Shown: one piece after another, positions 1 through 64,000 of the stretch
Layout of the letters: the number at the start of each line of letters is the position of its first letter
Position numbering within the stretch: the stretch's first letter is position 1
IMG/VR virus record: IMGVR_UViG_3300045988_125296
Direction: 5' to 3' (one strand)
DNA length: 64,000 bases
DNA from: a virus
Program-made: the position numbers and the translations under genes
Notes under the pieces: generated by a model
Seen by the model: only the letters and a program-made list of their open reading frames with translations
What the model was told of the DNA's origin: nothing
Database searches by the model: none

Positions 1-894
1 CAAGGAACATCGGGAAGTTTCTCCATTGGAAAAGGGTATGAGCAATACCGAGGAGATTGGTTGGAGATAAGCACAACACAAGTTAAACATCAACATTATG
101 AGGACGGTTTAAATACTGTGGAGACAGTTTCTCATGGATTGTACTTATCTACATTCATTAAGGTGATTATGTATGCCGGAAATTCAGGTACAATGTGTCT
201 TGTTCTTATTACCAAAGAAGGGGGTATATTCAAACACTTGTTTAAGAACTGGAAATTCGAGGCGTGCGGTATGGTATTTTTCCGCCCTACTACTTGTGTA
301 TTCAGTAAATATAAACTGAGTGCCATCAATACCGATTTTAAATGCCCTATTTGGATATGGGGCGATTCTTATGTAGGTATTACTGATAATAGATGGCCGG
401 GGCAATTGAGGAATCTTGGATTCTTGAATTTCTTATTGGACGGTTTGGCCGGTCAAGGTAGTGCTGCTGCTTATGAGGACTTATTAAGAGCTTTATCGAT
501 TGCGACTCCTAAATATTTGGTGTGGACATTGGGTATGAATGACACCGACCAAGTATTTAAGGAGAATCTTTTGAAAGTACATAAGATTTGTCTTGAAAAA
601 GGTATTACTCTGATTGGAGCTACTGTACCGACTACTCCTACGAGAGATAAGACTTCGCATACTTCGATTGTCCGTAATTTTGGAATACGATATATTGATT
701 TTCATAAGGCTGTTTGTATGGACGACTCTGGACATTGGTATCCGGGTTACTTGTACTCCGATAATGTGCACCCCACTGAATTAGGCGCACAAGTTATGGC
801 CACGCAAGTTCTTACGGATTTTCCGGAACTGTTGCAATATGGTATTACCGACACGAGCGGTTCTGTTGAAGAAAAATATTTCGGTAATGTGTAG
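1..894 (+). CDS. SGNH/GDSL-type hydrolase (esterase) domain protein, 5' end outside window
   Basis: Frame 1 is open from nt 1 to the stop at 892-894, so the TTG at 61 is probably internal. GDS block (IWIWGDSYVG), GMND, and DNVHPT (DxxH) occur in the order expected for SGNH hydrolases. Confidence 0.7.
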   Translation, partial: QGTSGSFSIGKGYEQYRGDWLEISTTQVKHQHYEDGLNTVETVSHGLYLSTFIKVIMYAGNSGTMCLVLITKEGGIFKHLFKNWKFEACGMVFFRPTTCVFSKYKLSAINTDFKCPIWIWGDSYVGITDNRWPGQLRNLGFLNFLLDGLAGQGSAAAYEDLLRALSIATPKYLVWTLGMNDTDQVFKENLLKVHKICLEKGITLIGATVPTTPTRDKTSHTSIVRNFGIRYIDFHKAVCMDDSGHWYPGYLYSDNVHPTELGAQVMATQVLTDFPELLQYGITDTSGSVEEKYFGNV

Positions 895-936
895 AATCTT
901 GTTTTAGGTGATTATACTGTGTTTACTATTGTAGGA

Positions 937-972
937 AAGGGGTGTGTTGTGAAACATGCCCCTTTTATTTTT
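937..972 (+). terminator. Rho-independent terminator-like hairpin
   Basis: AAAGGGG(939-942)...CCCC(959-962) stem followed by TTTTATTTTT, directly after the esterase stop. Confidence 0.5.
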
Positions 973-1019
973 GGATTTTCTTTTTCAAATGTATATCTTT
1001 GGGTCTAAAAATAGGCTCT

Positions 1020-1364
1020 ATGGAATTTAAAAGCGGTGAATTTCATGTTTTTTCATGGGAAGACTTTAAGGTAACAGTTTTCTTTACAGATTCGAATGGT
1101 ACTCCCGTGGACATCACAAAAATGAGGTTTCGATTTATCTATTCAGATACCTCCGGCAAAAGTGTCGTAGCCTCTTATGACGGAAAAACTCGTGTTAATA
1201 ATGTCGTTCACGATAATACACTAACCATTATATTTAATGCGGGTAGTTTCTCAAATGGTAGAATATCCGTTACACGTAAATATTTTATAGATGACCCTGA
1301 TTTTCAAGACGGTGTTCAGACTTACGGAATTAAAGGTCTTACCAATATTGTTATTGTGCCATGA
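1020..1364 (+). CDS. hypothetical beta-rich protein
   Basis: ORF track 942..1364 starts at GTG inside the terminator hairpin. The first ATG (MEFKSGEF) is at 1020. Stop overlaps the next start (ATGA at 1361). Confidence 0.55.
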   Translation: MEFKSGEFHVFSWEDFKVTVFFTDSNGTPVDITKMRFRFIYSDTSGKSVVASYDGKTRVNNVVHDNTLTIIFNAGSFSNGRISVTRKYFIDDPDFQDGVQTYGIKGLTNIVIVP

Positions 1365-2863
1365 AGAAGTGTTTAAATATTTCGGAAGAAGTGGTTTTAC
1401 CGGAAATTCATGAAATAGAGGAGCATTTAGTTGTGGACCCTCCTGTACAATGTGAGGAGACTGTCAATATCCCTGCTATTGTTCAAGAACCAAATGAAGT
1501 AGAACAAGCCATAGACCCTGCATGGAGGGAATATGTATATAATGTAGAGGATAAATTCATAAATGCTATAATAACGGAATATCCTAATGTGCCTACTATA
1601 TTAGTTTTTGGTAATTCAAGAAGTAATAACAATTTGATACATTATATTGGCGAACAAAAGGTAACCTCAATTATCACTAATATAAATTATTATACGGAAA
1701 TTATATTTTTAAAAGATTATAGAGAGACCGGCATAGATTCACAAGGGAGAAAATTTTGGGTAGTTAGAACTACTATATCAGAAAATCTGGACAGAATGGA
1801 TATTTTTACTTATTCATTAAGTGCGTCAGGTTATTATAAAGGGGTTAAATTAACTAATAACTCTTTAACTTTTCTATCAATAGGTAATAAAATATTTACT
1901 GAAAAAAGGTATAGTTTGAAGGTAGTACCCTTAGTATCGTTAATAACAACTGGGATAAATATTCTTGGCATAAAGATAAAGGGGGAATATTTATATAGTT
2001 TCGTTAATTCCAGTAATAACAATTATTGTTTCCCAAATTTTAAAGGTTTTCTATTAGATGAGTCAGTGACTCTGGAATTTTTTCCAGAAGAACATTTAGG
2101 TAGCTCCAGCATTTTTTCAATAACGGAATCATTTTTTGGGCTGCTTAAAGTACCCAAAATGAATATAGTGGAGGGAAGTTTATTTCCAGTTTCATTTACT
2201 TGTAGGTCCTTAAAAGGTGATTGGAATATTTGTGACTTTTCAAAATATAAGTTTATAAGAAGAAGTGATTACCCAAAACCATACACTGGTTCAATACCAC
2301 AGTTGGGATATTATTCTTTTCAAGTAGAGGAGATTATATATCCACAAGAACCATTTCTAGGGGATTCAGTATATGATAACCTAAATAATTGTAGAAGGTT
2401 AAGAAAACTCATTTACCCCCCCTCTATGCCCTATATTTATAATGCTGGATACTTTTTAAATAATATGTATTCTTTACAAGAACTTTTTATCCCAGAAGAT
2501 TTTGGGAGTTTATCAGAAAGGGGTACACATATAAATCAAATAACTTGGCTAACTATTCCAGACTTTGTATTTAATATACCAAATTGTAGGTTACTCAGTT
2601 TTGGTATAGATAATTCAGCTTTTAATGGTATAAAGTTTAGTAAAGAGTCTCAATTTGTATTTAATAATTCATATAATAATGTGCTGACAATTACTGATTG
2701 TGTAATAAGTAGAGAGGCATTGGTGGATATATTTAATCAATTACCAGATTTTACTGGTCAGCCTACAAGGACAATGAGTTTAGTAAGGTCCACTGGTGCA
2801 CAAGAGTTAACAGAAGAAGATATAAAGATAGCCACGGATAAAAATTGGGTAGTAAATAGATAG
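1361..2863 (+). CDS. large repeat protein, possibly BspA/DUF285-like leucine-rich repeat surface protein
   Basis: 500-aa ORF, N/I/F-rich with irregular ~25-aa repeats. The C-terminal ...ITDCVISREALVDIFNQLPD...DKNWVV resembles tails of BspA-type LRR proteins. Function is tentative. Confidence 0.55.
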   Translation: MKKCLNISEEVVLPEIHEIEEHLVVDPPVQCEETVNIPAIVQEPNEVEQAIDPAWREYVYNVEDKFINAIITEYPNVPTILVFGNSRSNNNLIHYIGEQKVTSIITNINYYTEIIFLKDYRETGIDSQGRKFWVVRTTISENLDRMDIFTYSLSASGYYKGVKLTNNSLTFLSIGNKIFTEKRYSLKVVPLVSLITTGINILGIKIKGEYLYSFVNSSNNNYCFPNFKGFLLDESVTLEFFPEEHLGSSSIFSITESFFGLLKVPKMNIVEGSLFPVSFTCRSLKGDWNICDFSKYKFIRRSDYPKPYTGSIPQLGYYSFQVEEIIYPQEPFLGDSVYDNLNNCRRLRKLIYPPSMPYIYNAGYFLNNMYSLQELFIPEDFGSLSERGTHINQITWLTIPDFVFNIPNCRLLSFGIDNSAFNGIKFSKESQFVFNNSYNNVLTITDCVISREALVDIFNQLPDFTGQPTRTMSLVRSTGAQELTEEDIKIATDKNWVVNR

Positions 2864-2864
2864 T

Positions 2865-3053
2865 ATGAAACACTTAGTATCAAAAGAAGGATTCCTATTT
2901 GTAAGCAAGGATTTTATAAATGGGGTAATAGTGGCAAAGGAATTATTTATTCCCGATGACTACAATTATTTGGATTTATATATGGAATTACCAGAACAAG
3001 AAGCCTTAGAATTGCAAGAAAAATATAACATAGAAAATGCCACTTCTAATTAG
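2865..3053 (+). CDS. hypothetical protein
   Basis: 62-aa ORF starting 2 nt after the upstream stop. Confidence 0.5.
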   Translation: MKHLVSKEGFLFVSKDFINGVIVAKELFIPDDYNYLDLYMELPEQEALELQEKYNIENATSN

Positions 3054-3417
3054 ATTTATCCGAATTTATGCACCTTTTGTCTGTACATTGGCCACGTTAA
3101 TAAATGGAGTTATCTTTGTGAAAGGTTTCACTGATTGTTCCGAGGTGTATGTTTTGTCTGCCTTTGCTGGAAGTTCAATATTTGTAACAGCGTATATGTT
3201 TGTCACTTCTTTTAGAATGTGTAAATGGTATAAGCTAAATTTACTTTGCCTATTATTGACTCAGCTATGTAGCATAGCGTATAACTACCTTGACATAGAT
3301 ACCTCTTTGTACCTATGGGTGGTTACGTTGTTATCCGGATTAGGAATTATGTTCTTCCTAATATTTAGGATATTCTATAAGGTTACAAATTTGTTTCTGT
3401 GTATTGGCAGATATTGA
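3037..3417 (+). CDS. hypothetical multi-pass membrane protein
   Basis: 126 aa with 3-4 hydrophobic segments (FVCTLATLINGVIFV, VYVLSAFAGSSIFVTAYMFV, LWVVTLLSGLGIMFFLIF). Confidence 0.55.
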   Translation: MPLLIRFIRIYAPFVCTLATLINGVIFVKGFTDCSEVYVLSAFAGSSIFVTAYMFVTSFRMCKWYKLNLLCLLLTQLCSIAYNYLDIDTSLYLWVVTLLSGLGIMFFLIFRIFYKVTNLFLCIGRY

Positions 3418-3694
3418 TTACAACCATAATGGCACTGAGACCGAGTTCTTGTAAGGCTTCTATGGAGAATTTCTTTCTGCGAACAAAGGCAATGTACGCT
3501 GTTATTACCTCGGTATTCTTAGTTAGACCATTGTTTTCACGAATATGGCGCATGTGATTGTTCACAGTGTGCGGAGAGATATTTAGCTTGTCTGCTATTT
3601 CCTTTTCCGAGTAGCCTCTAACTAAGAGTTCAGCGACTTTTATTTCTGCGACTGAGAAAATTGGTGTTTTTACGTTATTGACATGCATAGACAT
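3383..3694 (-). CDS. LuxR/GerE-family HTH transcriptional regulator
   Basis: The only convincing minus-strand gene. Classic GerE HTH: SVAEIKVAELLVRGYSEKEIADKLNISPHTVNNHMRHIRE. The 3' end overlaps 3037..3417 convergently. Confidence 0.8.
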   Translation of the reverse strand: MSMHVNNVKTPIFSVAEIKVAELLVRGYSEKEIADKLNISPHTVNNHMRHIRENNGLTKNTEVITAYIAFVRRKKFSIEALQELGLSAIMVVINICQYTETNL

Positions 3695-3779
3695 AATGCT
3701 TTAATTTGCAGAGTAACGCAAAGGTAAGTAATTAGTTGGAGTTTTATTTGATTCCTTAAAAATTTAATGTAAAAATATC

Positions 3780-4085
3780 ATGATTATGAAAGAGACATAT
3801 TTAGAGATTCTAAGAATCGTTGAAGAAGTTACTGATGTTAGTGCTTCTGAGATGTTAACCTCCAATTGTGAAGAACACGTTGACGCAAGACATATCCTTG
3901 TATATGTTTTAGGCAATCGTGGTTTCTCGGATACAAAGATTGCCGAGTTTACCAAATTAACGAGACCTTGTGTCTGTATGATTCGGAATAATTTCAAATA
4001 CCGGAAGAAACGTTATTTTGTAAATCTTCACTATCAAGAAGTTTATCGTAGAATATTTTTGAGTAAAGATATAGTAACGGAGTAG
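3780..4085 (+). CDS. DnaA C-terminal domain-like HTH protein
   Basis: Divergent from the LuxR gene. EILRIVEEVTDVS...ARHILVYVLGNRGFSDTKIAEFTKLTRPCVCMIRNNF parallels DnaA domain IV (aRqiaMYL...s...IG..f....TV). Confidence 0.6.
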   Translation: MIMKETYLEILRIVEEVTDVSASEMLTSNCEEHVDARHILVYVLGNRGFSDTKIAEFTKLTRPCVCMIRNNFKYRKKRYFVNLHYQEVYRRIFLSKDIVTE

Positions 4086-4194
4086 TTTCTGACTTCGTAA
4101 GACACTTTTCGGTGAATTTAAGGAGTACTCTTAATTTTGAGGTAATTCCCATAGAGGGGAAGAGTCTTTTTATTTAATTCAAATTTTCATCGTT

Positions 4195-5124
4195 ATGTCA
4201 GAAGACAGAATTACTGAAAAGGTTTATTGTTACGACCATCCAAGCGCTTATGGTCACAACAATGACGCATTGGCAATGGCCATGCTTGCCAATCAAAAGA
4301 ACAATGCCGACCCTATGACTATGGCGGCTATGATGAACGGAGGAATGGGTATGAACAACTGGATGAACAATCCTTTTGCCTATATCATGTTCCTTGCCTT
4401 GTTTAGAAACGGTTTTGGTTTTGGTAATGGAGACGGTTTCGGTTATGGTCAAGGTCAGCAAAATGTTGAAATGCAGAATCAGTTGCAAGCTATTCGCTCG
4501 CAATTGCAAGACAACCAGAACAGCAATCTTCTTATGGACGCTATTAAGGGTAACGAGTTTGCTCTTAGCCAACTTTCTCAAAACTTGCAGATTGACTTTA
4601 ACACGCTTCAAAAATGTTGCTGCGATGTTCAAGCCGCTATTCAGCAAGTTGCAGGCCAAGTTGGTTTCTCTGCGGAAAGAGTCATCAACGCAGTTAACAT
4701 GGGTGACTGCAATGTTATTCAAGCTCTCAAAGACTGCTGCTGCCAAACTCAGCAACTCATACAACGTATGGGCTTCGAGAACCAACTTGCTCAAAAAGAC
4801 ACAATCAATGCCGTTCAAAAAGGTGTTTGTGATTTGGGCTTTGGAATGCAGGCAGGTTTCGACCGTACCAATTCGGGTCTTGAAAGAGGTTTCTCGCAAA
4901 TTGGTTACGACACTCAGAAACAAACTTGCGACATCATTACTGCCGGCAACGCTAATACCCAGCGTATTATCGACACTCTGAACAACCATTGGAATGACGA
5001 AAACCAGAGAAAGATTCAAGACTTGAAGTTCGAGCTTTCTCAGGAACGTCAAAACAATCTTATCCTTAACCGTTTGAACGGTTGTGGATGTGGTAATGGT
5101 TGTGGCTGCGGATGCGGTCAGTAA
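4195..5124 (+). CDS. Q/N-rich, Cys-rich repeat protein with C-terminal (Cys-Gly)n tail, unknown function
   Basis: 309 aa. M/N/G-rich N-terminus with GFGFGNGDGFGYGQGQ. Repeats begin at CCC triplets (codons 141-143 and 181-183) and single Cys (212, 245). Ends NGCGCGNGCGCGCGQ. Confidence 0.75.
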   Translation: MSEDRITEKVYCYDHPSAYGHNNDALAMAMLANQKNNADPMTMAAMMNGGMGMNNWMNNPFAYIMFLALFRNGFGFGNGDGFGYGQGQQNVEMQNQLQAIRSQLQDNQNSNLLMDAIKGNEFALSQLSQNLQIDFNTLQKCCCDVQAAIQQVAGQVGFSAERVINAVNMGDCNVIQALKDCCCQTQQLIQRMGFENQLAQKDTINAVQKGVCDLGFGMQAGFDRTNSGLERGFSQIGYDTQKQTCDIITAGNANTQRIIDTLNNHWNDENQRKIQDLKFELSQERQNNLILNRLNGCGCGNGCGCGCGQ

Positions 5125-5152
5125 TTGTTTAACCGTAAAAACTTAAAAGACT

Positions 5153-5566
5153 ATGGTTACATTATCGCCAGTAGGCTTAGCCGCTGCTCCTGTGGCAAAT
5201 CAAGTTGCATTCTTAGCCACATTTAAGGAGAAACTTTGCCGTTGTGTTTGCGCAACTTCTACGAATCAGCCATTTGCAACTGTTTCTTATAGGAACGAGA
5301 CACCTGTTCTTAATGGAACAACCGTATTCGTACCTATTGTAGCAACTATCACGATTACTACGCCAAACGCATGCAAGTGCCAAGCTGAGACGCAGGTAAT
5401 CAATGAAAGATTTGTGGTGGCATTTCAAGGACGGACAACACTTCCGACATCCGTTACTATTAACCAGTTAGGAATGACGCAAGGACTCATTAAGATAGTA
5501 TGTGGAAAATCAAACTGCTACGCTATCAATAGCTCCTTAACAGTTACGATTCCCACAACTGCGTAA
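5153..5566 (+). CDS. hypothetical beta-rich Cys-containing protein
   Basis: 137 aa, T/V/I-rich with CRCVC and CKC motifs. Starts 28 nt downstream of the Cys-rich gene, so probably co-transcribed. Confidence 0.6.
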   Translation: MVTLSPVGLAAAPVANQVAFLATFKEKLCRCVCATSTNQPFATVSYRNETPVLNGTTVFVPIVATITITTPNACKCQAETQVINERFVVAFQGRTTLPTSVTINQLGMTQGLIKIVCGKSNCYAINSSLTVTIPTTA

Positions 5567-5577
5567 ATGTTCAAAGA

Positions 5578-5614
5578 AGTCTAAGGAGGTTCGGAAACGT
5601 ACTTCCTTAGACTT
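5578..5614 (+). terminator. stem-loop after the Cys-rich gene pair
   Basis: AAGTCTAAGGA(5578-5588)...TCCTTAGACTT(5604-5614), ~11-bp stem. No clear T-tract follows. Confidence 0.4.
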
Positions 5615-5643
5615 AATAGTACTAACAAAGAGATTTATAGATT

Positions 5644-6105
5644 ATGTTATTCAAAGACTTAAAAAGCGGTTATCCCATTTACATTTTTGACAGGGATAAA
5701 GTTACATTTACTCAGGCAAAAGTTCTGAGCGTAAATCCTCCCCATTTTGACAATCATTACGGCAATCCTACGGAAATGGTGGTAGATGTTACTATCGAAG
5801 GTATGCCTAAACCCTATACGTTCAAGGAAAATACGGACGCAGGCTATATGAATAGTCTTGTAATTACGACTGATAGGGACAAAGCTCTTCTTGAAGTCGA
5901 GAATTTGCAGTCACAATCCGAACAGGCTTGGAACAAAAGGGACACTTATAAGAGTATTGCTGACAAATGTGCGCAAATACGGGCGGAATTTAGTCCTGCG
6001 TTCAAAGAGAAAAAGGAGAACGAGGAGCGTTTCTCTAAATTGGAAGGCTCTGTAAGTGAGTTGAAGGATATGATTAAAGGTCTCGTAAAAGAACTGAAAG
6101 GTTAG
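5644..6105 (+). CDS. hypothetical protein with C-terminal coiled coil
   Basis: 153-aa ORF in the + strand operon. Confidence 0.65.
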   Translation: MLFKDLKSGYPIYIFDRDKVTFTQAKVLSVNPPHFDNHYGNPTEMVVDVTIEGMPKPYTFKENTDAGYMNSLVITTDRDKALLEVENLQSQSEQAWNKRDTYKSIADKCAQIRAEFSPAFKEKKENEERFSKLEGSVSELKDMIKGLVKELKG

Positions 6106-6107
6106 TT

Positions 6108-6623
6108 ATGGATAAAAAAGAATTGCTTGATAAATTTTGTCTCCTTTTTGCGGAGGTTAAAAATTCAAGGGATTCCGAAACCATTGAGGTAGCCTTACAC
6201 ATGCTTAAAAAGGCTATGAGCTTTTTACTTGATTCAAATGTACGGGTTGCGAAAGAACTCATCGAATGTTTTGACGGAAATTTGAAATACTATAATTTCC
6301 TAACTGAAATAGAATCTGATGAGGTGGTTCAAAAATTCGTTCATCAAGATGGAAGTAGAGGACCTAAATGGAGGGATTCCGAAGAATTGTTCCGCAAGAT
6401 AAAAGAGATGGGAGGTAAAATTGAATGTGAGCCCCATTATAATAAATGGGCTTTGTACGTTACAATGAACAAGATTGCTTCCAGTCAGAATAATGTTCTT
6501 GTTAAATGGGTTGGTGATGATAGAGACAGATACTTTGAAGCATGCTACGAATTGTCTGTCGCTCAACTAAAAGATAGAGTTCGCCCGTGTTGGATTCGTC
6601 CCTATTATGAAATCGGCGAATAA
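6108..6623 (+). CDS. hypothetical protein
   Basis: 171-aa ORF starting 2 nt after the upstream stop. Confidence 0.65.
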   Translation: MDKKELLDKFCLLFAEVKNSRDSETIEVALHMLKKAMSFLLDSNVRVAKELIECFDGNLKYYNFLTEIESDEVVQKFVHQDGSRGPKWRDSEELFRKIKEMGGKIECEPHYNKWALYVTMNKIASSQNNVLVKWVGDDRDRYFEACYELSVAQLKDRVRPCWIRPYYEIGE

Positions 6624-6644
6624 GATATTTTTCCTTTTGGTTAA

Positions 6645-6681
6645 ATGGAGTGGTGGGAGTTCTATCACTCCATTTTTGTTT
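6645..6681 (+). terminator. Rho-independent terminator
   Basis: ATGGAGTG(6645-6652)...CACTCCAT(6666-6673) 8-bp stem followed by TTTTTGTTT. Confidence 0.6.
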
Positions 6682-6747
6682 CTTAATGAGTAATTGGAAC
6701 TTTCGTTTTATTTTTGTATATTCATTTGTAAAATTAAATCGAAAGTT

Positions 6748-7917
6748 ATGCTAATAGAAGCGTCTATCTTATTACTGTTACAGGAGTCTATGAGAGGTCT
6801 GCCTAAACAGATACACTATTTTCCGAGAATGTTCGCTTTATCAAAAACTGGGTCTATTCGTGTGTATGATATTACGGTAGAGGATATGGGAAATCATGCG
6901 GTAATGACTACACGGAAAAAAGTAACTTTGAACGGTAAATGGACCGAGGATAAATATGAATACTGGGAAGGAGTAAATATTGGAAAATCTAATGAAACGA
7001 CATATCTCGAACAGGCGTTGTCCGAAGCACAATCAACATGGAATAGATTACAAGATGCAGGCTTCACGGTTACAATGCCAAATCCAGATGCGAAATTCAA
7101 TACGGACGCAAATGGTAAAATCAAGCCAATGTTGGCAATCAGTTTTAATGAGAAAAAGATTAAATTTCCTTGCCTCTGTCAACCTAAGTATGATGGAGTT
7201 AGATGTACAATTTCACAAGATGAAGATGGTATTCATATAATTTCTCGAAAAGGAAAGCCTTATAATATCCCCCATTTAGAGAAATGGGCCAATGAGAATA
7301 AACACTTATTACCTCTTGATGGAGAACTTTATAACCATAAAGAACTTTCTTTTCAAGAAATTATATCCGCTGTAAAACGGCTGTCCGATATTACGCCTAA
7401 AATAAGATACGTAGTATATGATAGACCTATTGAAGGAATCTCCAATAAAGAACGTTGGAGTAAACTCATTCAAGATTTTGAGAAAGTCGATAAAGACTCT
7501 CCTGCTTATCGTAGTGATTGGGTCTATTGTGATAATATGGAGCAAGTGCGGAAGTACCATAAAAAATGCGTTGCTAATGGATATGAAGGAGTAATCGTAA
7601 GAAATCTTGATGGTAAATATGAGTTTGGGTTCCGCTCCAATGATTTGATTAAATTGAAGACATTTGATGATGCGGAATTTGAAATCGTGGATGTGGTTGA
7701 GGCAACAGGTCGTGATGCTGGAACGGCTGTATTCGTATGTAAGTGTAAGGGAGGTGAATTTAACGTAAAACCGCAAGGTACAAGAGAACTCCGAGCCGAA
7801 TATTTTAAGAATGGTGATAAACTTATCGGTAAGAAAGTAACTGTTCAGTATCAGGGTTTGTCTGATGATGGAATACCAAGATTTCCGTCTGCAATATCAA
7901 TTCGAGATTATGAGTAA
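6748..7917 (+). CDS. ATP-dependent DNA ligase
   Basis: Adenylation motif I KYDGVR (CQPKYDGVRCTI), EGVIVR (motif IV) and LIKLK (motif V). First ATG at 6748, since the track start 6694 is a TTG. An alternative ATG is at 6790. Confidence 0.85.
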   Translation: MLIEASILLLLQESMRGLPKQIHYFPRMFALSKTGSIRVYDITVEDMGNHAVMTTRKKVTLNGKWTEDKYEYWEGVNIGKSNETTYLEQALSEAQSTWNRLQDAGFTVTMPNPDAKFNTDANGKIKPMLAISFNEKKIKFPCLCQPKYDGVRCTISQDEDGIHIISRKGKPYNIPHLEKWANENKHLLPLDGELYNHKELSFQEIISAVKRLSDITPKIRYVVYDRPIEGISNKERWSKLIQDFEKVDKDSPAYRSDWVYCDNMEQVRKYHKKCVANGYEGVIVRNLDGKYEFGFRSNDLIKLKTFDDAEFEIVDVVEATGRDAGTAVFVCKCKGGEFNVKPQGTRELRAEYFKNGDKLIGKKVTVQYQGLSDDGIPRFPSAISIRDYE

Positions 7918-8016
7918 GAACCTTGTAAGAATACTCGGAGAGTACTGCAATAAGAATGTGAACGACCACATAGGGTATGCCATTTATTTGTTATTGACTA
8001 AAATTGCATATAGGTT

Positions 8017-8358
8017 ATGAAAATGGAAACAAAAGACCGATACTTTAAGGAGACGGTCGAACAACTGAAAGAATGGGGATTTACGGTGTATGCCCCTGCC
8101 AACATTTTTGAGGACGTATTCAGATATGGTTGGGTTACTGATGGAACACACATTCTCTATTTTCAAATAGACGATTTAATAGGATTGGTGTTTAGTACGG
8201 AGTGTATTCCGTCCAAAGAAACTGGAAGTGGGCGTAGGCTTGATATTCCTTTTACAAAAGAGGAAATCATTAAGGCATTTGAAATGCCTTTTGGCAAACC
8301 TTATCCTAATTTTGAAAGTTTCAAAAGAAAATGTTGGAGTACCTTAATGCAACTGTAA
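8017..8358 (+). CDS. hypothetical protein
   Basis: 113-aa ORF. Its stop overlaps the next start (TAATG). Confidence 0.6.
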   Translation: MKMETKDRYFKETVEQLKEWGFTVYAPANIFEDVFRYGWVTDGTHILYFQIDDLIGLVFSTECIPSKETGSGRRLDIPFTKEEIIKAFEMPFGKPYPNFESFKRKCWSTLMQL

Positions 8359-8654
8359 TGGGAAGAGTTTACACTGGAATGGTTATTCGTACAAGTTATG
8401 GTACGGGTCCATATAGGATAGTGGACTTCACGGAGAATTGTACTTGTCCGAGTTTTATGGACGCAGTTACTTCTGGAAGTAATGCTCCACCGTCAAGACC
8501 TCATTATCACTTTATTTGTAGGAAAGTGGGCGAACATAAAGGTTACTACTATGTAAACGGTTACGATGAGAATTTAAATTCTGTATGGGATGAAGACAGA
8601 GTAATCGTATGTGCGGAAGAGACTCTTTTCTTAACTATGTGTTGCGGGTTATGA
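8358..8654 (+). CDS. hypothetical protein with CxC...HxH..C motif
   Basis: Starts at the ATG at 8358 (MGRVYTG). NCTCPSF...PHYHFIC is a possible small Zn site. Confidence 0.6.
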   Translation: MGRVYTGMVIRTSYGTGPYRIVDFTENCTCPSFMDAVTSGSNAPPSRPHYHFICRKVGEHKGYYYVNGYDENLNSVWDEDRVIVCAEETLFLTMCCGL

Positions 8655-8794
8655 AACTTTATGCGAGATGTAACGGACATTTTCCGTTTACCCTTATTCC
8701 GACTATAACTAATAGACATGACCGATTTAAGAAGGAATGGCTATTTTATTGGCTTAACATTAAAATTACCATCATATGGGAAAGAAATTTATAG
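8651..8794 (+). CDS. hypothetical small protein
   Basis: ATGA overlap with the upstream stop. 47 aa. Weak call. Confidence 0.35.
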   Translation: MKLYARCNGHFPFTLIPTITNRHDRFKKEWLFYWLNIKITIIWERNL

Positions 8795-8964
8795 TAACAA
8801 CTGTGGACCGAAATGACTTAAAAGTTATAGGGTATACCGATGACGTTGATGACGCTACTATGGAAAAGGTTGCATCACTAATGAGCGAGAGCATTCTTTA
8901 TCTTGATTTTTGGGCATCTCTTAAAGATGCTTGCTATAAATTAGATATAAAGAAATCCAATTAG
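8776..8964 (+). CDS. hypothetical protein
   Basis: 62-aa acidic ORF. Confidence 0.5.
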   Translation: MGKKFIVTTVDRNDLKVIGYTDDVDDATMEKVASLMSESILYLDFWASLKDACYKLDIKKSN

Positions 8965-8976
8965 TATCTTTGTGCT

Positions 8977-9273
8977 ATGGATATTAGAGTTAAAGAACCA
9001 ATTTACATAAGTTGTAAAGGTCAAGAATACGTAATACGTCCCGGAACAATTGGCGTAGATAAAAATAAGGTCGTTTATTTTTATGACGTAACACGGAGTT
9101 CTTCTGTCGGATTTTCTCGTGATTTTTGTATGGAGAATCCTCAAATTTTTCTTGTATCAAGAACTTTATCCGATAAAGAAGTTTCTCAAAGAGACGTATT
9201 CAAAATACTCGATGAGTACAACCGAAAGGAGTGCACTCTCTCAGATGTCTACGAACGAATAAAATCATTATAG
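8977..9273 (+). CDS. hypothetical protein
   Basis: 98-aa ORF. Confidence 0.6.
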   Translation: MDIRVKEPIYISCKGQEYVIRPGTIGVDKNKVVYFYDVTRSSSVGFSRDFCMENPQIFLVSRTLSDKEVSQRDVFKILDEYNRKECTLSDVYERIKSL

Positions 9274-9275
9274 CT

Positions 9276-9947
9276 ATGGCGTTGGACAAAACAAAAACAA
9301 ATCCCTATCTTGGATGTGCGGTGCATGAGAACCTAATTAAAATAGGTGTTGAGTCTCCTATGGTAGAAACTAAACTTTCAAAATACGAGGAACGACTTGT
9401 TACCATTACTCGAAATGTAAGCGAAATTATGGTGGCTCTTGGTCTTGACTTGAAAGATGATAGTCTTTGCGAGACCCCAAGAAGAATCGCTAAAATGTAT
9501 CTTAATGAGATTTTTTGGGGGCTTGACTACAATAATTTTCCCAAGATTACCACTATCGAAAATAAGATGCAATATGATAACGTATTGCTCGAACGACATA
9601 TAAAGGTTAATTCCACTTGTGAGCATCATTTTATCCCTATGATGGGAGAGGCTTTTATTGCTTATCTCCCTGATAAGAAAGTTATAGGTCTTTCTAAGAT
9701 TAACCGTATTGTGGAGTTTTTCTCTCGAAGACCACAAGTTCAAGAAAGGCTCACTGAACAGATATTTCATACTCTTTGTATGCTTTTAGAAACGGACAAC
9801 GTTGCGGTTCTTATTAAAGCTGAGCATACTTGTGTGAAACTTCGTGGAGTTGAAGATACAAACTCGGATACTATAACTTCTCGTTTAGGCGGAATCTTTT
9901 TTAATTCTCCTTCAAGAAACGAATTTTACCAGTCAATTAGACTATGA
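9276..9947 (+). CDS. folE: GTP cyclohydrolase I
   Basis: STCEHHFIPMMGEAFIAYLP...VIGLSKINRIVEFFSRRPQVQERLTEQI...KAEHTCVKLRGV matches the FolE active-site and signature blocks. ATG at 9276. Confidence 0.9.
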   Translation: MALDKTKTNPYLGCAVHENLIKIGVESPMVETKLSKYEERLVTITRNVSEIMVALGLDLKDDSLCETPRRIAKMYLNEIFWGLDYNNFPKITTIENKMQYDNVLLERHIKVNSTCEHHFIPMMGEAFIAYLPDKKVIGLSKINRIVEFFSRRPQVQERLTEQIFHTLCMLLETDNVAVLIKAEHTCVKLRGVEDTNSDTITSRLGGIFFNSPSRNEFYQSIRL

Positions 9948-10522
9948 AGAAATCCTATACAACGGTTAACAAGATAAATATAGATAACAGGCTCTTTACA
10001 GCTAAATTTTGTTGCGACTATGAGAAATGTAAAGGCGCTTGTTGTTATCAACCTCTCTCAGATACTGAACTTAACGGAGGTCAACTATCGGATTACGAAG
10101 CAGCTGACATTCTGTTTTATAGGAAACAACTCTCTTCTTTATGTGAGGAAGAATGTCAACAAATGGCACTTGAACAGCCTGTTAGTAAAGACGGTGATAC
10201 GTTTTATACCACCTTACAAAAAGAAAGATGTGTATTTTGTGATTTGAAAAAAGGAATTTGTGTTCTTAAAATAGCGAAAAAAAGTATATCCAGTATAGAT
10301 ATTCCATTAAGCTGTCAGCTATACCCTCTTATTTGGAGTGCCTTTCCAAGTTATGAGCAATTACAGATAGGCGATATATATGATGAGTATTGTGTACATG
10401 GTTACGAGAAAGGAGAGCGAGAGAATATTTTTATGCTTGACTTTTTAAGACCTCCTTTGGTTCGTGCTTTTGGAGAAAATTTTTTCCTTAAATTAAAAAG
10501 ACTTCAAAAGAAGTTTCTATAA
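9944..10522 (+). CDS. Cys-rich protein (DUF3109/YkgJ-like metal-cluster motif)
   Basis: ATGA overlap with folE. N-terminal FCCDYEKCKGACCYQPL. Further Cys pairs (CEEEC, CVFCDLKKGICV). Confidence 0.6.
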   Translation: MKKSYTTVNKINIDNRLFTAKFCCDYEKCKGACCYQPLSDTELNGGQLSDYEAADILFYRKQLSSLCEEECQQMALEQPVSKDGDTFYTTLQKERCVFCDLKKGICVLKIAKKSISSIDIPLSCQLYPLIWSAFPSYEQLQIGDIYDEYCVHGYEKGERENIFMLDFLRPPLVRAFGENFFLKLKRLQKKFL

Positions 10523-10546
10523 TTCCTCCATACATTTAATAACATT

Positions 10547-10579
10547 ACTCCCAGCATTTTGTTGGGAGTTTTATTTTTC
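10547..10579 (+). terminator. Rho-independent terminator
   Basis: ACTCCCA(10547-10553)...TGGGAGT(10563-10569) followed by TTTATTTTT. Confidence 0.55.
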
Positions 10580-10585
10580 ATAGAT

Positions 10586-10909
10586 ATGAACTACGATAAA
10601 GTAAGAGACCAATGGTTTTCCACACCTCCTTTTAAATTTGGAGTTTCGTTTTTGGGCAAGATTTATCCTAATAAGATTCCTGCGGGCACAGTGATGACGT
10701 TCTATTATAAAGAACGTCCTTATATAATGTTTCAGACTTTATTGGATATTTCTTGTTCTATCGAAAATAGAAGCCTCGTTTATTATGAACCGGGTTCTAT
10801 TGTCTTTTTAGGTGCTCCCTCACGTGTTTTACCAACACTCAGATTTGCCAACTGTCGCATGCCTACTCTTGAAGAATATGTTCGTTATATGGAATCTTTT
10901 ACAGTCTGA
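10586..10909 (+). CDS. hypothetical protein
   Basis: The track start 10559 (TTG) lies inside the terminator. First ATG at 10586 (MNYDKV). Confidence 0.6.
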   Translation: MNYDKVRDQWFSTPPFKFGVSFLGKIYPNKIPAGTVMTFYYKERPYIMFQTLLDISCSIENRSLVYYEPGSIVFLGAPSRVLPTLRFANCRMPTLEEYVRYMESFTV

Positions 10910-10927
10910 GGTTTATCATACGGACAA

Positions 10928-10959
10928 TTTGTTGAGTTCAATTTAATTTTATATATTTA
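10928..10959 (+). promoter_or_regulatory. near-consensus Bacteroides-type promoter
   Basis: TTTG(10928-10931)-N20-TATATTTA(10952-10959), 24 nt upstream of the ATG at 10983. Last base A instead of G. Confidence 0.4.
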
Positions 10960-10982
10960 TTATAGTAACTTAGTTTTTAGCT

Positions 10983-11258
10983 ATGCTTGTTGTGATATTT
11001 TTAATCTTATTCGGATTTTACATTTATCTTCTCATAAGGAATAAGAAAGTATACCTTTTTAGAGAATATCTAAGGGTTCGAGCTAATGACGAGATTCATC
11101 GTGTATTGAAAGAAGATATAGATAAATTTGAACCCTTGCTTGAAGAATGGTCTTATGCCTATAAGAGGCATAGCTATTCCAAAATGGTTTTTATTCCCAG
11201 ACCCTTAAAATCCAGCTATTGGTTTACTGAGGAAGAAGTTAAGAAATTTAATCTGTAA
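10983..11258 (+). CDS. hypothetical N-terminally membrane-anchored protein
   Basis: MLVVIFLILFGFYIYLLI hydrophobic N-terminus. 91 aa. Confidence 0.6.
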   Translation: MLVVIFLILFGFYIYLLIRNKKVYLFREYLRVRANDEIHRVLKEDIDKFEPLLEEWSYAYKRHSYSKMVFIPRPLKSSYWFTEEEVKKFNL

Positions 11259-11264
11259 CATCTT

Positions 11265-11396
11265 ATGAAGGAATGGTTGAAGAAATTTCAATGTTCGCAT
11301 GAGTGGGTGATATTACATATCACTCGTTACGAGACTTGTGATAAGCTCCTATTGACATGTAAGAAATGTGGAAAACTTAAAAAGAAAAGAATATGA
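11265..11396 (+). CDS. small Cys-containing protein (possible zinc ribbon)
   Basis: 43 codons read by hand (MKEWLKKFQCSHEW...TCDKLLLTCKKCGKLKKKRI). Below the ORF-track size cutoff. Confidence 0.4.
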   Translation: MKEWLKKFQCSHEWVILHITRYETCDKLLLTCKKCGKLKKKRI

Positions 11397-11572
11397 CAGT
11401 ACAAGAATTGATTGACGAACTTGAAAAAGTGGAAGATAAATCAGCCGAAGTGTTTTATGTACATGATATTTCAGATTATCAACTACATAGAGAAATTATA
11501 GAAAAACCATATTATGTCGAAGATATAGATGGGACCAATCCAGAAATTTGGTTAATTACAAATGGAGATTAA
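11393..11572 (+). CDS. hypothetical small acidic protein
   Basis: 59 codons read by hand. ATGA overlap with the previous stop. Confidence 0.45.
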   Translation: MTVQELIDELEKVEDKSAEVFYVHDISDYQLHREIIEKPYYVEDIDGTNPEIWLITNGD

Positions 11573-11574
11573 TT

Positions 11575-12306
11575 ATGGAAAGAAAAGTAGGAGAAATATT
11601 TGAGTACAACAGTGAGTGGTATCAATGCATGGAAGGAACAGGATGTTATAGATGTGCCTTTAATTATGATGGGAATACTTGCATTGTTGATAACCCGTAT
11701 TGTATATGTAGAAGCGATAAGAAGAATGTCATTTTCAAGAAACTTGAAAAGGTCGGAGAGCCTTTTGTTTATGAGGATAAAGTGCTTCAAAGATTGAGGT
11801 CTATTGATGGGTACTCATGTGTGCACTGTCTGTTTAAAGAGCAAGCGTGCAATTTTGACTCATGTGATAAAGACTCATTTTTAGTAGAAACCAAATTAAA
11901 ATCAGAAGATATGGAAGAAAAGAAATTGAATCTAAGACCCTTTGACCTTGAAGCAGCCAAAGCTGGTAAGCCAGTATATACTCGTGATGGTAGAAAGGCA
12001 AGGATTATTTCCTTTGATAGACATGGTGAAGATAGCCCCATTATTGCTCTTGTAGTTGATTCAAAAAATGCAGAATGTGAGGAGGTTATTGATTATACCT
12101 TAGACGGAATTTGTAATGAGAATATAATCAATCACAATAAATACGACCTCATGATGCTCTCCCAGAAGAAAGAGGGGTGGATTAATATCTATAAGGATCT
12201 TGATAATACACTTTATTGTGCTTATTTAACTAAGGAAGATGCCTTGAAAAATAGAAGTATAGGAGATGACTATATTACAACTATTAAAATCGAGTGGGAG
12301 GAGTAA
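11575..12306 (+). CDS. hypothetical Cys-rich protein
   Basis: First ATG at 11575 (MERKVGEIFEY). Cys-rich N-terminal half, then KPFDLEAAKAGKPVYTRDGRKARII module. Confidence 0.65.
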   Translation: MERKVGEIFEYNSEWYQCMEGTGCYRCAFNYDGNTCIVDNPYCICRSDKKNVIFKKLEKVGEPFVYEDKVLQRLRSIDGYSCVHCLFKEQACNFDSCDKDSFLVETKLKSEDMEEKKLNLRPFDLEAAKAGKPVYTRDGRKARIISFDRHGEDSPIIALVVDSKNAECEEVIDYTLDGICNENIINHNKYDLMMLSQKKEGWINIYKDLDNTLYCAYLTKEDALKNRSIGDDYITTIKIEWEE

Positions 12307-12308
12307 CT

Positions 12309-12551
12309 ATGAAGAAATTTTTATTGCTTTTATTAGTATCGCTTATACTAACAAGCTGCTATACAAATGGAGATACATTAATTGCTGTAAAAGAAGCACA
12401 CCCCGATAGTGAGATATACCGGATAAAGATAAATGAGTTCATACTTGTTGATTCCATAGGAATATGGTATGTGAATGCAAATATGAGTATAAAAGAACCA
12501 TATACAGAAAAACAATTAGTTAAACTTTGGAATAATCATGGGAGAAATTGA
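12309..12551 (+). CDS. putative lipoprotein
   Basis: MKKFLLLLLVSLILTSCYTNG: signal peptide with a lipobox-like LTSC. Confidence 0.6.
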   Translation: MKKFLLLLLVSLILTSCYTNGDTLIAVKEAHPDSEIYRIKINEFILVDSIGIWYVNANMSIKEPYTEKQLVKLWNNHGRN

Positions 12552-12603
12552 TATGTTACATAATAAGATATGCTACGAAATATAAAGACTTAATAGACGT
12601 ACA

Positions 12604-12918
12604 ATGAAAGCAAAAATTAAATCGACTGGCGAAGTCATAGAGGTATCACGGATAGAAGATATTATTACCAAAAGAGGAGTGCAGCGTCAATATGTTGATA
12701 ACAAGCGTAGTTGGTGCACATACGTGCAATCAGAGCTTGAATTTATTAAAGAAGAACCATGCAAGACTATTGATTGGGAGCAGCGCAGATACGAGATTGC
12801 GAAAAATGTACTTCCTGCTATCATGAATAAAGCGTCAGTTCATTTCACAAAAGAAGATATTATTCAATGTGCAGTGGATTTTGCAGATGCTCTTATTGAA
12901 AAATTGATAGGTAATTAA
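12604..12918 (+). CDS. hypothetical protein
   Basis: 104-aa ORF. Confidence 0.6.
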   Translation: MKAKIKSTGEVIEVSRIEDIITKRGVQRQYVDNKRSWCTYVQSELEFIKEEPCKTIDWEQRRYEIAKNVLPAIMNKASVHFTKEDIIQCAVDFADALIEKLIGN

Positions 12919-12952
12919 AATAGAAGACTTGTTATCAGATAGATAAAAACTT

Positions 12953-13210
12953 ATGGATACTTTGACTCTTGTAGAAATAATACTTAATTTATTGTCGTTT
13001 GTAGCGGTGCTGATTCTCTGTTATAAGTATATTAAATTGTCCAATCAAAAAGAGAATGAATACTATACCGATTATGTACACAATAGACTTATTCTCCGTG
13101 TTTATAAGCCAGAATTTGAGTATGAGGCGATAGGAAAACTACCTATTGAAAAAATCCTTGATAGAGGAAACCTCTCGCAATATTATGTTTGGGCTTTGAT
13201 TGAGAAATAA
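12953..13210 (+). CDS. hypothetical membrane-anchored protein
   Basis: N-terminal TM (LVEIILNLLSFVAVLILCY). Confidence 0.55.
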   Translation: MDTLTLVEIILNLLSFVAVLILCYKYIKLSNQKENEYYTDYVHNRLILRVYKPEFEYEAIGKLPIEKILDRGNLSQYYVWALIEK

Positions 13211-13277
13211 CTATGACTTGGAAAGTCCAAATGAAAGTCTTATATTTAATCTTTGTAAGTATTACACTAACTACATT

Positions 13278-13703
13278 ATGGATAATTTAATAGAACGCCC
13301 TGTATATTGCAGCGCATGTATTTTTAGAAAAACCGCTGATGCGGTTGAGGTATTATTTGTGGAGAACCATGACAAAAATATCGAAGGAGATTATAGACTT
13401 CCGGGGGGTCTTTTGTGTAAAGGTAAATCTGGCTCTCAGTTTATTGAGAATAAGATTCTTGAAGAAACAGACATCAATCTACATGGTTTATCCGTAGTTT
13501 GCGTTTCAACAGACGTTAAAGAATACGCTCAATATGTCCATATTATATACGGGCATTTCCTAACTGAGGACGAAGTAAGAGCACTTGTTACGACATCTAC
13601 TCACCACCATTGGATAGATATTTTTAGCTTAGCAGATTATTCTTTGTGCTTTTCACAACAAGAAAAAATTATTGATATAATACAGAGTGCTATGCACTCA
13701 TAG
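13278..13703 (+). CDS. Nudix-like hydrolase with degenerate Nudix box
   Basis: ATG at 13278. LPGGLLCKGKSGSQFIENKILEETDI approximates GX5EX7REUXEEXGU but lacks the first Glu and the Arg. Confidence 0.5.
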   Translation: MDNLIERPVYCSACIFRKTADAVEVLFVENHDKNIEGDYRLPGGLLCKGKSGSQFIENKILEETDINLHGLSVVCVSTDVKEYAQYVHIIYGHFLTEDEVRALVTTSTHHHWIDIFSLADYSLCFSQQEKIIDIIQSAMHS

Positions 13704-13715
13704 TGATTTAGTAAG

Positions 13716-14012
13716 ATGGATTTAAACAAGTTTGGAAGGAGAGCGTATAATTCTGCTCTAAAACGAGGTAAAATTCGTGAGAATCTTACAGTAGAAACAC
13801 TTCACGCTGAAACCATTGAGGGTCTTAGTGAGGAAGTAAAAGAAGTTATTGAAGCGAGTGAATCAGAAACATCTGAACACTTAAATGGCTACACTGCTGT
13901 TGTAGAGGAACTCGCAGATGTTGCCATAGTAGCTTTAACCGAACTCTACCGCAGAGGCGTTGATATAGAAGTGCTACTTCATGAAAAGATGAAGTACAAT
14001 GAGCAGAGATAA
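13716..14012 (+). CDS. MazG-like nucleoside triphosphate pyrophosphohydrolase
   Basis: All-alpha, 98 aa. EGLSEEVKEVIEA...EELADVAIVALTEL matches the MazG EExxE/ExxD metal-binding helices. Confidence 0.7.
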   Translation: MDLNKFGRRAYNSALKRGKIRENLTVETLHAETIEGLSEEVKEVIEASESETSEHLNGYTAVVEELADVAIVALTELYRRGVDIEVLLHEKMKYNEQR

Positions 14013-14062
14013 AATCTTTTTGAAACCCCATACTTCGGAAATAAAATAACAAGGATTATACT

Positions 14063-14410
14063 ATGGCTTTTGATAATGTAATTAAAGAACAATTAAAACT
14101 CGTAGAGACTTACTTATTAGAGTTCTGCGAAGTAAACGGGATTCCAGAAAGTGAACTAAAAAACCATTTGGTCGTTGCACGTTATCTATCGGATAACTCT
14201 GTAATGGCTGTTAACGTAGATGACCAAAGAGATGTGAAATTCGGTACGAGAATAAAAGTTCTTCACGAGGAAAAAGAACCTTTTGACATCGAATTTACAT
14301 TTGAGATTGAAATATTTGGAGAGTTCCTTGAACATAAGGATAAGTTTCCTAAGACCTTAAAACGGATTGAAGAAAATGGAGGAAATATTGCAATTACTTC
14401 GAGAGAATAA
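14063..14410 (+). CDS. hypothetical protein
   Basis: 115-aa ORF. Confidence 0.6.
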   Translation: MAFDNVIKEQLKLVETYLLEFCEVNGIPESELKNHLVVARYLSDNSVMAVNVDDQRDVKFGTRIKVLHEEKEPFDIEFTFEIEIFGEFLEHKDKFPKTLKRIEENGGNIAITSRE

Positions 14411-14552
14411 CGAGATGCTCAAAGAAATTGTCACTATTCTTAGAAAAATTCAAGACCCGGATTACATAATGGAGGAGAATACAACCGACTTCCTTATGAA
14501 TATCGTAGCTAATCTTGTGGCCTCCAAAATTGAAAACCCAAATAAAAAGTAA
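14376..14552 (+). CDS. hypothetical small protein
   Basis: ATG at 14376 (MEEILQLL). Overlaps the upstream gene's 3' end. Confidence 0.45.
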   Translation: MEEILQLLRENNEMLKEIVTILRKIQDPDYIMEENTTDFLMNIVANLVASKIENPNKK

Positions 14553-14556
14553 TGAT

Positions 14557-15189
14557 ATGAAGAAGTACATTGGAACAAAACATGTTGAAGCTGAACCGAT
14601 GACAATGGGTGAGGCTTATGAAAGAGGTTTATTGCAAGTCGGCAGAGTGCCCGATGTGGAGTCTGCAAAGCGCATGGGTTATCACGTTAGATATGCTGAC
14701 GGGTACGGGAGTTGGTCTCCGGCTAAACCTTTTGAAGAGGCATACAAGGTGGCTGATACATTCCTTGACCGTCTGCATATTGAGATGCGTCATTTATATG
14801 AGAAGATGGACAAACTCTCTCCATTTATTGAATCTGGCAAAATAGATGAGGTTGTGACTGACAAGTATCAGAACTATCTGCTTCGTTTACAGCATAAGGT
14901 CATGAGTCGGTATATCAATATATTAGAATGTCGTATTGGTAGGCTTGACGGCTCACCAGAAGCTCCCTTGCATCAAATGACATTTGGAGATGCGATAGAA
15001 ATTTTGAAGAATGGTGGTGTTGTCCGCAGAATAAATTGGACTCCACAATGGCGACTTGCCTATGTTCCTTTACGGAAGGACTCCACTATACGATATGTAG
15101 AACTTATCGATACAGATAACGGAACGTCAGAGTTTTGGCATCCTTGTATTGAGGATATGTTTGCTGAGGATTGGGAGATTGTTCTATGA
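14557..15189 (+). CDS. DUF2829 (Thoeris anti-defence Tad2-like) domain protein with N-terminal extension
   Basis: ATG at 14557. The C-terminal MTFGDAIEILKNGGVVRRINW...FWHPCIEDMFAEDWEIV resembles the DUF2829 start (FGeAleaLK.Gk.v.R.gW) and end (DllAeDW.i). Confidence 0.6.
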   Translation: MKKYIGTKHVEAEPMTMGEAYERGLLQVGRVPDVESAKRMGYHVRYADGYGSWSPAKPFEEAYKVADTFLDRLHIEMRHLYEKMDKLSPFIESGKIDEVVTDKYQNYLLRLQHKVMSRYINILECRIGRLDGSPEAPLHQMTFGDAIEILKNGGVVRRINWTPQWRLAYVPLRKDSTIRYVELIDTDNGTSEFWHPCIEDMFAEDWEIVL

Positions 15190-15501
15190 CACCATTTGAA
15201 ATCATTTTAGGTCTAAATTTAAGAAAATGAAAGATTTTCTGGAAAGGACTACTTCAATAGTGAACTTAATGGATGGTCTGATATTAGAAAAAAGAAACTT
15301 GAAAATCTGGCTGATAAATTTCAGAATAACAAATTTACTCTTGAACAAGGAGATAGGGTTGTGTGTATTCATTCTCTCGACACTTTTAGTAAAGGTAAAG
15401 TGTATGTTTCATCAGGTGGAAACTCTTTGTATGATAATACTGGCCGTTCAGTTACTTTAAACGAGGTTACTTTAAGCGATTGTTTTGTAAAACTAACATA
15501 G
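15186..15501 (+). CDS. interrupted ORF needing a +1 frame change at 15224-15230
   Basis: The ATG at 15186 (ATGA overlap) opens 14 codons ending AGA AAA TGA. Frame +1 (open from 15223 to TAG 15499-15501) reads protein-like but has no ATG/GTG/TTG in its first 45 codons. Confidence 0.45.
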
Positions 15502-15510
15502 ATATGTGTT

Positions 15511-16044
15511 ATGGAAATTAAACTTATTGACGCAATTGAGAATCCAGAAAAGTGCATCGCACTGAAAAGGATTCCGCATTACGCCCTTATTAAGGGCATT
15601 CCTTGTGTTCTTCTTTCTTCTGTGACATCTGCAAATGAAAAAGCTCTTTATCGGAGTATTCAAGAAACCCTTATTGAGGCTGACGTGTTTAGCCCATATT
15701 TCCAAGTAGACGTTGTGGAAATAACCGAGGAGACGTACAAAAAGATGGGAGGAAAAGAATTATGTACTGTCGTAACCATATACGATAGCTTTACTGGAAT
15801 CTATCCTACTATTAACATTGAGTGTTTCGATGAACATCGAAGGAAACTTGAAGAGGAATTGGAAATTAAATATGGAAAACAGTATGTCCTTTGCATAAAA
15901 AATTTTGTAATTGACGGAATCTCTTTTACTAAGGGGTATAAATATATGCTTTCTTGCCATCATATATTTAATGGAGAAAGTAAAGTAGATGTTCTTACTC
16001 TCAAAGAGAGAATTTTCGATGAACATTTTAGAATATTACCGTGA
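15511..16044 (+). CDS. hypothetical protein
   Basis: 177-aa ORF. Confidence 0.65.
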   Translation: MEIKLIDAIENPEKCIALKRIPHYALIKGIPCVLLSSVTSANEKALYRSIQETLIEADVFSPYFQVDVVEITEETYKKMGGKELCTVVTIYDSFTGIYPTINIECFDEHRRKLEEELEIKYGKQYVLCIKNFVIDGISFTKGYKYMLSCHHIFNGESKVDVLTLKERIFDEHFRILP

Positions 16045-16131
16045 AGTAAATTCGAGAGTTGGGGTATTCATTTTCCGTTCCCGAACCGCTTGACAAAATA
16101 GAAATTGTTAAATGGATGTATATCAACGATT

Positions 16132-16800
16132 ATGGATGACAATAAAGAACCAATAGAAGTTCCCTCATTACATGAGGTAATGAATAGAAAAGACGACAAG
16201 GATAAGTTTATTCTTACTCCGCTTTCCTATACAGATGATTATTTGGAACCATTTATTGGTGAGCGTACTGTGAGGTTCCACTATTACAAGCATCTACAAG
16301 CGTATATTGATAATATAAATCGCTTGAAAGGAGATTACTATACAGATTTTACTATCGAGAAACTCCTATTATTCTGTATAGACAGTTACGCAGATTTGTA
16401 TAAGAATGCATCTCAGGTGTTTAATCATTATTTCTACTTCGAGCAGTTAAATACGAGAGGTTCTAAACAGCCGTTGCCTATAATGTGGAGCCTCATTGTA
16501 AAATATTATGGCTCTTGGGATAATCTAAAAGCTCAAATAATTAAGGCCGGTATGAATATATTTGGTTCAGGGTGGGTGTTTCTTACAACTGATAAACAAA
16601 GGGAATGCTTATGGATAAGGTCATTCTCTGGAACAGGAACACCAAAAGGTACGTATGAGATTCCTATTCTTGCTCTTGATGTTTGGGAACATGCTTATTA
16701 TTTGGACTACCAGAACGATAGAAAACTTTACATTGAAAGATTCTTCGAGGCTATTGATTGGTCGGTAGTAGAAAGGAGACTCTGTGAGGTACAGAATTAA
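16132..16800 (+). CDS. Fe/Mn-family superoxide dismutase
   Basis: LSYTDDYLEPFI..RTVRFHYYKHLQAYIDNIN (N-domain) and DVWEHAYYLDYQNDRKLYIERFFEAIDWSVVERR (C-domain metal-ligand block). First in-frame ATG at 16132. Confidence 0.85.
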   Translation: MDDNKEPIEVPSLHEVMNRKDDKDKFILTPLSYTDDYLEPFIGERTVRFHYYKHLQAYIDNINRLKGDYYTDFTIEKLLLFCIDSYADLYKNASQVFNHYFYFEQLNTRGSKQPLPIMWSLIVKYYGSWDNLKAQIIKAGMNIFGSGWVFLTTDKQRECLWIRSFSGTGTPKGTYEIPILALDVWEHAYYLDYQNDRKLYIERFFEAIDWSVVERRLCEVQN

Positions 16801-16826
16801 ATGTGTAAAATTTTAGTATGTGCGGA

Positions 16827-16857
16827 TTTGTGGTTTAAATCAAAATTATTACCTTTG
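16827..16857 (+). promoter_or_regulatory. Bacteroides-type promoter upstream of dps
   Basis: TTTG(16827-16830)-N19-TACCTTTG(16850-16857), 22 nt before the ATG at 16879. Confidence 0.5.
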
Positions 16858-16878
16858 GAGGTGAAAACGTTATAAGCT

Positions 16879-17346
16879 ATGGCAAAAATAAATTCAGAAA
16901 CAGTTATCAAGTTGAAAAGGTTGCTTTCTTCATGGACAGTTTTCTATCAAAAAGCACATACTTATCATTGGGATTTGAAAGGTGAGAATTTTCTGTCTCT
17001 GCATAAGCACTTAGAAAAGTTATACGATGAAAGTGTCGAGCATACAGACGAAATTGCCGAACGATTGCGGCAAATTGGAGAAAAAACTTCTCTCACGTTG
17101 AAAAACGCATCAGAAAATTCCGTAGTAACGGATTCGAATGACGCAGAAACTCCTACTTATGTCGTACAAGATTTAATAGTCGGCATTACTAACTTAACCT
17201 TACTCCAAAATGAGATTTATTTCGAGGCTGACGAGCAAGGTGATTACGTAACTGCGGATTTGATGACCCAGCTAAGCAAATGGTGTGAATTTAATAGCTG
17301 GTTTTTAGCATCCATTGTCGGAGAAGATGCGGAGTCAAATATATAG
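16879..17346 (+). CDS. dps: Dps-family (ferritin-like) DNA protection protein
   Basis: YQKAHTYHWDLKGENFLSLHKHLEKLYDESVEHTDEIAERL matches the Dps ferroxidase signature HW.v.G..F..lH......Y......D.iAER. Confidence 0.85.
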   Translation: MAKINSETVIKLKRLLSSWTVFYQKAHTYHWDLKGENFLSLHKHLEKLYDESVEHTDEIAERLRQIGEKTSLTLKNASENSVVTDSNDAETPTYVVQDLIVGITNLTLLQNEIYFEADEQGDYVTADLMTQLSKWCEFNSWFLASIVGEDAESNI

Positions 17347-17408
17347 AGCACATTTCATAGATATATGCGTTCATAATTTTCTCAAAATTATCTACTATTT
17401 AGGTTGAA

Positions 17409-17446
17409 GGGAAACCGTTCGTGAAGAATAGTTTCCCTATTTTTGT
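17409..17446 (+). terminator. Rho-independent terminator after dps
   Basis: GGGAAAC(17409-17415)...GTTTCCC(17431-17437) followed by TATTTTTGTG. Confidence 0.6.
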
Positions 17447-17455
17447 GTCTAAAAA

Positions 17456-17607
17456 GAGCTGGATTTTCCTAAAAAGCGTAGATTTCTATATTCACCCTCC
17501 ATTTTGGATTTTAAAGCGACCTATTTTTCCTTATTTTCGGAGCTGGAAATTGGTTTTACCGAAAAAGAGCTGGAATTACCATGAATAAAGCCTTCGGAGC
17601 AGGATTT
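17456..17607 (+). repeat. iteron-like direct repeats GAGCTGGAWWT (four copies)
   Basis: GAGCTGGATTT 17456-17466, GAGCTGGAAAT 17540-17550, GAGCTGGAATT 17567-17577, GAGCAGGATTT 17597-17607. Copies 1 and 3 share a longer AAAAAGAGCTGGA. Confidence 0.6.
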
Positions 17608-17840
17608 CACGTATAGGTTAATATATTCAACCGTGAGAAAACGGGGTAAAAATGCGGTTTTACAAATAGTTAGCAAATAACATGCTGTATAGACCTAAGA
17701 AATTGCGGAAATGCGGGTTCAAATAAGAGTATAATATCTATATTATCACTATATATGTATATAGGAGTATGTATTGTATAAGGAAGTGTCGTATGTGTAT
17801 TCATCTTTACTGATGGGTAAGGGCTACATAGACAGGTAGA

Positions 17841-17910
17841 ATAAGCGTAATTAGCGTAGATAGACCTCTAATTAGGTATAATTACGTGTTTTTAGCGTGG
17901 AAATAAGCGT
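17841..17910 (+). repeat. clustered short repeats ATAAGCGT / TAGCGT
   Basis: ATAAGCGT at 17841-17848 and 17903-17910. TAGCGT at 17852-17857 and 17893-17898. Confidence 0.4.
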
Positions 17911-18053
17911 TAGAATAGATTATTATATAAGAAATAACCCATTTTCTTCTTTATATAGCATAAGAAATAAGAATTAGATATGCGGCGAAAATAGTTTATT
18001 GTAATATAGTATATATTACTTATACATATATAGAGGAAAGACACACATAGATT

Positions 18054-18073
18054 ATTGTTATTATAATAACAAT
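18054..18073. promoter_or_regulatory. 20-bp perfect palindrome ATTGTTATTATAATAACAAT
   Basis: Read directly. The two 10-nt halves are exact reverse complements. Confidence 0.7.
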
Positions 18074-18314
18074 TATATTTATTCGGCGTATGGGACGTAT
18101 GATATAGTGTAGATATATTCCTATGGAAGTTATATAGGGCGGGGACGATTGGAAAGGAAAGAATTTTTGGGCGAAATTTAATTTCATAATTTGCCTTATG
18201 GAAGAATAAGAACCCCAAGAGCTGAATTTGGGGGTCCCCTTAAATGGGATTTTTCTACGGCATGGCTTCGGGTAGTCCGTTTTTATAAGAACGTAGGTGG
18301 AGAACCCGTGTTTT

Positions 18315-18332
18315 TTATTGTTATAACAATAA
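18315..18332. promoter_or_regulatory. 18-bp perfect palindrome TTATTGTTATAACAATAA
   Basis: Read directly. Shares the half-site TTATTGTTA / ATTGTTAT with the 18054 palindrome. Confidence 0.7.
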
Positions 18333-18547
18333 CCAAAATGGCCTCCATAGGTGTATTTGGAAATCTCATCTATTTTACTTCGTGGGCACATGCGGGTGAA
18401 TTGGAAAATTCTCTCTTTTTCGTTATCTTTATGACAAGAACCAAACGTTATGCAGCCCGTATATGGGTGAAACGCACTTCGTATAAACGGCGATTTATCC
18501 GTGTCATCGTCTCCATTTAGAGTCTATATGGGCACAAAATGCCCTCT

Positions 18548-18623
18548 TTACAGTTACTTTATTAAAAATAGTTAAAATATACCTATATTTTGGTTATTGT
18601 ATAAGAAATAACTATATTTGTAT
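18548..18623 (+). repeat. copy A of a ~77-bp direct repeat carrying a promoter
   Basis: TTTACAGTTACTTTATTAAAAATAGTTAAAATATACCTATATTTTGGTTATTGTATAAGAAATAACTATATTTGTAT. Identical to 20949-21026 except for a one-base C indel. Confidence 0.85.
18589..18620 (+). promoter_or_regulatory. consensus Bacteroides-type promoter (repeat copy A)
   Basis: TTTG(18589-18592)-N20-TATATTTG(18613-18620), 28 nt before the ATG at 18648. The spacer holds the inverted repeat GTTATT-N8-AATAAC. Confidence 0.6.
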
Positions 18624-18647
18624 ACAGTTCATTAAAACCCCAAAGAT

Positions 18648-19028
18648 ATGACTAAGCTACATGATTTTCAGAGTATCGGCGATGTGCTGGAACCTTTCGA
18701 CCCCAATTACATCAGCGATAAACCGTATGAAATACCGGACATCAGTAAACGGGAGAAGCGATTTTTACGTAAAATCTCTATTTTGGAACATAAACTCCGT
18801 AGGGAGAGAATAAGTTTTGAATGGCTCCCCGATGATGAGATGTTCCGTGTTCACAAATACCGGAAAGGTACGGAATACCCCACGTATATGTATCTGGCTG
18901 TTTACATGGACGAGAACAAATACGCTTTCGGTGGTTACGAAACGGATTTGGTCGTTGACGGCAAAGTGTCGGTGGTGGTGGCTTCTGTAAAGGAATGGTT
19001 GTCTAACAATAAACCGGCGGTGAGATGA
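18648..19028 (+). CDS. hypothetical protein
   Basis: 126-aa ORF. Stop overlaps the next start (ATGA). Confidence 0.65.
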   Translation: MTKLHDFQSIGDVLEPFDPNYISDKPYEIPDISKREKRFLRKISILEHKLRRERISFEWLPDDEMFRVHKYRKGTEYPTYMYLAVYMDENKYAFGGYETDLVVDGKVSVVVASVKEWLSNNKPAVR

Positions 19029-19786
19029 TGACGACTGTACAGATATTCGGCAGGGAATATGGTTTTTGCCGTAGCGCAAAGGCTAACTACGAGGACAAAC
19101 ATAACCGCATGGTGAAACTGGCTTTACGGTTTGAGGAACTCAGCGAAAAATTCGACCGCATGATTGAGAAAGGTAGCTATGTTACCGATACGGCACGATG
19201 TGCGCTTGCTTGCAAGATGATGATGTATACTGGTATCCGGATTGGTAACGAGGGTTCTGCCGAAGGGTATATCACCAAGCCCCACCCCAATTCCAAGAAA
19301 GAACCGGAGTTCGTACAAACATACGGATTGACTACCTTGTTACCGGAACATGTATTGGTAAAGGGTCGCAAAGTGTTTCTTAATTTTATCGGGAAAAAAC
19401 AGGTTGAGAACAGTTTTACCCTTATCGGAGACCTCGCTAAACAAGTAAAGGAGGTTCTGAAAACAGTGGAACAAGGAGAAACACTTTTTGAAATTACGGA
19501 ATACGAACTTACTAAGTTTATTAAAAGATATGTAGGAAGGAGGTTCACTCCGAAGGATTTCCGGACTTTGCGAGCCAATATGTATGCGTGGGAAAAGTTC
19601 ATGGAGATATGCGAAAGGGAACTTCCCAGCACAAAGACCGAGTTTAATAAGGAGGTCAAGGAGATTGCCACTTATGTCAGCGAGCATTTGAACAATACAC
19701 CGGGTGTGTGCAAAGCATCCTATATTGACTCCATGCTATGGGACGAGGTTGCCGAGCAACGTCCAGTAACAAAGAGAAAGAAATAA
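19025..19786 (+). CDS. type IB DNA topoisomerase (poxvirus/bacterial TopIB-like)
   Basis: Catalytic-pentad context in order: GIRIGNEG (Arg), TYGLTTLLPEH, FIGKKQVE (Lys), TPKDFRTLRAN (Arg), NNTPGVCKASYI (Asn/His position and the Tyr nucleophile). Confidence 0.75.
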   Translation: MMTTVQIFGREYGFCRSAKANYEDKHNRMVKLALRFEELSEKFDRMIEKGSYVTDTARCALACKMMMYTGIRIGNEGSAEGYITKPHPNSKKEPEFVQTYGLTTLLPEHVLVKGRKVFLNFIGKKQVENSFTLIGDLAKQVKEVLKTVEQGETLFEITEYELTKFIKRYVGRRFTPKDFRTLRANMYAWEKFMEICERELPSTKTEFNKEVKEIATYVSEHLNNTPGVCKASYIDSMLWDEVAEQRPVTKRKK

Positions 19787-19806
19787 CATTTTAATTCATC
19801 AGCAAT

Positions 19807-19947
19807 ATGAGAAACTTAATTAGGGAATTGATTTCGGCTCTGAATGGAGACGAATATGAAGAAGCAAAGTCTATTACCGAGCAAATAAATGCTACGGGAG
19901 ACGAGGAGTTAATTAAACAGGCGGAATATATAAATTCAGTTCTATGA
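19807..19947 (+). CDS. hypothetical small protein
   Basis: 46 codons read by hand. ATGA overlap with the next gene. Confidence 0.4.
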   Translation: MRNLIRELISALNGDEYEEAKSITEQINATGDEELIKQAEYINSVL

Positions 19948-20165
19948 GCGCAATGGTTATCAGCGTACATTCCAGCTTTATAAAGTCTGCGGTGTACAAC
20001 GAGGACAAACAGAGTCTTCGTATCGAAATTGGCAACTCTTGGTATTACTATTATGGAGTTACCAAACAGAAAATAAACCGCTTCAAAAAGGCGGCATCCA
20101 AAGGGCAGTATTTCTGCAATTACATAAAAGGACGATACCGAACCATCAAAAGAACCGCAAGATGA
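19944..20165 (+). CDS. KTSC-domain protein
   Basis: SSFIKSAVYNEDKQSLRIEIGNSWYYYYGV...FKKAASKGQYFCNYIKGRY fits the KTSC pattern (S..i....Y.....L.v.F.....Y.Y..V......f....SkG.yf...I). Confidence 0.7.
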   Translation: MSAMVISVHSSFIKSAVYNEDKQSLRIEIGNSWYYYYGVTKQKINRFKKAASKGQYFCNYIKGRYRTIKRTAR

Positions 20166-20341
20166 AAACTGTTATATTTGACGTAATGTGTAATGGAAGA
20201 TTCGTTATGCAGTATCGGCATACATGGTGTCCGGCCTTTCCCATCGATTTGAAAGAAGTGGTGAATGAGATTGTAGCGAAGAGACCTACCCTTAAAGGAA
20301 AACGTATCGAATTATTTGAAACTAAAAGTGTATTGAAATGA
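20162..20341 (+). CDS. hypothetical small protein
   Basis: ATG at 20162 (MKTVIFDVMCNG) with an ATGA overlap. The track's 20039 start overlaps the KTSC gene. Confidence 0.45.
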   Translation: MKTVIFDVMCNGRFVMQYRHTWCPAFPIDLKEVVNEIVAKRPTLKGKRIELFETKSVLK

Positions 20342-20511
20342 GAACAATAGCAGAGAATTTAGTGGACAAGATGCTTAGGGCATATCCCTATTGTGTAGTA
20401 AATGTGGAAACGGCTTTCAAGTTTATTGAACAAGGAGGTCATGTTAACGTGGAGCAGTTTAAGAACTGGCTTGAAACCAATGGTTATTGGCTAACCTATT
20501 ATAATAGCTAA
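20338..20511 (+). CDS. hypothetical small protein
   Basis: 57 codons read by hand. ATGA overlap. Confidence 0.45.
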   Translation: MRTIAENLVDKMLRAYPYCVVNVETAFKFIEQGGHVNVEQFKNWLETNGYWLTYYNS

Positions 20512-20553
20512 TGTAAGAAATATTGAAGCGTTTAATTTAAATAGTAAATAATT

Positions 20554-20916
20554 ATGGGACTTACGTTAAGTAAAAAGTACGGAGTAAATCCATCTGTGGA
20601 AACTTGTGCTATATGTGGTAATGAAATGGGTGTCTTATTATTCGGAAATAGCTATAAGGATGAAAATGGGCATATTGCGGAAGCACCTTATAAATTATGC
20701 TTGGGTAATATTTGCGATGACTGTAAGAAAACCCTTTCTTCCGGAGGTATTTTCTTTATCGAAGTGGAGGATGGTGAAAGTGGTAGAAATCCTTTCCGCA
20801 CTGGCCGAATGATTGCGATTAAGGAGGATGCTGTCAAGAAAATCTTCAAAAAATACGAGAAAGTGAATTATGTTGAACACAGCTTATATAACAAACTATT
20901 TTCAGAACCACTATGA
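20554..20916 (+). CDS. hypothetical zinc-ribbon protein
   Basis: CAICGNE...CLGNICDDCKK gives two CxxC-type pairs. Confidence 0.6.
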   Translation: MGLTLSKKYGVNPSVETCAICGNEMGVLLFGNSYKDENGHIAEAPYKLCLGNICDDCKKTLSSGGIFFIEVEDGESGRNPFRTGRMIAIKEDAVKKIFKKYEKVNYVEHSLYNKLFSEPL

Positions 20917-20948
20917 CAAAATGAGGCTATCCGTTGATTTAATACCTA

Positions 20949-21026
20949 TTTACAGTTACTTTATTAAAAATAGTTAAAATATACCCTATATTTTGGTTAT
21001 TGTATAAGAAATAACTATATTTGTAT
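20949..21026 (+). repeat. copy B of the ~77-bp direct repeat carrying a promoter
   Basis: Same sequence as 18548-18623 with one extra C (ATATACCCTATATT). Confidence 0.85.
20992..21023 (+). promoter_or_regulatory. consensus Bacteroides-type promoter (repeat copy B)
   Basis: TTTG(20992-20995)-N20-TATATTTG(21016-21023), upstream of the ATG at 21089. Confidence 0.6.
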
Positions 21027-21088
21027 CGTTGAAAGTTCAACAACCCCTCAGCATGGTGCTGGTGGGTAATTAGAAAAATCTCACAGCA

Positions 21089-21457
21089 ATGAAAAAGGCA
21101 AAAGTAATTTTTTCCGTAGGTGTTTCTCACACTCTTTATGAAAAGGAAGTTTGTGCAGTTATTCTCAATGAAAATTGTGGATTCGATGGAAGACAGGTTT
21201 ACGCTCGTACAGTTGAGCCCGTTCATTTTGATGAAGACCCAGAGGGTATCATAATTTTTAATAAATGGGGTTCTATTATTGGCTTTGAAAAAAGCCCGCT
21301 TATGATAAAATTTATGAGGGTTATTGCAAGGTTGTTAATGGTAAAATTATTTAAGCTATGGATATGGAATTTAATCGTAGCACTGGGAGAAAAATCTCAC
21401 AAAGAGTTCAAGAAGTTCTTTCCGAAGTTCTTAAAGAAGAAGGTTTCGAGTTTATAA
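21089..21457 (+). CDS. hypothetical protein (3' third overlaps the next gene)
   Basis: The first ~75 aa look protein-like. The last ~33 codons overlap 21358..22053 in another frame. Confidence 0.45.
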   Translation: MKKAKVIFSVGVSHTLYEKEVCAVILNENCGFDGRQVYARTVEPVHFDEDPEGIIIFNKWGSIIGFEKSPLMIKFMRVIARLLMVKLFKLWIWNLIVALGEKSHKEFKKFFPKFLKKKVSSL

Positions 21458-22053
21458 TCAATGGCGGTACGTATACAGACGATAAGCTGAAACTTAACTT
21501 GGAAGTTTACATTAAAAACAAAAACGGTACACGGGTTGTTTCTGATAAGAGCCATGAGATTGCCGACAAGAATGCATCAATGGCGGGACTGAAATTTGAG
21601 GGTCATCTCATTGGCAGCATTTGGAATGTAAATGGCTTTACGTACACAGTTACGGGTTACACCACTAAACGGCGTAAATTTCCAGTCTCCCTTAAAAGAG
21701 ATGACGGTCGTTTATCGAAAGCACCTGTGATGTTCTTGGCACAGGGTATACAAGTAACCAAGCCTACATTGGAGAATTTTGTTAAGTGGTTTACATTAGA
21801 CCCCGACAGTGATGCAATTTTGGAAACAGACGCTGAGATATGTGACGGGGTTCAAAGTTATTTGCAAAATAATTATCCGGCAGATATAATGTATAAGTTT
21901 TGCAATTTAGTGGATAACTTTAATGAGAAGGGTATTGCGAAGAAATGGGCGAAGCGTGCGTATGAGCTTTTGTTCAAAGAAGCTCCTGCAACAATGGAAC
22001 ATGCTTATCTTGGATTGAAAGTGATTTATAAGGAACAGACAAAAAAGAAATAA
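21358..22053 (+). CDS. hypothetical protein
   Basis: 231-aa ORF. An in-frame TAA at 21352-21354 fixes the ATG at 21358 as the start. Confidence 0.65.
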   Translation: MDMEFNRSTGRKISQRVQEVLSEVLKEEGFEFIINGGTYTDDKLKLNLEVYIKNKNGTRVVSDKSHEIADKNASMAGLKFEGHLIGSIWNVNGFTYTVTGYTTKRRKFPVSLKRDDGRLSKAPVMFLAQGIQVTKPTLENFVKWFTLDPDSDAILETDAEICDGVQSYLQNNYPADIMYKFCNLVDNFNEKGIAKKWAKRAYELLFKEAPATMEHAYLGLKVIYKEQTKKK

Positions 22054-22066
22054 AAACATCAGCAAA

Positions 22067-22417
22067 ATGAAAACTCAGGAAATAATCGAAACAATCAAAA
22101 TCGGATTTGACAAGCCGAAATTGTACAAACGTTCTATCTGGAACAAAGCTGTAAAAGTAATGGAGTTCTTATCTGACAATGCCAATGGCGAAATTACGAG
22201 GACCAATCTTGGTTCGGGTCTTGAAAAATATAAAGCCGAAGTCGAAGTAAATGATGAACAGTTAGCTGTATGGGCTTTATCGTATAAACGGCATTTAGGA
22301 ATTCCCATCACTTTCAGCGAAGCCTTGCCCGAACTTAATCGTATCTCAAAAGAACTCGGAGTCCCTGTAAATAATGGACTTGTTCTTATCGAATATAATA
22401 ACAGACATTCTAATTAA
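22067..22417 (+). CDS. hypothetical protein
   Basis: 116-aa ORF. Confidence 0.6.
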   Translation: MKTQEIIETIKIGFDKPKLYKRSIWNKAVKVMEFLSDNANGEITRTNLGSGLEKYKAEVEVNDEQLAVWALSYKRHLGIPITFSEALPELNRISKELGVPVNNGLVLIEYNNRHSN

Positions 22418-22436
22418 CCCCTATAAACTATATCAC

Positions 22437-23858
22437 ATGGAAACTAAAAAACTTATCAGCACATTGAAAGGATTTAAAACTCGCTTTACTAAAAATCCGA
22501 ATGCAGAACTTGAAAAGAAATCCGTTGAAGGACTTGCCGAATCTTTCGGTGGCAAACTTGAAACGCTTGCAATACTTAAAGAACAAGGATGTGAAGAACT
22601 TAAAGAATATGTCAGAGGAGTGTTCGGTATGGCTTTAAGTTCTAAACCGATGGGAAAAGTTGTTTCTGTTGACGAGGACGGAAAAGAATATGCGTGTGTC
22701 AACGGTAAGATTTATACGATTGATACCGTAAAAAAGACCATGAAGAAAGTTTACAAAGACTTTAAGGACATCAGTTTAGCAGACTTGGAAGTTTCTGACA
22801 AGGATATGCCGATGACGGTTTACCAAAGATATTTAAGAGATAATTTCCCTAATGAGGACGCTCCTATTAAAAAAGGGAAACTTCATTTTAGAGGTTATCG
22901 GATTTCTTGTACGGCAGAAGATGGTTTTGTTGTTGAGGACACCATGAAAAAATATGCTATTGTTGAAACTCCGTTTGAGGGCATCCCTACTCCAAAAGAA
23001 TTGGGAGATTGGTTCAAAACACCGAAGAATGTTATTGAGTCTTTGAACGAATATCATGAAGCTGTTGAACGTGGAAAGGAACTTGCACGTAAAGCTAAGG
23101 AGGAAAAAGAAAGTAAACGTAATGAAGAAGTCGAGATTGATTTTGAAAAACTTCGCAGAAAGGTTTTACGTCTTATCAAGGATTCACGGTCAAAGACTAT
23201 TGACGTTGACCCCGAAAAATTTGTGGATATTATACCTTTCAAAAGATGGCAGCGAAAAGTTAAGTCTTTGTTCTCTTTGTGGAAAAATAGAAAACTTCGT
23301 TACAATAAATTCTTGAATGAGGTTGAGAAAATAACAAAAGAAGAAACTTTCGTTATCGAAGAAAAGAAAAATAAAACTACTTTTGTCGGCACACTTTTAC
23401 CTGAACATAAAACGGTGGGTTCTTTAAAAGAAAACAAGATAGAGGTCGATGGTAAATGGGTTGATGCCGTTCCTTTTCTCTTGGAGTATTTACTCTTTTA
23501 TGAGAAGAAAGCTATGTATCAAATAATGAAATATGCGGCTGGTGAGATAACGGATATTGAGTTAATAAAAAATCCGATTGAGGTCGATAAAAGAATTGAG
23601 TATCAGAAAAAAGCTCTTGAAAATACAGCTCATAATGCAAAGGTTTTGTGCATGGTGTACGCACAAGTGGGTATTGTGGCGCCGCATGATTTATTATTTG
23701 AAGCTGACCTTGAAGTTGGAGATAGGATACTTCTTTTTGATGGAGGAAACTTCGTAACAAGAACTATTTCGTCAGTAGATAAGGGAATCGTTCTTGGTAA
23801 AGATGTTGGTTTACTTAAACTTGACAAATGGATTAAACTTCCAAAGAAGTCAAAATAA
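22437..23858 (+). CDS. hypothetical large protein with central K/E-rich coiled coil
   Basis: First ATG at 22437 (METKKLIS). 473 aa. Confidence 0.7.
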   Translation: METKKLISTLKGFKTRFTKNPNAELEKKSVEGLAESFGGKLETLAILKEQGCEELKEYVRGVFGMALSSKPMGKVVSVDEDGKEYACVNGKIYTIDTVKKTMKKVYKDFKDISLADLEVSDKDMPMTVYQRYLRDNFPNEDAPIKKGKLHFRGYRISCTAEDGFVVEDTMKKYAIVETPFEGIPTPKELGDWFKTPKNVIESLNEYHEAVERGKELARKAKEEKESKRNEEVEIDFEKLRRKVLRLIKDSRSKTIDVDPEKFVDIIPFKRWQRKVKSLFSLWKNRKLRYNKFLNEVEKITKEETFVIEEKKNKTTFVGTLLPEHKTVGSLKENKIEVDGKWVDAVPFLLEYLLFYEKKAMYQIMKYAAGEITDIELIKNPIEVDKRIEYQKKALENTAHNAKVLCMVYAQVGIVAPHDLLFEADLEVGDRILLFDGGNFVTRTISSVDKGIVLGKDVGLLKLDKWIKLPKKSK

Positions 23859-23861
23859 ATT

Positions 23862-23880
23862 GGAGGGGAATATCCCCTCC
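23862..23880 (+). terminator. GC-rich hairpin after 22437..23858
   Basis: GGAGGGGA(23862-23869)-ATA-TCCCCTCC(23873-23880). No T-tract. Confidence 0.45.
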
Positions 23881-23894
23881 CTTAAAATATAAAG

Positions 23895-24200
23895 ATGATG
23901 GACGATAAGTTTAATGATAGGATTCTTATTGGTGACTTAGCATGTTTAAGCAAGTTTTCATTTATGAACATCTATGGGTGTTCCGCAAAGAAATATGACG
24001 ACTACATTAACTATTTTGGAGTAGATACTCTCATTGTTCTTCTTTGTCGATTGATAAAAGAGATAACAAACAACCATATTTATTGTCCGGATAACTTAAA
24101 ACGAGAAGTCTTACAAATTTATAAACTGAGAATTGTTCAATTAAAACTATACGATTATGAGAAAGACAATTTTATTTTTAGCTACATTGGTGATGCTTAG
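23895..24200 (+). CDS. hypothetical protein
   Basis: 101-aa ORF. Confidence 0.55.
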   Translation: MMDDKFNDRILIGDLACLSKFSFMNIYGCSAKKYDDYINYFGVDTLIVLLCRLIKEITNNHIYCPDNLKREVLQIYKLRIVQLKLYDYEKDNFIFSYIGDA

Positions 24201-24579
24201 TGCACACAGTCAAGAGAGTGAGAAAGAAGCATTCAAGAATCTTGTTAGTATGTTTGCTCCCACGGACACAATAGTATTACATGATTCGGGCGTGAAGCGT
24301 GACAATAATACCTATATGGATGTTTATCGAGTATTCTCTGACTCTGCCGTTGTAGAATTTGAGATGCAATATTGGTACTGCGACAGCACTTTTCTTAGAG
24401 GGTGTATTTCTCGAAAATGGAGTCGGCGAGAGTACGATTTTATTAGACGTATGAGTCGTGAAGCTAAAAGGGATTTAGAGAAAGACCGCAAAGAGACGAT
24501 TGAGTTCCTTAATCGAGAAAGAGCGTCTAAACAAGTGTGGACCTTATTTAAGCTATATGAATTATTAGACTCTAAATGA
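24157..24579 (+). CDS. putative secreted protein
   Basis: MRKTILFLATLVMLSAHSQES is a signal peptide. The rest is charged. Confidence 0.6.
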   Translation: MRKTILFLATLVMLSAHSQESEKEAFKNLVSMFAPTDTIVLHDSGVKRDNNTYMDVYRVFSDSAVVEFEMQYWYCDSTFLRGCISRKWSRREYDFIRRMSREAKRDLEKDRKETIEFLNRERASKQVWTLFKLYELLDSK

Positions 24580-24580
24580 T

Positions 24581-24682
24581 ATGTGGGCGTTTATTGGAAT
24601 ATTCTTGGTACTTGCGCTTATGTCCAAGAAAAAATTTTGGAAAACTCTTTTTCTTATTTTGATGATTTTAGCTTTATTTTGA
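24581..24682 (+). CDS. possible small membrane protein
   Basis: 33 codons read by hand (MWAFIGIFLVLALMSKKKFWKTLFLILMILALF), with two hydrophobic helices. Confidence 0.35.
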   Translation: MWAFIGIFLVLALMSKKKFWKTLFLILMILALF

Positions 24683-24683
24683 T

Positions 24684-24992
24684 ATGGAATTAAGAAGTTA
24701 TAATGTTGAGGCTATTTATTTGGAGTCTGTAAAATGTATTATTGGGGAAGATTTAGGTATTGATAAAGACAAGTTTCGTCTGAACACTCCCCATATAATA
24801 GATATGATTTCTCAGATTAAGACTGAGGACGGTTATGTACATTTGTGCGCTTGTAATAGGCGAAAAGATGATGAGATATGGACTCCATATTTACAGATAG
24901 TTGAGATGCTTATCCGTATGGGTGCAAAGATTGGTTGTGTAAAATATACGGGTAAATTAAAACCAGAAACTTTAATTAAAATAACTATTTGA
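24684..24992 (+). CDS. hypothetical protein
   Basis: 102-aa ORF. Confidence 0.6.
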   Translation: MELRSYNVEAIYLESVKCIIGEDLGIDKDKFRLNTPHIIDMISQIKTEDGYVHLCACNRRKDDEIWTPYLQIVEMLIRMGAKIGCVKYTGKLKPETLIKITI

Positions 24993-25002
24993 GATTGATG
25001 AT

Positions 25003-25293
25003 ATGGCAAGAATAATGAAAGCTGTTGACACTTCTGAGGAAGTTGTTGAATTTGAGAAAGTGCGTAAAATGGTGCGTAAAGAAATTGAAAAAAGATATGG
25101 TAGTGTTGCTAAATTTCTAAAATCTGAAAAAGGAAAAGAATTTGGAGGGTTTAAGATTAAGATTTACTTGTACGATGCAGGACCTGTTAATTTTGATGTC
25201 ATTAGTAAACTATCTAAATTTTTGGGTATTGGCGAGTTAACTCGTAAAATTGTTGTGACTCGGAATGTTTCGTATTTCTTAAAGTTGTCATAA
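25003..25293 (+). CDS. hypothetical protein, possible HTH
   Basis: 96-aa ORF. SVAKFLKSEKG...ISKLSKFLGIGELT is weakly HTH-like. Confidence 0.5.
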   Translation: MARIMKAVDTSEEVVEFEKVRKMVRKEIEKRYGSVAKFLKSEKGKEFGGFKIKIYLYDAGPVNFDVISKLSKFLGIGELTRKIVVTRNVSYFLKLS

Positions 25294-25379
25294 TTTAAGG
25301 TTGATTTTTTTCGGGAGTTCAAAAAATGTTTTATATTTTTGCAGAAGTGTAGGAGGTTTAACCAGTTAAGAATTAGATT

Positions 25380-26504
25380 ATGAAAAAGGAAAAACAAGTT
25401 CGCTCTTATAAACGGAGAACTAAATCAGGAAAAATAATTACTGTTAAGGCACATACTGCAAAGTATGAAGCTGCTGATGAAAAGGCAAAGAAGTCCTCTA
25501 AAAAAGAAGGTGCTGGTAAAGAACTTGAAGAACGCAAGAAGAAACCTGTTCAGTTGGAAATTCCTTTTGATAAAGAGGAGGAAAAGAAAGTCCTTGAAGA
25601 AGTTAAGGAGACTGCTAAATCCGAGAAACCTACTGCAAAGAAAACTACCAAGAAAGTTCGTCCAGTGGGCGGTGGAACAGTTGGTCCGGAACCTAAGAAA
25701 AAGAAATCCCCAACAGGCTCAACCAATGATGACCAAGCTGTAATCAATTTCATGGAGAGCACTTATCATGTCCATTATAATCCTAAGACAGGTAAGTTTG
25801 ACTACGCTCTTACGGGTAGACAAACTAAAACGAGAAGTGTGACTATGGAGAATGCCAGAAAATCTTTACGTGAGCATCAGGCATACCTTTCTAAGTTAAA
25901 GAGTAGAGACAATCTAACTCCTGCTGATAAGGATTCCTTGTCTAAGGCAAGAAAGGGAGGGTATATGCCCACTAAGGGGAAGTCTCTTGAAAGTGGGGTT
26001 TCTACAACTAAAAAGACAACCAAGACTACGCCTAAATCTACAACTTCCGAGCCTGCATTTACGGCTGCTGAATTTAAGGAGTGGTATCGTGGTACAGGAA
26101 GTGCTGCCGATAAGAAAGTTGCCAAAGCATTACGTGCGCAATTAGGGCGTTCAGGTTATCGTAAATTTGAAGATGAGGCTATTGACAACTATTCTTCTCG
26201 TGGGCATCTTTCAATGTTCAAGCGTGTAAGCGGTGGAAGCTCTGCGTCAACAAAGAGTAATGGCAGTAAAGGGACGAAAGCAGTTAAAGACATTGAGAAT
26301 TTAAAGTCAAATTGGGCGGATGCTAAACCTGTACGGATTGACAAAAATACGTGGAGACCCTCTAATTTTAAGAATGATACAAGTGGAGCATACGATATGG
26401 TATCTAAGGAAGCTACTGAGCGATTAATTGCTTCACAGATAAAGAAAGCTGGAAAATCTAAGAGTGGAGTGAGGAAAAATTCTGGAAGAAAATTATCATC
26501 CTGA
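25380..26504 (+). CDS. very lysine-rich basic protein (histone H1-like composition)
   Basis: 374 aa with long K/T/S/P/A-rich low-complexity tracts (AKKTTKKVRP, PKKKKSPTG, TKKTTKTTPKSTT). N-terminal VRSYKRRTKSGKIITVKAHT motif. Confidence 0.75.
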   Translation: MKKEKQVRSYKRRTKSGKIITVKAHTAKYEAADEKAKKSSKKEGAGKELEERKKKPVQLEIPFDKEEEKKVLEEVKETAKSEKPTAKKTTKKVRPVGGGTVGPEPKKKKSPTGSTNDDQAVINFMESTYHVHYNPKTGKFDYALTGRQTKTRSVTMENARKSLREHQAYLSKLKSRDNLTPADKDSLSKARKGGYMPTKGKSLESGVSTTKKTTKTTPKSTTSEPAFTAAEFKEWYRGTGSAADKKVAKALRAQLGRSGYRKFEDEAIDNYSSRGHLSMFKRVSGGSSASTKSNGSKGTKAVKDIENLKSNWADAKPVRIDKNTWRPSNFKNDTSGAYDMVSKEATERLIASQIKKAGKSKSGVRKNSGRKLSS

Positions 26505-26633
26505 CGGAAGTGTAACTATAAAGACTGATAAAACCAGAAATAATCCTTATATTAGAGAAAAGAATAATTGGGAAATTGATTAGAATTTATACTAAGATAA
26601 AGATGAAGTTCGTAGGTAGGCTATTAAATAGGA

Positions 26634-26665
26634 TTTGTTAGTATGGATAAATTCATCTATATTTG
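26634..26665 (+). promoter_or_regulatory. consensus Bacteroides-type promoter ahead of the packaging/structural block
   Basis: TTTG(26634-26637)-N20-TATATTTG(26658-26665). Confidence 0.55.
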
Positions 26666-26719
26666 TAGGTGAGCATTAGTAATGGTGTTCACCTATTTTT
26701 GTACCTAATAGAATGGCTA

Positions 26720-26932
26720 ATGCAGATAGTGTCCTCTAATATAAAGACTGCGGATTATAACCGTACAAAAAAGGAATTGACTATGACCTTTATAAATAGA
26801 CCTCGATGGGTATATATATATTATAAAGTTCCTCCGAGGATATGGATTGAGTTTGTTAGGTCATCTTCTAAGGGACAATACTTTTCAGAGATAATAAGAA
26901 ATACGTTTACCTTTAAGAAAATTGTGCGTTGA
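26720..26932 (+). CDS. KTSC-domain protein (paralogue of 19944..20165)
   Basis: ATG at 26720. SSNIKTADYNRTKKELTMTF...YIYYKVPPRIWIEFVRSSSKGQYFSEIIRN parallels the first KTSC protein. Confidence 0.65.
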   Translation: MQIVSSNIKTADYNRTKKELTMTFINRPRWVYIYYKVPPRIWIEFVRSSSKGQYFSEIIRNTFTFKKIVR

Positions 26933-26933
26933 T

Positions 26934-27266
26934 ATGGAAAAGAGCGTTCATGTAAAAGGACATTATAGAAACGGAAAGTATGTCAAATCGTACAATTATA
27001 TGCGTACTTTTAAAGAACCCTCATTTCGTAGAAATATAGGTAAATCTTATGCTGATGACGTAAGAAGAAAGATTATAGCCCTTAGAAAGTACTCCGATTT
27101 TCAGTCTCCGGAATATCAATTTGCAATGGACTATATCGAGAAAGAATGCCCCGAAGTAGCCTATATAATAGGTGATAGTAAAGGAAAAACAAAGTCTCCC
27201 TTGAAAATAACCAAAGACATATACGACAAGGTTAATTACGCTTATAACATCTTATATTCAAAATAA
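26934..27266 (+). CDS. basic protein with N-terminal VHVKGHYRNGKYVK motif (small terminase candidate by position only)
   Basis: ATG at 26934. 110 aa, basic. Lies two genes upstream of terL. Confidence 0.55.
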   Translation: MEKSVHVKGHYRNGKYVKSYNYMRTFKEPSFRRNIGKSYADDVRRKIIALRKYSDFQSPEYQFAMDYIEKECPEVAYIIGDSKGKTKSPLKITKDIYDKVNYAYNILYSK

Positions 27267-27272
27267 TAGACT

Positions 27273-27803
27273 ATGAATACTGTAACAAGAATTTTCGAGT
27301 TTGATGCAGCTCACAGAGTTATGCACGAAAAGGTGAAGTGTTTTAATCTTCACGGCCACCGTTTTAAGATTGAAGCTACTTTTGAATATGATTCTAAGGG
27401 TGCGCTTGGATACGCAATCGACTTTAAGGAGATAAAACGTATTGTTGGTGCTTGGATTGATGAGAAATTAGACCACGCTTGTATTTTAAATCCGTATGAT
27501 GAGCAGTTAATAATGCTATGCCGAAATTATGAATGGCGTTTATACATTATGGGTATGGGAACTTACGGAGATATAAATCCGTCTGCCGAAAATTTAGCCT
27601 CTGAATTATTCTATACGATAAGGCAACTTTTTATCAAAGATTCGTTAGGAGTAACTCTCTCGAAGTTACGTTTGTATGAGACACCTAATTGTTGGGTTGA
27701 AACCAATGGATTCGATTATGTAGCGTCTGATGGTTACCTTAAAGATTTATCGAAGTGGAGGAGTGAAAAAGGGGAATTTAATTATGATATAAGAAATGAA
27801 TAA
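27273..27803 (+). CDS. queD: 6-carboxytetrahydropterin synthase / PTPS family
   Basis: FEFDAAHRV...KCFNLHGHRFKIEATFE...GYAIDFKEIKRIV...LDHACILN contains the CxxxHGH catalytic/zinc motif of the QueD/PTPS fold. Confidence 0.8.
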   Translation: MNTVTRIFEFDAAHRVMHEKVKCFNLHGHRFKIEATFEYDSKGALGYAIDFKEIKRIVGAWIDEKLDHACILNPYDEQLIMLCRNYEWRLYIMGMGTYGDINPSAENLASELFYTIRQLFIKDSLGVTLSKLRLYETPNCWVETNGFDYVASDGYLKDLSKWRSEKGEFNYDIRNE

Positions 27804-27805
27804 CT

Positions 27806-29461
27806 ATGCCAGTTAGGAAAAAAATTATTCCAAAAGAGGAAGGGTATGTTTTTCCGTCTACTGGGAAAAAATTTACCGAGGAGGAGGTAACCTCTGCTTT
27901 TGAGGGTAAATCTGTATCTTTTGATGCACACGATATTACCTCTAAGATAATCGAGTTTGGGAAGATTCTAACAGGTATCTCCCTTTACAGTTACCAGATA
28001 GAAGCTGTTTATGCGATTATCTATTCAGTAATAACGTTTTCGGGTGACGTTAAGACTCTATTGTTTAGTAGACAATCAGGGAAGTCTGAGGCAATAGCCT
28101 TTGTTATTGATACGCTTTGTGTATTGTTACCGTCACTTGGAAAAATCATTCCCGACTTGGAGCAGTTCAGTATGGGTTTCCGTGTTGGTTTGTTTGCCCC
28201 TCAATCGGACCAAGTTCAGACTACTTATTCTCGTGCGATGACAAGAATAAATTCCGCAAATGCGGAAATGGTATTGGCAGACCCAGATATTGATGTCTAT
28301 CTTGAAAGTACGGCAAGACTTGAATTAAGTAATGGCTCATACCTTGCAGGACAAGTAGCGAGTAAACAATCTAAGATTGAGTCAAAGACATACGACCTCG
28401 TTATTGTTGAGGAGGCACAAGATGTGGACGACCTTATCGTGAGTAAGTCTATCGAGCCTATGCTTTCTTCTACGGCTGGTACTTTAATTAAAGTGGGTAC
28501 TACGGGTATGTATAAGAATCATTTTTGGTATGAGATTCAACATAATAGACAAATTGACCGTAAGATAAAAGACTCACGTATTAGGAATCATTTTGAGTTT
28601 GACTATAAGCGTATTATAAGAGATAGACGTGAGCAGTATGAAAAGGACGGTAAACGTTTCCACTTAAATTATGAGGCTGATATTCTTCGTAAAAAAGCTC
28701 GTTGGGGTGAAGATTCTCAGGCGTTTAAGTTATCATACGCTTTGATTTGGGATTTAGAGAGTGGTATGCTTCTTACGGATAAGGAATACAACTCCATTAT
28801 AAATCGTAAATTAGGTTTTCAGTCTCCGTCAACTACTGATGTTGTAATAGCCGGATTGGACATTGGTAAATCTCCTGCTGAGACGGTATTGACAATCGGG
28901 AAAAAGTTTTACCTTGATGATTCTTTTGATAGACCCTATAAACAAATTCTTGCTTGGGTGGCTCTTGGTGGATTGGACTATGAGGCCCAACATCATATAA
29001 TCTTGGATTGTATTGTGGAATTTAATATTTCTGTTATATTTGCGGATTATACGGGTGTCGGTAAAGCTGTTGTCGATAGGCTTATGTATGCGTGCGGAGA
29101 ATATGTCGATATTGTTCCTTATACGTTTACTCCACAGAGTAAATCGGATATGTGGTTTAACTTTGTCTCGGATATTCAGACAAGGCACTTAATTGTTCCG
29201 GCTAATCCAAAAGTTCGGGCTACCACAGAGTACATGAAATTTGAAGAACAGATGAAGAATTGCCAGAAGTATTTTAACGGGGCTTACATGGTATGTGAGA
29301 AATCTGATGGATATTTTGACGACTTTGTAGATAGTTGCGCTCTTATGAGTATGGCTGCTAATGAGGAGCAAAGAGTTGATGAAGAAATGGAAGTTTCTCA
29401 AAATTCTCTTTACAGTGGAGTTACTGATACTATAAACGCAATTAGAAGAAATTCTTATTAG
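27806..29461 (+). CDS. terL: terminase large subunit
   Basis: Walker A-like LFSRQSGKSEA, Walker B YDLVIVEEAQD, C-terminal RNaseH-like nuclease Asp blocks (VIAGLDIG, FADYTGVG). Sits immediately upstream of the portal gene. Confidence 0.85.
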   Translation: MPVRKKIIPKEEGYVFPSTGKKFTEEEVTSAFEGKSVSFDAHDITSKIIEFGKILTGISLYSYQIEAVYAIIYSVITFSGDVKTLLFSRQSGKSEAIAFVIDTLCVLLPSLGKIIPDLEQFSMGFRVGLFAPQSDQVQTTYSRAMTRINSANAEMVLADPDIDVYLESTARLELSNGSYLAGQVASKQSKIESKTYDLVIVEEAQDVDDLIVSKSIEPMLSSTAGTLIKVGTTGMYKNHFWYEIQHNRQIDRKIKDSRIRNHFEFDYKRIIRDRREQYEKDGKRFHLNYEADILRKKARWGEDSQAFKLSYALIWDLESGMLLTDKEYNSIINRKLGFQSPSTTDVVIAGLDIGKSPAETVLTIGKKFYLDDSFDRPYKQILAWVALGGLDYEAQHHIILDCIVEFNISVIFADYTGVGKAVVDRLMYACGEYVDIVPYTFTPQSKSDMWFNFVSDIQTRHLIVPANPKVRATTEYMKFEEQMKNCQKYFNGAYMVCEKSDGYFDDFVDSCALMSMAANEEQRVDEEMEVSQNSLYSGVTDTINAIRRNSY

Positions 29462-29489
29462 TATGGATTGCACAAATTTATGAGGTATT

Positions 29490-31103
29490 ATGGGAATAGA
29501 TGTAGGTGGTATGAACCCTACCGGCGTTGGTAGTTATAATGGCTATCCGGGTTCAAAGTATTGGAATGTTGATAGTCGGCCTTTAAGTGAGGCTACGAAT
29601 GTTCTGCGTTCTTTCGTTTTACAGAATATAGTTCAAGATAATCAGTGGGAAATTGATAGAATTACCAAATACTATTTGTATTGGAAGTTCTATGAGGGAA
29701 TGCACTACAAGGATTTTAACGATGGATTGCTTTCATTTAATTATATACGAGCATTTATTGATAAGGTCAATATGTTTCTTCTCGGAGACGAAGCATTTAC
29801 TTTTCATGTTAAGAGCTTTTATACTACGCAAATAGATACGGAAGTTGAAAAACTTGCCGAAGAATTGATGATGTACCATTGGGGAAAATCTCACAAATTG
29901 CAGCTTGCTTATGAGATTTTACAGATGGGAAGTATTACGGGTGACGCTTGGCTTGGTGTAGAGTGGATGCCTGACGAAACAGATAGATACTGTCGTGTAA
30001 GTGTTTTTGATAGTAGACAATGTTTTGTCACTTTTGTAAATGGCGATTATAGTAACGTGGAGTCGTTTATGGTTAGACAACCTCTCGACCAAAATGGAAG
30101 TAATAGTCAAACCAAGTATAGATTGTTTGTTCAAAGATGGACAAATAAGAAAGTAGAGACTTGGTATCAAAAAGATGTTTCTATCGAAGAAAATAAAGTA
30201 GCCAAATATGACCATCATACTTATAAGAATAAGTACGGTTTTATTCCTATGGTGCATATAAAGAATCGCCCAAATTCTGCCGGCTATTACGGTAAGTCTG
30301 ATGCAAATGACATACTTAAAATAAATAAGGTATATAATGAAATTATGCAGCAATTAAAAGCTGTTATCGATTATCATGTTACACCTACCACTGTAATTAC
30401 GGGTGCTTCGGCTAAGTCACTGAAAAAAGGTCTCGGACAAATATGGTCGGGACTTCCTGCCGAAGCTAATGTATTTAATCTTGGTTTGGATGTAGATTTA
30501 TCCGCTACTGTAAACTTTGCGAAAGACTTAAAAACAGCAATGCATGAACTTTCAGATGTGCCGGAAAATGCTCTTGGTAAGATACAGGCTATAAGTAACA
30601 CTTCTGCTGCGGCATTACAGATTACTTATCACCCCCTCATACAACAAGCTAATATCAAGGCTATGACTTATGGGGAGGGCATTTCTGAGTTAAACAGTAT
30701 GATTTTAAGGATACTCGATATTGAAGACCCAGAAAATGAAAGACTCCTTAAATTACATGAGCTTTCTCCTAATTTTTTATCTGAGATGAGAATTGAGCCT
30801 GTTTTCGCTTATGGTTTTCCGAAGGATAAAACTGATGAGCTTAATCGTGCTCAAATGGAACTTAATATGAAACTAAGTTCTCGAAAAGAAATTATGGAGA
30901 GAATGGGTAAACAGAATATTCCTGAATTACTTGATGAAATTGACGAAGATTTGATACATTTAGGTATTGTTCAAGCCAAGATAGCCGAATTAGCTGGAAG
31001 TTTAATGCAACAATCTCCTAATGAATCTTCTGAACAAAACGCAGGACCTTTCGAAGGTGAAGAAAATGAAGAAGGTGAAGAAAACGAGGAAATCGAAGAA
31101 TAA
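29490..31103 (+). CDS. portal protein
   Basis: 537 aa, immediately after terL, with an acidic C-terminal tail (GEENEEGEENEEIEE). Called from position and size. Confidence 0.7.
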   Translation: MGIDVGGMNPTGVGSYNGYPGSKYWNVDSRPLSEATNVLRSFVLQNIVQDNQWEIDRITKYYLYWKFYEGMHYKDFNDGLLSFNYIRAFIDKVNMFLLGDEAFTFHVKSFYTTQIDTEVEKLAEELMMYHWGKSHKLQLAYEILQMGSITGDAWLGVEWMPDETDRYCRVSVFDSRQCFVTFVNGDYSNVESFMVRQPLDQNGSNSQTKYRLFVQRWTNKKVETWYQKDVSIEENKVAKYDHHTYKNKYGFIPMVHIKNRPNSAGYYGKSDANDILKINKVYNEIMQQLKAVIDYHVTPTTVITGASAKSLKKGLGQIWSGLPAEANVFNLGLDVDLSATVNFAKDLKTAMHELSDVPENALGKIQAISNTSAAALQITYHPLIQQANIKAMTYGEGISELNSMILRILDIEDPENERLLKLHELSPNFLSEMRIEPVFAYGFPKDKTDELNRAQMELNMKLSSRKEIMERMGKQNIPELLDEIDEDLIHLGIVQAKIAELAGSLMQQSPNESSEQNAGPFEGEENEEGEENEEIEE

Positions 31104-31142
31104 AAACTCTTAAATTTTTATTTTTTCTAAAAATGGATTATC

Positions 31143-31175
31143 TTTGAAACGCTATCAGTAAAAGACTTATATTTA
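31143..31175 (+). promoter_or_regulatory. near-consensus Bacteroides-type promoter
   Basis: TTTG(31143-31146)-N21-TATATTTA(31168-31175), 24 nt before the ATG at 31199. Confidence 0.35.
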
Positions 31176-31198
31176 TTGTTAAACTAAAATCAAAAGTT

Positions 31199-31396
31199 AT
31201 GGCTGGATTACAAACATTAGACAAAGGAAATCCCGAAGCCTTGCATGACATCGGGCAAAGTACGCAGAAAATGGTGAGCGACAATTTTGTCAATCCGGGT
31301 ACACCGAGTGACCCTCTTGTTAATAGAGACCAGATGACACAGGCTACCATTAAAGGTAACGGTGCAGATGTCTTGAAAGCGAACATTATTAAGTAA
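31199..31396 (+). CDS. hypothetical small protein
   Basis: 65-aa ORF between portal and scaffold. Confidence 0.5.
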   Translation: MAGLQTLDKGNPEALHDIGQSTQKMVSDNFVNPGTPSDPLVNRDQMTQATIKGNGADVLKANIIK

Positions 31397-31430
31397 AAAC
31401 ATGTTTTAAAACTTTCAATCGTAGAAAATC

Positions 31431-32177
31431 ATGGAAGAACTTATTGAAAATGAGGCAAGAATACCTGAAAGTGTTATAATCAATGGCGTTACTTACGTAA
31501 TTAAAGACACTCCTGAATTGCAGAAATTCATTCAAGAAGTTGCGAAAGTAGAGAAGAACAAATTGTATTCGAAGTACAAGATGTTGAAACAACAGATAGA
31601 TTCTTTACAGAGAGTAACACCTACTGGTGGGGTAAATGCCGATGACCTTGTAGATAAGCTAAAAGGTACGTTTATTACAGTTGAGGATTTTAAAGAACAA
31701 CTTCCTTCTGTAATTAAACAAGTTGTTCAGCCCCTCCTAAACGCTTCTGAAAAGCAACAGCATGATGAACTTAATGCGTATCGGGAAAAACTTATTTCGG
31801 AGAATATAACTACTTGTATTCCTGAGTTGGTAAAAGGCGAGACCAAAGAGGAACTGGATGCAGCTTTGAAGGAATCAATCCGAATCCGTTCAGCTTATCC
31901 CTCGCCAAGTATGAACCCCCAGAAACCTGAGCAACATGTTACAGACCCTCTTATTGAAAGTCAAGCTCAACAGATGGGGATTCAGGGTATGATTGAACCC
32001 ACTCCTACACAACAGCGTCAATCTGAAATTCCCGCACCTTCTCCCGTACCTCGAAGAACTTCTCCGGAAGTTACCGATGCTTCCAATGTTAAACAGATGA
32101 CTATGAGCGAGTTTGAAAAACAACGTGACTCACTTAAAGCTCAGTTGGAAAGTATATATGGCGGAGGTTCCCTTTAA
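31431..32177 (+). CDS. putative scaffolding protein
   Basis: 248 aa, E/K/Q-rich and predicted helical. Lies directly upstream of the capsid gene. Confidence 0.6.
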   Translation: MEELIENEARIPESVIINGVTYVIKDTPELQKFIQEVAKVEKNKLYSKYKMLKQQIDSLQRVTPTGGVNADDLVDKLKGTFITVEDFKEQLPSVIKQVVQPLLNASEKQQHDELNAYREKLISENITTCIPELVKGETKEELDAALKESIRIRSAYPSPSMNPQKPEQHVTDPLIESQAQQMGIQGMIEPTPTQQRQSEIPAPSPVPRRTSPEVTDASNVKQMTMSEFEKQRDSLKAQLESIYGGGSL

Positions 32178-32205
32178 TTAAACAGTAAACTAAAAAGAAA
32201 AACAA

Positions 32206-33204
32206 ATGACAACTCTTTTATTTATTTTAGGTTCAATTTTCATCTTTGTGATGACGGGATTGTTTTTTGGAGAAACATCTTCTGCCGGCGCAGAAGGTGG
32301 AGGATATGTTTCGATTCCACAAGCAGTCCGTGATTTTTATTCTCGTGAGGTTCTTTTCCAAGCACAGCCCCGTTTGAGGTTTGCCCAATTTGCTAAGGTT
32401 AAACGTGATTTGCAGGCTGTACGAGGAAAATCAATTGTGTTCGTTAAGTATGGAAATCTTACGGGTGGTGGTTCCCTTGAAGAAAAAGACGTTTTAACGC
32501 CGGAAGGAATGACCACTTCTGAGATTACAGTACATGTTAAAGAACAAGCTAATTCTATTCAAGTTACAGAATATTTACTTCGTACCTCTTTATTAGACGT
32601 ATTGGGTGATGCATCTAAACTACTTGCAAATAACATGGCAATAGTCTTGGACGGACAATTCCGTGATACTGTATTGCAGACTACCAATGTTGTTTATGGA
32701 GGTGACGCTACGGGTATCGATGATATTGCGACTGGTGACGCATTTAATACCAAGACTGTAAAGGATGCCGTAGAAACTCTCGCCACCAATAATGCCCCCC
32801 GTATCAATGGAGATTATTATGTATGTATAGCTCACCCGCACCAGCTTCGTCAGCTTCGTGATGACCCCAATTGGATTACCGCAAATACTTATATGGGTCG
32901 TCGTCAGCTTTATATTGGTGAGGTTGGTATGTATGAAGGGTGTATCTTTATTGAATCTACTCAGATGCCTGTATTAAACGCAACCGAATTGACTAAACGT
33001 TACGGTAAAGCTGGCTCTTTACAAACGGGTTATGAAGCTGTATTCTTTGGAGAAAATGCTTATGCTTGGGGTATCGCCCTTGACGTAGAACTTCGTGATG
33101 ACGGCGTAGTTGAACTCGGACGTAAACATACTCTCGGATGGTATGGTATCTGGGGTACTGGTATTATCGAGGAGAAAAACATTGTGAAAGCTCTTACTGC
33201 GTAA
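32206..33204 (+). CDS. major capsid protein (HK97-fold type)
   Basis: Position after the scaffold gene, plus size. The first 15 codons are very hydrophobic, so the ATG at 32251 (MTGLFFGE) is an alternative start. Confidence 0.7.
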   Translation: MTTLLFILGSIFIFVMTGLFFGETSSAGAEGGGYVSIPQAVRDFYSREVLFQAQPRLRFAQFAKVKRDLQAVRGKSIVFVKYGNLTGGGSLEEKDVLTPEGMTTSEITVHVKEQANSIQVTEYLLRTSLLDVLGDASKLLANNMAIVLDGQFRDTVLQTTNVVYGGDATGIDDIATGDAFNTKTVKDAVETLATNNAPRINGDYYVCIAHPHQLRQLRDDPNWITANTYMGRRQLYIGEVGMYEGCIFIESTQMPVLNATELTKRYGKAGSLQTGYEAVFFGENAYAWGIALDVELRDDGVVELGRKHTLGWYGIWGTGIIEEKNIVKALTA

Positions 33205-33250
33205 GCAGTAGGAGTTTTCCTAAGAGTAGTAACTATAAAAATTTTTGACT

Positions 33251-33526
33251 ATGGCAAGAACAAAGTTGAATCCCGAAGAAGACATTGAAATGCAACCAGA
33301 TTCTGTACAAGAGTCTATTGAAGAACCCATCGAAGATGTGATACCTAAGAAACAAGAAAATCCTGTGGTAAATACGGGTAAGAAAAATGTCAAAGTTAGG
33401 GTGGTTGAAGACATCGACTGCGTTATCGCTGGCGTTCCTTACCAGTTTCCTAAGAACAAAGAAGTTTCTGTTCCGTCTGACGTAGCCGCAATTTTTTGTT
33501 TTGCCCAAAAGGCATTCAGAATATAA
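33251..33526 (+). CDS. hypothetical head-module protein
   Basis: ATG at 33251 (MARTKLNPEED). Acidic N-terminus. Confidence 0.5.
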   Translation: MARTKLNPEEDIEMQPDSVQESIEEPIEDVIPKKQENPVVNTGKKNVKVRVVEDIDCVIAGVPYQFPKNKEVSVPSDVAAIFCFAQKAFRI

Positions 33527-33529
33527 TTT

Positions 33530-34513
33530 ATGGCTCAATCTAAGGTAACTTTGAATGAGATAATGATAGCGGTTCGGGAGCTTACTTTCGACCGCTTCAT
33601 TATTCCCGCATTTGCCATAAAGCAAATGGGAAGTGACTATTTTGTCAGTATTGATAAGACGTATGTTCCGGAAGTAGAAGACCCTACCGAAGAAGTTATA
33701 AAAGGGAAATTAACCATATACAAAAATGTAAAGGGGTCTGATTTAGATTCTGAGGAACTGACCAAAAACATAATCGTAGACCTTCCTTTTAATGCCTATC
33801 GGACATTAGAGGATTTAATGAACGCTTTAATAGAAGCTAATATTGTTGTATCTTATACTCCATATTTTAGGGGAACTACGGCTTCTGACTTTCTTATTCA
33901 GGTTAAAGATGTAGAGCTTACAGATAATTTTACTGCTTTTAGACGCTATTTTTTCTCTAATGAGGAAATTGAAGAGATGATTCGGTGGTACTACTTTGTC
34001 GTATTGGACATCAAAGACGTAGAACTTACCGATGAAATTGTTGGCAGACTTATTCGTCCGTCAGAAAAACACCTTGCTATTTGGGTATCGTATTATTTGG
34101 TAGGTAAACGAAGACTATATGAAGTAGCTGCTGGCTCCATAGGTCAAAATTTTACTGATGGCTCAGACTATGTTGGAACAGACACTTCTTCTGCCGTAGG
34201 AACTACCACTACCACACAAATAGGCTCTGTTTTCACTATTACAGAAGACCCCTCTACTGGATATTTCTATGAAGATTTCAATAGAGTTGGTTCTGACAAT
34301 GTTTTAGGTGATAGATATAGTTTTTGGTATAAACTAATGCTATATTTAAGAGATTTGCTTGAAACTCAATTCGGAGATTACTCCTTACGTAAGGATAATG
34401 TTATTCCGGGTTATATTTCATTGCAACGAGAACTTGACTTCCGCAGCTACTATGATAGCTATCCCTTTACTCTATCTCCGCTTTCTCGTGGAATTTTATC
34501 TAAGACACCGTAG
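33530..34513 (+). CDS. hypothetical structural protein
   Basis: 327-aa ORF in the head module. Confidence 0.6.
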   Translation: MAQSKVTLNEIMIAVRELTFDRFIIPAFAIKQMGSDYFVSIDKTYVPEVEDPTEEVIKGKLTIYKNVKGSDLDSEELTKNIIVDLPFNAYRTLEDLMNALIEANIVVSYTPYFRGTTASDFLIQVKDVELTDNFTAFRRYFFSNEEIEEMIRWYYFVVLDIKDVELTDEIVGRLIRPSEKHLAIWVSYYLVGKRRLYEVAAGSIGQNFTDGSDYVGTDTSSAVGTTTTTQIGSVFTITEDPSTGYFYEDFNRVGSDNVLGDRYSFWYKLMLYLRDLLETQFGDYSLRKDNVIPGYISLQRELDFRSYYDSYPFTLSPLSRGILSKTP

Positions 34514-34515
34514 AT

Positions 34516-34959
34516 ATGTTAGTATCTAAGACCAAATTCTTACAGTATCAAAGTATGTTTTATAAGAAGTTATTAAAGACTCCTTATAAGATACAGCTTG
34601 AAATTATTACTGTTCAAAAGATAGAACCGACTGGGGAATTTTCTATTGAGGCATTTGTTGGTGACAGCCCTCGAAAATCTGAATTTTACGAATTTCGAGC
34701 ACTCTATGAAAAAGAAATTTCTAACCGTACACGAGAAAAGTACGGTTTACCACAAGAGGTTAATGGTGTAGTATATCTTTCACCGAGACAACTTGTTCCG
34801 AAATTTGGAGACTACCATCTTGATTGGAATAAAACTAAGGTACATTTTGAGGGCAGAACGCAAGTTATCGATAAGATTGTGTATCTCGAAGAGTTTAAGG
34901 AATATGGTAGCTGTGTCGGTATTCAGATATTCGTGAAAGACGATTTGAAAGGGGGATAG
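34516..34959 (+). CDS. hypothetical structural protein
   Basis: 147-aa ORF. Confidence 0.6.
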   Translation: MLVSKTKFLQYQSMFYKKLLKTPYKIQLEIITVQKIEPTGEFSIEAFVGDSPRKSEFYEFRALYEKEISNRTREKYGLPQEVNGVVYLSPRQLVPKFGDYHLDWNKTKVHFEGRTQVIDKIVYLEEFKEYGSCVGIQIFVKDDLKGG

Positions 34960-34964
34960 GACTT

Positions 34965-35300
34965 ATGAAAAGACATCGTGTTACAAGGCATTGCAAATCT
35001 GGAAAGTGTGTGACTTATTGGAGAGGTAAAGAAGGTTCTCGACGTTTCGGTGAAGGAAAAGAATTTGAAAGTAAGTTTTCTTCTTCACGTATAAACAGAG
35101 TTAACAACGCTTATGATGAAGCGGGTGTTGCTGCTCCGAAAGGAAAAGGAATCCATACGGTTGCTTTCCATGAAAGAGCTGCTAAAATTATGGGGTCCAT
35201 GAAAAAATCTGGAAAAGGAGTAAATCGTAACGAAGCATACGCTATTGCGATGAAACAACTTGGACGTAAGAAGTCAGTATTAAAGAAACATCAAAAATAA
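34965..35300 (+). CDS. basic protein with N-terminal RVTRHCKSGKCV motif
   Basis: 111 aa, K/R-rich. Confidence 0.6.
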   Translation: MKRHRVTRHCKSGKCVTYWRGKEGSRRFGEGKEFESKFSSSRINRVNNAYDEAGVAAPKGKGIHTVAFHERAAKIMGSMKKSGKGVNRNEAYAIAMKQLGRKKSVLKKHQK

Positions 35301-35306
35301 TTTATT

Positions 35307-35486
35307 ATGGGTGGTGTTATTAAACGAGAAAATCCCAAAGGTATTCAACGTGCCAAATATACCAAAGGTTTTCGTGAGCAAAGTGAGGTAAAGGCTGCTT
35401 ATGAACAAGTGGGGTGGACTCCTAATAGGAATACTAAAAGTTGGTATAGGGATATTTATGAGTTTTATCAAAAAAATGAGGTGTAG
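35307..35486 (+). CDS. hypothetical small protein
   Basis: 59 codons read by hand (MGGVIKRENPKG...). Confidence 0.45.
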   Translation: MGGVIKRENPKGIQRAKYTKGFREQSEVKAAYEQVGWTPNRNTKSWYRDIYEFYQKNEV

Positions 35487-35488
35487 TT

Positions 35489-35668
35489 ATGGGGTATGTA
35501 AATAAAAACGGCAAGCCAATTAAGAAAAATCATTCTACTTGCCAGCCAGTTATGAAATCTTGGGGACTTGGTGAAGGAAGACCTCCCCTTACTTCTGACC
35601 CAGAAAATCCGATTAAGATGTTTGCCGAATACGAGGAAGACACTGAAAAGGATAAAGATAAGAGGTAA
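35489..35668 (+). CDS. hypothetical small protein
   Basis: 59 codons read by hand (MGYVNKNGKPIKK...). Confidence 0.45.
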   Translation: MGYVNKNGKPIKKNHSTCQPVMKSWGLGEGRPPLTSDPENPIKMFAEYEEDTEKDKDKR

Positions 35669-35671
35669 GCC

Positions 35672-36133
35672 ATGCCGAAGTTTCCGAGAATGCCGAAATC
35701 TTTACTCAAACCTCCTCCCAAATTTAAGAAACCGAAAGTTAAAGATTTTGTTTCTGATATGCAGAGACTCGGTGAAGAAATTGCGGAGGATTTTAAGGAT
35801 ACTATTATCAAGAATATTGAGGAGAATACTTACGGTTTTATCTTGAAACCGTCTACTGAGATTAAGAAAAAGTCAGACATTCCGTTAATAGATTCTCGTC
35901 AACTTATTGATGCTATTTATAGAGAAGGAACTACTGTTTCGGTTGAGGACACCCCACGAGACGATAGTTCTTTGTCTAATTTAGAGCTATCTATCATACA
36001 TGAGTATGGAACAAAAGACAAACATATTCCGGCAAGACCAGTATGGAGACAAACATACAAGGATTTCAAGGAAGTAGCCCATGAAAGAATTTCAGAATTT
36101 TTGAAGAACCCTAAATTTAAGTCACATGAATGA
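35672..36133 (+). CDS. HK97 gp10-like head-tail joining / tail completion protein
   Basis: LELSIIHEYGTKDKHIPARPVWR resembles the gp10-family EfGT....paRPf block. Confidence 0.6.
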   Translation: MPKFPRMPKSLLKPPPKFKKPKVKDFVSDMQRLGEEIAEDFKDTIIKNIEENTYGFILKPSTEIKKKSDIPLIDSRQLIDAIYREGTTVSVEDTPRDDSSLSNLELSIIHEYGTKDKHIPARPVWRQTYKDFKEVAHERISEFLKNPKFKSHE

Positions 36134-36572
36134 GGTTGCTATAAAAGCGCATACACGGCGTAGTAAGAGTGGTAAACAGATACAAGTCAAAGGTTACACT
36201 CGTAGAATTGGACGAAAAGGAGTTCATTCTCCAAAGCGAGAGAAAAACTCTGGGGAAGAATTGGTTGCAAAAGTTGCTGAGAAGAAATCTCCTATTTCTA
36301 AGGAAGAACTTGAAAGACGCTTAAAATGGGAAGAAGATTTTAAACGCTCCGAAGCTGAACGAAAATCATTGGGAATGTCTCCTGAAAAATATTCACGTTA
36401 CAAGTTGGCTGAGAGTGAAAGACGTGAACGTGCAGAGCACGCTGCTAAAAAGGCTTCTGAAAAAAACCCTCTATCCAAGAAAGGTTCTCAAAATATTTTA
36501 GAGCGGATTGAAGATAAAATCGCTAAATTTGTAGAGAAGTATAGTGGTAAGAAATATAAAAGAGCATTATGA
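36126..36572 (+). CDS. basic protein with N-terminal IKAHTRRSKSGKQIQVKGYTRR motif
   Basis: 148 aa, K/E/R-rich. Confidence 0.6.
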   Translation: MNEVAIKAHTRRSKSGKQIQVKGYTRRIGRKGVHSPKREKNSGEELVAKVAEKKSPISKEELERRLKWEEDFKRSEAERKSLGMSPEKYSRYKLAESERRERAEHAAKKASEKNPLSKKGSQNILERIEDKIAKFVEKYSGKKYKRAL

Positions 36573-36823
36573 GTTTTATGAAGAAACTTATACAAAATAA
36601 CAGTGGAGTAAGTTCTAAGAGTTTTTTCTTAGTTGTTGTTACTTGTATTGGGTGCTTGCTCTTGCTGATTGTTGGGTTTGTATTGGTATTCGAGGTCATT
36701 AAGTCTGGAACAATAAAGACTGACTTAAACGGCTTATCTTTATTTGTCGGCAGTATTACTGCGCTTTTCGGTGCTGCCGGACTTACGAAATGTTTAGGAG
36801 AGCGAAATGAAAAACAGAAGTGA
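36569..36823 (+). CDS. hypothetical membrane protein
   Basis: Two hydrophobic segments. ATGA overlap. Confidence 0.55.
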   Translation: MSFMKKLIQNNSGVSSKSFFLVVVTCIGCLLLLIVGFVLVFEVIKSGTIKTDLNGLSLFVGSITALFGAAGLTKCLGERNEKQK

Positions 36824-37002
36824 CTATGAAAAAGAAGATTATTTTTTGGGTCGTTGTAGTGGTCTTACTTGTAGGTATCGTTTTATACGTTCATTATGTA
36901 AGCCCCATTTCCGTATTGGTTAACGTTCTTGTTCTTGGAGTAGGAGCAGTTCTTGGCTGGGTATCTCATATCTTATACGGAAAATATTTTTCTAAGAAGT
37001 AG
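36820..37002 (+). CDS. hypothetical membrane protein
   Basis: Two hydrophobic segments (IIFWVVVVVLLVGIVLYV, VLVLGVGAVLGWV). Confidence 0.5.
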   Translation: MTMKKKIIFWVVVVVLLVGIVLYVHYVSPISVLVNVLVLGVGAVLGWVSHILYGKYFSKK

Positions 37003-37004
37003 TT

Positions 37005-37832
37005 ATGCTGTGTAGTATCCGACAGGTAAATGAAGAATTTTTCCGAAAATTCTATGGCCTTAAAATGGTTATAGGAGGTTCGGAACAAACTGTTTTGTGT
37101 AGGTATGCCAAGAAATCAAGCTATGACTATGTTGAGGAGCAGCTTAATCAAGTTTACCCGTGTATAGTGATTCAAGATTATGTCCCTACGCCAAAAGATG
37201 AATGGTATATAGATATGCATGCTTATTTTGGTGGGAAATCATCTGACGGATTAACAGGATACTTATTTCTTAGACCTATTTGGATGGATTTTCGTTATGA
37301 TGTAAGTATTGTAGCTAAGAGTTATAATGACTTTTCCGCTATGAAAGATTACTTCATGACGCATTTTGTTTATGGAAAAAGATTCATATTCAATAAAAAA
37401 CTTAGTGGCGAAGATACAGTAGGTGATATTGTTCCCTATACTATAAGAGAAACAGATATACCCAGAAATGATGGTTGCTTTGAGACGAACTATGAATTTA
37501 CTTGCTCTGTTTGGCTTTATCCGAGAACTCCGGAAGAAGTTTCTCTTATTCAAGAAGTTGTTATTTGTGGAAGTCCTCGACTTTTGTCTGAGAATATTAA
37601 CGAATTTATTTCTAAGGATAATTGTATTATCATCACAAAAGATGGTAGTATTTTTGCTCCGACAGGAGTTTATATATCGAAGTATACTGGCTATGAGATA
37701 GACCAAATTCTTGGGAAAGCGGTAGAATCTTCTACATACGACCATATTGAGAAGGTTACTGAGAAAGAATATGAAGAACTCTTAGATAAAGATTCTCGTA
37801 CTCTATATGTAGTTATAAAAGATGAACCCTGA
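37005..37832 (+). CDS. hypothetical structural protein
   Basis: 275-aa ORF. Confidence 0.6.
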   Translation: MLCSIRQVNEEFFRKFYGLKMVIGGSEQTVLCRYAKKSSYDYVEEQLNQVYPCIVIQDYVPTPKDEWYIDMHAYFGGKSSDGLTGYLFLRPIWMDFRYDVSIVAKSYNDFSAMKDYFMTHFVYGKRFIFNKKLSGEDTVGDIVPYTIRETDIPRNDGCFETNYEFTCSVWLYPRTPEEVSLIQEVVICGSPRLLSENINEFISKDNCIIITKDGSIFAPTGVYISKYTGYEIDQILGKAVESSTYDHIEKVTEKEYEELLDKDSRTLYVVIKDEP

Positions 37833-38013
37833 TGTCGTAAATATAAAATCTGGAAATCTTCAAGTTAAGAGCGTTTATTCGGGTGAGGAAAAAGTATGGC
37901 CCCAATCGTTCATAGACGTGAAGCCCAAGTATCTTTTTTTCTCAGATATGGAAAGTTCGGGGATTGTTGATGTTATTGCGAATGTTGATTGGAATGTTAA
38001 AGTTAAACTATAA
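37822..38013 (+). CDS. small protein ending with the N-terminal half of a BACON-like domain
   Basis: Ends ...KPKYLFFSDMESSGIVDVIANVDWNVKVKL (l.f....g...v.sN..W.v). Confidence 0.5.
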   Translation: MNPDVVNIKSGNLQVKSVYSGEEKVWPQSFIDVKPKYLFFSDMESSGIVDVIANVDWNVKVKL

Positions 38014-38024
38014 AAGATTCTATT

Positions 38025-38633
38025 ATGGCTAAACCCAATTGGTTAGTAGTGAACCCCTCAACGGGGTCAGGAAATGGGACTATTTCGAATAGTTCAAGTG
38101 AGCATACTGGTCGTGTTGCTCGTACTGGAACTGTGACTGTTACGGGAGTTGGAGTTTCTACTCCTGCAACGTATAAAGTTACACAGTCTCCAAAGGCAGA
38201 ATTTGCCTCTTTTGATAATGGCTCTGAAATGTCGGCTCCAAAAACTGCGGGTAAAGTAACCGTAGCCGGTAAGTCAAACTCATCAAAACTTGTTTTTAGT
38301 TGGCTTGGAGAAGTTACAGACGTTGAGATTCCTGCCACCTATAAAGCTGGTGGTGTTGTGACAAATAACGATGCGGAGATTGAAGGAGACCCCGGAGCTT
38401 CTGCACAATTTGCATTTAGCATTGAGCTGGATTTCCCCTTAAATGATACGGTTGAAGAAGTAGAACGTACTTTAATTGTTACGGCAAATGGAGGGCAGGC
38501 TTCTCAGATTCTTATCAAACAAGCTGCTGGTGACGCTCGTTTGGAAGTTTCTCCGAAAGAAATTACTATACCTCAATCAGGAGATGCCGTTTCCGTTTCT
38601 GTTACTTCTAACACAAGTTGGACTGTATCATAA
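38025..38633 (+). CDS. BACON/Ig-like domain protein (possible capsid decoration or adhesin)
   Basis: Starts with a BACON C-half (NWLVVNPSTGSGNGTISNSSSEHTGRVARTGTVTVTG...YKVTQ). Ends with a BACON N-half (LEVSPKEITIPQSGDAVSVSVTSNTSWTVS). Confidence 0.65.
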   Translation: MAKPNWLVVNPSTGSGNGTISNSSSEHTGRVARTGTVTVTGVGVSTPATYKVTQSPKAEFASFDNGSEMSAPKTAGKVTVAGKSNSSKLVFSWLGEVTDVEIPATYKAGGVVTNNDAEIEGDPGASAQFAFSIELDFPLNDTVEEVERTLIVTANGGQASQILIKQAAGDARLEVSPKEITIPQSGDAVSVSVTSNTSWTVS

Positions 38634-38644
38634 TTTAGACAATT

Positions 38645-38941
38645 GTGATAAAAACGGTAAAATGGAAAAAAGGAAACGGGTACATCACTATAACATATTC
38701 GGGATTAAAGGACGATATTGTTGTTATAAAGAGTGATGCAAATACCTTGTTCGAAGATAGGGAGCAAACTATAACGTTTTCTACCCTATCTTTGGACATT
38801 TCCAAAACCGTAAAGGTTACTCAGAAAGGAATTATTGTTGATGGTGGCGATTCTTCTGGAAATCGTACTATTATTGTTGATGGTGGAGTAGCCTCCACAG
38901 TTCTTTGGACAGATGGCATTGATTCAGGAGGAGCTATTTGA
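38645..38941 (+). CDS. protein starting with the C-terminal half of a BACON-like domain
   Basis: GTG start. VKWKKGNGYITITYSG...SDANTLFEDREQTITFS...KTVKVTQ. Confidence 0.5.
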   Translation: MIKTVKWKKGNGYITITYSGLKDDIVVIKSDANTLFEDREQTITFSTLSLDISKTVKVTQKGIIVDGGDSSGNRTIIVDGGVASTVLWTDGIDSGGAI

Positions 38942-38983
38942 TTATGCCGAATATTTTTGTATTTTCGCAATAAAAGATGAATT

Positions 38984-39169
38984 ATGAGTGAGAAAGAAAC
39001 TTCCTTAAAGGAATCTAAGAAAAAGAAAACTAAATTTGTTCGTAATAGGAGCGGACATCGAGTTGAGCTTGTTTTTGAGGGCAAGGTATGGGTATTTCTT
39101 CCCGGAAAACTTACAGAAGCTCCTGTTGAGTTAGATATACCTAATGGTATAGGACTTTATGTAAGATGA
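38984..39169 (+). CDS. hypothetical protein
   Basis: 61-aa ORF. Confidence 0.5.
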   Translation: MSEKETSLKESKKKKTKFVRNRSGHRVELVFEGKVWVFLPGKLTEAPVELDIPNGIGLYVR

Positions 39170-39636
39170 TAGTAGGGTTTACCATAACTGATTTTAAGGG
39201 GTTTGAGCAGGCTGCTGTCGAGTTCATTCAGAAAGTGTGTATACTTGAAGACCCTTCTATTGCACAGAATATTGTGGATGCTGGGGTCGGTGTAAATATA
39301 TTCTCGGCTTCCTTGACTCTTGAAGAATTACAAGAACAGCCTTTTGAGTCCACCCCGATAGAAACTCAGGACGGTAAATATTTGATTGTTTCTATCGTAA
39401 ATTTTAACTTAGAACTCCTATATAATAACGTTATACTTAGACTGTTACCTACTGAATATATCTATGTGGAGCCTTCCGAGATGTTTCAGTTTGAGACGTA
39501 TTTAAAGCAAGGTCTTGTAAGGGCTATTCCAGATTTATTTTCTTCTGATATTGATTGGATTCTCCAAAGCGGCTCTTGGAATGACGATAACGTATGGGTT
39601 GATTCTGCTATGTGGAGGGATTCAGATGAACAGTAA
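39166..39636 (+). CDS. hypothetical protein
   Basis: 156-aa ORF. ATGA overlap. Confidence 0.6.
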   Translation: MIVGFTITDFKGFEQAAVEFIQKVCILEDPSIAQNIVDAGVGVNIFSASLTLEELQEQPFESTPIETQDGKYLIVSIVNFNLELLYNNVILRLLPTEYIYVEPSEMFQFETYLKQGLVRAIPDLFSSDIDWILQSGSWNDDNVWVDSAMWRDSDEQ

Positions 39637-40000
39637 AATTGTTGAGACGCTTGAACTCATGTGTGATAAAGAAAATTTGCAAGATAAGAAGATTCTTCTC
39701 CTTGCGGAGCTTGTTGAAACAAAGTGCGAGGCTTTAAGTAAAAATCAAGACGGGCTTAAAAAATCTCTTGAAGAAACCAACACTAAATTGGATAAACTTA
39801 CAGGTCTTCTTGAAAGATATGAAGACGACACACATGGATGCCCTGTTTATAAGAATAAAGAGTCTTTTGAGAAACTTTCTTTTTTCGTCAAATACCCCAA
39901 AATCACCACATTTGTAGTTATGGGTATATTAGCTTTTACTATCGGGTTTTTAGGTACAAAGGTTATTAAATTTTTAAATACTCTTTTTAGTCTACTATGA
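39626..40000 (+). CDS. holin candidate (coiled coil plus C-terminal TM)
   Basis: ATG at 39626 (MNSKIVE). C-terminal TM ITTFVVMGILAFTIGFLG. ATGA overlap with the amidase gene. Confidence 0.45.
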   Translation: MNSKIVETLELMCDKENLQDKKILLLAELVETKCEALSKNQDGLKKSLEETNTKLDKLTGLLERYEDDTHGCPVYKNKESFEKLSFFVKYPKITTFVVMGILAFTIGFLGTKVIKFLNTLFSLL

Positions 40001-40599
40001 AAGCTATAACTATTATTTTTGACCCTGCACATGGAAAAGACGTAAAAGGTAAATGTTCTCCTGATGGTAGACATAAAGAATATTTGTGGAGCAGGGATAG
40101 GATAAATAACCTTGTTCCCAGATTAAAATCTTTGGGCTATGACGTTTATGTTACTACCGACTCAGATAATGAGCCGGGTCTTTTTTACAGAAAAAAATTT
40201 GCCACTCAATTAAAAACTGGGAATAGAAAACTTCTAATTTCTTTGCATAATAATGCTGCTGGAAGTGGTCTTTCTTGGATGTCAGCACAGGGAGTTGAGG
40301 TCTACACGACTCCCGGAGTAACAGATGCTGATGTTTGTTCAGATATTATTCTTAGTCAATTCAAAAAGGATTTTCCGGAATTTAAAATGCGCTTTTATAA
40401 AGACTCCTATCTTGAACGTGATAAAGAGGCTTCTTTTACGGTTTTAATGGGGTCCGGCTATATGGGGATTCTTATTGAATGGCTTTTTCAAGACAATAAA
40501 GACGACGTTATTTTTCTTGCCGATTTAAAAATAAATCGTAAATTTGAGAACTCCCTCGTAGAATCTATCGAACAAATAAACGAACACTTTAAGAGTTAG
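39997..40599 (+). CDS. N-acetylmuramoyl-L-alanine amidase (endolysin)
   Basis: IIFDPAHGKD...LLISLHNNAAGSGLSWMSAQGVEVYT resembles the Amidase_3 (MurNAc-LAA) zinc-site blocks. Confidence 0.75.
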   Translation: MKAITIIFDPAHGKDVKGKCSPDGRHKEYLWSRDRINNLVPRLKSLGYDVYVTTDSDNEPGLFYRKKFATQLKTGNRKLLISLHNNAAGSGLSWMSAQGVEVYTTPGVTDADVCSDIILSQFKKDFPEFKMRFYKDSYLERDKEASFTVLMGSGYMGILIEWLFQDNKDDVIFLADLKINRKFENSLVESIEQINEHFKS

Positions 40600-40602
40600 A
40601 AC

Positions 40603-40959
40603 ATGGGACGTAAGAGTAAAGTGAATGTAGTTTTTATCATTATCGCTGTGATAGCTATTTCCGTAGCTATATTTTCTCTTAGTAAATCTAACTCTAACCC
40701 CCCTATTATAGACTCTGAGATTTACGAAGATAATATTCGTACCCTTAATGATACGATTAAAGAACTTAAAGAGGACATTCTTTTATACCAAAAAGAAATT
40801 GAGCGTATTGATTTAGAACGTGAAAAAATAAGGCAACAGTTAAATCAAATAATCAAAGAAAATGAAGATACTGATATTGAGCTTTCTAATGGTGATTGGG
40901 ACTATAACATTAAGTTTCTCTCAGAATTTTTATCCAAAAAAGATTCTTTGGGGAAATGA
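40603..40959 (+). CDS. i-spanin-like protein (N-terminal TM plus coiled coil)
   Basis: VNVVFIIIAVIAISVAIFSL TM followed by an E/K/L-rich helix. Immediately after the endolysin. Confidence 0.5.
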   Translation: MGRKSKVNVVFIIIAVIAISVAIFSLSKSNSNPPIIDSEIYEDNIRTLNDTIKELKEDILLYQKEIERIDLEREKIRQQLNQIIKENEDTDIELSNGDWDYNIKFLSEFLSKKDSLGK

Positions 40960-41284
40960 TACAGTTCTTGCCATAACTAAGCCTCAACTTATAACTATAA
41001 ATAGGTCTTTGAATGATTTATACTTTCAGAAAAAGATAAATAAGAATCTTAGAAGCCAAATATTTGTTCAAGATTCTTTACTGACTTATTGGAAAACATT
41101 ATCTTTGAAGACAGATTCTTTGTATTTATTTGAGAATAAAAAATATGAAGAATCTTGTTTGTTAAATTCGTCTCTAAAAAAATCTTTGGAAAAGGAGAAA
41201 CGGAGAGTTACGAATATTGGTATTGGTGTAGGAGTCGGCGGCACTCTTTTAGGTGTTTTGATTGGGGTGTTGCTTGCTAAGTAA
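40862..41284 (+). CDS. signal-peptide protein with C-terminal TM, overlapping the spanin-like gene
   Basis: MKILILSFLMVIGTITLSFSQ signal. C-terminal GIGVGVGGTLLGVLIGVLLAK. Its first ~98 nt lie inside 40603..40959 in another frame. Confidence 0.45.
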   Translation: MKILILSFLMVIGTITLSFSQNFYPKKILWGNDTVLAITKPQLITINRSLNDLYFQKKINKNLRSQIFVQDSLLTYWKTLSLKTDSLYLFENKKYEESCLLNSSLKKSLEKEKRRVTNIGIGVGVGGTLLGVLIGVLLAK

Positions 41285-41306
41285 TAAATTTAAAACAATA
41301 ACTAAA

Positions 41307-43022
41307 ATGGCTGATGTAGGATTAACTATTGTAGAAGGCGTTGCTAATGGAGCTACCGCCTACAAAGAACCCTCCAAAAGAAACATTGGACTTCTCGGTC
41401 AATTTGTACGAGGTGGAGCTTTTTCGCCTGTGAAGATAACAAATTTGGAGGAGTTCAATAATGTATTTGGAGGACAAAGTGCATCTTTCTTTGGTCCGGG
41501 TATTGTCAAAAGTATTTTCGATGAAGCTGGAAATGCTCCTGTTACAATGTATCTTGCCAGAGTTGTTGGCTCAGGTTCTGTTGTTGCAAGTGGCACTGGA
41601 AGTTTATCGGATGACGCAACTATGACAGTAAAAGCCGGTTACAAAGGGAAAGAAGACCCCGGAGTTTGGGCTAACGGAATCAAAGTTTCACTCTATTCTT
41701 ATAGCTCTCGTGTAAAAGGTATGTTTACTCTTGTCGTTACGTATGGGGGTAAACAAGAAACGTATAGCTATGGAACTCTCTCTGAGATTCAAACTGCTGT
41801 TAATAAAGTTAGCAAGTACATTGTTATCGAATTTAGTAAGGAGATAGAACAACTTACTTATAAAAGTATTACAGGTACTGCTACGGCTACCACTTCAAGT
41901 AATGAAATTACAGGAGAAGGAACCTCATTTAAGACTGACCTTGCAGTAGGAAATGTGCTGTACGACAGCAATAAGAAAGTAATTGGAACGGTTGCCTCAA
42001 TTACTTCGGACACTAAACTTGTATTGACCAGTAAAGCTATGAATGCTGTTACTTCGGCAACAATCTCTAAACGAGATGACAAAGTTTATACGGCCAGTTT
42101 ATCTGGTGGTGTAGACGGTGAAGTCCAAGAGTCTGATTTTTACCCGATTGAGAGTACTACTGACCCGAAAGGGCTTTCATGTTTTGACGGATATGACGTT
42201 CAGATTATTGCTTGTACGGAGTTTCATTCTCTTTCTATGGCGAAAGTTCTGAACGAGTACTTAAAGACACGTAAGAATCCAATCGGTATTGTAAATATGC
42301 CCCTTAATGCAGACGAAGGAACTGCCGAGTTATACGCCTTAGAATTACAAACTAATGAGACAAGTTTTCTCGCAGGTTATATGGGGTGGTGTAAAATTCC
42401 AGATGAAAACGGAAATCCAGTACTGATTCCAGCTATTGGACCTATTTTAGGAGCCGCTTATGTCCGTACACCGTATTTACAAGGAGACTTTATACATATT
42501 CCTCCCGCAGGAATAGATTCTTTGTTCAAAAATGTTATAGAAGTTATCCCCCCTCGGTTGTCTCAGGCATCTATCAATAAGCTCGTACAACAATTCTCGT
42601 GCAATATTATTCAATATGTCGAGAATACGGGTTATTACGTTGGTAGTTCACGGACGTATTCTACAAATAGCTTGTATTCAAGCGTACATATTCGTATGCA
42701 GACCTCTTACTATCTGAGGGCACTGAACTCTAAGATGAGATTTTTGGAACAAAAGCCGAATACTCCCGGATTGAAGCGTGAAGCTCTTGTTCAATTGAAC
42801 CAATTCTTTAAGACAGAGTACGATAATGGTGCTCTTGAAGGAAGCGTTGACTTTAACCAAGCCTATCAAGGTATTTGTGACAAGAGCAATAATCCGCCTA
42901 CGCAGGATAGAAAGCTCTTGAATATAGACGTTCTGTGGATTCCTACTGAATGCACGGAAAGTATTCGGCTTTCTTTACAGAGAAACGATAATATATTAAC
43001 CACAATAGAAACGGAGGCATAA
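41307..43022 (+). CDS. contractile tail sheath protein
   Basis: ATG at 41307. The N-terminus ...GLLGQFVRGGAFSPVKITNLEEFNNVFGG is typical of sheath proteins. 571 aa, directly upstream of the tube gene. Confidence 0.8.
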   Translation: MADVGLTIVEGVANGATAYKEPSKRNIGLLGQFVRGGAFSPVKITNLEEFNNVFGGQSASFFGPGIVKSIFDEAGNAPVTMYLARVVGSGSVVASGTGSLSDDATMTVKAGYKGKEDPGVWANGIKVSLYSYSSRVKGMFTLVVTYGGKQETYSYGTLSEIQTAVNKVSKYIVIEFSKEIEQLTYKSITGTATATTSSNEITGEGTSFKTDLAVGNVLYDSNKKVIGTVASITSDTKLVLTSKAMNAVTSATISKRDDKVYTASLSGGVDGEVQESDFYPIESTTDPKGLSCFDGYDVQIIACTEFHSLSMAKVLNEYLKTRKNPIGIVNMPLNADEGTAELYALELQTNETSFLAGYMGWCKIPDENGNPVLIPAIGPILGAAYVRTPYLQGDFIHIPPAGIDSLFKNVIEVIPPRLSQASINKLVQQFSCNIIQYVENTGYYVGSSRTYSTNSLYSSVHIRMQTSYYLRALNSKMRFLEQKPNTPGLKREALVQLNQFFKTEYDNGALEGSVDFNQAYQGICDKSNNPPTQDRKLLNIDVLWIPTECTESIRLSLQRNDNILTTIETEA

Positions 43023-43023
43023 T

Positions 43024-43482
43024 ATGAAACCACAGAAACCACAAGATGTATATGTAGTTAACGGGTGGTATTTAAATATCCCCGTTGAGGGTATCAATTC
43101 CGATGGTTTATTCGAGACTCTTGAAGGAATGTCGAAATCTTCTGGAACTGTCGAAGTAGTTGATGCAGGAACCAATAGAAAGTATAAATTTACCGACCAG
43201 CTTACAGATTACGGTGAAATGACACTTACGAGACCTTACAATGGTAGTGCAGCTGACCGTGCTATGGAGACTCTCGTTAATACCATGATTGAGAATGGTC
43301 TGAAACTTCCTGTTACAGCTGTTAAGATGCATCAAGGACAAGAAGTTCTCACGATTATTTTCGAAGGGTTTGCTTTTAACGCAGCGAACTATCCGAATTT
43401 TGACGTAGGTGGCTCGGATAAATTTATTGTATCTTATACAGCTCACTGTGACGGTTGGACTATTTTACCAGCCGGTTCTTAA
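43024..43482 (+). CDS. tail tube protein (T4 gp19/CIS tube family)
   Basis: FETLEGMSKSSGTVEVVDAGTNRKYKFTDQLTDYGEMTLTRPYNGS fits F.e.sGl....e..e.......k.pg...y..itL.R. Confidence 0.75.
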   Translation: MKPQKPQDVYVVNGWYLNIPVEGINSDGLFETLEGMSKSSGTVEVVDAGTNRKYKFTDQLTDYGEMTLTRPYNGSAADRAMETLVNTMIENGLKLPVTAVKMHQGQEVLTIIFEGFAFNAANYPNFDVGGSDKFIVSYTAHCDGWTILPAGS

Positions 43483-43514
43483 ATATTAAACAATAACTAA
43501 ACATCAATCGTATT

Positions 43515-44399
43515 ATGGATGGATTATTTTTTGAACTTCCAGTAGGACTCCGAATTAACGGAGAAGTTCATAAAGATGTAGAATTGCTCAAAACAAATGG
43601 TGTTGCGGAAAAGATTTTCGTAAAAAAACTGTCTGAGAAACCGTTTACATGGCAAGGAAATGTTATCTCTGCGGCTGTTAAACGAATCGGTAACATAGAA
43701 ATCGGCCCCGAAGTACGGAAGAAGTACCTTGAAGATGGTTCTGTCACCATACCTTTGGCTGTTTTGAAGTTACCCCTCGCTGAGGTAAATACCTTGATGG
43801 TAGAAATTCATCGTAGAGTATGGGTATCATTTATTCCGAAACAGGAAGTTATCTGTAAATATTGCGGTAAAAAATTGATAGCCGACATTGACTTGGATAA
43901 AATTGACTATTTACCGGAAACTAAGGAGATGATGGAGTCTCTTACTGATTACGAGCATGTTGTAGTCAAATTGAGAGACGGCTTTATTCCTCCGCAAATT
44001 CCAAAGATTACTGATAAACCTGAGTACTTAGGTATAACTGATATTGAATTTAACAGATTTACATTCAGGGTTCCACTTCTTGAAGATGCAATTCGCCAAG
44101 AAAAATATTTTTCTGATAGCATAGGATTTTGGCGACGTATCGCAATGGACTGCTTGTTATCTGTTGATAAAGTAGACGAAGAAGGAAACGTACTTGACAC
44201 TTTACCCAAGGAGTTCCATACATGGTATGGGTTGAAGATATTCAACGAATACTTGTCGGGCATAGATTTGAAGGAAATACGGAATGAGATTATTGAATGC
44301 TTGCCGACACTTCCTTACGCCTATTATGAGGTGTGTGGTTGTGACGAACGTAGGGAAATACCTATGATTATGGAGGCGAGCAGTTTTTTCTCGGAATGA
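43515..44399 (+). CDS. hypothetical tail-module protein
   Basis: 294-aa ORF between tube and tape measure. CKYCGKK...CGCDE Cys pairs. Confidence 0.55.
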   Translation: MDGLFFELPVGLRINGEVHKDVELLKTNGVAEKIFVKKLSEKPFTWQGNVISAAVKRIGNIEIGPEVRKKYLEDGSVTIPLAVLKLPLAEVNTLMVEIHRRVWVSFIPKQEVICKYCGKKLIADIDLDKIDYLPETKEMMESLTDYEHVVVKLRDGFIPPQIPKITDKPEYLGITDIEFNRFTFRVPLLEDAIRQEKYFSDSIGFWRRIAMDCLLSVDKVDEEGNVLDTLPKEFHTWYGLKIFNEYLSGIDLKEIRNEIIECLPTLPYAYYEVCGCDERREIPMIMEASSFFSE

Positions 44400-44674
44400 C
44401 GTTTAATCCTACGGAGTACCATTTATGGTATAAAGAATACCCTATGTTCAACCTTTGGGCTGTACAGAAGGGTATTCTTTTCTTTCCAAAAGAATATGCA
44501 GAAGATGATGAGCTTGGAAAGTATGATTTAACGTCAAAATCGTATATCCTAATGAAACGTCTCGGCCAAGATTACAACCGAATAATGCTCATGGATTCGG
44601 AAGATAGAGATAAGTTTTTTAAAATGGAAATGGAATTGATAAAAGAAGAATCTAAGAAAAAAGACATGTCATGA
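44396..44674 (+). CDS. tail assembly chaperone candidate
   Basis: 92 aa, in the position upstream of the tape measure gene. Ends with G AAA AAA G at 44656-44663. Confidence 0.5.
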   Translation: MTFNPTEYHLWYKEYPMFNLWAVQKGILFFPKEYAEDDELGKYDLTSKSYILMKRLGQDYNRIMLMDSEDRDKFFKMEMELIKEESKKKDMS

Positions 44675-45255
44675 AACTTATAGCTACAATATTAAATTCA
44701 TCGGAAAAAGTTTTATCCCGTTTTGTTGCTCTTGGAGAAGGCAACGTTTCTACTTACGATAACTTAAAAAAAGCTCCCATAGGAAGTACATATTTGGACC
44801 GTTTAAATAAAAGTTTCTATCAGAAAATGAGTGATGATGGCTCAGTGTCTGATTGGGGTTTACTTGGAGGCTCTACTCCTACTAAAACAGGTGTATTTCC
44901 TATGGAGCCATCTGAAATCGTTTTAAATCTCCCGATTTATTCATTACAGAGTAATGTTGAAGTCGGTTTGGACGATGTAGTACGTGGACAACTTAATCAC
45001 ATAGAAGAATGGGAAGAATTTTCCTCGGAAAAGGAGGAACAATCCGGATATTATGTATCTTTGTTTGTTCCTCTCCCAGAGGGCAGCACTTCTGCAAAAA
45101 TGCAGAAAGACTCTGCACAAGAGAAAGTAATTGACGATGGGATTATTGTTCTTCGTATAGACGATACGACTAAATCTGTTAAGATTACGATTACTTTGGG
45201 AGAATCGGAAACTCTTACACGGACTCTTGATTTATCGAAACTTGAAAAACTTTAA
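44671..45255 (+). CDS. tail-module protein (possible chaperone extension)
   Basis: 194 aa in the -1 frame relative to 44396..44674. It has its own ATG (ATGA overlap). Confidence 0.5.
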   Translation: MKLIATILNSSEKVLSRFVALGEGNVSTYDNLKKAPIGSTYLDRLNKSFYQKMSDDGSVSDWGLLGGSTPTKTGVFPMEPSEIVLNLPIYSLQSNVEVGLDDVVRGQLNHIEEWEEFSSEKEEQSGYYVSLFVPLPEGSTSAKMQKDSAQEKVIDDGIIVLRIDDTTKSVKITITLGESETLTRTLDLSKLEKL

Positions 45256-45260
45256 TTAAA

Positions 45261-47405
45261 ATGGCAGGAAGTGGTAAGGCTCAATTTGCTTATGATTTTG
45301 GAATAGCCATCTCGCAGAGCACTTTAACTAAGTTAACACGGCTTACTGGGGCTTCTCTTACTTTGGCTTCGGCATTTTATGCCTTAAAGAGTACTGCCTC
45401 TGAATACGTTGACGTTTTGAAAGAGAACACTATCCGATTAGGAGGTGTTCTCTCTACTATGCAAGCTATGGAACAAGCTCAACGGAGACTTGTTCAAGGA
45501 CAATCTTACTTTGACGTTAGCGACCAATTAAAAGGTATGAATCAGCTCATGTCTGTTGGCGTTAAAGTTGGAGAAAATCTTGATTGGGTAAGTAAAGCCG
45601 CTCATGCTACGGGTAAGAGTTTTGCCGAATTTTCAGGACTTATCACAAATGCCATCAATGGGAATTTACAAGGCTTAGTCGATGCCGGCTTTATGACACA
45701 AAGAGCGACAAAAATGTTCGCTAAGTTTCAAGGCAATACTGTGATGATGCAGAATGCCGTTATGAACTTTCTTAAAACGCATAAAGGGTTAATGAGGGCC
45801 ATAGAGAATGACTTTGTAACAATTCAAGATGGCACAAATAGACTTAAAGGGGTATATAAATCTTTCTTACATTCTGTAATTGGTAAGCCGAATGACCCAA
45901 GTAGTCTTTACGGGGCTTTTTCTGGAATGCTTCAAATGATTGGAGATAAATTTGGTAAAGGCGGTGAACTTACCCAGAACATGATTGCCATAAAAAGGTA
46001 TGGCGAAGGAATTGGTATGGTTCTTAATTGGGTTGTCACCCAAGTTGGGCATACGATAGTTTGGCTCGGTAAACAAGCTAAAAAAGTTACTCAGACTTTA
46101 CTTGGTTCAAGTGATACTTTTGCAGAACGAATGAGGTCTTTTGTTGTGTGGTTGGAATTTTGGAAACTTCGAGTCGTTGATTTTTTCAAGGAATATGGTA
46201 ATGAGATAAAAGGTGTACTTAAACTTCTTATTGCGTACAAGGTATTAAAAAGTGTATTCGTTATTGGAGATGCTGCTATGAAGTCGGTTAGGTCTTACAG
46301 AACTGGACTTCGGCGTACTTTTGCCCTACGAGAAAGGTATGTTAGACGTATGCGTGATGACGGAAATAAGTATACTCGATGGCTTCAATCACTGGCTGTT
46401 TTTTTACCACGATGGGCCAGAAAAATATACGTTTCTGTGGGAAAGATTCTTAATTTGGTATTTTTCAATCGTGAAATTATCGCTGAAAAATTAGGATTTT
46501 TCCTCTTTAAGGTTAAACAAGTTTTTGGTTTTGTTGCAAAAGGACTCAAATTTATTTTTGGTCTTATTAGAAATATAAGAGTTATAATACCCGCATTAGC
46601 TAATGGATTTAGAGCTTTATTGACTGCTTTTAGCACTACCAATCCATTAGGGTGGATTATGCTTGCTGTTGCAGCAGTTGTTATGTTATACAACAAGTTT
46701 AAAGGAGTTAGAACCTATATAAATGGTGCTCTTAAATTGTGGTGGGAACAGATAAAACTTCTTTGGAATATCATTGCCACCGTCATCAATGCTGTTATTT
46801 ATGGCCTTAAATGGCTATGGGAAAAATTTAAGGAATGGATAATTACTCCCTTCGAGAATTTATTCTCGATGATAGGTGATGGCCTTAAATGGATATGGGA
46901 TAAGATTAAAGATTCACCTATTGTGAAATGGCTTCGGGAGAATATATTTGAACCTATTGAACATGTTTGGGATATAGTTAAGCAAATATTCTCAAAATTT
47001 GCAAATATTCCCGGAAAGATTGCCAATTTTTTTGGCAAAGGTAATGACGCTTTACATGAATTAAATGAGAAAATGGCTGCTGAGACAGGAGTTAATCTTG
47101 CAGTCAAAGGCGGTAAATACGATGAGAATGACTCCGAGAATTATATGGATAGATTGTTCGGTAAGAAAGATGAAAAAACCGACACACCCAATCCATTAGC
47201 GACATCTTTTAACATGCCCAGTGACTTTGGAAGTGTAGGTGGTGGAAATAGTGGACCTTCTACTAATTTATCATTTGGAAACGGAGCCATTCAGATTATT
47301 GTACAAAACGGAGAAGGCATCGATGAGAATGTTCTTGCCCGAAAAGTTAAACAGGTTATTCTTGATTTGAAGAGAGATAATAATGTGAGAGGAGGTACAT
47401 TATGA
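45261..47405 (+). CDS. tail tape measure protein
   Basis: 714 aa, helical, with central hydrophobic/W-rich repeats (LKWLWEKFKEWI, LKWIWDKIKD). Sits in the canonical position. Confidence 0.8.
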   Translation: MAGSGKAQFAYDFGIAISQSTLTKLTRLTGASLTLASAFYALKSTASEYVDVLKENTIRLGGVLSTMQAMEQAQRRLVQGQSYFDVSDQLKGMNQLMSVGVKVGENLDWVSKAAHATGKSFAEFSGLITNAINGNLQGLVDAGFMTQRATKMFAKFQGNTVMMQNAVMNFLKTHKGLMRAIENDFVTIQDGTNRLKGVYKSFLHSVIGKPNDPSSLYGAFSGMLQMIGDKFGKGGELTQNMIAIKRYGEGIGMVLNWVVTQVGHTIVWLGKQAKKVTQTLLGSSDTFAERMRSFVVWLEFWKLRVVDFFKEYGNEIKGVLKLLIAYKVLKSVFVIGDAAMKSVRSYRTGLRRTFALRERYVRRMRDDGNKYTRWLQSLAVFLPRWARKIYVSVGKILNLVFFNREIIAEKLGFFLFKVKQVFGFVAKGLKFIFGLIRNIRVIIPALANGFRALLTAFSTTNPLGWIMLAVAAVVMLYNKFKGVRTYINGALKLWWEQIKLLWNIIATVINAVIYGLKWLWEKFKEWIITPFENLFSMIGDGLKWIWDKIKDSPIVKWLRENIFEPIEHVWDIVKQIFSKFANIPGKIANFFGKGNDALHELNEKMAAETGVNLAVKGGKYDENDSENYMDRLFGKKDEKTDTPNPLATSFNMPSDFGSVGGGNSGPSTNLSFGNGAIQIIVQNGEGIDENVLARKVKQVILDLKRDNNVRGGTL

Positions 47406-48277
47406 TAGAGACATTAGGACAATCAGCTATAAACAGTGCTATAACTGCTGGTAGAAGTGAGTTTATGTCTATATTTAGAAAGGCTCCTTCTCATGCTTAT
47501 TCTTCTGACAGATACCCAAGACCTTATTCGTCCACTCGTGGGATTATTATCGACAAGAGATTTGTTGAAGGCGTTAGTACTCCTGATTTAAGCAATGGTT
47601 ATCGCTTTCAGTTTAACCCACAAACTATTAGTGACGTAAAAGAGACTTTATATGAGCTTCGTTCATACGCTGGACTTCCTTATAACGACTATATTTGGGG
47701 TGGTGGAGGTGAGAGAATTATTTCTTTCCAGTTATTTTTAGACAATACACCTCAATCGAAACAAAGCTCTTTTAGACCTACGTCTTATGGGTCTAAACTT
47801 GCAAAACAATTTCAAACCGAAGGTAATGATTATTCCTCTAATAAGGACCGAAATTTTTTCGGGCGAGATACTGTTGCCGATATAAAGAGTCAAGGACGTA
47901 CTATTAAAGAAAATATATTCCCGTCCTCTGGACCCGATAGTTTCAAATTTACCGATACGGGTGCTTACTCTTTATCAAGAGTAGACGCACGTGGTATTTT
48001 ACCCGAAGTCGAGCTTATACAGTCTTTTCTGTACCCTGCCCCTTTGGATAATGAAAAGACCCCTAAATTTGCAGAAGGAGGAATGGTCTCCAAAAGACAA
48101 TTTAGACCTCCTGCTATCGTAATATTGGCCATAGGCCCCCTATATTTAGAAGGGGTTATAAAGAGTGCCCCTGTTTCATATACTCTTTTCGATAAGGATT
48201 TAACACCTTTAAGAGGTACTATCGACATTGAGTTTGGAGTTTTTGAGTTTATGGAAGTTAAAGTAATGGATTTATGA
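47402..48277 (+). CDS. baseplate-proximal tail protein (tube-initiator-like)
   Basis: YRFQFNPQTISD block typical of contractile-tail tube/initiator family proteins. ATGA overlap with the tape measure gene. Confidence 0.5.
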   Translation: MIETLGQSAINSAITAGRSEFMSIFRKAPSHAYSSDRYPRPYSSTRGIIIDKRFVEGVSTPDLSNGYRFQFNPQTISDVKETLYELRSYAGLPYNDYIWGGGGERIISFQLFLDNTPQSKQSSFRPTSYGSKLAKQFQTEGNDYSSNKDRNFFGRDTVADIKSQGRTIKENIFPSSGPDSFKFTDTGAYSLSRVDARGILPEVELIQSFLYPAPLDNEKTPKFAEGGMVSKRQFRPPAIVILAIGPLYLEGVIKSAPVSYTLFDKDLTPLRGTIDIEFGVFEFMEVKVMDL

Positions 48278-48567
48278 TTAGCCCTTCTTTTTATAATAAG
48301 AAAAACCTTGTTGCCCAATTTTTGGGTGGTAAGGTAGCCCATTACCCTATAAAAGATGCATCGGTAACATTAGAATGGTATGAGTATGTTTTAAAGGTGG
48401 ACGAAAATCTTTACACAGTTGCGGCTAAAATTTTTGGTGATGATTTAGAATATCTTTGGACATATATAGCAGATAATAATCCTCCACGGCTTCCGGATGC
48501 TTGGAATCCCGGAGATATTATAAGACTTCCAAAAATTATAATAAGAGATTCTGACGTAAAAAGATAA
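48274..48567 (+). CDS. LysM-domain tail protein (P2 gpX-like)
   Basis: YEYVLKVDENLYTVAAKIFGD...NPGDIIRLP fits the LysM pattern. Confidence 0.65.
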   Translation: MISPSFYNKKNLVAQFLGGKVAHYPIKDASVTLEWYEYVLKVDENLYTVAAKIFGDDLEYLWTYIADNNPPRLPDAWNPGDIIRLPKIIIRDSDVKR

Positions 48568-48569
48568 TC

Positions 48570-49922
48570 ATGACACTATATAGACCTTTACAACCTCAAT
48601 TTAAGCTCATGGTCTATGATGGTAATAAAATAGACCCTGACGTGTTAAAGACTTTACCGGGTAGAAACATTATTGATAACTATTTGGATATAACTCCTTA
48701 TGTGACGTACCCAGTAACTTATGAGGAACATGCGGACCTATTAAATACGGTTTCATTTACCGTTAATAAAAATGCAGACATACTTTTATACTACTTTTTT
48801 GTGGGTCAAAAGGTTATGCTACACGGAAAAAATCATTATTCAGATGATGATGAATTTCAGCATGTTTTTTCTGGAACAGTTACACGTCTTAAAACGTCTT
48901 TTACGGATAGTGGAGCCATCTCATTTACTGTGGAGTGCATGAACTATGGGTTTACGAAATTCGGTAAGGACAAGAAACATTTTGTGTACCCCGATAAGAA
49001 TAGTCCACGTAAATTTGCCCAATCTGAGGAGCTTTCTCTGTATGACCTTATTAAAGGTATTGCTGAGGAGAACAATTATGAGATAGGTGTAATCGATTTG
49101 TCCTCTGATTCGAGAAACGTTAAGATAGATAAGATACATATTAGGTATCAGAAAAATATGTCTGACTGGAAATTCCTTATTGACCTTGCCAGAGATTTTG
49201 GATGTACTGTGTGGTTTTCTTCTGAAAATGGGGTTGACAAGATAAATTTTGCGTCTTTCCAAAAAGCTATGCAGATGCAATCAGACATTGTATTCCTTTT
49301 TCCTCTTTATGGGGTTACTAATAAACAACTTAAATGGGACTCTACAATTAGAGATTCTGAGGTTCAATCTTTTCCTAACTCCTCACAGAAACGTCCCAGA
49401 ATCTTAAAAGAGGTTCAAATTGATGAAGATATATCTTTGGCATATTCTGTTTCTCGAACAGCTATGTACTATGATAAAGAAACTGGTGATTATAAAGAGT
49501 CTGTCTCTATGATAACCACCGATAAAGACGGCAGGCGTAAGATAACATTTTATGAACTTGATGAAGAACGAGTCAAATGGGTTAAAGAACACGACCCAGC
49601 TTTATATAAGAAAATTTGTAATGGAGGTCCTACTTCTATGGAGTGGGGAGACGACTCGACTAACCCCGAATTTTCTAGTTTCTATTATACCGCTAAAACT
49701 ATTTATGACGAGCAAACAGCTGTATTTGACAGAGCGTTTTTTGGTATAACCGTAACAGCTAAATGTAATCAAGATTTGAACATTCGTTCTCAAAGAACTT
49801 ATAGGATAAGAGGGGTATTAAGTTACCATAGTAAAGACTTGGAAACCTCTTTCTTTTTACGGGGTCTTAAACAAATTTGGGATTCTGATGGTGCATGGAC
49901 TGAATTAGATTTTATACGATGA
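48570..49922 (+). CDS. baseplate hub protein (gpD/gp27-like)
   Basis: 450 aa. Called from position after the LysM protein and before the spike-like gene. Confidence 0.55.
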   Translation: MTLYRPLQPQFKLMVYDGNKIDPDVLKTLPGRNIIDNYLDITPYVTYPVTYEEHADLLNTVSFTVNKNADILLYYFFVGQKVMLHGKNHYSDDDEFQHVFSGTVTRLKTSFTDSGAISFTVECMNYGFTKFGKDKKHFVYPDKNSPRKFAQSEELSLYDLIKGIAEENNYEIGVIDLSSDSRNVKIDKIHIRYQKNMSDWKFLIDLARDFGCTVWFSSENGVDKINFASFQKAMQMQSDIVFLFPLYGVTNKQLKWDSTIRDSEVQSFPNSSQKRPRILKEVQIDEDISLAYSVSRTAMYYDKETGDYKESVSMITTDKDGRRKITFYELDEERVKWVKEHDPALYKKICNGGPTSMEWGDDSTNPEFSSFYYTAKTIYDEQTAVFDRAFFGITVTAKCNQDLNIRSQRTYRIRGVLSYHSKDLETSFFLRGLKQIWDSDGAWTELDFIR

Positions 49923-50341
49923 TTGAATTTGGAAAAATAACCGGCGATACTGAGAATAACTTAATCGAAGTTAGATTACGAACAGGAGAATGTCTTTATG
50001 CTCCTGTTGTTATTATGGGTACAAATGTGACGATTCCCTCGGCTACTTGGATTTCAGCTAATAAAGATAATTTTCTCGCTTTGGTAACTTATGAGAAGGA
50101 TATGTTTATTTCTCCAATGATTATTGGGTTCTATCCAGTTAAAGGTGCGAAAGCATCTTCCTACAATACTACTGAAAGGTTACTCTCGGTAATAAAATCT
50201 CTTGTAGAACAACTTGGTAAGGCCACTATAAATACTCAGATAGGTCCTCAACAGTTTAGACCCGATACTTTAATGGTTTTAGATGACCTTTCTGAAACAT
50301 TGAACGACATCGAAAAGAATATTAACTCTATAAAATTATAA
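49919..50341 (+). CDS. baseplate spike candidate (gpV-like)
   Basis: 140 aa. Called from position only. Confidence 0.4.
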   Translation: MIEFGKITGDTENNLIEVRLRTGECLYAPVVIMGTNVTIPSATWISANKDNFLALVTYEKDMFISPMIIGFYPVKGAKASSYNTTERLLSVIKSLVEQLGKATINTQIGPQQFRPDTLMVLDDLSETLNDIEKNINSIKL

Positions 50342-50342
50342 C

Positions 50343-50888
50343 ATGGCTTCAATAAATGACATGCAGAATACCTTAGATAAACTTCGTGTTGGAGATTCGA
50401 TACCGGGTCTTTCCTCTGAGAGTATCATCGATAATTATGTTGAGGTGGAGTTTAAGGACGCTCTTGATAAATGCGAGTCTGATGATAAGAGAAAAGCTAT
50501 GAAGGATAAGTTTGTAGCTTTCTATGCGGACGGTCCGGGTAAAAAATTTATAGACGAAAATATCTCTCAGATTAAATATCTGTACAAACAAGTAAAAGAC
50601 AGCATCAATGCCTTAAAAAATAGTGCTACGCAGATAACAGCTTCTAATCTTGTGCCATCGGTTATTACAGTTGGAACAGCCACTTCTACACCTAACCCCG
50701 CTTATACGGCTATTGATAACTCCCAGAAAAAACAGAATTTGCTCGCTGTATTAAAAAGCGTAACTGATTTTTTAATACAGTTGTTTAGCTACGCCTTACT
50801 TTTAGATTTTGTTTTACCTGATTCTGTCCAAGCCTTAGTTTCCACACTTGCTACACTTACAGCTATTATTAACGCAATACCCGGATAA
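50343..50888 (+). CDS. hypothetical baseplate-module protein
   Basis: 181-aa ORF. Confidence 0.5.
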   Translation: MASINDMQNTLDKLRVGDSIPGLSSESIIDNYVEVEFKDALDKCESDDKRKAMKDKFVAFYADGPGKKFIDENISQIKYLYKQVKDSINALKNSATQITASNLVPSVITVGTATSTPNPAYTAIDNSQKKQNLLAVLKSVTDFLIQLFSYALLLDFVLPDSVQALVSTLATLTAIINAIPG

Positions 50889-50890
50889 TT

Positions 50891-51253
50891 ATGAAAGGAT
50901 TACCAAGTAGATTTATTCTTAAAAATGGCCGATTTTTTTTGACGGAAGGAGTCGAAAAGTCAAGGGATAATATATGGTTTTATTGTATTTTCGATAAATT
51001 TCGGATTTATACGTCAGATTTTGGCGGCAATTTTATATCTTTGGTTCAGAAACCTGTGACATATCTTACTATGAATAGAACTCTCCTTTTGGGTTCATTG
51101 CAAAAAGGTATTCAAAAGTATGTTCCAGATGTTTCTATAAATGCTCTTGACATTGGATACGTATCTAATGACAGAAAAAATTACTCTCTAATGGTGGAGT
51201 ATAATTCTGTTCAAGAAGATAAAAGTGTTATTCAAGACGTTACATTTGTTTAA
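50891..51253 (+). CDS. gp25/GPW-like baseplate wedge protein
   Basis: 120 aa, directly upstream of the J-like gene. Weak motif support (RIYTSDFGGNF). Confidence 0.5.
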   Translation: MKGLPSRFILKNGRFFLTEGVEKSRDNIWFYCIFDKFRIYTSDFGGNFISLVQKPVTYLTMNRTLLLGSLQKGIQKYVPDVSINALDIGYVSNDRKNYSLMVEYNSVQEDKSVIQDVTFV

Positions 51254-51264
51254 AGAACTACTTT

Positions 51265-52776
51265 ATGGCTACTACTAAGGAACAACTCTTACAGTATTTC
51301 AAAGGTTTGGATATTGCTACGCTTGAAAAATTGCAGAAATACTCGAACCTCCTTATTATTCCTGATGAGGACTTGCTAGTAAATGCTACGATGTCTCAGA
51401 TGGTAGATAAGGCTCATAGTCTTGCTGATTCATTATTTCCAGAATGGACCGATAGAAGTAAATCTGATTTTGGAGAGTTTTTAGTGGAACTCTTTGCTCT
51501 TTTTTCTGAAAAAGATTTTTGGTATATAAATGCCTTTGCCAACGAGGGTATTCTTAGAAAAATGCGTTCTTATAGTAATGCTTTCTCAAAGGCATCTTCT
51601 ATGGGTTATCAACCTATTACATGTAAAGGGGCTGAGAGTAATTTCAATGTGACTTTCTCAGCGGGAGAAGAGACATCTTATGAAAAAGGTGACTTGGTTA
51701 TTGACGTAAATGGAACCAAATTTACGAATGATGAGAATTTTGAGGTGAAGAAAACTTCGTCAGATACTTCCTTAGTACTACTACTACATGAGGGGACTCA
51801 CTTTTCCGAAGACATCACCTATAATGGGTATAACATTCTTCTCCGAAAAGCTAACATAGATATAGATAGTATTTCTATTGTAGTCGATAATATCACTTAT
51901 ACAAGAGTTAGAAATTTTGGATTATCCTCTATCGATAGCTATCATTTTATGGTTCTTCCGGAAGAAGATGGTTCTTGCTCTATATATTTCGGCAATAACG
52001 GATTTGGAGTACAGCCTTCAATCGGTAAGATAGTTCACATTGAATACCGTATTTGTAAAGGTTCCGATGGCAATATATCTGTTGCATTAGCGACTGTAAA
52101 TGATAGCCTACCCTCTCGGAAAGCTATTTCGGCATCGATGCTGTCTAATGCAAAAGGTGGTATTTATGCCGAATCCTTAGCGTCTATCAAGGAGAAAGCT
52201 CCTTTATTTTTTAATACTAAAAGAGCGGCTATCAATGAAGAAGTCTCACAAGATATATTAAATAGTTTCTCTTTTGTTCAGAAGTCCAAAGTTATCGTTC
52301 AAGGTAGAAATGTTACTTATAGGGTTATTCCGACCTCTGGATTTTTTGAGCCTACTGTTGAAGAACTTACGGTTATTCAACAAGAGTTTTATCCTTATAT
52401 TATGGCGGGCTATGAAGGAGCTTATGTTCAAAATGAATACAGAAACCTTGTTACCGCTGCGGATATATCCGCTTCCAAGATAATTATTGACGCTATAATA
52501 TTATCCGGGTATAATCGAGACTTCATAGAAAGTTCCATAAGACAAGTTATGGAAGATGTTACTAACCCATTGGTAGATGCTGATTATGGCAGTACTTTTA
52601 TCAAATCTGACATAGATATATTGATGAGGTCTCGAATTAGTGGCTTACAAAATGTCACATTTAAGATTCAAATGGGTCCGCAAGAGGTTATTATGCCTGA
52701 TGTGACTCTTCAAGAATATGAGATATTCAGAAAGATAAGTCAAAAGGATTTAATTGTTAGGATAAATGTTGTTTAG
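51265..52776 (+). CDS. baseplate J-like (gp6-like) protein
   Basis: 503 aa. Canonical order gp25-like, J-like, I-like. Confidence 0.6.
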   Translation: MATTKEQLLQYFKGLDIATLEKLQKYSNLLIIPDEDLLVNATMSQMVDKAHSLADSLFPEWTDRSKSDFGEFLVELFALFSEKDFWYINAFANEGILRKMRSYSNAFSKASSMGYQPITCKGAESNFNVTFSAGEETSYEKGDLVIDVNGTKFTNDENFEVKKTSSDTSLVLLLHEGTHFSEDITYNGYNILLRKANIDIDSISIVVDNITYTRVRNFGLSSIDSYHFMVLPEEDGSCSIYFGNNGFGVQPSIGKIVHIEYRICKGSDGNISVALATVNDSLPSRKAISASMLSNAKGGIYAESLASIKEKAPLFFNTKRAAINEEVSQDILNSFSFVQKSKVIVQGRNVTYRVIPTSGFFEPTVEELTVIQQEFYPYIMAGYEGAYVQNEYRNLVTAADISASKIIIDAIILSGYNRDFIESSIRQVMEDVTNPLVDADYGSTFIKSDIDILMRSRISGLQNVTFKIQMGPQEVIMPDVTLQEYEIFRKISQKDLIVRINVV

Positions 52777-53413
52777 TAATTGCATACCGGATAAATTACA
52801 AGAGTACCCCACTGTAATGAATTTCATGAGGCTTCTTGACTCGTTGCAAGAAGTTAAAACCTCTATTATTGCAGATTCTTTACGTGTAGATAATGCCGCT
52901 CTTTTAATGGATAAAAAATGGCTGCTTAAAAAACTTGATGAGTTTGGATTCTCAGATTTTCCCATTGAGTACCCTATTCAGATTATGCAACAATTTCTTC
53001 TCAATGTGGACACTATTTGCCGTACTCGTGGAAGTAAGATAGGTATTCAACTCTATTGTAGCGTTTTATCTCTTGGAGAGGTCAGTGTTTTAGACGCAGA
53101 TTTTTATGTAAGACCCTCGTTAATTATTTTAGATTCTATAAAACAAGGGTACATTCTTGCAGATAGTAAAGACGAAAAATTTTATATCTGTGATGATAAT
53201 AGCCGCATAAATCCTGAACAGAGACTTACTATTATAATACAAAGTAAGTTCTTCAATGGAGATTTCCCCAAAGAAGAATCCATAATAAAAGAATACTTAC
53301 AAAGTACTCTAAGAAACCAATTGGGATTTTCCCCTAATTTACAGATAAATTTTACTTTTGACCCCAAATCAGATTTTTATTATCATAAGCTATTAAATCC
53401 TTATTTCGTATGA
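52766..53413 (+). CDS. baseplate/tail protein I-like
   Basis: 215 aa. Called from position. Confidence 0.45.
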   Translation: MLFSNCIPDKLQEYPTVMNFMRLLDSLQEVKTSIIADSLRVDNAALLMDKKWLLKKLDEFGFSDFPIEYPIQIMQQFLLNVDTICRTRGSKIGIQLYCSVLSLGEVSVLDADFYVRPSLIILDSIKQGYILADSKDEKFYICDDNSRINPEQRLTIIIQSKFFNGDFPKEESIIKEYLQSTLRNQLGFSPNLQINFTFDPKSDFYYHKLLNPYFV

Positions 53414-54669
53414 GCAAAATTGTTGACAAAGTATTCGATGCTGGAAAAAAGATAATTCGCAGCGTTTTTTTGGGTTCTCCGAATCTATTTACAACGTCTG
53501 ATTTAAATAGACAGATTGAGGCTATTAAATATCAATTAGACTCACTTGATGACAAAGTAGGAGTTTGTTCTGACCTTGATTTTTCCTTACAGTATAATGA
53601 GAGCCTTTTAACAGTACAAATAGGTATTATTAGTTATGTGGAGACCAAAGGTTGTAAGTTTACACTAGCCCCAGCAACTTTAAGTATCAATTTTACCAGC
53701 ACTTCATCAGTAGTCTATGTACAGCTACTTGCCGATAAGAAAACTGTTACTTACGAAGATGACCGCACTCATGATATAGCTGGAGCTAAATTTGAGGACG
53801 GAACTTCTTCTCCTGCGGCTAATCAGATTATATACGAAAACGAAAAACTTAAATTAAGTCATGCTTCAACCGATGACGAAGGTAAGTTAGTTGCTATTCT
53901 TGGAATGTTTTGTTTGTCTGATGCAGGAAATATTCTGTGGTTTCCCAACTTCACTGCTAAGAATACGCCCTTAGCGTTTAGGAAATCTTTTGTTCAAGAT
54001 TTAGACCCGTCTGTTAAGGGGAGTATTCAGATAGGAGATTCTTATGACCGTGCTTTTTCCATTTTAGAAAATAAATTAAACAATAAAATAACCAGTAAAT
54101 GGACATCTTTTGGCAGTGATGACACCGTAAGATACCTTATTAAGAATGGGACCTTATACATTAAGGTCAATTCCCGAAGAATACATTATGCTGTTGCTTC
54201 TAATATGCAATTAGTGTATTTTTGTAATATAATGAGCCTTAAATATTCCAAAAATACCCCCTCTTTGTTTCAATATTTTAAGGACTTGAATATACCGGCT
54301 GAAAATTTAAACACCTATGACATCTCAGACGTAACATACGCATCTTTTTTACCCTATGGAGAGATTGGTTCATTTCCTATTTTTCAAGGAAAACACCCGC
54401 AAGATTCTCCTATACGCCCTCCAAGATACAGTTTTGCGAAAGTTTGTTTAGCTCTTGTTTATAATATTAAGGGTGAATTGGTAGATATTCAAGTAGGAGC
54501 TTATATAACGCATCAGATGCTCATCGAGGATAATAATGGAAGCTCCGCTACCATTTATGAATCTGGATGTGACGGGCTTATTCCGTGGAACTATTACAGA
54601 GATAATGTAGGTAAAGGTGAAATCATTATTCCTAATCTATTAGGTGTTTTTCCACTTCCGGGTCTTTAA
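53410..54669 (+). CDS. tail fibre / receptor-binding protein candidate
   Basis: 419 aa. Last gene of the tail block. Confidence 0.5.
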   Translation: MSKIVDKVFDAGKKIIRSVFLGSPNLFTTSDLNRQIEAIKYQLDSLDDKVGVCSDLDFSLQYNESLLTVQIGIISYVETKGCKFTLAPATLSINFTSTSSVVYVQLLADKKTVTYEDDRTHDIAGAKFEDGTSSPAANQIIYENEKLKLSHASTDDEGKLVAILGMFCLSDAGNILWFPNFTAKNTPLAFRKSFVQDLDPSVKGSIQIGDSYDRAFSILENKLNNKITSKWTSFGSDDTVRYLIKNGTLYIKVNSRRIHYAVASNMQLVYFCNIMSLKYSKNTPSLFQYFKDLNIPAENLNTYDISDVTYASFLPYGEIGSFPIFQGKHPQDSPIRPPRYSFAKVCLALVYNIKGELVDIQVGAYITHQMLIEDNNGSSATIYESGCDGLIPWNYYRDNVGKGEIIIPNLLGVFPLPGL

Positions 54670-54685
54670 TGGACGCTATTTGTAG

Positions 54686-54720
54686 ATATTTATATTTATA
54701 TTTATATTTATATTTATATA
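54686..54720. repeat. hexanucleotide microsatellite (ATATTT)5 plus ATATA
   Basis: Counted directly: five exact ATATTT units from 54686, then ATATA. Confidence 0.95.
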
Positions 54721-54743
54721 GTATAATGTAATTATAAATAGTT

Positions 54744-57320
54744 ATGGAAGTAGGTAGTAACCTTGTGGCAACAGAGTCTGAACTACGACATTTAGGTATA
54801 GATATTTCCACCTTAGAAAAAAATCTTACTTTACCGAATCCTGAATATGTAAATAAGAAAAGATTTGGCAAGGGTAAGATTTATGGACATATTGAACCTT
54901 ATATTTGTTATTTAAAGAAAGTAGGTTCATCTTATATTGTTCCTCGATATTACATAGGAGAACTTGGTAAGTATGGGAATGAAGGTAGAGACGTAAAGAT
55001 TCATTTTAAGTTCAAACTTCGGGATTATCAACAAAAATTTTGGGACGATAATTCTTCTGCCTTTGAAGAAAGCACAGGTATTTTACTTGAAGCTGCTTGT
55101 GGTACGGGTAAGTGTCATGGAAAAGGAACTCCCATTCTTATGTACGATGGGTCTGTTAAGAATGTAGAGGACATTCGTGTTGGGGATTTACTTATGGGTG
55201 ATGATAGTACACCTCGTAGGGTTCTTTCTCTTGCAAGGGGTCATGAGGAGATGTTTGTCGTGCATCAGAAAAAAGGCATTGATTATACTGTAAATAGGTC
55301 TCACATATTATCATTGCAATATAGGCCATGGGGATTTGGTAATAAAGAGCAGCATAGGAAGGATGCTCATAATGCCTCTCAGTATGGAGAAGTAAGGGAT
55401 ATTTGCATCGAGGATTATTTGAAACTTTCTAAGACTCAGAAATCATATCTTTACGGATATTGTGTTCCAGTTGAATATTCTAATAGGGAAGTTCAGATTC
55501 CTCCTTATTTTCTTGGTGCATGGCTTGGCGATGGAACTTCTCGTGTGCCACACATTACAACAGACCGCAGAGATAGGGTTTTGGTTCACTATTATCGTGA
55601 AATTGCGGGTATGTTTAATTGTAATCTTGAACTTGTTAGGCAGGAGGGTAATAATTCCAATGTATATAAGTTTGTTGGTAAGGAGATTGAAAAAGGAAGA
55701 CATAAGAACCCTCTTTTAGATGCTTTGAGATTTTATAATCTAATTCAGAATAAGCATATCCCGGATGATTATCTTATCAATTCAAGGGAAAATCGCTTGC
55801 AGCTTCTTGCAGGATTACTTGATACTGATGGAAGTTATAGTACGGGTTGCTTTGATTTTATTCAGAAACGAAAAGACCTTGCTTTGCAGGTTCGTAAGCT
55901 GTGTTGGTCATTGGGTTTTCGTGTAAAATTGACTAAGAAAATTATTAAGGGTCAATCTTACTGGAGATTGTCTATAAGTGGCGATTTTAGTGAATTACCC
56001 ACTAAATTGGGTAGAAAAGTTCCACTTAGAAGGCGCATAAATAAAGACTCAAGGGTTAATGGAATATCTGTTGAAAGTATTGGAGAAGGAGATTACTACG
56101 GTTTTACTCTTGATGGAAATCATAGGTACTGCCTTGCAGATGGCACAGTTACACATAATACTATTATGGCCATTTATTTTTCGATGATTCGAGGTAAACA
56201 GACAATGGTATTGGTTCCCACTTATTATTTGGCCAAGCAATGGAAACAACGTATTGAAGAGTCAACAGATTCTACTTGTATAATTGTTTCCTCTAAGGAT
56301 ACCGAAATTCGTGTGGATAGTGACTTTACAATAATTGTTTTGGATTTATTTACGTGTAGAAAACTTCCTGCTGAACTTATACATAATGTAGGCCACGTTA
56401 TTCTTGACGAGGCTCATCGTGTTGGTGCTGAGATGTATCTTCCTATTCTTGACGAAGTACCTGCCATTTATCGGACTGCTCTTACGGCTACATTTCGAAG
56501 AACGGATGGAGTTCATAAGATACTTAAATACCACTTTGGAGAGTGTATTCAGATGAAGAGTCATTTTCCACGGCCTCTTGTTTATAGTGTAAAGACTAAT
56601 GTACAAATAAGGAGTATCTTATCGAAAAATAAGAAGTACGAACATTTTGTAGACTTCTTGGATAGGAACAATGTTCCTTATTCTGAGACTAAAAGTGCCA
56701 TAGAGTTTCCATCTCTTGATTTAAGAGATGTTGCAGAAAAAGAATATAAAAAGGGGGTTCTTACAAAAACTGCTTTTCATGAAATAGCTTCATGTCTTAA
56801 ACGAAGTTCTGAGATGCCTTATTCAGTCGTTGACTCGTATTTGAATGAACATTCTGGACGTAGAAAGATTGCTATTCGTGTTATTCAAGAATGTTTGGAC
56901 TCAGGTAGAAACATTCTTTTCCTCTCAAAGCGAAAATCTACCTTGAAGGACTTACACAAGTATTTTGCAGCATATAAGCCTATGCTCATCGTTTCTGAGA
57001 CAAATTCACGGTCTCCCGAAGATGAGGATTACTTGCAGAATACTTGCCCCCTTATTTTTGGTATCTCACAATTAGCTAAGGAAGGTCTTGATATTGATAG
57101 GTTAGATACCCTTATTATTCATTTACCTATGAAAGATACCGAACAAGCTATTGGACGTATAAATCGTCTCTACGAGGGTAAGAAATTTCCTGTTTGTTTA
57201 TATCTTTTGGATAATTGCCCTATTACGTTTGCCGTTTTTAGAAATGCCCAAAAATTTATCTCCATCAATGCCGATTATAAAGGTGAACGGACTCTTTTAA
57301 CTTTAAAATCTGCCTTATAG
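54744..57320 (+). CDS. SF2 (DEAH) DNA helicase interrupted by an intein
   Basis: LRDYQ, split Walker A GTGK/T, ILDEAH, LTATFRR, QAIGRINR. Confidence 0.85.
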   Translation: MEVGSNLVATESELRHLGIDISTLEKNLTLPNPEYVNKKRFGKGKIYGHIEPYICYLKKVGSSYIVPRYYIGELGKYGNEGRDVKIHFKFKLRDYQQKFWDDNSSAFEESTGILLEAACGTGKCHGKGTPILMYDGSVKNVEDIRVGDLLMGDDSTPRRVLSLARGHEEMFVVHQKKGIDYTVNRSHILSLQYRPWGFGNKEQHRKDAHNASQYGEVRDICIEDYLKLSKTQKSYLYGYCVPVEYSNREVQIPPYFLGAWLGDGTSRVPHITTDRRDRVLVHYYREIAGMFNCNLELVRQEGNNSNVYKFVGKEIEKGRHKNPLLDALRFYNLIQNKHIPDDYLINSRENRLQLLAGLLDTDGSYSTGCFDFIQKRKDLALQVRKLCWSLGFRVKLTKKIIKGQSYWRLSISGDFSELPTKLGRKVPLRRRINKDSRVNGISVESIGEGDYYGFTLDGNHRYCLADGTVTHNTIMAIYFSMIRGKQTMVLVPTYYLAKQWKQRIEESTDSTCIIVSSKDTEIRVDSDFTIIVLDLFTCRKLPAELIHNVGHVILDEAHRVGAEMYLPILDEVPAIYRTALTATFRRTDGVHKILKYHFGECIQMKSHFPRPLVYSVKTNVQIRSILSKNKKYEHFVDFLDRNNVPYSETKSAIEFPSLDLRDVAEKEYKKGVLTKTAFHEIASCLKRSSEMPYSVVDSYLNEHSGRRKIAIRVIQECLDSGRNILFLSKRKSTLKDLHKYFAAYKPMLIVSETNSRSPEDEDYLQNTCPLIFGISQLAKEGLDIDRLDTLIIHLPMKDTEQAIGRINRLYEGKKFPVCLYLLDNCPITFAVFRNAQKFISINADYKGERTLLTLKSAL
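55113..56159 (+). mobile_element. intein with LAGLIDADG homing-endonuclease domain (349 codons)
   Basis: Begins with Cys (TGT 55113-55115: CHGKGTPILMYDG) and ends THN (AAT 56157-56159), followed by Thr. Block B TVNRSH. LAGLIDADG motifs LGAWLGDGTS and LLAGLLDTDGS. Excision restores GTGKT. Confidence 0.8.
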
Positions 57321-57380
57321 GTCTATTTGGATATTTCTATATACTTATGTATATTTATATCGATTGAAATTTATAATTAT

Positions 57381-57593
57381 ATGGTACGTGTTATTAGAGA
57401 ATTATGTAAGGTTCTAATGTTTGTTATCCTTTGGGGATTCCCATTGTGGTTAGCTAAGTGGAACGATGATAATAACTTTTTATGGTTTTTACTTGTTAGC
57501 TTTTTTTCCACTTTGGGTGTTTTCTCCCATTATGAAGATTTAGAACGTATTGAACAAAGTAATAAACAGAACGATGAGTCGGGCACAGAGTGA
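57381..57593 (+). CDS. hypothetical small membrane protein
   Basis: ATG at 57381. Two TM segments (VLMFVILWGFPLWLA, FLWFLLVSFFSTLGVF). Confidence 0.5.
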   Translation: MVRVIRELCKVLMFVILWGFPLWLAKWNDDNNFLWFLLVSFFSTLGVFSHYEDLERIEQSNKQNDESGTE

Positions 57594-58209
57594 ATCTCGG
57601 AGGGTAAAAAGATACCTCTTTCATAGAGCTAAGTACGGTAAACTCCGAAAAGGCGATACTGAAAAGTCATATATGGATAATATGGGTTATGAATACAGCT
57701 ATAAATGGATAGCTTCCCTATCGTCTTTTTGGAATATTTTTTCTGGGTGTTTGAAAAATGGTTTTCCTATTGTAGTGTCTAAACTATGGTATTCGGCATG
57801 GGCATTTTATCCTTTTTTCTTTATACGTAAAGACTTTAAGGGTAATCCAGTGCACACGCTTAATCATGAGCGCATTCATATTAGACAACAGAGAGACATA
57901 CATTTAACTGTAAGCGTTCCCTTGATTATTCTATGTGGACTTGCGGAGCTATTTGGATGGTTCAATCCTATTTACTTACTTTGTATTGTTCCGTTTGTTC
58001 CTACCATAGTGTATGGATTTGAGATATTACATTCTTATCTTTATTTATGGAATATGAATAGTTTGCGGAAATTCGATAAGTTGGATTCTCCTATTACCTT
58101 TCATAAGGTACGTGAGAATACATGTTTTGAAAAGGAGGCAATAGCTCATGCTTCAAATGTCGAATACCTTTTTGAACGAAAATTTTGGGCGGTTATTAGA
58201 TTTATGTAG
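57574..58209 (+). CDS. membrane protein with HExxH motif (putative metallopeptidase)
   Basis: ATG at 57574. LNHERIHIRQQ lies between hydrophobic segments. Confidence 0.5.
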   Translation: MSRAQSESRRVKRYLFHRAKYGKLRKGDTEKSYMDNMGYEYSYKWIASLSSFWNIFSGCLKNGFPIVVSKLWYSAWAFYPFFFIRKDFKGNPVHTLNHERIHIRQQRDIHLTVSVPLIILCGLAELFGWFNPIYLLCIVPFVPTIVYGFEILHSYLYLWNMNSLRKFDKLDSPITFHKVRENTCFEKEAIAHASNVEYLFERKFWAVIRFM

Positions 58210-58211
58210 TT

Positions 58212-58472
58212 ATGGTGGTGAAATTAGAATTTACAGCTGACTCTACTAAGGAACAGTATGAGACTTTATATACCCTTGAAGTAGGGTCTGTATTCAAGGT
58301 ACGTTCTTCTGATTTTGAGACAGTAATGAGACGCATTGAGGAATTTAAACCATGTAATTTGAATTTTTCAGTATTTCCCATAAATCCCGGAACAGCATTA
58401 TATACGACTTATGGAGCAGACCATTGTGTTATAACAGATAACTCTTCTTGCTCCAAGATTATTACAGAGTGA
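58212..58472 (+). CDS. hypothetical protein
   Basis: 86-aa ORF. Confidence 0.55.
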   Translation: MVVKLEFTADSTKEQYETLYTLEVGSVFKVRSSDFETVMRRIEEFKPCNLNFSVFPINPGTALYTTYGADHCVITDNSSCSKIITE

Positions 58473-58504
58473 TTTGTAAATTTAAAACATAAATCTTATA
58501 TTTA
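58473..58504 (+). promoter_or_regulatory. near-consensus Bacteroides-type promoter
   Basis: TTTG(58473-58476)-N20-TATATTTA(58497-58504). A short hairpin CATGCC-AAC-GGCATG at 58520-58534 follows in the leader. Confidence 0.4.
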
Positions 58505-58566
58505 AATGTTTCTTTAACGCATGCCAACGGCATGTAATTATATTCACAATTTAATTTTTATTTATT

Positions 58567-59418
58567 ATGGTAATCGGAAAGATTAAGCCGACTGCTACAA
58601 TCGTAGCACAGTTCGCAGCAGGTGTTGAAATTGAATCTATTCAGCACGATGGTAAAATGTATTTACCCGTAGTAACTATGGGTGACTTTTCTGTAAAAGA
58701 GGAACCAGAAAAAGTTCCTGCTTCACCGGCTAAACCGGAAACTTCCTCTGCTGAGGTTTCTCCCTCCTATACCAAAGAGGAACTGATGGCAATGGACCCC
58801 AAAGAACTCATCAAAATTTGTAAGAATGAGTTCGGTATTAACCCCGAAGATTTTGAAGGGAAAAATACGAACAAAAAATTGAGAGACCTCATTTTGGGTG
58901 CTCAGGAGAATCCCGAAGCCATGCAGACAAAAAAAGAAGAAGAAGATGACGAAGATTCTGACGATGACGCACCAAAAGATGAAGACTCTGAATTGATAGA
59001 CAATATCGCTGAGATTCTCGAAGATTTTGATTCCGGTAAAAAAACAAAGAAGAAGGCTCTCTCTGCCATTTACGCTCTTTCGGAAAATCCTAATGAGGAT
59101 GCTATTGCCGAGCTTGTTGACAATTTTGAAGAAGACGGTGATTGTGACCTCGACGACACAGCTTCCAAGATTTCCAAACTTTTCGGTGCTAAGAGCAAAG
59201 CTCCTAAAAGTAAAAAGGAAAAAGAAGACCTTGTTTCTCTCGAAGACCTTGAAGTAGGAGACCGGATTTCTGTGTGGTGGAATGACGACAATCAAGAATG
59301 GTATGACGGAGAAGTTGCGTCCATTAAACGTGGAAAAGTAACTGTCGATTATGACGATGGCACTTCGGGTGTTATTGATACAAAAATTCATACGAAAATA
59401 AAAAGAATCACAGAGTAA
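58567..59418 (+). CDS. HeH(Rho_N/SAP-like) plus acidic tract plus Tudor/SH3-like domain protein
   Basis: EELMAMDPKELIKICKNEFGI...NKKLRDLILG (HeH-like). KKEEEDDEDSDDDAPKDEDSE acidic tract. C-terminal VGDRISVWWNDDNQEWYDGEVASIKRGKVTVDYDDG (Tudor/Agenet-like). Confidence 0.65.
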   Translation: MVIGKIKPTATIVAQFAAGVEIESIQHDGKMYLPVVTMGDFSVKEEPEKVPASPAKPETSSAEVSPSYTKEELMAMDPKELIKICKNEFGINPEDFEGKNTNKKLRDLILGAQENPEAMQTKKEEEDDEDSDDDAPKDEDSELIDNIAEILEDFDSGKKTKKKALSAIYALSENPNEDAIAELVDNFEEDGDCDLDDTASKISKLFGAKSKAPKSKKEKEDLVSLEDLEVGDRISVWWNDDNQEWYDGEVASIKRGKVTVDYDDGTSGVIDTKIHTKIKRITE

Positions 59419-59441
59419 TCCGATTGCCGAGTGAATTAGAC

Positions 59442-59478
59442 GAGAGTCGGGGATAAAATCTTCGACTCTCTTTTTATT
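59442..59478 (+). terminator. Rho-independent terminator
   Basis: GAGAGTCG(59442-59449)...CGACTCTC(59463-59470) followed by TTTTTATTT. Confidence 0.65.
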
Positions 59479-59499
59479 TATACTTTAATAATTTGAGCT

Positions 59500-59949
59500 A
59501 TGCCAGTTAAGAAAGAAAAATCAACTCAATCTGTTAAAGATTTAGCCTTGTTAGGCATTAGTTATGCGAATAACAAGAAAGAGATTAAACATTTGGAGGC
59601 CGAGTGCACTAAAATGCGGAAACCTTTGGAATCTTATCTTGAAGAAAAAGGACATGTTCTTGAAAGTGGGAGTAAATTAGCCATTCTTCCTTATGTTGAT
59701 GTCGAGGTACATCTTAAAAAAACATTGAGAACTGGAAAAGTACTTTTACCGGAAGCTATGGAGGTTCTTGAAAAAAATGGCCTCTCTGAGTGTATTGAGA
59801 ATGTACCTACTATTCGAGAAGATGTTATCGAGGCCCTTTATTATGAAGGTAAGATAACAGATGAACTCTTAATGAAGATTTATAAGAGCAAACCTACTTT
59901 CGCATTTAGTGTGGAGGTTAAACACAGTACCCCAGATGAGCCTGAATAA
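59500..59949 (+). CDS. hypothetical protein
   Basis: 149-aa ORF. First gene after the terminator. Confidence 0.6.
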   Translation: MPVKKEKSTQSVKDLALLGISYANNKKEIKHLEAECTKMRKPLESYLEEKGHVLESGSKLAILPYVDVEVHLKKTLRTGKVLLPEAMEVLEKNGLSECIENVPTIREDVIEALYYEGKITDELLMKIYKSKPTFAFSVEVKHSTPDEPE

Positions 59950-60244
59950 ACGCAAAAAGAAAATCCTTTTAGTAAAAGGTGTTCCTGTTGAAGTTGTTAC
60001 TATATCTGGGTTGGGTGAATTGGTTGGAAAATCAAGGATTACGCTTCTTCGATATGAGAGACAAGAGTTGTTTCCTCCCGCTCCCATCATGGTGGGGAAT
60101 AAGAGATATTATCCTGTATCTCTTGCGGTTAAACTTGCTCCCATTGTTAGAGAACTACCTTTACATCAGAAACCTGACCCAAGAGTTATTGTTGAAATAA
60201 ATAAACTCTTTAAAGAAGAAAGGAATAAATTATGCCAGCCTTAA
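59936..60244 (+). CDS. MerR/excisionase-type HTH protein
   Basis: ATG at 59936. VTISGLGELVGKSRITLLRYERQELFPPAP...GNKRYY fits the HTH_17/MerR-like pattern. Confidence 0.55.
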   Translation: MSLNKRKKKILLVKGVPVEVVTISGLGELVGKSRITLLRYERQELFPPAPIMVGNKRYYPVSLAVKLAPIVRELPLHQKPDPRVIVEINKLFKEERNKLCQP

Positions 60245-60486
60245 AGAAAACAGCCGATTCCGTTTCCACTTCTCTGAGGGAAGGACAGTCCAATGTCTAC
60301 TATGAGAAGTCGGTTACAAAAAATATGGGTAATTATGAAAGTGCCAAGATAACAGTTGGCGTTACATTACCGATTTCTCCAACTGACGAGGAGGTGAGTT
60401 TAATTAAGAAAACTCTTGAAATCGGGGACAAGATAGTTACCGAAGAACTGGAAATTCAACTTAAAGAACTTATAGACGATAAATAG
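60232..60486 (+). CDS. hypothetical protein
   Basis: 84-aa ORF. Confidence 0.55.
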   Translation: MPALKKTADSVSTSLREGQSNVYYEKSVTKNMGNYESAKITVGVTLPISPTDEEVSLIKKTLEIGDKIVTEELEIQLKELIDDK

Positions 60487-60487
60487 T

Positions 60488-61270
60488 ATGAACGCTCTTT
60501 TAAGACTTCGGAAAGATATGCCAATAACTGGACTTGTACCGTTTAAGTATCTACTTTATTCAGCTTTGTTATCGGATGTAGTTCCTTTTACACCACATGG
60601 TGAAGATATTAAATACGGTATTTTTTCTGAAACCGAACAAGAGTTGTATGACTATTATCCGGATTGGGATAATATTGACAATAGGAGAAATGAGGTTTTT
60701 AAAGCATTGAATGACCTTTCAGAGGAAGGCTTAATTTGGTTTGATGATGATAGCCGTATTTATTTAGGTGAGTTTCGAGGTAAGAAATTCTTTCCGTTTG
60801 AGGTTAAGAACTCCTTGTTTGATGAAGCGAACAAATTGCTTGAAACAGAACTTAAAAAATATGGTTCTTCGAAGTCGGCTAAGGATAAATCTCGTTCCAG
60901 ATATATTCGTGAGCAGATTGACCGTCTTTTGGATAAAGGTGTTGAAAATATGTCTCCGGGTGACTTTACGGAACTTCATGGTTATTTATATGAGGTATAT
61001 ACAGGAGGAGAGATATATCTTATCCGAAATAAGACCGAGTATTTTCAGACAAATAATATGCTTAAAGCGTATGATAAGTTTACGGTATTTTCTCTTATTG
61101 TCGAGGCAACATTGAGATACGATTTTTATCGTAAAAAAGGTATACCTACGTTGACGAATGTAGCGTGTATGAAAGATGATGTGTTTCATGCGTTGACCAA
61201 ATCGGATATGGGTTCTAAGGATTACATGCGAGATATGACAAGTTCAATTAGTGAAGACTCTGAATTTTAG
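60488..61270 (+). CDS. replication initiation/organiser candidate
   Basis: 260 aa. Called only from its position two genes upstream of the DnaC-like loader and DnaB-like helicase genes. Confidence 0.4.
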   Translation: MNALLRLRKDMPITGLVPFKYLLYSALLSDVVPFTPHGEDIKYGIFSETEQELYDYYPDWDNIDNRRNEVFKALNDLSEEGLIWFDDDSRIYLGEFRGKKFFPFEVKNSLFDEANKLLETELKKYGSSKSAKDKSRSRYIREQIDRLLDKGVENMSPGDFTELHGYLYEVYTGGEIYLIRNKTEYFQTNNMLKAYDKFTVFSLIVEATLRYDFYRKKGIPTLTNVACMKDDVFHALTKSDMGSKDYMRDMTSSISEDSEF

Positions 61271-61273
61271 TAT

Positions 61274-61465
61274 ATGAAACATATTAAATTGAGAATTACT
61301 CTGACTTATAATTTTGTCAAGGGTAAAGACTGTACGGGTTGTCATTTAACTGACTATTGTAATGAGCTAAATGATTTAGATTGCGAGGAAGGTACGATGG
61401 GACATTATGAGTGTGACGAAGAAGAACTTGAACAATTAGATGACTCAGATGGATTTAAAAACTAA
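61274..61465 (+). CDS. hypothetical small Cys-containing acidic protein
   Basis: 63 aa. CTGCHLTDYC...CEEGTMGHYEC. Confidence 0.5.
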   Translation: MKHIKLRITLTYNFVKGKDCTGCHLTDYCNELNDLDCEEGTMGHYECDEEELEQLDDSDGFKN

Positions 61466-62069
61466 GGAGTATTACTTATACTGTGGAATAAAATCGGGGT
61501 GGCATGAGAAGTCATTTGACGATTTTACTAATGACGTGGAAGCACTGGCAATCGTGAAAAAATACTTAAAGTATTCCAAAGAAGCAACCAATAAAGGTAT
61601 CGGTCTTTATCTTTGGGGTTCTAATGGGACAGGTAAAAGTCATTTAATGAACTGTTCTTTTAAGGAATTAGTAACGAAAGGAAATAAAGTTAGACTTTAT
61701 TCAATGGATGAGATTGTCGACAAATTTACTTCATCATGGTATTCTGATGAAGATAAGAAGGAACTGAATAACGTTCTTTTGAATATTGATTTTCTCGGCA
61801 TTGACGAGTTTGGTAAGAATGTAGATAAGGATGGTAATCCTGTTTATCTTCCAGATTTGGTCAAAAGGGTTATGGAGTCTGTTATTCGTTTTCGGGTTCA
61901 GATGAATAAACCTATTTGGTTTGCGTCTAATACAGACCCTAAGTTTGTAAAGGATGTTTTCTCCGAAGATATTGCCTCTTTGTTACGTGAAGCGGTGGTT
62001 CCTGTTTGTGTGAGGGGTGAAGATTATCGGAAAAGGATACAACGAAAGAATAAAAGTAGATTCTTATGA
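61440..62069 (+). CDS. DnaC/IstB-like AAA+ helicase loader
   Basis: Walker A LYLWGSNGTGKSHLMN. Walker B DFLGIDEFG. Confidence 0.75.
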   Translation: MTQMDLKTKEYYLYCGIKSGWHEKSFDDFTNDVEALAIVKKYLKYSKEATNKGIGLYLWGSNGTGKSHLMNCSFKELVTKGNKVRLYSMDEIVDKFTSSWYSDEDKKELNNVLLNIDFLGIDEFGKNVDKDGNPVYLPDLVKRVMESVIRFRVQMNKPIWFASNTDPKFVKDVFSEDIASLLREAVVPVCVRGEDYRKRIQRKNKSRFL

Positions 62070-63337
62070 CAGTAGCCGAAAAATTATTTATCGCATGCTT
62101 AAATGCAAAGGATTATAAGGTTCTTTCTATCGTACAACGAAAATGGCTCGATGGTATCGAAGTTAAAGAGTATAACTTCATTATGGATTATTATCGAGAG
62201 CATGGGGATGTAATTGGTATAAAGACTTTTTGTTCCGAATTTAAGTTAGACATGTCATCGGTAGATGCTCGTCCTGCTTTTTATCTGAACAGCTTAAAGG
62301 AACGATTTATCTTTTCGATGATGTCCGACAATATCCCCAAGATTCTTCACGGTTTAAAAGATGACCCAAGAGAAAAGCTCCTTAAACTTCAAGGTTTGGT
62401 GTCTATGCTTTCTGTGGACGCTGTTGAAAGTAAGGATTCACTATATTCTGATGATATAGAACTTCGTAAAAAAGATTACGAAGAGCGTATGAAGTCTTTG
62501 GGTGTTACCTATTTGAGTATGGGGTGTCCTGATTTGGATAAAACTTTTTATGGTTATCGTAAACAAGATTTAATCACTATCGGAGGTAAATCTGGACAAG
62601 GTAAATCTTGGTTGATGGTCTTTCTTGCTCACCAGTTAGAAATTTCTTTGAGAGATAAAGAAGAATCGACAGGAGTAGGTTACGGAGATATTCTTTTTAT
62701 CACTAATGAAATGGGTGAGGAGGAAATAAAAGAGCGTCTTGACTGTATTAAATTTCGACTTCCTTATGAGAGGTTTTTGAAAGGTTCATTGACTGAACGT
62801 GAGAAGAATCGTTACTATCGAGGACTTGACAGCCTTAAAAAGAAGAAGTCCAAGATAAGAATACTTTACAGTTGTCAGACCATAGATGAATTAACTACTT
62901 ATGTCGGCTTATACAAGCCGTCTGCTGTTTTTATTGACGGTTCGTACCTTATGGAATCTAAGATGGCAGAAGGGTGGGAAAGAATCGTCTATATTACAAG
63001 AAACTTAAAACAGATTGCCAAAAATTTTAAGGTCCCTATAATCAATACCACACAATTAAAGAGAGGTTCGTCAAAATCTGGGTCCAAGTTTTCACTTGAT
63101 GGACAAGATGACTTTGCTTATTCGAGTTCTTATTCACAGGACTCTGATATTGCTATTAGAATGTTTCAAGACGCTGATATGAAATTCCATGATTTGATTG
63201 GGTGTGAAGTTGTAAAAGGTAGACGAGTTATAGGTGGGGCCACTCTTATTTTTCAGAACGATTTAAATAATATGGTACAATCTATAACTTTACCAGCAGA
63301 TGAGCCAGTTGAACCCGTTAAAAAAGACGATTTCTGA
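62066..63337 (+). CDS. DnaB-like replicative helicase
   Basis: RecA-like C-domain: Walker A GGKSGQGKSW, Walker B AVFIDGSYLM. ATGA overlap with the loader gene. Confidence 0.75.
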   Translation: MTVAEKLFIACLNAKDYKVLSIVQRKWLDGIEVKEYNFIMDYYREHGDVIGIKTFCSEFKLDMSSVDARPAFYLNSLKERFIFSMMSDNIPKILHGLKDDPREKLLKLQGLVSMLSVDAVESKDSLYSDDIELRKKDYEERMKSLGVTYLSMGCPDLDKTFYGYRKQDLITIGGKSGQGKSWLMVFLAHQLEISLRDKEESTGVGYGDILFITNEMGEEEIKERLDCIKFRLPYERFLKGSLTEREKNRYYRGLDSLKKKKSKIRILYSCQTIDELTTYVGLYKPSAVFIDGSYLMESKMAEGWERIVYITRNLKQIAKNFKVPIINTTQLKRGSSKSGSKFSLDGQDDFAYSSSYSQDSDIAIRMFQDADMKFHDLIGCEVVKGRRVIGGATLIFQNDLNNMVQSITLPADEPVEPVKKDDF

Positions 63338-63683
63338 ATTTTATCCAGTTAATGGAATTGGTACAGTTGTTACGAAGAAAGGAAATCAAGATGTTTTTGT
63401 TTATGGATATTTTACGGCTTGGGATAAATGGTCTTTTATTGTTCATCAAGATGTCGAGTTTCCTGAATTTTGTACAGTTAGTGAGGCATCTACCGGGCAT
63501 CAACTAATTAAAGAGTGCTACTATTCTGTGGAAGATGCTCTTTATTTTAGTGTTCCGATTATTGAGAGTAAGAGATATTATTTTTCTACAATCATTAAAG
63601 ATATTCTTGTATCGACTCAACAGAATTTATTACAACGGAATACCACCAATTTACAAACATTAGCAATAGATATGTTATGGTAG
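63300..63683 (+). CDS. hypothetical protein
   Basis: 127-aa ORF overlapping the helicase 3' end by 38 nt. Confidence 0.5.
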   Translation: MSQLNPLKKTISEFYPVNGIGTVVTKKGNQDVFVYGYFTAWDKWSFIVHQDVEFPEFCTVSEASTGHQLIKECYYSVEDALYFSVPIIESKRYYFSTIIKDILVSTQQNLLQRNTTNLQTLAIDMLW

Positions 63684-64000
63684 AAAAACTTGAACAAGAA
63701 AATGGTTCTTATTTTGTTAGAGACGTAGAGTATGATAAAGATAATAGATATATTTATCAACCGTATGGAAGAGTTTTAAACTATACCCATAGGTATTGGT
63801 ATGACGGGGTTTGCTTTCTGATAGGAGGATATTTCTCGACAAAACCGGAAGTTATGATAGAAGTTGAAAGCGGCGCTTTTGTTGCGAATAAAGACTTTAT
63901 TGACGGAAAGTGTACAGTGGAGAAATTGATAGCTCATTTCAAACAACAACTTCAAAACTCCGGACTTACGATTCATGAGGTTATACGTAATTTTAAATTA
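63677..64000 (+). CDS. hypothetical protein, 3' end outside window
   Basis: The ATG at 63677 overlaps the upstream TAG. 108 codons read by hand with no stop up to the window edge. Confidence 0.5.
   Translation, partial: MVEKLEQENGSYFVRDVEYDKDNRYIYQPYGRVLNYTHRYWYDGVCFLIGGYFSTKPEVMIEVESGAFVANKDFIDGKCTVEKLIAHFKQQLQNSGLTIHEVIRNFKL

Follow-up and report, generated by a model that had tools for sequence, protein, structure and literature searches.

The window analysed here is the whole 64,000-nucleotide stretch of IMG/VR virus record IMGVR_UViG_3300045988_125296, and all coordinates refer to it. A module of genes on its plus strand begins with a small HTH gene (3780-4085; 101 aa), termed family 5, whose product is DnaA-domain-IV-like and gives a weak Pfam match to Bac_DnaA_C. 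It is followed by gene A (4195-5124, plus strand; 309 aa), whose all-helical product is rich in Cys, Gln, Asn and Gly, and by gene B (5153-5566, plus strand; 137 aa), which starts 28 bp downstream of A; both reading frames are as an earlier note on this DNA had described them. Gene C (5644-6105, plus strand) encodes 153 aa with an N-terminal β-domain and a C-terminal coiled coil, and gene D (6108-6623, plus strand), the last of the module, a DUF7841 protein of 171 aa (Pfam PF25223, E 6e-10). The hairpin previously reported after B lies between B and C (5577-5614, plus strand) and has a 14+2 pair stem with a dG of -23.7 kcal/mol and a z of -4.4, a stability that no shuffle out of 200 reached; it is not followed by a T-run and the terminator scan did not call it terminator-like. 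The same scan did call a terminator-like hairpin at 6643-6685 (plus strand; 15-pair stem and T-tract), which closes A-B-C-D and is followed by a DNA ligase gene (6694-7917). The operon order is small HTH, A, B where present, C, DUF7841. In the window this module sits among DNA-metabolism genes, as it does in Bacteroides phage C3_41T2LP, and is 23 kb from the structural genes. The phage itself is contractile-tailed; its classification as crAss-like was rejected, since a tail sheath, a tape measure and a baseplate are encoded.

Protein A contains 15 Cys residues, at positions 12, 141-143, 172, 181-183, 212, 245, 297, 299, 303, 305 and 307. Against the Cys background of 1.4% in 76 window ORFs this number has P=5e-5, and the five Cys within the final 13 residues have P=7e-7. 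The features that had first drawn attention to the protein are all present in its translation, with a Cys excess beyond chance: a Met/Asn/Gly-rich N-terminus that includes GFGFGNGDGFGYGQGQ, two CCC triplets, single-Cys sites and a CGCGNGCGCGCGQ tail. The C-terminal sequence is NGCGCGNGCGCGCGQ, and the (Cys-Gly)n tail, GCGCGNGCGCGCGQ, which constitutes an exchangeable tip, is encoded at 5080-5121 (plus strand; residues 296-309) by DNA without a tandem repeat. The proposal that the middle of A is built of 30-40-aa repeats holds in part. Two units of ~32-40 aa, at residues ~135-166 and ~175-206 (4597-4812, plus strand), each carry a CCC triplet (nt 4615-4623 and 4735-4743, plus strand) and are mutually related, hhalign aligning their sub-profiles in register with a probability of 74% and E 3e-5. 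No relation to these units was detectable by hhalign for the VCD and TCD segments, which had been counted as further repeats, and BLAST of A against itself found no internal repeats. The second triplet is nearly invariant: C181-183 is at least 90% conserved in a 60-sequence alignment of homologs with identity down to 27%, and CCC occurs in 69 of 81 full-length representatives of the family. Two other ORFs overlap A, one embedded in the +2 frame (4376-4981), tried as an Rz1-like gene, and one antisense (4198-5052). Both were rejected, as homology backs the frame of A and the embedded ORF has no lipobox; they are by-products of the Gln/Asn-rich codon composition of A.

A putative membrane-tethering segment is found by hydropathy at residues 60-86 of A (4372-4452, plus strand), comprising a PFAYIMFLALF core, an Arg and a Gly/aromatic stretch. 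It is the hydropathy peak of the protein, yet a weak one in the window subfamily (KD19 ~0.9), where the hydrophobic core is short at 11 uncharged residues. The equivalent position in divergent relatives is an unambiguous TM helix, with values of 2.23 in vir215 and 1.73 in C3_41T2LP, and a true TM helix is found there in many other representatives of the family. Most members have a basic residue after the core, and basic residues around it are more numerous on the C-terminal side (76 versus 39; 52 representatives versus 12), a charge bias which suggests that the long domain of A would be cytoplasmic. AF2 models A as helical throughout, the long helix at residues 211-296 being confident. The pTM of this monomer model is 0.29, because of which a Foldseek search with it returned only noise.

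No characterised family fits A, as had been supposed. It has no match in Pfam, NCBIfam or PADLOC, and a nucleotide search against GenBank phages gave none. It does match PHROG 16490 (residues 33-294 align with positions 5-225 of the 286 in the profile, E 1.2e-17), for which the listed function is unknown and which is also the PHROG noted for the vir215 homolog. Homologs form 4,833 clusters at 90% identity and 602 at 50%. They occur in at least two families of crAss-like phages, in Segatella copri prophages and in large myovirus-like phages such as that of the window; a family HMM search found A to be absent from crAss001. GenBank names given to the family in crAss-like phages include 'outer capsid protein/viral fiber' and 'spike protein/glycoprotein', which are best read as remote coiled-coil matches and as misleading. 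The family profile matches SARS-CoV-type S2 over ~112 positions (E 1.4e-5, 26 bits), along a hydrophobic Gly/Phe-rich segment and then a Gln/Asn-rich heptad region. This low-scoring match, plausibly driven by composition or heptad pattern, explains the 'spike protein/glycoprotein' labels, although homology is not established by it. In the TAG-recoded cr124_1, A sits between fibre-like proteins in the recoded late block and holds seven in-frame TAG codons. Recoded crAss-like phages are said to have a TAG-enriched 'spanin' family (bioRxiv 10.1101/2021.08.26.457843). Its identification with A was dropped, as the TAG fraction of A in cr124_1 (0.27) is below that of its neighbours (~0.5), though the 1.1 kb spacing fits.

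Protein B is all-β, with conserved Cys at C29, C33, C76 and C117. The CRCVC (residues 29-33) and CKC (74-76) motifs ascribed to it are present, and its seven Cys in 137 residues have P=0.004 on the window background of 1.4%. The AF2 model (pLDDT 78.5, pTM 0.70) consists of eight strands, in keeping with the β-rich character predicted earlier; Foldseek against PDB and BFVD and a profile search against PDB sequences returned nothing significant. Homologs of B form 912 clusters. Purifying selection on B is very strong: comparison with the B gene of locus L010 finds 91 identical codons, 40 synonymous changes and 6 that alter the amino acid. The view of B as a recently transferred mobile cassette was withdrawn, since copies at different loci share 96% protein identity but only ~80% DNA identity. 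B appears instead to be strongly constrained, with old alleles reshuffled. Inspection of B and C revealed neither a lipobox nor a signal peptide, and D likewise has no signal peptide by sequence inspection.

The presence of B is coupled to the tail of A. In a census of 127 loci, 42 have B and 85 do not. A Cys tail of CxC type is found on A at all 42 loci with B, while at 82 of the 85 loci without B the tail of A has no Cys. One of the three exceptions (locus L009) carries a B remnant, and in the other two the slot of B is occupied by a second β-rich Cys protein, B2, the two copies being homologous to each other. Across the 127 loci only B or its analogue B2 tracks the Cys tail. The tail is modular across the family and may be Cys-Gly, Thr-rich or aromatic; in about two-thirds of the family the Cys tail is missing, a Thr-rich or aromatic tail being found instead. 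The coupled state of Cys tail plus B appears at five or more points on a tree of the A core; tail and B have switched jointly at least five times. The coupling extends to alleles, as the type of B predicts the ending of A, CGCGCGQ in 14 of 14 cases and CGNGCGC in 10 of 10. The CGCGCGQ ending is specific to B type 1, and the match between B type and tail persists even where the A cores of two phages share 88% identity. Because the A-B spacer is only 28 bp, this co-variation could partly reflect physical linkage. The earlier designation of B as a partner of A is borne out by its near-perfect co-occurrence with the Cys tail and by the allele matching, and a search for the pair in other phages, as had been advised, found B always with a Cys-tailed A. 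The lack of family-wide conservation of the tail is one half of an outcome that the earlier note had named as telling against its view; the other half, homology to a known structural family, was not found.

The neighbourhood of A has two recurrent components, the genes of its own module and those of lysis. In 36 IMG/VR loci, as well as in many from GTDB and in C3_41T2LP, the gene immediately before A is the family 5 HTH gene. Gene C adjoins A in 80 of the 82 loci of a first set and was detected in most of 43 GTDB loci; Pfam and PDB profile searches with C return coiled-coil-type matches only, and in PHROG only a 'hemolysin' match at 0.027. In most loci C is followed by D or by a 161-aa 'family 3' protein that lay outside the Pfam scan. 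A holin, endolysin or spanin-like gene is present in the flanks of A in 68 of 79 IMG/VR loci and near A in 28 of 43 GTDB loci (by hand count), with a median distance from A to the endolysin gene of 2 kb. The link survives changes of gene order, of which two permutations were seen, and of endolysin, four unrelated types being represented. A typical holin of 2-3 TM segments (family 2) stands beside the endolysin in 55 of the 79 loci, and the cassettes beside A already encode either a protein with a lipobox and a C-terminal TM (u-spanin-type) or an N-TM/coiled-coil protein. The annotated conserved neighbours of A, some families being unannotated, are HTH, C, DUF7841-like, holin, endolysins, spanin-like, tail fibres and integrase. 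In most relatives the A unit adjoins a complete holin-endolysin-spanin cassette. This is not so in the window, where no homologs of the relatives' lysis genes were found; since the window module sits among DNA-metabolism genes, the lysis link could be positional, accessory-gene hot spots flanking lysis cassettes. A itself was rejected as a holin, given its 309 aa, its non-charged Cys-Gly C-terminus and the cassette's own holin.

The reading preferred here, with a probability of roughly 40%, is that A is a membrane-tethered helical stalk with its tip capped by B, within an accessory lysis/egress operon. Given the architecture, conservation, synteny and tail-B co-variation that were observed, the oligomeric state and topology of A, the chemistry of its Cys residues and its role may be inferred as follows. 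A would be a membrane-tethered, all-helical and probably oligomeric coiled-coil stalk. From its N-terminus it would consist of a conserved head of ~55 residues, a short hydrophobic and Gly/aromatic membrane segment, a helical region with the duplicated unit and CCC, a terminal helix of ~85 residues and the exchangeable C-terminal tip. In the window phage the (Cys-Gly)n tip and B would be a matched pair, B most likely capping the tail through shared Cys chemistry, either a metal-thiolate cluster or disulfides; metal binding or disulfide cross-linking by the tail, two of the likenesses raised before, seems plausible from the composition and conserved CxC of the tail and from the four conserved Cys of B. 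One accessory operon would comprise the small HTH gene followed by A, B, C, whose product is a soluble coiled-coil protein, and D, which encodes the DUF7841 protein; the complex would sit at the inner membrane, with the long domain of A in the cytoplasm, in line with the charge bias and with the lack of signal peptides in B, C and D. The module may aid lysis or egress late in infection, as an accessory or as a specificity factor, rather than as holin, endolysin or spanin itself. A lysis- or egress-associated role is probable, judging from gene neighbourhood only, and the occurrence of A homologs in viruses labelled as infecting Methanomassiliicoccales counts against this explanation.

Two other readings take the matched tip and B as their starting point and are each unlikely, although neither is negligible. 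A might be a trimeric coiled coil of a virion fibre or host-range accessory, with its tip and B as a swappable tip and adhesin/chaperone cassette. Joint, allele-matched exchange of a gene's 3' end and the gene downstream is the classic pattern of such systems, and in T4 gp37-gp38, lambda stf-tfa and Mu S-U the end of a long gene and a small downstream gene likewise co-vary as specificity units. A is often encoded just after tail-fibre genes and lies between fibre-like proteins in cr124_1, it has been labelled 'viral fiber', and its Thr-rich or aromatic tips have the low complexity that exposed fibres typically show. However, A differs from those three systems in its membrane segment, which is conserved, in an N-terminus common to several morphotypes and in its location outside the structural operon, and A and B have no sequence or fold similarity to tail-fibre tip/adhesin cassettes. 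Conservation of the head across podovirus-, siphovirus- and myovirus-type genomes would be unexpected for a virion-attachment domain. Furthermore, the module is missing from the structurally solved crAss001, the permuted order places it after the spanin gene and away from fibre genes, and in the window it stands behind its own HTH gene, far from the structural genes. Of about equal weight is a membrane-anchored, moron-like system for superinfection exclusion or inter-phage competition, in which allelic tip/B pairs give specificity. The membrane segment of A, the module's own HTH gene and terminator, its variable genome position, its place near the integrase end in prophages, and the old allelic types of B, held under strong purifying selection and reshuffled among close relatives, would all fit such a system. 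Against it, PADLOC gives no match, the module is also found in phages without an integrase in the fetched regions (crAss-like phages and the window myovirus), and in cr124_1 the location within the TAG-recoded late block speaks against expression early in infection or during lysogeny. A further and rather improbable elaboration is that tip and B distinguish self from non-self as a specificity pair, carried on a spring-like coiled coil that is tethered to the membrane and resembles a class I fusion protein in having a hydrophobic Gly/Phe segment and then a broken HR1-like helical region, and which senses or excludes competing phages or times lysis, the cap being a joint Cys-metal cluster of the tail and the four Cys of B. 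As a class I fusion protein proper A was rejected, the evidence being only a 26-bit match to S2 pre-HR1/HR1, with no Foldseek match and no C-terminal TM. The Cys-rich tail of the coronavirus spike is palmitoylated, and S2 and A both end in a Cys-rich tail, but A has no receptor-binding part.

A two-component spanin analogue, with A as the i-spanin and B as the distal partner bridging the envelope in the last lysis step, is suggested by the overall architecture, the nearness to lysis genes and the resemblance of the A profile to class I fusion-protein HR1. The likeness to lambda Rz/Rz1 extends to a putative near-N-terminal anchor, a long coiled coil, Cys residues, a tip paired with an adjacent gene product and, in most relatives, a place next to the holin and endolysin genes. 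The Cys-rich A also fits the Cys-mediated covalent links that are a spanin hallmark, but the same source reports at most 6 Cys in i-spanins (PMC6139136), whereas A has 14 beyond its anchor. In contrast to Rz1, B is no lipoprotein and is absent from most of the family (85 of the 127 loci, about two-thirds); A is about twice as long as Rz, with a 55-aa head and far more Cys. Neither B nor the embedded ORF 4376-4981 offers a lipobox, the neighbouring cassettes already have a u-spanin-type or N-TM/coiled-coil protein, and the charge distribution suggests a cytoplasmic long domain, so that this analogue is highly improbable. A single membrane segment with a coiled coil is also the architecture of XhlA of B. 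subtilis PBSX, encoded beside the holin XhlB, and of phi29 p16.7. The former lies beside lysis genes and the latter beside replication genes, and both resemble A by architecture only, being 3-4 times smaller, without Cys motifs or a tip partner and without detected sequence similarity. A p16.7-like membrane organiser of phage DNA replication or assembly, an anchored coiled coil recruiting cytoplasmic partners, is suggested by the position of the module in the window and C3_41T2LP, where it follows a DnaA-C-like HTH gene among replication/recombination genes, and all partners are predicted to be cytoplasmic. It is very unlikely in view of the many loci, the majority, that place the module beside lysis or tail genes, of the late recoded block in cr124_1 and of the absence of any detectable DNA-binding domain in A, B, C or D. 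Least probable of all, and barely credible, is that the Cys-Gly tail is the core peptide of a RiPP precursor or a free, metallothionein-like metal-sequestering peptide. CxC motifs are typical metal ligands, and the composition of the tail is all that speaks for this view. The analogy with thiazole/oxazole-modified peptides such as microcin B17, drawn in the earlier note, is not supported by the neighbourhood of A: among the annotated conserved neighbour families of 127 loci there is no cyclodehydratase, dehydrogenase, radical-SAM enzyme, protease or exporter, and the sole gene tracking the tail encodes a 137-aa β-sandwich or its analogue B2. Moreover, the precursor would have to be 309 aa long, the tail is attached to a conserved helical protein of 295 aa, and other tails in the family are Thr-rich or aromatic.

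Among uncharacterised gene sets in the gut viromes of humans and animals, the A family is one of the more widespread. The strict, allele-matched coupling of a (Cys-Gly)n tail with a β-protein points to a concrete, testable protein-protein, and possibly metal, interaction, and it marks a recombining specificity cassette in phages of which the lysis, exclusion and host-range biology is little known. Were the specificity-pair reading true, gut Bacteroidota phages would possess an envelope device of a new kind, with tips that act as allelic 'lock-and-key' variants. Should the module modulate lysis or competition between phages, this would matter for how these phages persist alongside their hosts over long periods.

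The two open reading frames described in the earlier note were recovered as claimed. Gene A (4195-5124, + strand) encodes a Cys/Gln/Asn/Gly-rich protein of 309 residues, and gene B (5153-5566, + strand) a β-rich protein of 137 residues. The N-terminal part of A is rich in Met, Asn and Gly and contains GFGFGNGDGFGYGQGQ; its C-terminal end is NGCGCGNGCGCGCGQ. The 15 cysteines of A lie at residues 12, 141-143, 172, 181-183, 212, 245, 297, 299, 303, 305 and 307. Given that Cys makes up 1.4% of the residues in 76 window ORFs, a chance origin is unlikely for the Cys content of A (15 in 309 residues, P=5e-5), of its tail (5 in the last 13 residues, P=7e-7) and of B (7 in 137 residues, P=0.004). No tandem repeat was found in the DNA of the tail. 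The 30-40-residue repeats proposed for A hold in part: the CCC-bearing units at about 135-166 and 175-206 are related (sub-profile comparison, probability 74%, E 3e-5), and no other units are. The hairpin reported 3' of B is real (5577-5614, dG -23.7 kcal/mol, z -4.4) and lacks a following T-run; a hairpin more like a terminator, with a T-tract, lies at 6643-6675, 3' of gene D (6108-6623, +), which encodes a 171-residue DUF7841 protein. A RiPP-precursor reading of A is contradicted by the features tested, among them the lack of a cyclodehydratase in those conserved neighbour families that were annotated across 127 loci.

An AF2 monomer model predicts A to be all-helical, with short helices in residues 89-207 followed by one long helix at 211-296 (pLDDT about 90). 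The pTM of this model is 0.29, as would be expected of an oligomer subunit modelled alone. The second CCC (C181-183) is the most conserved feature of the family, being retained at 90% or more in an alignment that extends to sequences only 27% identical; 69 of 81 full-length representatives contain CCC. The position of a hydrophobic segment is likewise conserved. In the window subfamily this segment is weak, an 11-residue core leading through Arg into a Gly/aromatic stretch (hydropathy score KD19 about 0.9), while divergent members have an unambiguous TM helix at the same position (2.23 in vir215, 1.73 in the Bacteroides phage C3_41T2LP). Basic residues around the core favour its C-terminal side (76 versus 39; 52 representatives versus 12), and no signal peptides are found in B, in D or in the product of gene C, which follows B. 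Together these features suggest that the long Cys-rich domain of A faces the cytoplasm.

The tips of A are modular, being Cys-Gly/Asn, Thr/Ala-rich (…ALKTTTTTTGA) or aromatic (…GFWG). When Cys was scored in the last 22 residues of A across 127 loci, all 42 loci with B had a Cys tail, with a CxC motif every time, as against three of the 85 loci without B. In one of these three, L009, B is reduced to a 17-codon remnant; in the other two, C3_41T2LP and L126, another β-rich Cys-containing protein occupies the B slot between A and C. These two proteins (L086 of C3_41T2LP, 7962-8504; L126, 8906-9334) form a second partner family, B2, with the common motif TV.YGI.P.IWR.LP; they are homologous to each other (E 4e-7), homology to B is not detectable, and both accompanying A proteins end in a CxC-type tail. 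On a neighbour-joining tree of the A core, with the tail removed, the state of B plus Cys tail occurs at no fewer than five separate positions, including one nested among B-less Segatella copri prophages. The Fitch minimum is seven changes, two of which are accounted for by an artefact and by the decaying L009.

The two elements also match by allele. Type 1 B, which includes that of the window, goes with a tail ending …CGCGCGQ in 14/14 loci and type 2 with …CGNGCGC in 10/10, while types 3-5 (12 loci in all) each have their own ending. L003, the closest relative of the window, is 88% identical to it in the A core and 94% in C, yet differs from it in both B type and tail ending; conversely, the window B is shared at 96% identity with phages whose A cores are only about 65% identical. 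The genes for these 96%-identical proteins carry synonymous differences at 40-50 of 137 codons, which rules out recent transfer and points to very strong purifying selection. B has four conserved cysteines (C29, C33, C76 and C117) and a predicted eight-strand all-β fold (pLDDT 78.5, pTM 0.70), for which no structural relatives were found in PDB or BFVD. Since tail and B are separated by 28 bp, linkage alone could be responsible for part of the co-variation. The independent association of B2 with CxC tails, and the lack of any partnerless Cys-tailed A except the decaying L009, nevertheless argue for functional coupling of the tail with B or the second partner. The proposal that B is a partner of A is thus borne out by co-occurrence and by matching types.

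A belongs to a larger module. C, a β-domain plus coiled-coil protein (153 residues in the window, 5644-6105, +), follows A directly, or after B, in 80 of 82 loci of a first set (80 from IMG/VR plus cr124_1 and cr116_1), and was detected in most of a second set of 43 loci from species-representative GTDB genomes. The next gene usually encodes a DUF7841 protein or one resembling it ('family 3'), a small HTH gene of DnaA-C-like type often lies directly upstream of A, and only one locus in three, roughly, has B between A and C. A complete lysis cassette usually adjoins the module, comprising a typical 2-3-TM holin, one endolysin of four unrelated types (amidase, GH19, M15 peptidase or GH24), and a spanin-like protein, either with a lipobox and C-terminal TM (u-spanin architecture) or with an N-terminal TM and coiled coil. 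Lysis genes occur in the fetched flanks of 68/79 IMG/VR loci, representing 27/34 dereplicated A clusters, and, by our own count, of 28/43 GTDB loci. A and the endolysin gene are a median of 2 kb apart. The link is kept in two permuted orders, 'A (B) C fam3 holin endolysin spanin' and 'holin endolysin spanin HTH A C', and in the crAss context too. In TAG-recoded cr124_1, A has seven in-frame TAG codons and lies within the late block that is recoded. TAG encodes Gln in this genome (L001) and in about 20 IMG/VR loci (e.g. L020, L063, L074-L082), and makes up about 0.5 of Gln codons in the neighbours of A in cr124_1. The lipobox family (e.g. LASC, LGCSC; L099 10888-11409, L030 4978-5388) was seen in 50 loci in all and matches nothing in PHROG or NCBIfam; in numerous phages and prophages of Bacteroidota its gene comes after that for the endolysin, the four endolysin types alternating in the same slot.

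The module lies away from lysis genes in the window, C3_41T2LP, cr124_1 and one IMG/VR clade, so that the link is one of association and might reflect genomic position. The window phage is contractile-tailed and is not a crAss-like podovirus: genes for TerL (27806-29461), portal (29490-31103), tail sheath (41262-43022), tape measure (45261-47405), baseplate wedge (51265-52776) and helicase (54744-57320) lie in its 27806-57320 region. DnaB lies at 62066-63337, and contigs of relatives span 85-90 kb. The module is about 23 kb upstream of the structural genes, adjoining DNA ligase and GTP cyclohydrolase I (9231-9947). With a 12-Cys DUF3109 protein (9944-10522) and a 252-residue, 13-Cys ORF (11548-12306), the latter may form a 7-deazaguanine-type DNA-modification cluster (9231-12306). 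Just upstream of the module HTH gene (3780-4085), a LuxR/GerE-type HTH gene (3383-3694, -) converges on a 126-residue ORF (3037-3417, +) predicted to have 3-4 TM segments, which overlaps it at its 3' end. Candidate lysis genes are two small single-TM ORFs of 84 and 60 residues (36569-37002) and an overlapping pair just upstream of the sheath gene (40603-41284), in which a 118-residue ORF has an N-terminal TM and coiled coil and a 140-residue ORF has a signal-peptide-like N-terminus without a lipobox Cys. An 85-residue lipoprotein-like ORF (…LILTSC; 12294-12551) and a 277-residue SGNH/GDSL-hydrolase-like ORF (61-894) were also observed.

The sole family match of A is PHROG 16490, of unknown function (E 1e-17); searches of Pfam and with Foldseek gave none. 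Its homologs form 4,833 clusters at 90% and 602 at 50% identity, publicly named 'hypothetical protein' throughout. GenBank carriers include the crAss-like Suoliviridae cr124_1 and cr7_1 and Steigviridae cr116_1, the cultured Bacteroides uniformis phage C3_41T2LP, and two viruses labelled with a Methanomassiliicoccales host. One with this putative archaeal label, Caudoviricetes sp. vir215 (L085), has a clear homolog with a strong TM helix (5878-6759), without B or C, between reverse transcriptase and integrase genes. Integrated copies in complete S. copri chromosomes show that part of the family resides in Bacteroidota hosts. Many 'non-Bacteroidota' MAG matches are phage-sized contigs: L088, L102-L104, L119, L124 and others carry the same module under bin names including Lachnospiraceae, Oscillospiraceae, Spirochaetia and Alphaproteobacteria, and the u-spanin-type gene recurs on L124 (an Oscillospiraceae bin), L109 and L111. 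Such contigs are probably mis-binned Bacteroidota phages.

Taken jointly, the best explanation, to which we give a probability of about 0.4, combines a proposed architecture of the A-B complex with a role of the accessory operon in late lysis or egress. A would be a membrane-tethered, oligomeric coiled-coil stalk with an exchangeable tip, which in the window phage would be a (Cys-Gly)n tail capped by its allele-matched B, probably by way of cysteines from both, as a metal-thiolate cluster or as disulfides. It would act with soluble C and the DUF7841 protein, most likely, judging from the neighbourhood, as a timing, regulation or specificity factor. A is not itself the holin, endolysin or spanin, since separate genes fill these functions in the cassettes, and the features tested also contradict a spanin role. 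The i-spanin/o-spanin and fibre tip/adhesin pairs of phages show comparable stalk plus tip-partner behaviour; A-B is a member of neither.

A virion fibre with a tip/adhesin cassette is an unlikely reading, although GenBank phage entries label A homologs 'outer capsid protein/viral fiber' or 'spike protein/glycoprotein'. These labels trace to a weak profile match with the pre-HR1 hydrophobic region and HR1 of coronavirus S2 (E 1.4e-5, 26 bits), regarded here as a likeness of heptad pattern and composition rather than demonstrated homology. crAss001, whose virion is solved, has no A homolog, and its relative cr116_1 carries A-B-C as an insertion, with the lysis genes on one side and, on the other, the gene upstream of that for the major capsid protein. 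A superinfection-exclusion system is equally doubtful, and a membrane organiser of replication is improbable.

The A family is already catalogued, yet uncharacterised and mislabelled. New here are the definition of a five-gene module, its usual position next to lysis cassettes, a CCC triplet that hardly varies, the modularity of the tips, and a strict coupling, matched by allele, between the Cys-Gly tail and B or B2. The function we infer is a proposal; the case is unusual and widespread, and carries a clear biochemical prediction.

Follow-up and report, generated by a model that had tools for sequence, protein, structure and literature searches.

Results

A gene-free gap at the seam of a one-directional phage genome

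The window analysed here is a 64-kb stretch of DNA from a one-directional Bacteroides phage of ~85 kb whose isolated relative is BS162P1. Almost all of the ORFs called in the window lie on the plus strand, and positions 17347-18647 form its largest gap between credible genes, the runners-up measuring ~360 nt. The complete BS162P1 genome shows the same organization: 145 of 146 CDSs share a strand, and its longest non-coding stretch, of 2.05 kb, is the gap at the seam. We compared the window with related or module-bearing loci (L numbers below) and in each relative found a gap at this seam, with lengths of 1.3-2.5 kb, even where the upstream genes differ. It sits at the non-coding junction of the last and first transcription units, with an intrinsic terminator (T1) at its left and the promoter of the first operon at its right. 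A megablast search of the gap region against deposited phages returned no match.

A sequence-only reading of this DNA had described the gap as a hub without a credible ORF, and this description holds: the ORFs listed there match nothing in Pfam or PHROGs, and none is conserved. It had also stated that these ORFs start at weak codons, which is incorrect for the minus-strand ORF at 18020-18391, as it starts at ATG. The 'GC-richer' segment pointed out at 18190-18545 does exist, at 41.3% GC, but it only falls within the top 8% of windows, and the AT-rich stretch to its left (17721-18189, 28.6% GC) is the more unusual of the two.

Terminator, short repeats and AT-rich core in the left half

T1 (17408-17446, plus strand; stem 17408-17438 followed by a T-run) is a strong intrinsic terminator that closes the last operon, the one with dps, and has a folding energy of -15.7 kcal/mol and a z-score of -3.7. 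It is invariant within the close clade, and L004, L005 and BS162P1 have an equivalent hairpin and T-run built from other stem sequences. With T1 on one side and a full Bacteroidota-type promoter at 18589-18620 on the other, the gap does separate a terminated dps unit from a promoter, as had been proposed.

Downstream of T1 lie three exact plus-strand copies of GAGCTGGAWWT, at 17456, 17540 and 17567 (span 17456-17577). A fourth had been counted at 17597; that copy (17597-17607) reads GAGCAGGATTT, is degenerate by one mismatch, and decays further in close relatives. The slightly broader pattern GAGCTGRAWWT has five exact copies in the 64 kb, four of them inside the gap (17456, 17540, 17567 and 18219). 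The GAGCTGGA repeat cores are invariant in close relatives, where the adjoining bases vary, and distant lineages are without the repeat sequence; the repeats are irregularly spaced, at 84, 27 and 30 nt. The remaining short repeats listed in the sequence-only reading were borne out by counting: TGCGG occurs five times in the gap (1.0 expected), and the ATAAGCGT, TAGCGT and ATTGTATAAG boxes are each enriched there. TAATTAG is also enriched in the gap of the window, and across the gaps of seven lineages it is 39-fold enriched, with TATATTA-type words enriched ~10-fold.

Block C (17611-17725, plus strand) is built around the core GAGAAAACGGGGTAAAAATGCGGTTTTA (17635-17662), with more (A)TGCGG boxes at 17704 and 17712. 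It was detected in three to five of eight divergent lineages, and its 28-nt core is identical in an Odoribacter island, L053, with alignable sequence in L049 and L055 as well. It is followed by the AT-rich core (17721-18189), which lies in the bottom 0.5% of windows for GC content and contains a TATA-rich stretch, TGATGGGTAAGGG (17810-17822), a cluster of TAATTAG and TAGCGT sites (17841-17910) and a perfect palindrome of 20 nt (18054-18073). The sub-segment 17826-17915 evolves fast in the close clade. A GGGTAAG block is present in L004, L005, L023, L044, L053 and BS162P1. The two perfect palindromes noticed earlier, this one and an 18-nt one at 18315-18332, are indeed the two longest in the window, and the arms of both contain GTTAT|ATAAC.

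Unit A, a single-copy element that outlasts the neighbouring proteins

The best-conserved part of the gap is unit A (18219-18340), a cis element that occurs once in the 64 kb and always on the plus strand. It is made up of AGCTGAA (18220), a C-run joined to TTAAAT (18236-18245), a variable spacer (18246-18269) and GGGTAGT (18270-18276), with TAAGAA and CCCGTG boxes and the 18-nt palindrome as further parts. The spacer between C-run-TTAAAT and GGGTAGT measures exactly 24 nt across the lineages compared. Unit A can be detected in seven of eight divergent lineages, as against five for p126 (the first protein to the right of the gap) and three for Dps, and L044 and L045 keep it though p126 is 30-33% identical there. 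Within the close clade it has accumulated 1.6 substitutions per 100 nt, compared with 6.5 for the gap. A G-rich, C-poor tract lies 3' of unit A in most lineages.

There is no conserved coding frame over unit A among the relatives. We considered a small minus-strand gene (the 'PFKGTP' frame) and rejected it, as its stops differ in place, no start codon is conserved, and the frame is shifted at the AGCTGAA box. A hairpin around the GGGTAGT box was rejected as well, since native arms pair no better than arms taken from different lineages (p 0.47) and the folds are heterogeneous. Given that the element has no coding frame, no RNA covariation and no upstream promoter, we regard unit A as a DNA site.

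Unit B, a fast-evolving spacer and a duplicated promoter module

Unit B (18341-18447, plus strand) carries, in order, GTATTTGGAAAT, TTTTACTTCGTG, ATGCGGGTGAATTGGAAAAT and GTTATCTTTATGACAAGAAC, and aligns with L004, L005 and L023. Most relatives have another copy of the core ('unit X') at this position, and the window has none. The pentamer CCCTT (18237-18241 in the window), considered as a possible target site of the type IB topoisomerase (TopIB) described below, is found in nine of ten unit A copies (CCGTT in L005) and in one of six aligned unit X copies, the other X copies reading CCATT. The spacer that follows (18448-18546) contains a weak hairpin (18530-18544), aligns in none of eight lineages and, within the close clade, has accumulated 14 substitutions per 100 nt; L004 and L024 have an inserted ORF of 102 aa at its position.

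The promoter module of the first operon (18547-18623, plus strand) matches the Bacteroidota promoter consensus, with a -33 element, TTTG, at 18589-18592, a -7 element, TATATTTG, at 18613-18620, and between them the dyad GTTAT-N10-ATAAC (18593-18612), a putative operator. The two elements form TTTG-N20-TATATTTG. The -33/dyad/-7 layout is conserved in the lineages read, and a promoter of this type is the sole full one at a conserved place in seven gaps. A scan with the sigma-70 consensus gave 11 sites where 10.8 were expected and is uninformative for a Bacteroidota host. The module changes quickly, at 13 substitutions per 100 nt, and is duplicated: a second, 78-nt copy that is 98.7% identical heads the next operon (20949-21026, plus strand), with its promoter at 20992, and L002, L004, L005, L026 and L031 have a second copy too. 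The first operon begins with p126 (18648-19028, plus strand), which has homologues in all lineages tested and no match in Pfam, PHROGs or a PDB profile search, followed by a type IB topoisomerase (19025-19786, plus strand; Pfam PF01028; PDB 2f4q/2h7f). No TopIB gene was seen adjoining unit A in L010, L013 or MT835482.

The module recurs in integrative islands of Bacteroidota

Block C, the AT-rich core and unit A together form a module of ~0.8 kb, which we found in nine Bacteroidota genomes; three further matches among twelve (Aliikangiella, Pirellula and Cytophagales) are chance matches, as is a block C 21-mer in L062, a 7.25-kb viral contig considered as a possible satellite, where it falls inside an ORF at 55.6% GC. 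In eight of the nine genomes, the genes just before the module include an integrase and/or a small gene for an HTH_17 or Zn-ribbon protein (integrase in six loci, HTH_17 gene in five, Zn-ribbon gene in two). The hosts are gut and environmental Bacteroidota, including a Bacteroidales MAG, Odoribacter, Parabacteroides, Prevotella and Dysgonomonas; Parabacteroides sp. PH5-46 and Dysgonomonas sp. 511 are among the island carriers. In the 8 kb inspected per locus, the islands showed no homologue of any window protein, no TopIB and no PHROG structural match, and no tRNA or att site lay beside them. Their leader RNA is structured, with 17 compensatory pairs by the same covariation method as was applied to unit A. 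Searched with blastn, neither plasmids nor other deposited phages gave a match to the module.

Terminase relationships and genome ends

Among characterised phages, those with the closest terminase large subunits are BRock and Alone3 (31-33% identity over ~90% of the protein). In BRock, the terminal repeat is 221 bp long (PMC7453282). The Alone3 genome ends in an exact terminal repeat of 197 bp, located in a terminal region of ~0.8 kb that is rich in repeats and free of ORFs. At this moderate distance, the terminase clade would appear to be one of short exact terminal-repeat packagers.

The virion-derived assembly of BS162P1 is circular, with a 55-nt end overlap, and is cut inside the gap. The overlap is a k-mer artefact, and assemblies collapse any terminal repeat; a cut at this place could be due to chance (~2.3%) or to repeats. 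We did not accept the 'partial, linear' record of BS162P1 as proof of physical ends, because a 55-nt end overlap marks an assembly as circular. The MT835482 record likewise begins within the gap, but it is not a terminally repeated genome, as a repeat is lacking and the opposite end lies in coding sequence. In long metagenomic contigs of the family, the ends lie outside the gap and the breaks fall at the duplicated promoter module. A cos site was rejected on the grounds that the BS162P1 assembly closes on itself and the dyad GGGGTACCC is not conserved; the same GC dyad, absent as such from L023, L029 and L031, was also dismissed as a symmetric cleavage site. Our literature search on the termini of BS162P1 found no report.

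Discussion

The data presented here strongly support the view that the gap is a functional, conserved, non-coding hub, as the sequence-only reading had suggested: its position is conserved in every lineage, unit A outlasts the proteins encoded next to it, and the module recurs in unrelated integrative islands. What the hub does is a more tentative matter. The reading that we favour, with a probability of roughly 40%, is that it combines a terminal-repeat and packaging-recognition region with early-promoter control. The intrinsic terminator closes the last operon and is followed by ~1.1 kb of ORF-free, apparently promoterless DNA with arrays of short, putatively protein-binding repeats, the AT-rich core and unit A. 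The physical ends of the genome would lie inside this stretch as a short exact direct terminal repeat, and unit A, with its boxes in fixed geometry, would be the site at which the small and large terminase subunits recognise concatemeric DNA. A host-type promoter, repeated 2.4 kb downstream, then starts the first operons, probably under regulation through its dyad operator. The AT-rich left half may in addition act as an origin. Some observations speak against a role in packaging: the terminase gene is 9 kb from the gap, the small subunit was not identified, and a module of ~0.8 kb exceeds classical pac and cos sites and has a left half that resembles an origin in its repeats and AT-rich sequence.

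A replication origin is a possible alternative to packaging, if a rather doubtful one. Block C, the TGCGG boxes and the GAGCTGGA repeats would be initiator iterons, the 28.6%-GC stretch the unwinding element, and unit A an extra site for the initiator or a loader; the islands would carry the same origin and be copied by phage or host replication proteins after excision. Clustered direct repeats, namely the three exact GAGCTGGAWWT copies and the TGCGG boxes, do adjoin the 470 nt with the highest AT content in the window, and phage and islands share the order block C to unit A at a spacing of ~515-600 nt, which suggests one integrated machine. The 8 kb examined per island locus held no replication gene, and the G-rich, C-poor tract after unit A would also suit an origin. 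However, the GC-skew check that had been recommended for an origin, when run on the complete BS162P1 genome, gave a detrended cumulative minimum at ~41 kb, in the replication module, and no extremum at the gap. The helicase, DnaB and polymerase genes are 36-57 kb away, the GAGCTGGA repeats are neither regular nor conserved in other lineages, the module is on no PLSDB plasmid, and unit A is single-copy and asymmetric and in this respect unlike iterons. It is the terminase clade with its short exact terminal repeats, the position at the seam and the lack of a skew signal that tilt us towards packaging. We consider it unlikely that the region serves transcriptional control only, as an insulator and multi-operator array (GTTAT..ATAAC dyads, TAATTAG and TGCGG) that sets early-promoter activity, with unit A as an upstream activator or repressor site and the module copied by islands to time the expression of their cargo to infection. 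Such a role would fit the recurrence of the GTTAT..ATAAC dyad in the promoter spacer, at the unit ends and in both long palindromes, the duplication of the promoter module in all lineages examined, and the location of unit A, in phages and islands alike, ~240-850 nt (mostly 330-600 nt) upstream of a co-oriented next gene. Yet the distance from promoter to unit A shifts from ~350 nt in the window to ~800 nt in L004, the promoter module changes rapidly while unit A is nearly frozen, and a conserved architecture of ~1 kb far exceeds the need of known phage operator regions; this reading would also leave the extreme AT-rich core and the position at the seam unexplained.

The RNA locus envisaged in the sequence-only reading, with one long or several small transcripts from 18190-18545, now seems very improbable. 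The sequence is conserved in the absence of coding potential, its elements are fixed in orientation, and a weak hairpin with a T-tract lies at 18530-18549, all of which a non-coding RNA could explain. Against this, neither the window nor 17 related loci contain an Rfam match, RNAalifold gave ~-3 kcal/mol with zero compensatory pairs on either strand, the cross-lineage arm comparison described above showed no advantage of native pairs, and single folds were heterogeneous. The same method easily detected the island leader RNA at the same loci, which served as a positive control. An upstream -33/-7 promoter is absent in every lineage examined, and a strong terminator lies just upstream. The hairpins that had been offered as examples (18213-18233 and 18530-18544) are no better than shuffled sequences (z -0.9 and -1.3), and the one at 18530 is lost in L002, which is 95% identical. 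By the conservation data, a decayed gene or neutral junk DNA is in effect refuted. The several spurious ORFs in the gap, the fast-evolving sub-segments at 17826-17915 and 18448-18546 and the small ORF in the L004/L024 gap could be taken as its traces, but no ORF is conserved, stops differ in place, and unit A and block C are conserved past the flanking proteins and across unrelated elements. The intact gene in relatives that would have pointed to a pseudogene was not found: the only ORF in a relative's gap, the 102-aa ORF of L004, cannot be taken as an ancestral gap gene, as it is a lineage-specific insertion that leaves no remnant in the window or other lineages.

Since the islands carry the module without visible phage proteins, we infer that recognition takes place in trans and that the islands have borrowed the module for propagation by phages of the family. 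It is possible, though at present we would not call it probable, that the ~0.8 kb module is a trans-recognised propagation signal captured by undescribed small integrative islands. Each island would pair the module with an integrase and a small gene of the HTH_17 or Zn-ribbon type, together with a structured leader RNA and a cargo that varies. In that case the islands would be phage satellites that ride ~85 kb Bacteroides phages while themselves encoding no protein recognisable as one for replication or packaging. In the literature we searched, neither Bacteroides satellites nor a helper-satellite system of this type in Bacteroidota has been described, and the islands would be the first lead to hitch-hikers of this kind among Bacteroidota. 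They would bear on gene flow in the gut microbiome, where defence and surface-protein cargo could be moved.

The human gut harbours large lytic Bacteroides phages in abundance, and there is essentially no map of their genome ends, packaging signals or origins. The module is an obvious place to look, with unit A at 18236-18276 as the precise target. Were unit A to be a packaging signal, it could be used in transducing vectors for Bacteroidales and to orient and close metagenomic phage genomes.

Each of the known systems that the region calls to mind matches it in part. The iteron and AT-rich origins of lambda (ori), P1 (oriR), P4 (ori/crr) and iteron plasmids are likewise non-coding and place clustered short direct repeats beside an AT-rich stretch. 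In contrast to them, the repeats of the gap are few, irregular and lineage-specific, no initiator gene adjoins, no skew signal is seen, and the best-conserved element is single-copy and asymmetric. The Streptomyces phages BRock and Alone3 have a related portal as well as the similar terminase large subunit, and share with each other short exact terminal repeats, which in Alone3 fall in an ORF-free, repeat-rich region; however, their hosts belong to a different phylum, the end regions have no sequence in common with the gap, and their genomes are not one-directional. In T7-type terminal regions, a short exact terminal repeat is flanked by arrays of short repeats, and host-RNAP early promoters follow. 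The gap resembles such a concatemer junction in being the single ORF-free region (~1.3 kb) between the last and first genes of a one-directional genome, with short-repeat arrays around a conserved core and strong host-type early promoters at the right edge. It differs in that there is no sequence similarity, the terminal repeats are conjectural here, the motifs (C-run-TTAAAT-N24-GGGTAGT, TAATTAG and TGCGG) are unrelated, and the promoters are of Bacteroidota type. Finally, helpers and satellites are known to share cis sites, as in P2/P4 cos, the cos-carrying PICIs and the minimalist PICMI islands. Although our module is a composite of ~0.8 kb, where a cos site takes up ~50-200 bp, and no replication or capsid-remodelling genes were seen in the islands, the likeness to these systems is that a non-coding site of the phage is found in integrase-bearing chromosomal islands that encode a small HTH_17 (AlpA/Xis-like) or Zn-ribbon protein and have no proteins in common with that phage.

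The gap between dps and the p126 operon

The ORF-poor stretch at 17347-18647 is a genuine hub, conserved and acting in cis at the level of DNA. The sequence-only reading had proposed a non-coding origin, packaging site or ncRNA locus here; the hub stands, while the tests for an RNA were negative. It is by far the largest gap of the window, and its ORFs match no family, although one begins at ATG and not, as had been claimed for all of them, at a weak start codon. In every relative drawn from IMG/VR, ENA metagenomes and GenBank, 1.3-2.5 kb of ORF-free sequence sits immediately before the operon that p126 (18648-19028) heads, whatever genes precede this gap, and the window's gap is the most compact. 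We looked in these relatives for an intact gene of which the gap could be a decayed copy and found none: gap-versus-gap tblastx matches carry stop codons, and the sole credible gap ORF in any lineage, a 102-aa insertion (MDELNKLLSRLPEKL...) that separates unit B from the promoter at L004:5138-5446 (also in L024), has no remnant in any other lineage. The gap is thus conserved by position, not as a gene. A minus-strand frame, considered as a gene, is broken at different places in different lineages.

Read by comparison, the same order of parts is common to all lineages: an intrinsic terminator, whose stem sequence varies by lineage with its pairing kept; short repeats; block C (17611-17725), with the core GAGAAAACGGGGTAAAAATGCGGTTTTA and more GCGG boxes; a TATA-rich stretch with a GGGTAAGGG box; arrays of TAATTAG-type and ACGGCG-type repeats; unit A (18219-18340), followed in most lineages by a weaker second copy, unit X, and a GT-rich tract; and a promoter with a GTTAT-N-ATAAC dyad inside its spacer. 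In the window the dps unit ends, as had been described, at a terminator, which is strong, and the two perfect palindromes reported there, which have common arms GTTAT|ATAAC, are the longest two of the window. The TGCGG, ATAAGCGT/TAGCGT and ATTGTATAAG clusters are each enriched in the gap. Of the four GAGCTGGAWWT copies listed, the one at 17597 has a mismatch; four of the five exact GAGCTGRAWWT copies in the 64 kb are inside the gap. The GC-richer segment is there (41% GC) but only mildly unusual; the stretch at 17721-18189 is exceptionally AT-rich (28.6% GC, bottom 0.5% of windows).

TAATTAG is likewise enriched, 39-fold in gaps, with 12 copies in L029, nine in BS162P1 and two in the window. 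Its arrays (TAATTAG/AATTAGA) are massively amplified at L045:4100-4990 (>25 copies, by eye), L029:1900-2900 and L018:5400-5800; this putative protein-binding array has expanded in a lineage-specific way. At the right end, the 78-nt promoter-plus-dyad module (18547-18623) is duplicated at 20949-21026 with 98.7% identity, so that copies head two successive operons; a second copy is also present in L002, L004, L005, L026 and L031. This repeat makes contigs break in several assemblies (L001, L021, L023). Bacteroidota-type promoters of the form TTTG-N19-21-TAnnTTTG number 12 in the window against 4.4 expected.

Genomic setting

Almost all called ORFs of the 64 kb window (GC 36%) lie on the + strand. 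Left of the gap are metabolic and accessory genes (ligase, GTP cyclohydrolase I, a crAss001_48/Tad2-like protein, SOD and Dps); right of it come small genes and a type IB topoisomerase, then QueD, terminase large subunit, portal and capsid, and furthest right two helicases, one with an intein and one DnaB-like. Among isolates, Bacteroides phage BS162P1 (OP172706.1; 88.9 kb; infecting B. salyersiae) is closest, with ~80% portal identity, and its complete record has 145 of its 146 CDSs on one strand.

The accessory genes at 14557-15189, 16105-17346, 9276-9947 and 27273-27803 comprise the crAss001_48/Tad2-like fusion, of the anti-Thoeris type, an Fe/Mn superoxide dismutase, Dps, GTP cyclohydrolase I and a QueD-like enzyme; the cyclohydrolase and the QueD-like enzyme are suggestive of DNA modification with 7-deazaguanine. 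The helicase at 54744-57320 is of SF2 type (ResIII/DEAD), with Hint and LAGLIDADG domains in its intein. The window's terminase large subunit is a plain 1.66 kb gene (27806-29461); in BS162P1 (9334-12057) and MT835482 (11123-13837) it matches in two pieces over ~2.7 kb, suggesting an intein or intron insertion there. BS162P1 has only one other long non-coding stretch (16102-17243, 1.1 kb), a probable intron that lies ahead of an I-HmuI homing endonuclease.

Unit A

In an anchored alignment of 16 copies, unit A consists of a C-run and TTAAAT, exactly 24 variable nt and GGGTAGT, with more semi-conserved boxes and the palindrome downstream. L044 and L045, relatives reached independently via the p126 protein, keep this geometry; by our reading, the unit A boxes at ~0, 30, 51 and 73 nt would lie roughly whole helical turns apart. 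Within the window's close clade unit A carries 1.6 substitutions per 100 nt, versus 6.5 for the whole gap and 14-20 for its fast segments, and BLAST footprinting in eight divergent lineages recovered unit A in seven, p126 in five and Dps in three. Searched with a unit A profile, the 64 kb window yields a single copy and each relative one or two; every copy is on the + strand and inside a gap.

Within the conserved core there is also the pentamer CCCTT, at which poxvirus-type and bacterial type IB topoisomerases cleave, and two genes downstream (19025-19786) lies a compact 253-aa TopIB with an SKxxY-type active-site motif (CKASY), whose best PDB match is Deinococcus TopIB, then poxvirus TopIB. 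The pentamer is not constant (CCGTT in L005, CCATT in 5/6 aligned X copies), and a TopIB gene beside unit A was not seen in two lineages, nor in any bacterial island locus. That TopIB may act at this CCCTT is kept as an aside only.

The module in Bacteroidota islands

Scanning one genome per bacterial species with the pattern CCCTTAAATG-N23-GGGTAGT gave 12 matches, 10 of which fall in Bacteroidota; for nine, similarity extends past the pattern and homology is clear. Block C also aligned by BLAST in L049, L053 and L055, and the terminator region in L055; an Odoribacter island has the window's 28-nt block C core and the full part order. These islands are integrative: an integrase (Arm-DNA-bind_5/SAM_5/Phage_integrase) directly precedes the module in six loci. 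Just before the module there is a small HTH_17 gene in five loci and a Zn-ribbon gene in two. The cargo after the module is heterogeneous (DUF4352, methylase, PDDEXK-like nuclease, FtsK-gamma protein) and includes no phage-structural genes. No tRNA or att site was found in 8 kb per island. No homologue of the 129 window ORFs occurs in the module-bearing loci; a long non-coding module in common, but no proteins, is the pattern that trans recognition of a cis site would be expected to produce.

Between the promoter after unit A and the first cargo gene, the islands carry a leader RNA of ~150 nt (L054:4165-4360, L049:4200-4385, L053:5905-6085, L055:1570-1781 and, on the minus strand, L048:6396-6581, L050:2469-2680 and L052:820-1030). 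It folds into three nested helices (-27.6 kcal/mol; 43 pairs, 17 compensatory, in eight sequences), matches no Rfam family, is absent from the window and is a candidate new cis-regulatory RNA.

DNA site, origin or packaging terminus

That the gap is an ncRNA locus is very improbable. Rfam has no match across the window and 17 related loci, RNAalifold gives ~-3 kcal/mol with zero compensatory pairs on both strands, and the two hairpins offered as examples by the sequence-only reading are no better than shuffles. Between its terminator and its right-end promoter the window has no -33/-7 promoter, and in seven lineages no such promoter occupies a conserved position upstream of unit A. Since the same covariation method detected the island leader RNA, it has power here, and conservation of the gap points to the DNA rather than the RNA level. 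Given these absences, the best reading of unit A is a DNA site that a protein recognises. An apparent covariation of arms flanking the GGGTAGT box was discarded, since native arms paired no better than arms taken from different lineages (control, p 0.47).

What the site would serve is most plausibly packaging: we put at roughly 40% the probability that the hub comprises a short terminal repeat and a packaging recognition site. A replication origin is suggested by the repeats and the AT-rich core, but we consider it doubtful: detrended cumulative GC skew, computed across the whole genome of BS162P1, reaches its minimum at ~41 kb, inside the replication module, with no extremum at the gap, where an origin signal had been sought; the replication genes lie >36 kb away; and the module is absent from PLSDB plasmids. 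A purely regulatory array seems less likely again. Origin and packaging are compatible, and the left half could be an origin with unit A the packaging site. The BS162P1 record, whose cut point happens to fall within the gap, is described as partial and linear, yet its ends overlap by 55 nt (88848-88902 and 1-55), which indicates a circular assembly, probably complete, and speaks against cos ends. No long metagenomic contigs end in the gap, as expected of collapsed repeats, though this lends no positive support for termini.

The terminase large subunit groups with those of Bacillus phage BCD7 and Streptomyces BRock-like phages (31-33% identity), and in BRock the terminal repeat, sharply bounded in coverage, is 221 bp long (PMC7453282). 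In the Alone3 record we found an exact 197-bp repeat at both ends, in an ORF-free end region of ~0.8 kb with short repeat arrays. Like that region, the gap is ORF-free and has short repeats; if packaging proceeds as in BRock and Alone3, the repeat would have to sit in the non-coding DNA of the seam, that is, in the gap. For a module shared without shared proteins, satellites that carry their helper's packaging site provide a known precedent.

Follow-up and report, generated by a model that had tools for sequence, protein, structure and literature searches.

Two near-identical direct repeats, each resembling a promoter, enclose a block of about 2.4 kb with a type IB DNA topoisomerase (TopIB) gene in the virus record IMGVR_UViG_3300045988_125296. 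The arrangement raises the question of whether the block arrived recently, together with a duplication of the promoter, or whether the pair of repeats has another history. We analysed a stretch of 64,000 nucleotides of this record (the window, to which all coordinates refer) and compared the locus with that of Bacteroides phage BS162P1, an isolate, and of about 65 related contigs drawn from IMG/VR and metagenome sources and anchored on TopIB, a 494-aa protein, a 116-aa protein or Dps. Most of these relatives are metagenome assemblies, in which strain mixtures could in principle yield chimeric contigs. A literature search on BS162P1 found no paper.

Results

Two copies of a putative promoter module

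The upstream copy (U, 18543-18623, + strand, 81 nt) and the downstream copy (D, 20945-21026, + strand, 82 nt) differ by one substitution (position 18546, C in U and A in D) and one extra C; no other dispersed direct repeat in the 64-kb window reaches 30 nt. A preliminary description of this DNA had given them as near-identical repeats of ~77 bp, a single C indel apart. The repeats are present, but they are slightly longer, and the single indel accounts for the difference inside the earlier coordinates only, the full length adding the substitution. The second of the earlier intervals starts one base earlier in register. U is found in every related contig with sufficient upstream sequence.

Both copies contain the perfect promoter noted in that description, TTTG-N20-TATATTTG, which is of the Bacteroidetes type. 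The window has three exact matches to this pattern, where 0.03 would be expected. The motif of the module is counted exactly twice in the window and exactly twice in the complete 88.9-kb genome of BS162P1, and no IMG/VR contig has more than two. The core promoter of U (18589-18620, + strand) consists of a -33 TTTG (18589-18592), a palindrome GTTAT-N10-ATAAC (18593-18612) and a -7 box TATATTTG (18613-18620). A distal element, GTTACTTTATTAAAAATAGTTAAAATAT (18553-18580, + strand), begins 40 bp 5' of the core palindrome; it is A/T-rich, is kept in both copies as well as in single-promoter lineages, and might act as an UP-like element or as a further operator. The same parts are found in D, namely the distal element at 20955-20982, the -33 box at 20992-20995, the palindrome at 20996-21015 and the -7 box at 21016-21023.

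The consensus of the Bacteroides primary sigma factor (sigma-ABfr) is a -33 TTTG and a -7 TAnnTTTG (summarised in PMC7366714). The -7 boxes of U and D both have the form TAnnTTTG, and each is preceded by a -33 TTTG at a spacing of 20 nt, within the usual ~19-21 nt. Both boxes are perfect, and their position and strand are consistent with the ORFs, the start codons lying 27 nt 3' of the U promoter and 65 nt 3' of the D promoter. Two features set the unit apart from sigma-ABfr promoters: a conserved 20-bp palindrome occupies the spacer, whereas the other promoter-like sites of the genome have none, and the conserved distal element lengthens the unit to ~80 bp. Judged by this consensus, U and D are copies of one putative promoter module of ~80 bp, in agreement with the duplicated promoter proposed before, and each holds the module in full.

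Across 22 lineage variants, neither the half-sites of the palindrome nor the two promoter boxes change. For the half-sites this result is in part circular, since the IMG/VR scan demanded them; at loci reached via the 494-aa protein they are mostly kept, with single deviations. We infer that the palindrome is an operator-like site bound by a regulator and that the U and D promoters may act early. A terminator scan between U and D gave no match, and transcription from U would probably read through. The relaxed pattern GTTAY-N10-RTAAC with one mismatch was counted 34 times against 10 expected, a figure made unreliable by the uncertain strand counting of a palindromic pattern.

Between the Dps-like gene and U lies a 1.2-kb non-coding region (17347-18542) with no credible ORFs. 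It contains a DNA element at 18230-18248, with the core CCCTTAAATGG, that is deeply conserved across lineages, and short palindromes GTTAT..ATAAC at 18057-18070 and 18320-18333. When the conserved non-coding block 5' of U was folded as a consensus RNA, neither structure nor covariation emerged; this block is a DNA-level signal. An Rfam scan of the whole window also gave no match. Behind D follows a 5' leader (21027-21088, + strand) with a hairpin CAGCA-TGG-TGCTG and, ahead of the start codon, GGGTAAT..AGAAAAATCTCAC; in BS162P1 the same leader stands behind U. This hairpin is the sole one near either copy, and neither U nor D has a terminator-like site.

Genes of the bracketed block and its surroundings

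The seven ORFs reported between the repeats, TopIB included, were all recovered, and all lie on the + strand. The first encodes a 126-aa protein with no assigned function (18648-19028); it is usually the first gene behind U and a conserved neighbour of TopIB, and its family has matches solely on contigs of this phage clade. Its AlphaFold model is confident (pLDDT 84) and has no PDB fold match below E=0.3.

The second (19025-19786) encodes a type IB DNA topoisomerase of 253 aa, of the poxvirus/bacterial type. It matches PF01028 at 61.8 bits (cutoff 23.7; E=7.8e-17, Pfam) and, in the PDB, the Deinococcus radiodurans TopIB 2f4q (9.6e-10) and the variola enzyme 2h7f. Its catalytic domain aligns to both structures with the conserved Lys, Arg, Asn and Tyr in the matching motifs GK, DFRT, NTP and SY; the catalytic Tyr lies in SY, NTP supplies an Asn that D. 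radiodurans TopIB shares, and the first Arg (GIRIGNE) was identified by eye only. Unlike these homologues, the phage enzyme has a short N-terminus: it begins near the GRxxY motif, about 45-50 residues into the solved proteins, and therefore most of the N-terminal DNA-binding domain appears to be missing. The idea that the 126-aa protein supplies this domain was rejected, as that protein has no PDB sequence match and no fold match.

The remaining ORFs are a 46-aa ORF (19807-19947), present in most close relatives and missing from L003, L004 and L110; a KTSC-domain protein of 73 aa (19944-20165; PF13619, 49.3 bits, cutoff 25, E=4e-13); a 59-aa ORF (20162-20341; phrog_24381) with homologues in relatives; a 57-aa ORF (20338-20511); and a 120-aa cysteine-rich protein, possibly a zinc ribbon (20554-20916). 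Pfam and PHROG scans of the seven found no transposase or integrase, the only assigned functions being TopIB and KTSC. Poxvirus-type TopIB sites, (C/T)CCTT, were also considered as marks of the repeat borders and rejected: they occur at chance frequency, no listed site lies inside either repeat, and the CCCTTAAATGG element persists in a TopIB-less lineage.

Beyond D, a 122-aa orphan ORF (21089-21457, + strand) is missing from L003 and from 18 of the 19 close relatives. The segment 21055-21356, which sits in the D leader, is an insertion limited to this strain and the near-identical contig L109. Conserved genes follow on the + strand at 21358-23858, encoding proteins of 231 aa (21358-22053), 116 aa (22067-22417) and 494 aa (22374-23858).

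The first ~1.2 kb of the block had been said to be richer in GC, and the stretch 18700-19450 does have 44-47% GC against 36.4% in the window. The GC3 values of the 126-aa gene (0.51), TopIB and the KTSC gene (0.50) lie at 0.50-0.51 and are the top three of 104 ORFs (z about 3).

Age of the block

Nearly all relatives share the promoter pair and the core genes (the 126-aa gene and TopIB), even at a TopIB identity as low as 52%, and the U-to-D spacing runs from 1814 to 5967 bp. In five deep lineages D stands directly behind the 120-aa gene despite differing promoter sequences, and a homologue of the 231-aa protein was detected 3' of D in four of the five; in BS162P1 the gene after D was not detected as such a homologue. 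A single repeat at an empty site was found in none of the about 65 contigs, and almost all lineages show the raised GC3 of the 126-aa gene and TopIB. On the strength of the missing empty site, the nearly universal pair and the common GC3 excess, the cassette is old. TopIB shows 76% nucleotide against 92% amino-acid identity between lineages, a high synonymous divergence; it and the 126-aa gene are long-standing residents under purifying selection and no recent insertion.

The preliminary description had raised an insertion as one possibility, and the comparison with relatives speaks against a recent one. Such an event would have brought in a foreign, GC-richer cassette as a mobile element with target duplication, the promoter being duplicated on entry, and would explain why the 126-aa gene, TopIB and the KTSC gene have the highest GC3 in the window and why the repeats bracket the block exactly. 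We regard it as very improbable. Not only is the empty site absent, but distant relatives carry the cassette with its GC3 excess and TopIB has diverged far at synonymous positions. Moreover, the block has no transposase or integrase, the repeats are 81-bp promoter units and not short target duplications, and a search for a prophage or host origin found no close TopIB relative in 185,579 bacterial and archaeal genomes.

Exchange between the two copies

Within a genome, U and D are 0.80-1.00 identical, whereas the best orthologue in another deep lineage reaches 0.65-0.75. The U copies of L003 and the window disagree at 10 of their 81 positions, while the flanks show 87 differences in 1919 (p=0.005), and the U copies of the window and of L002 agree with their own D copies, lineage-specific variants included. 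U equals D in BS162P1, and relatives that are 99.2% identical to it differ by 2 nt in U; contig 152696 has an A>G of its own in U and D alike. In 11 of 15 close relatives, the U and D haplotypes of a variable stretch agree, against a shuffled mean of 5.7 (P about 0.001, in a test that ignores genome relatedness), and one private haplotype was found in both copies. Conversion tracts are confined to the repeat, and mosaic tracts occur. Since identity within genomes exceeds that between lineages and private variants are common to both copies, these sequence comparisons indicate that recurrent gene conversion homogenises U and D. Some left-boundary variants of D agree with U, which points to U also being copied into a D already in place.

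The preliminary description had also held that if all relatives carried both repeats and the same genes with uniform composition, the repeats would indicate only a reused promoter element. Both repeats are indeed present in nearly all of them, but the small-ORF content around the two copies varies between relatives, so that 'only a reused promoter' is too simple. In its full form, this explanation attributes the similarity of U and D to binding of the same sigma factor and a lineage-specific regulator, and gives the repeats no role in recombination. The invariant half-sites and boxes, the distal element kept even where there is one copy, and the lack of crossover deletion or duplication products among the contigs would all fit. 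However, the identity extends over positions that vary freely, namely the palindrome centre, the stretch from the distal element to the -33 box and the first transcribed bases, and private single-base and indel variants appear in both copies among relatives that are otherwise 96-99% identical. Under parallel selection, one and the same neutral-looking change would need to have been fixed in both copies, and this on many occasions; we consider the reused-promoter explanation unlikely. Selection for identical regulator binding could nevertheless add to the similarity that conversion maintains.

Loss of the downstream copy and relocation of modules

D is absent in the lineages L081, L083, L103 and L089, and it was lost at least three times independently by small, different microhomology deletions that kept the cassette (L113, L114 and L126). 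Some variants have lost TopIB internally and retained both promoters. The repeats had been predicted to recombine and so to make the cassette deletable; recombination is seen as conversion, but the crossover deletion is absent from the about 65 contigs, and a duplication of the cassette, the reciprocal crossover product, was found in no contig.

Modules consisting of a leader and a gene occupy different positions in different relatives. The leader with a 63-aa gene stands behind U in BS162P1 and behind D in L075 (69% identity), and a KTSC block stands behind TopIB in L084 and behind D in L085. Because D is absent or at different sites in the sub-clade of L083, L084 and L085, some D copies may be new duplications and not converted old ones.

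Taken further, the U module might have been copied anew in each lineage as a 'mobile promoter', with no need for conversion. The 87-nt D of L084 is an insertion relative to L083, the D of L085 lies at a different site and is 100% identical to U over 120 nt, and several lineages have no D, all of which such recurrent duplication would explain. Against it, independent insertions at the same site behind the 120-aa gene in five deep lineages are hardly to be expected, and close relatives with orthologous, near-identical D flanks switch haplotype in the repeat interior only, which is the mark of conversion. The D left-boundary variants that match U likewise point to copying into an existing D. As a general account, fresh duplication is therefore improbable.

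Discussion

We think it probable that U and D are an ancient pair of a duplicated promoter-operator module that is homogenised by conversion and also serves as a recombination substrate. U would head the first transcription unit past the long non-coding region, and D would be an internal second copy ~2.4 kb 3' that probably strengthens or jointly regulates expression of the genes behind it. The pair goes far back in a large clade of 80-90-kb gut Bacteroides phages, in which short-tract conversion in both directions may repeatedly overwrite one copy with the other and so produce the near-identity seen in each genome. The same homology, together with duplication and loss, may have shifted leader-plus-gene modules between the U and D positions, while D itself, which is often lost, would be dispensable.

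A bolder proposal is that the ~80-bp module is a self-propagating regulatory cassette that reaches new intergenic sites, converts its paralogues and carries leader-plus-gene cargo. We give it little credence, but if true, the module would be what chiefly drives gene turnover at the leading end of these abundant gut phages, and its palindromes would be bound by a putative co-evolving phage regulator. Still more speculative is the thought that TopIB, lying between the copies, stimulates the exchanges.

In concerted evolution by gene conversion, paralogues within a genome are more alike than orthologues between genomes. Both of its hallmarks are seen here, the greater identity of paralogues and the presence of the same derived variant in both copies. 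However, the converted unit is a non-coding promoter of 80 bp in a virulent-looking phage, its copies are 2-6 kb apart, and the tracts, of about 80-120 nt or less, are very short.

By analogy, the locus also resembles the PeSL (promoter-early stem-loop) cassettes of T4-type phages, which consist of a sigma-70 promoter and a terminator stem-loop in many copies, and with which mini-circles excised by exchange between copies are associated (PMC2839356, Arbiol et al. 2010; PMC4122927, Comeau et al. 2014). Both systems have short repeated promoter modules amid small, variable genes, mostly with no assigned function. In PeSL phages, close relatives differ through homologous recombination between copies, and genes sit on different copies; here, a leader-plus-gene module stands at U or D, strain-specific small genes lie just behind D, and differences between close relatives likewise map to the modules (the 122-aa ORF, the 63-aa module, the KTSC block and the conversion tracts). 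In contrast to PeSLs, there are exactly two copies and no terminator, the promoter is of the Bacteroidetes type with an operator-like palindrome, and gene conversion that evens out the pair, not indels, is the strongest signal.

As the pair is old, its copies are kept alike by copying and the block is no recent insertion, the locus is a clear but fairly ordinary case of phage genome evolution. It corrects a possible misreading, since direct repeats and a shift in GC are here no mark of recent insertion. The phages concerned are very common, almost unannotated 80-90-kb Bacteroides phages of the human gut, and in a public-assembly collection 533 blocks index the 116-aa neighbour protein in its exact form. 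For this clade, the locus offers a clean natural case of concerted evolution in an 80-bp non-coding element and a candidate promoter-operator for engineering or for the study of early gene control, and it carries the notion of repeated promoters as recombination substrates for the shuffling of small genes over to Bacteroidetes phages.

A repeated predicted Bacteroides-type promoter module

The preliminary description reported near-identical direct repeats, each bearing a promoter, around a small gene block. The pair is present, and within the span first described a single C indel is the sole difference; over the full extent of the upstream copy U (18543-18623) and the downstream copy D (20945-21026), one substitution is added. 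It is the only pair of dispersed direct repeats of at least 30 nt in the 64 kb. Both copies carry TTTG, 20 nt and TATATTTG, as claimed. This 32-nt pattern, of which the window has three exact instances against an expected 0.03, fits the primary Bacteroides sigma-factor consensus (-33 TTTG, -7 TAnnTTTG; summarised in PMC7366714). By sequence, the module qualifies as a Bacteroides primary-sigma promoter. The repeated unit appears to be a complete promoter module with more than the two boxes: the palindrome GTTAT-N10-ATAAC fills the 20-nt spacer (18593-18612 in U, 20996-21015 in D), and a distal A/T-rich element of imperfect GTTAC-N10 type (18553-18580), kept in U, D and the relatives, lies 40 bp upstream of it. 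Within the window the palindrome is exact at U and D only, and it is absent from the remaining promoter-like sites of this genome and of Bacteroides phage BS162P1 (OP172706; host B. salyersiae), the one related isolate. Exactly two copies of the promoter motif are found in the complete BS162P1 genome, and at most two per IMG/VR contig. In the distant relative L017, D is internally deleted (about 9590-9650), the stretch from the distal element to the -33 box being gone.

A third Bacteroides-type promoter (26634-26665 in the window, 14157 in the related contig L007, 8485 in BS162P1) precedes a second KTSC paralogue. A 96-98% identical relative has a version of this promoter that matches that of the distant BS162P1 at 100% but differs from the window's, which suggests lateral exchange of this region.

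Genomic setting

U closes a 1.2-kb non-coding region downstream of a Dps-like gene and lies 27 nt ahead of a 126-aa gene (18648..19028), while D lies 65 nt upstream of a 122-aa ORF (21089..21457). All genes of the locus are on a single strand; the downstream block continues to the portal, capsid and tail genes, and the upstream block comprises ligase, SOD, Dps and similar genes. Given this layout, and because the BS162P1 record starts within the equivalent non-coding region, U plausibly comes first among the promoters on the genome map.

The non-coding region also contains GGGGGTCCCCTTAAATGGG (18230-18248), whose core CCCTTAAATGG is kept at this place before U in nearly all lineages, one without TopIB among them. 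No conserved RNA fold was found at this element, which may serve in packaging, as an origin or otherwise as a protein-binding site; ORF 45261-47405 contains a similar GCCTTAAATGG at two positions (46804 and 46882), 78 bp apart. Three copies of (A)AAAGAGCTGGA(A/T)TT at 17440-17590 in the same region have an iteron-like look. Directly upstream of it, the genes of 14515-17346 specify a Dps/ferritin and, assigned via correspondence to Pfam lists of near-identical contigs, a Tad2-like/Sequestin-domain protein and an Fe-type superoxide dismutase; GTP cyclohydrolase I and a DNA ligase lie farther upstream. Elsewhere, a DEAD/ResIII helicase (54744-57320) is split by a Hint and LAGLIDADG intein, and the related contig L115 has an intein in its homologue of a 551-aa protein whose window version (27806-29461) is without one.

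Age of the intervening genes

All seven ORFs described between the copies were found: first the 126-aa protein, then a type IB topoisomerase (TopIB, 19025..19786; PF01028, 61.8 bits; PDB matches to the D. radiodurans and variola enzymes), a 46-aa ORF, a KTSC protein (PF13619) and ORFs of 59, 57 and 120 aa. A terminator scan detected no terminator-like site between U and D. The GC-rich start of the cassette was likewise borne out, GC3 in the 126-aa gene, TopIB and KTSC (0.50-0.51) being the top three of 104 ORFs (z about 3). The proposed recent insertion of a foreign cassette was unsupported, as the pair, the core genes and the GC3 excess are shared by almost all lineages.

Relatives were gathered by IMG/VR scans with TopIB, the 494-aa downstream protein (22374-23858) and the promoter pattern, and by a metagenome scan with the 494-aa protein as anchor and exact-protein look-ups of the 116-aa protein (22067-22417) and Dps. 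The resulting set comprises about 65 contigs, in which TopIB identity spans 99% to 52%. The near-universal order is Dps, long non-coding region, U, 126-aa gene and TopIB, variable small genes, D, and then the (231-aa), 116-aa and 494-aa genes, with U-D spacings of 1814 to 5967 bp in the mapped relatives. D lies directly 3' of the 120-aa gene (20554..20916) in five deep lineages (the window, L006, BS162P1, L077 and L087) whose promoter sequences differ; a homologue of the 231-aa gene (21358-22053) was detected downstream of D in four of the five, and the next gene of BS162P1 was not detected as one. None of the contigs joins a single repeat straight to the downstream genes, the cassette-free form that had been proposed as a check, and none has a duplicated cassette. 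No close relative of TopIB was found in 185,579 bacterial and archaeal genomes. The TopIB genes of the window and L005 share 92% protein identity and only 76% DNA identity, and the elevated GC3 of TopIB and the 126-aa gene recurs in almost every lineage, irrespective of local GC; the cassette genes have therefore diverged in place under purifying selection. The cassette is old. Considered as an insertion cassette, the locus shows not one defining feature.

On the 238-kb metagenome contig BNJU01000003.1, shared by L103 and L106, the whole region is present in two related versions about 79 kb apart, one with frameshifted genes; this may reflect concatenation or chimerism of two related phages in the assembly.

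Concerted evolution and module movement

Over 83 nt, U and D of one genome are 80-100% identical, and the best orthologue from a different deep lineage reaches 65-75%. The key evidence for exchange between the copies is the occurrence of the same derived variant in both paralogues of one genome. U of L003 differs from U of the window at 10 of 81 positions, compared with 87 of 1919 flanking positions (Fisher p=0.005), and in both the window and L002, U equals its own D, lineage-specific variants included (AAAATATACC(C)TATA vs AAAAATATACCTGTA). U is identical to D in BS162P1, while two 99.2% identical relatives have a U with a two-base difference, and in contig 152696 a private A>G is shared by both copies. 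Of the 15 close relatives having both U and D, 11 show one and the same variable-stretch haplotype at the two, against a mean of 5.7 for shuffled haplotypes (P about 0.001; n=15, relatedness of genomes ignored); the matched state involves three different haplotypes, one private to two genomes. Copying in both directions is indicated, since some D copies hold the left-boundary variant of U.

D is dispensable. Distinct microhomology deletions have removed it from three close relatives with the cassette intact (between two GATTTAAT in L113; junction CCTATT|ATGG in L114; between two TAAGAAATA in L126, which takes out the 120-aa gene too), and four deeper lineages have U only. D of L084 is an 87-nt insertion relative to L083, and that of L085 stands at another site and matches U at 100% over 120 nt. 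Gene modules, too, have shifted between the two positions: a conserved leader (hairpin and GGGTAAT..AGAAAAATCCCAC) with a 63-aa gene lies behind U in BS162P1 and behind D in L075 (69% protein identity), and a KTSC block follows TopIB in L084 and D in L085. In the window this leader is behind D, joined to the orphan 122-aa ORF, which is missing from L003 and 18 of 19 close relatives. The insertion of this ORF (21055-21457) comes after the leader and ahead of the start of the 231-aa gene, which the ORF overlaps out of frame, and among the fetched relatives only the near-identical contig L109 has a homologue. An internal deletion in contig 161248 takes most of TopIB and keeps both promoters, and TopIB is missing in the L088-L090 lineage.

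Discussion

We infer promoter activity, timing and regulator binding of the module from its sequence. It would be a promoter under regulation, combining host sigma boxes with one or two candidate operators for a putative dimeric regulator, and its two copies would let the first two gene blocks be driven and controlled alike, read-through from U making D redundant. The 80-120 bp of identity may permit short non-crossover exchanges during replication and recombination that homogenise the copies, and occasional unequal exchange followed by loss would switch genes between U and D. Whole-block crossover deletion would be rare or counter-selected, since none was observed. We consider it improbable that the module propagates actively as a regulatory cassette and has a co-evolving regulator of its own.

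Among described systems, the PeSL cassette of T4-type phages (PMC2839356, PMC4122927) comes closest. Like it, the locus would use a repeated promoter as a recombination substrate, with small variable genes associated; however, it falls outside the PeSL structural definition because it has no terminator stem-loop and just two copies. We file it as a locus that probably works like a PeSL without itself being one. The preliminary description holds as an observation, and its interpretation in part only. From a very abundant but little-studied clade of gut phages, the locus adds a good and well-documented example of a phage genome feature of known kind.
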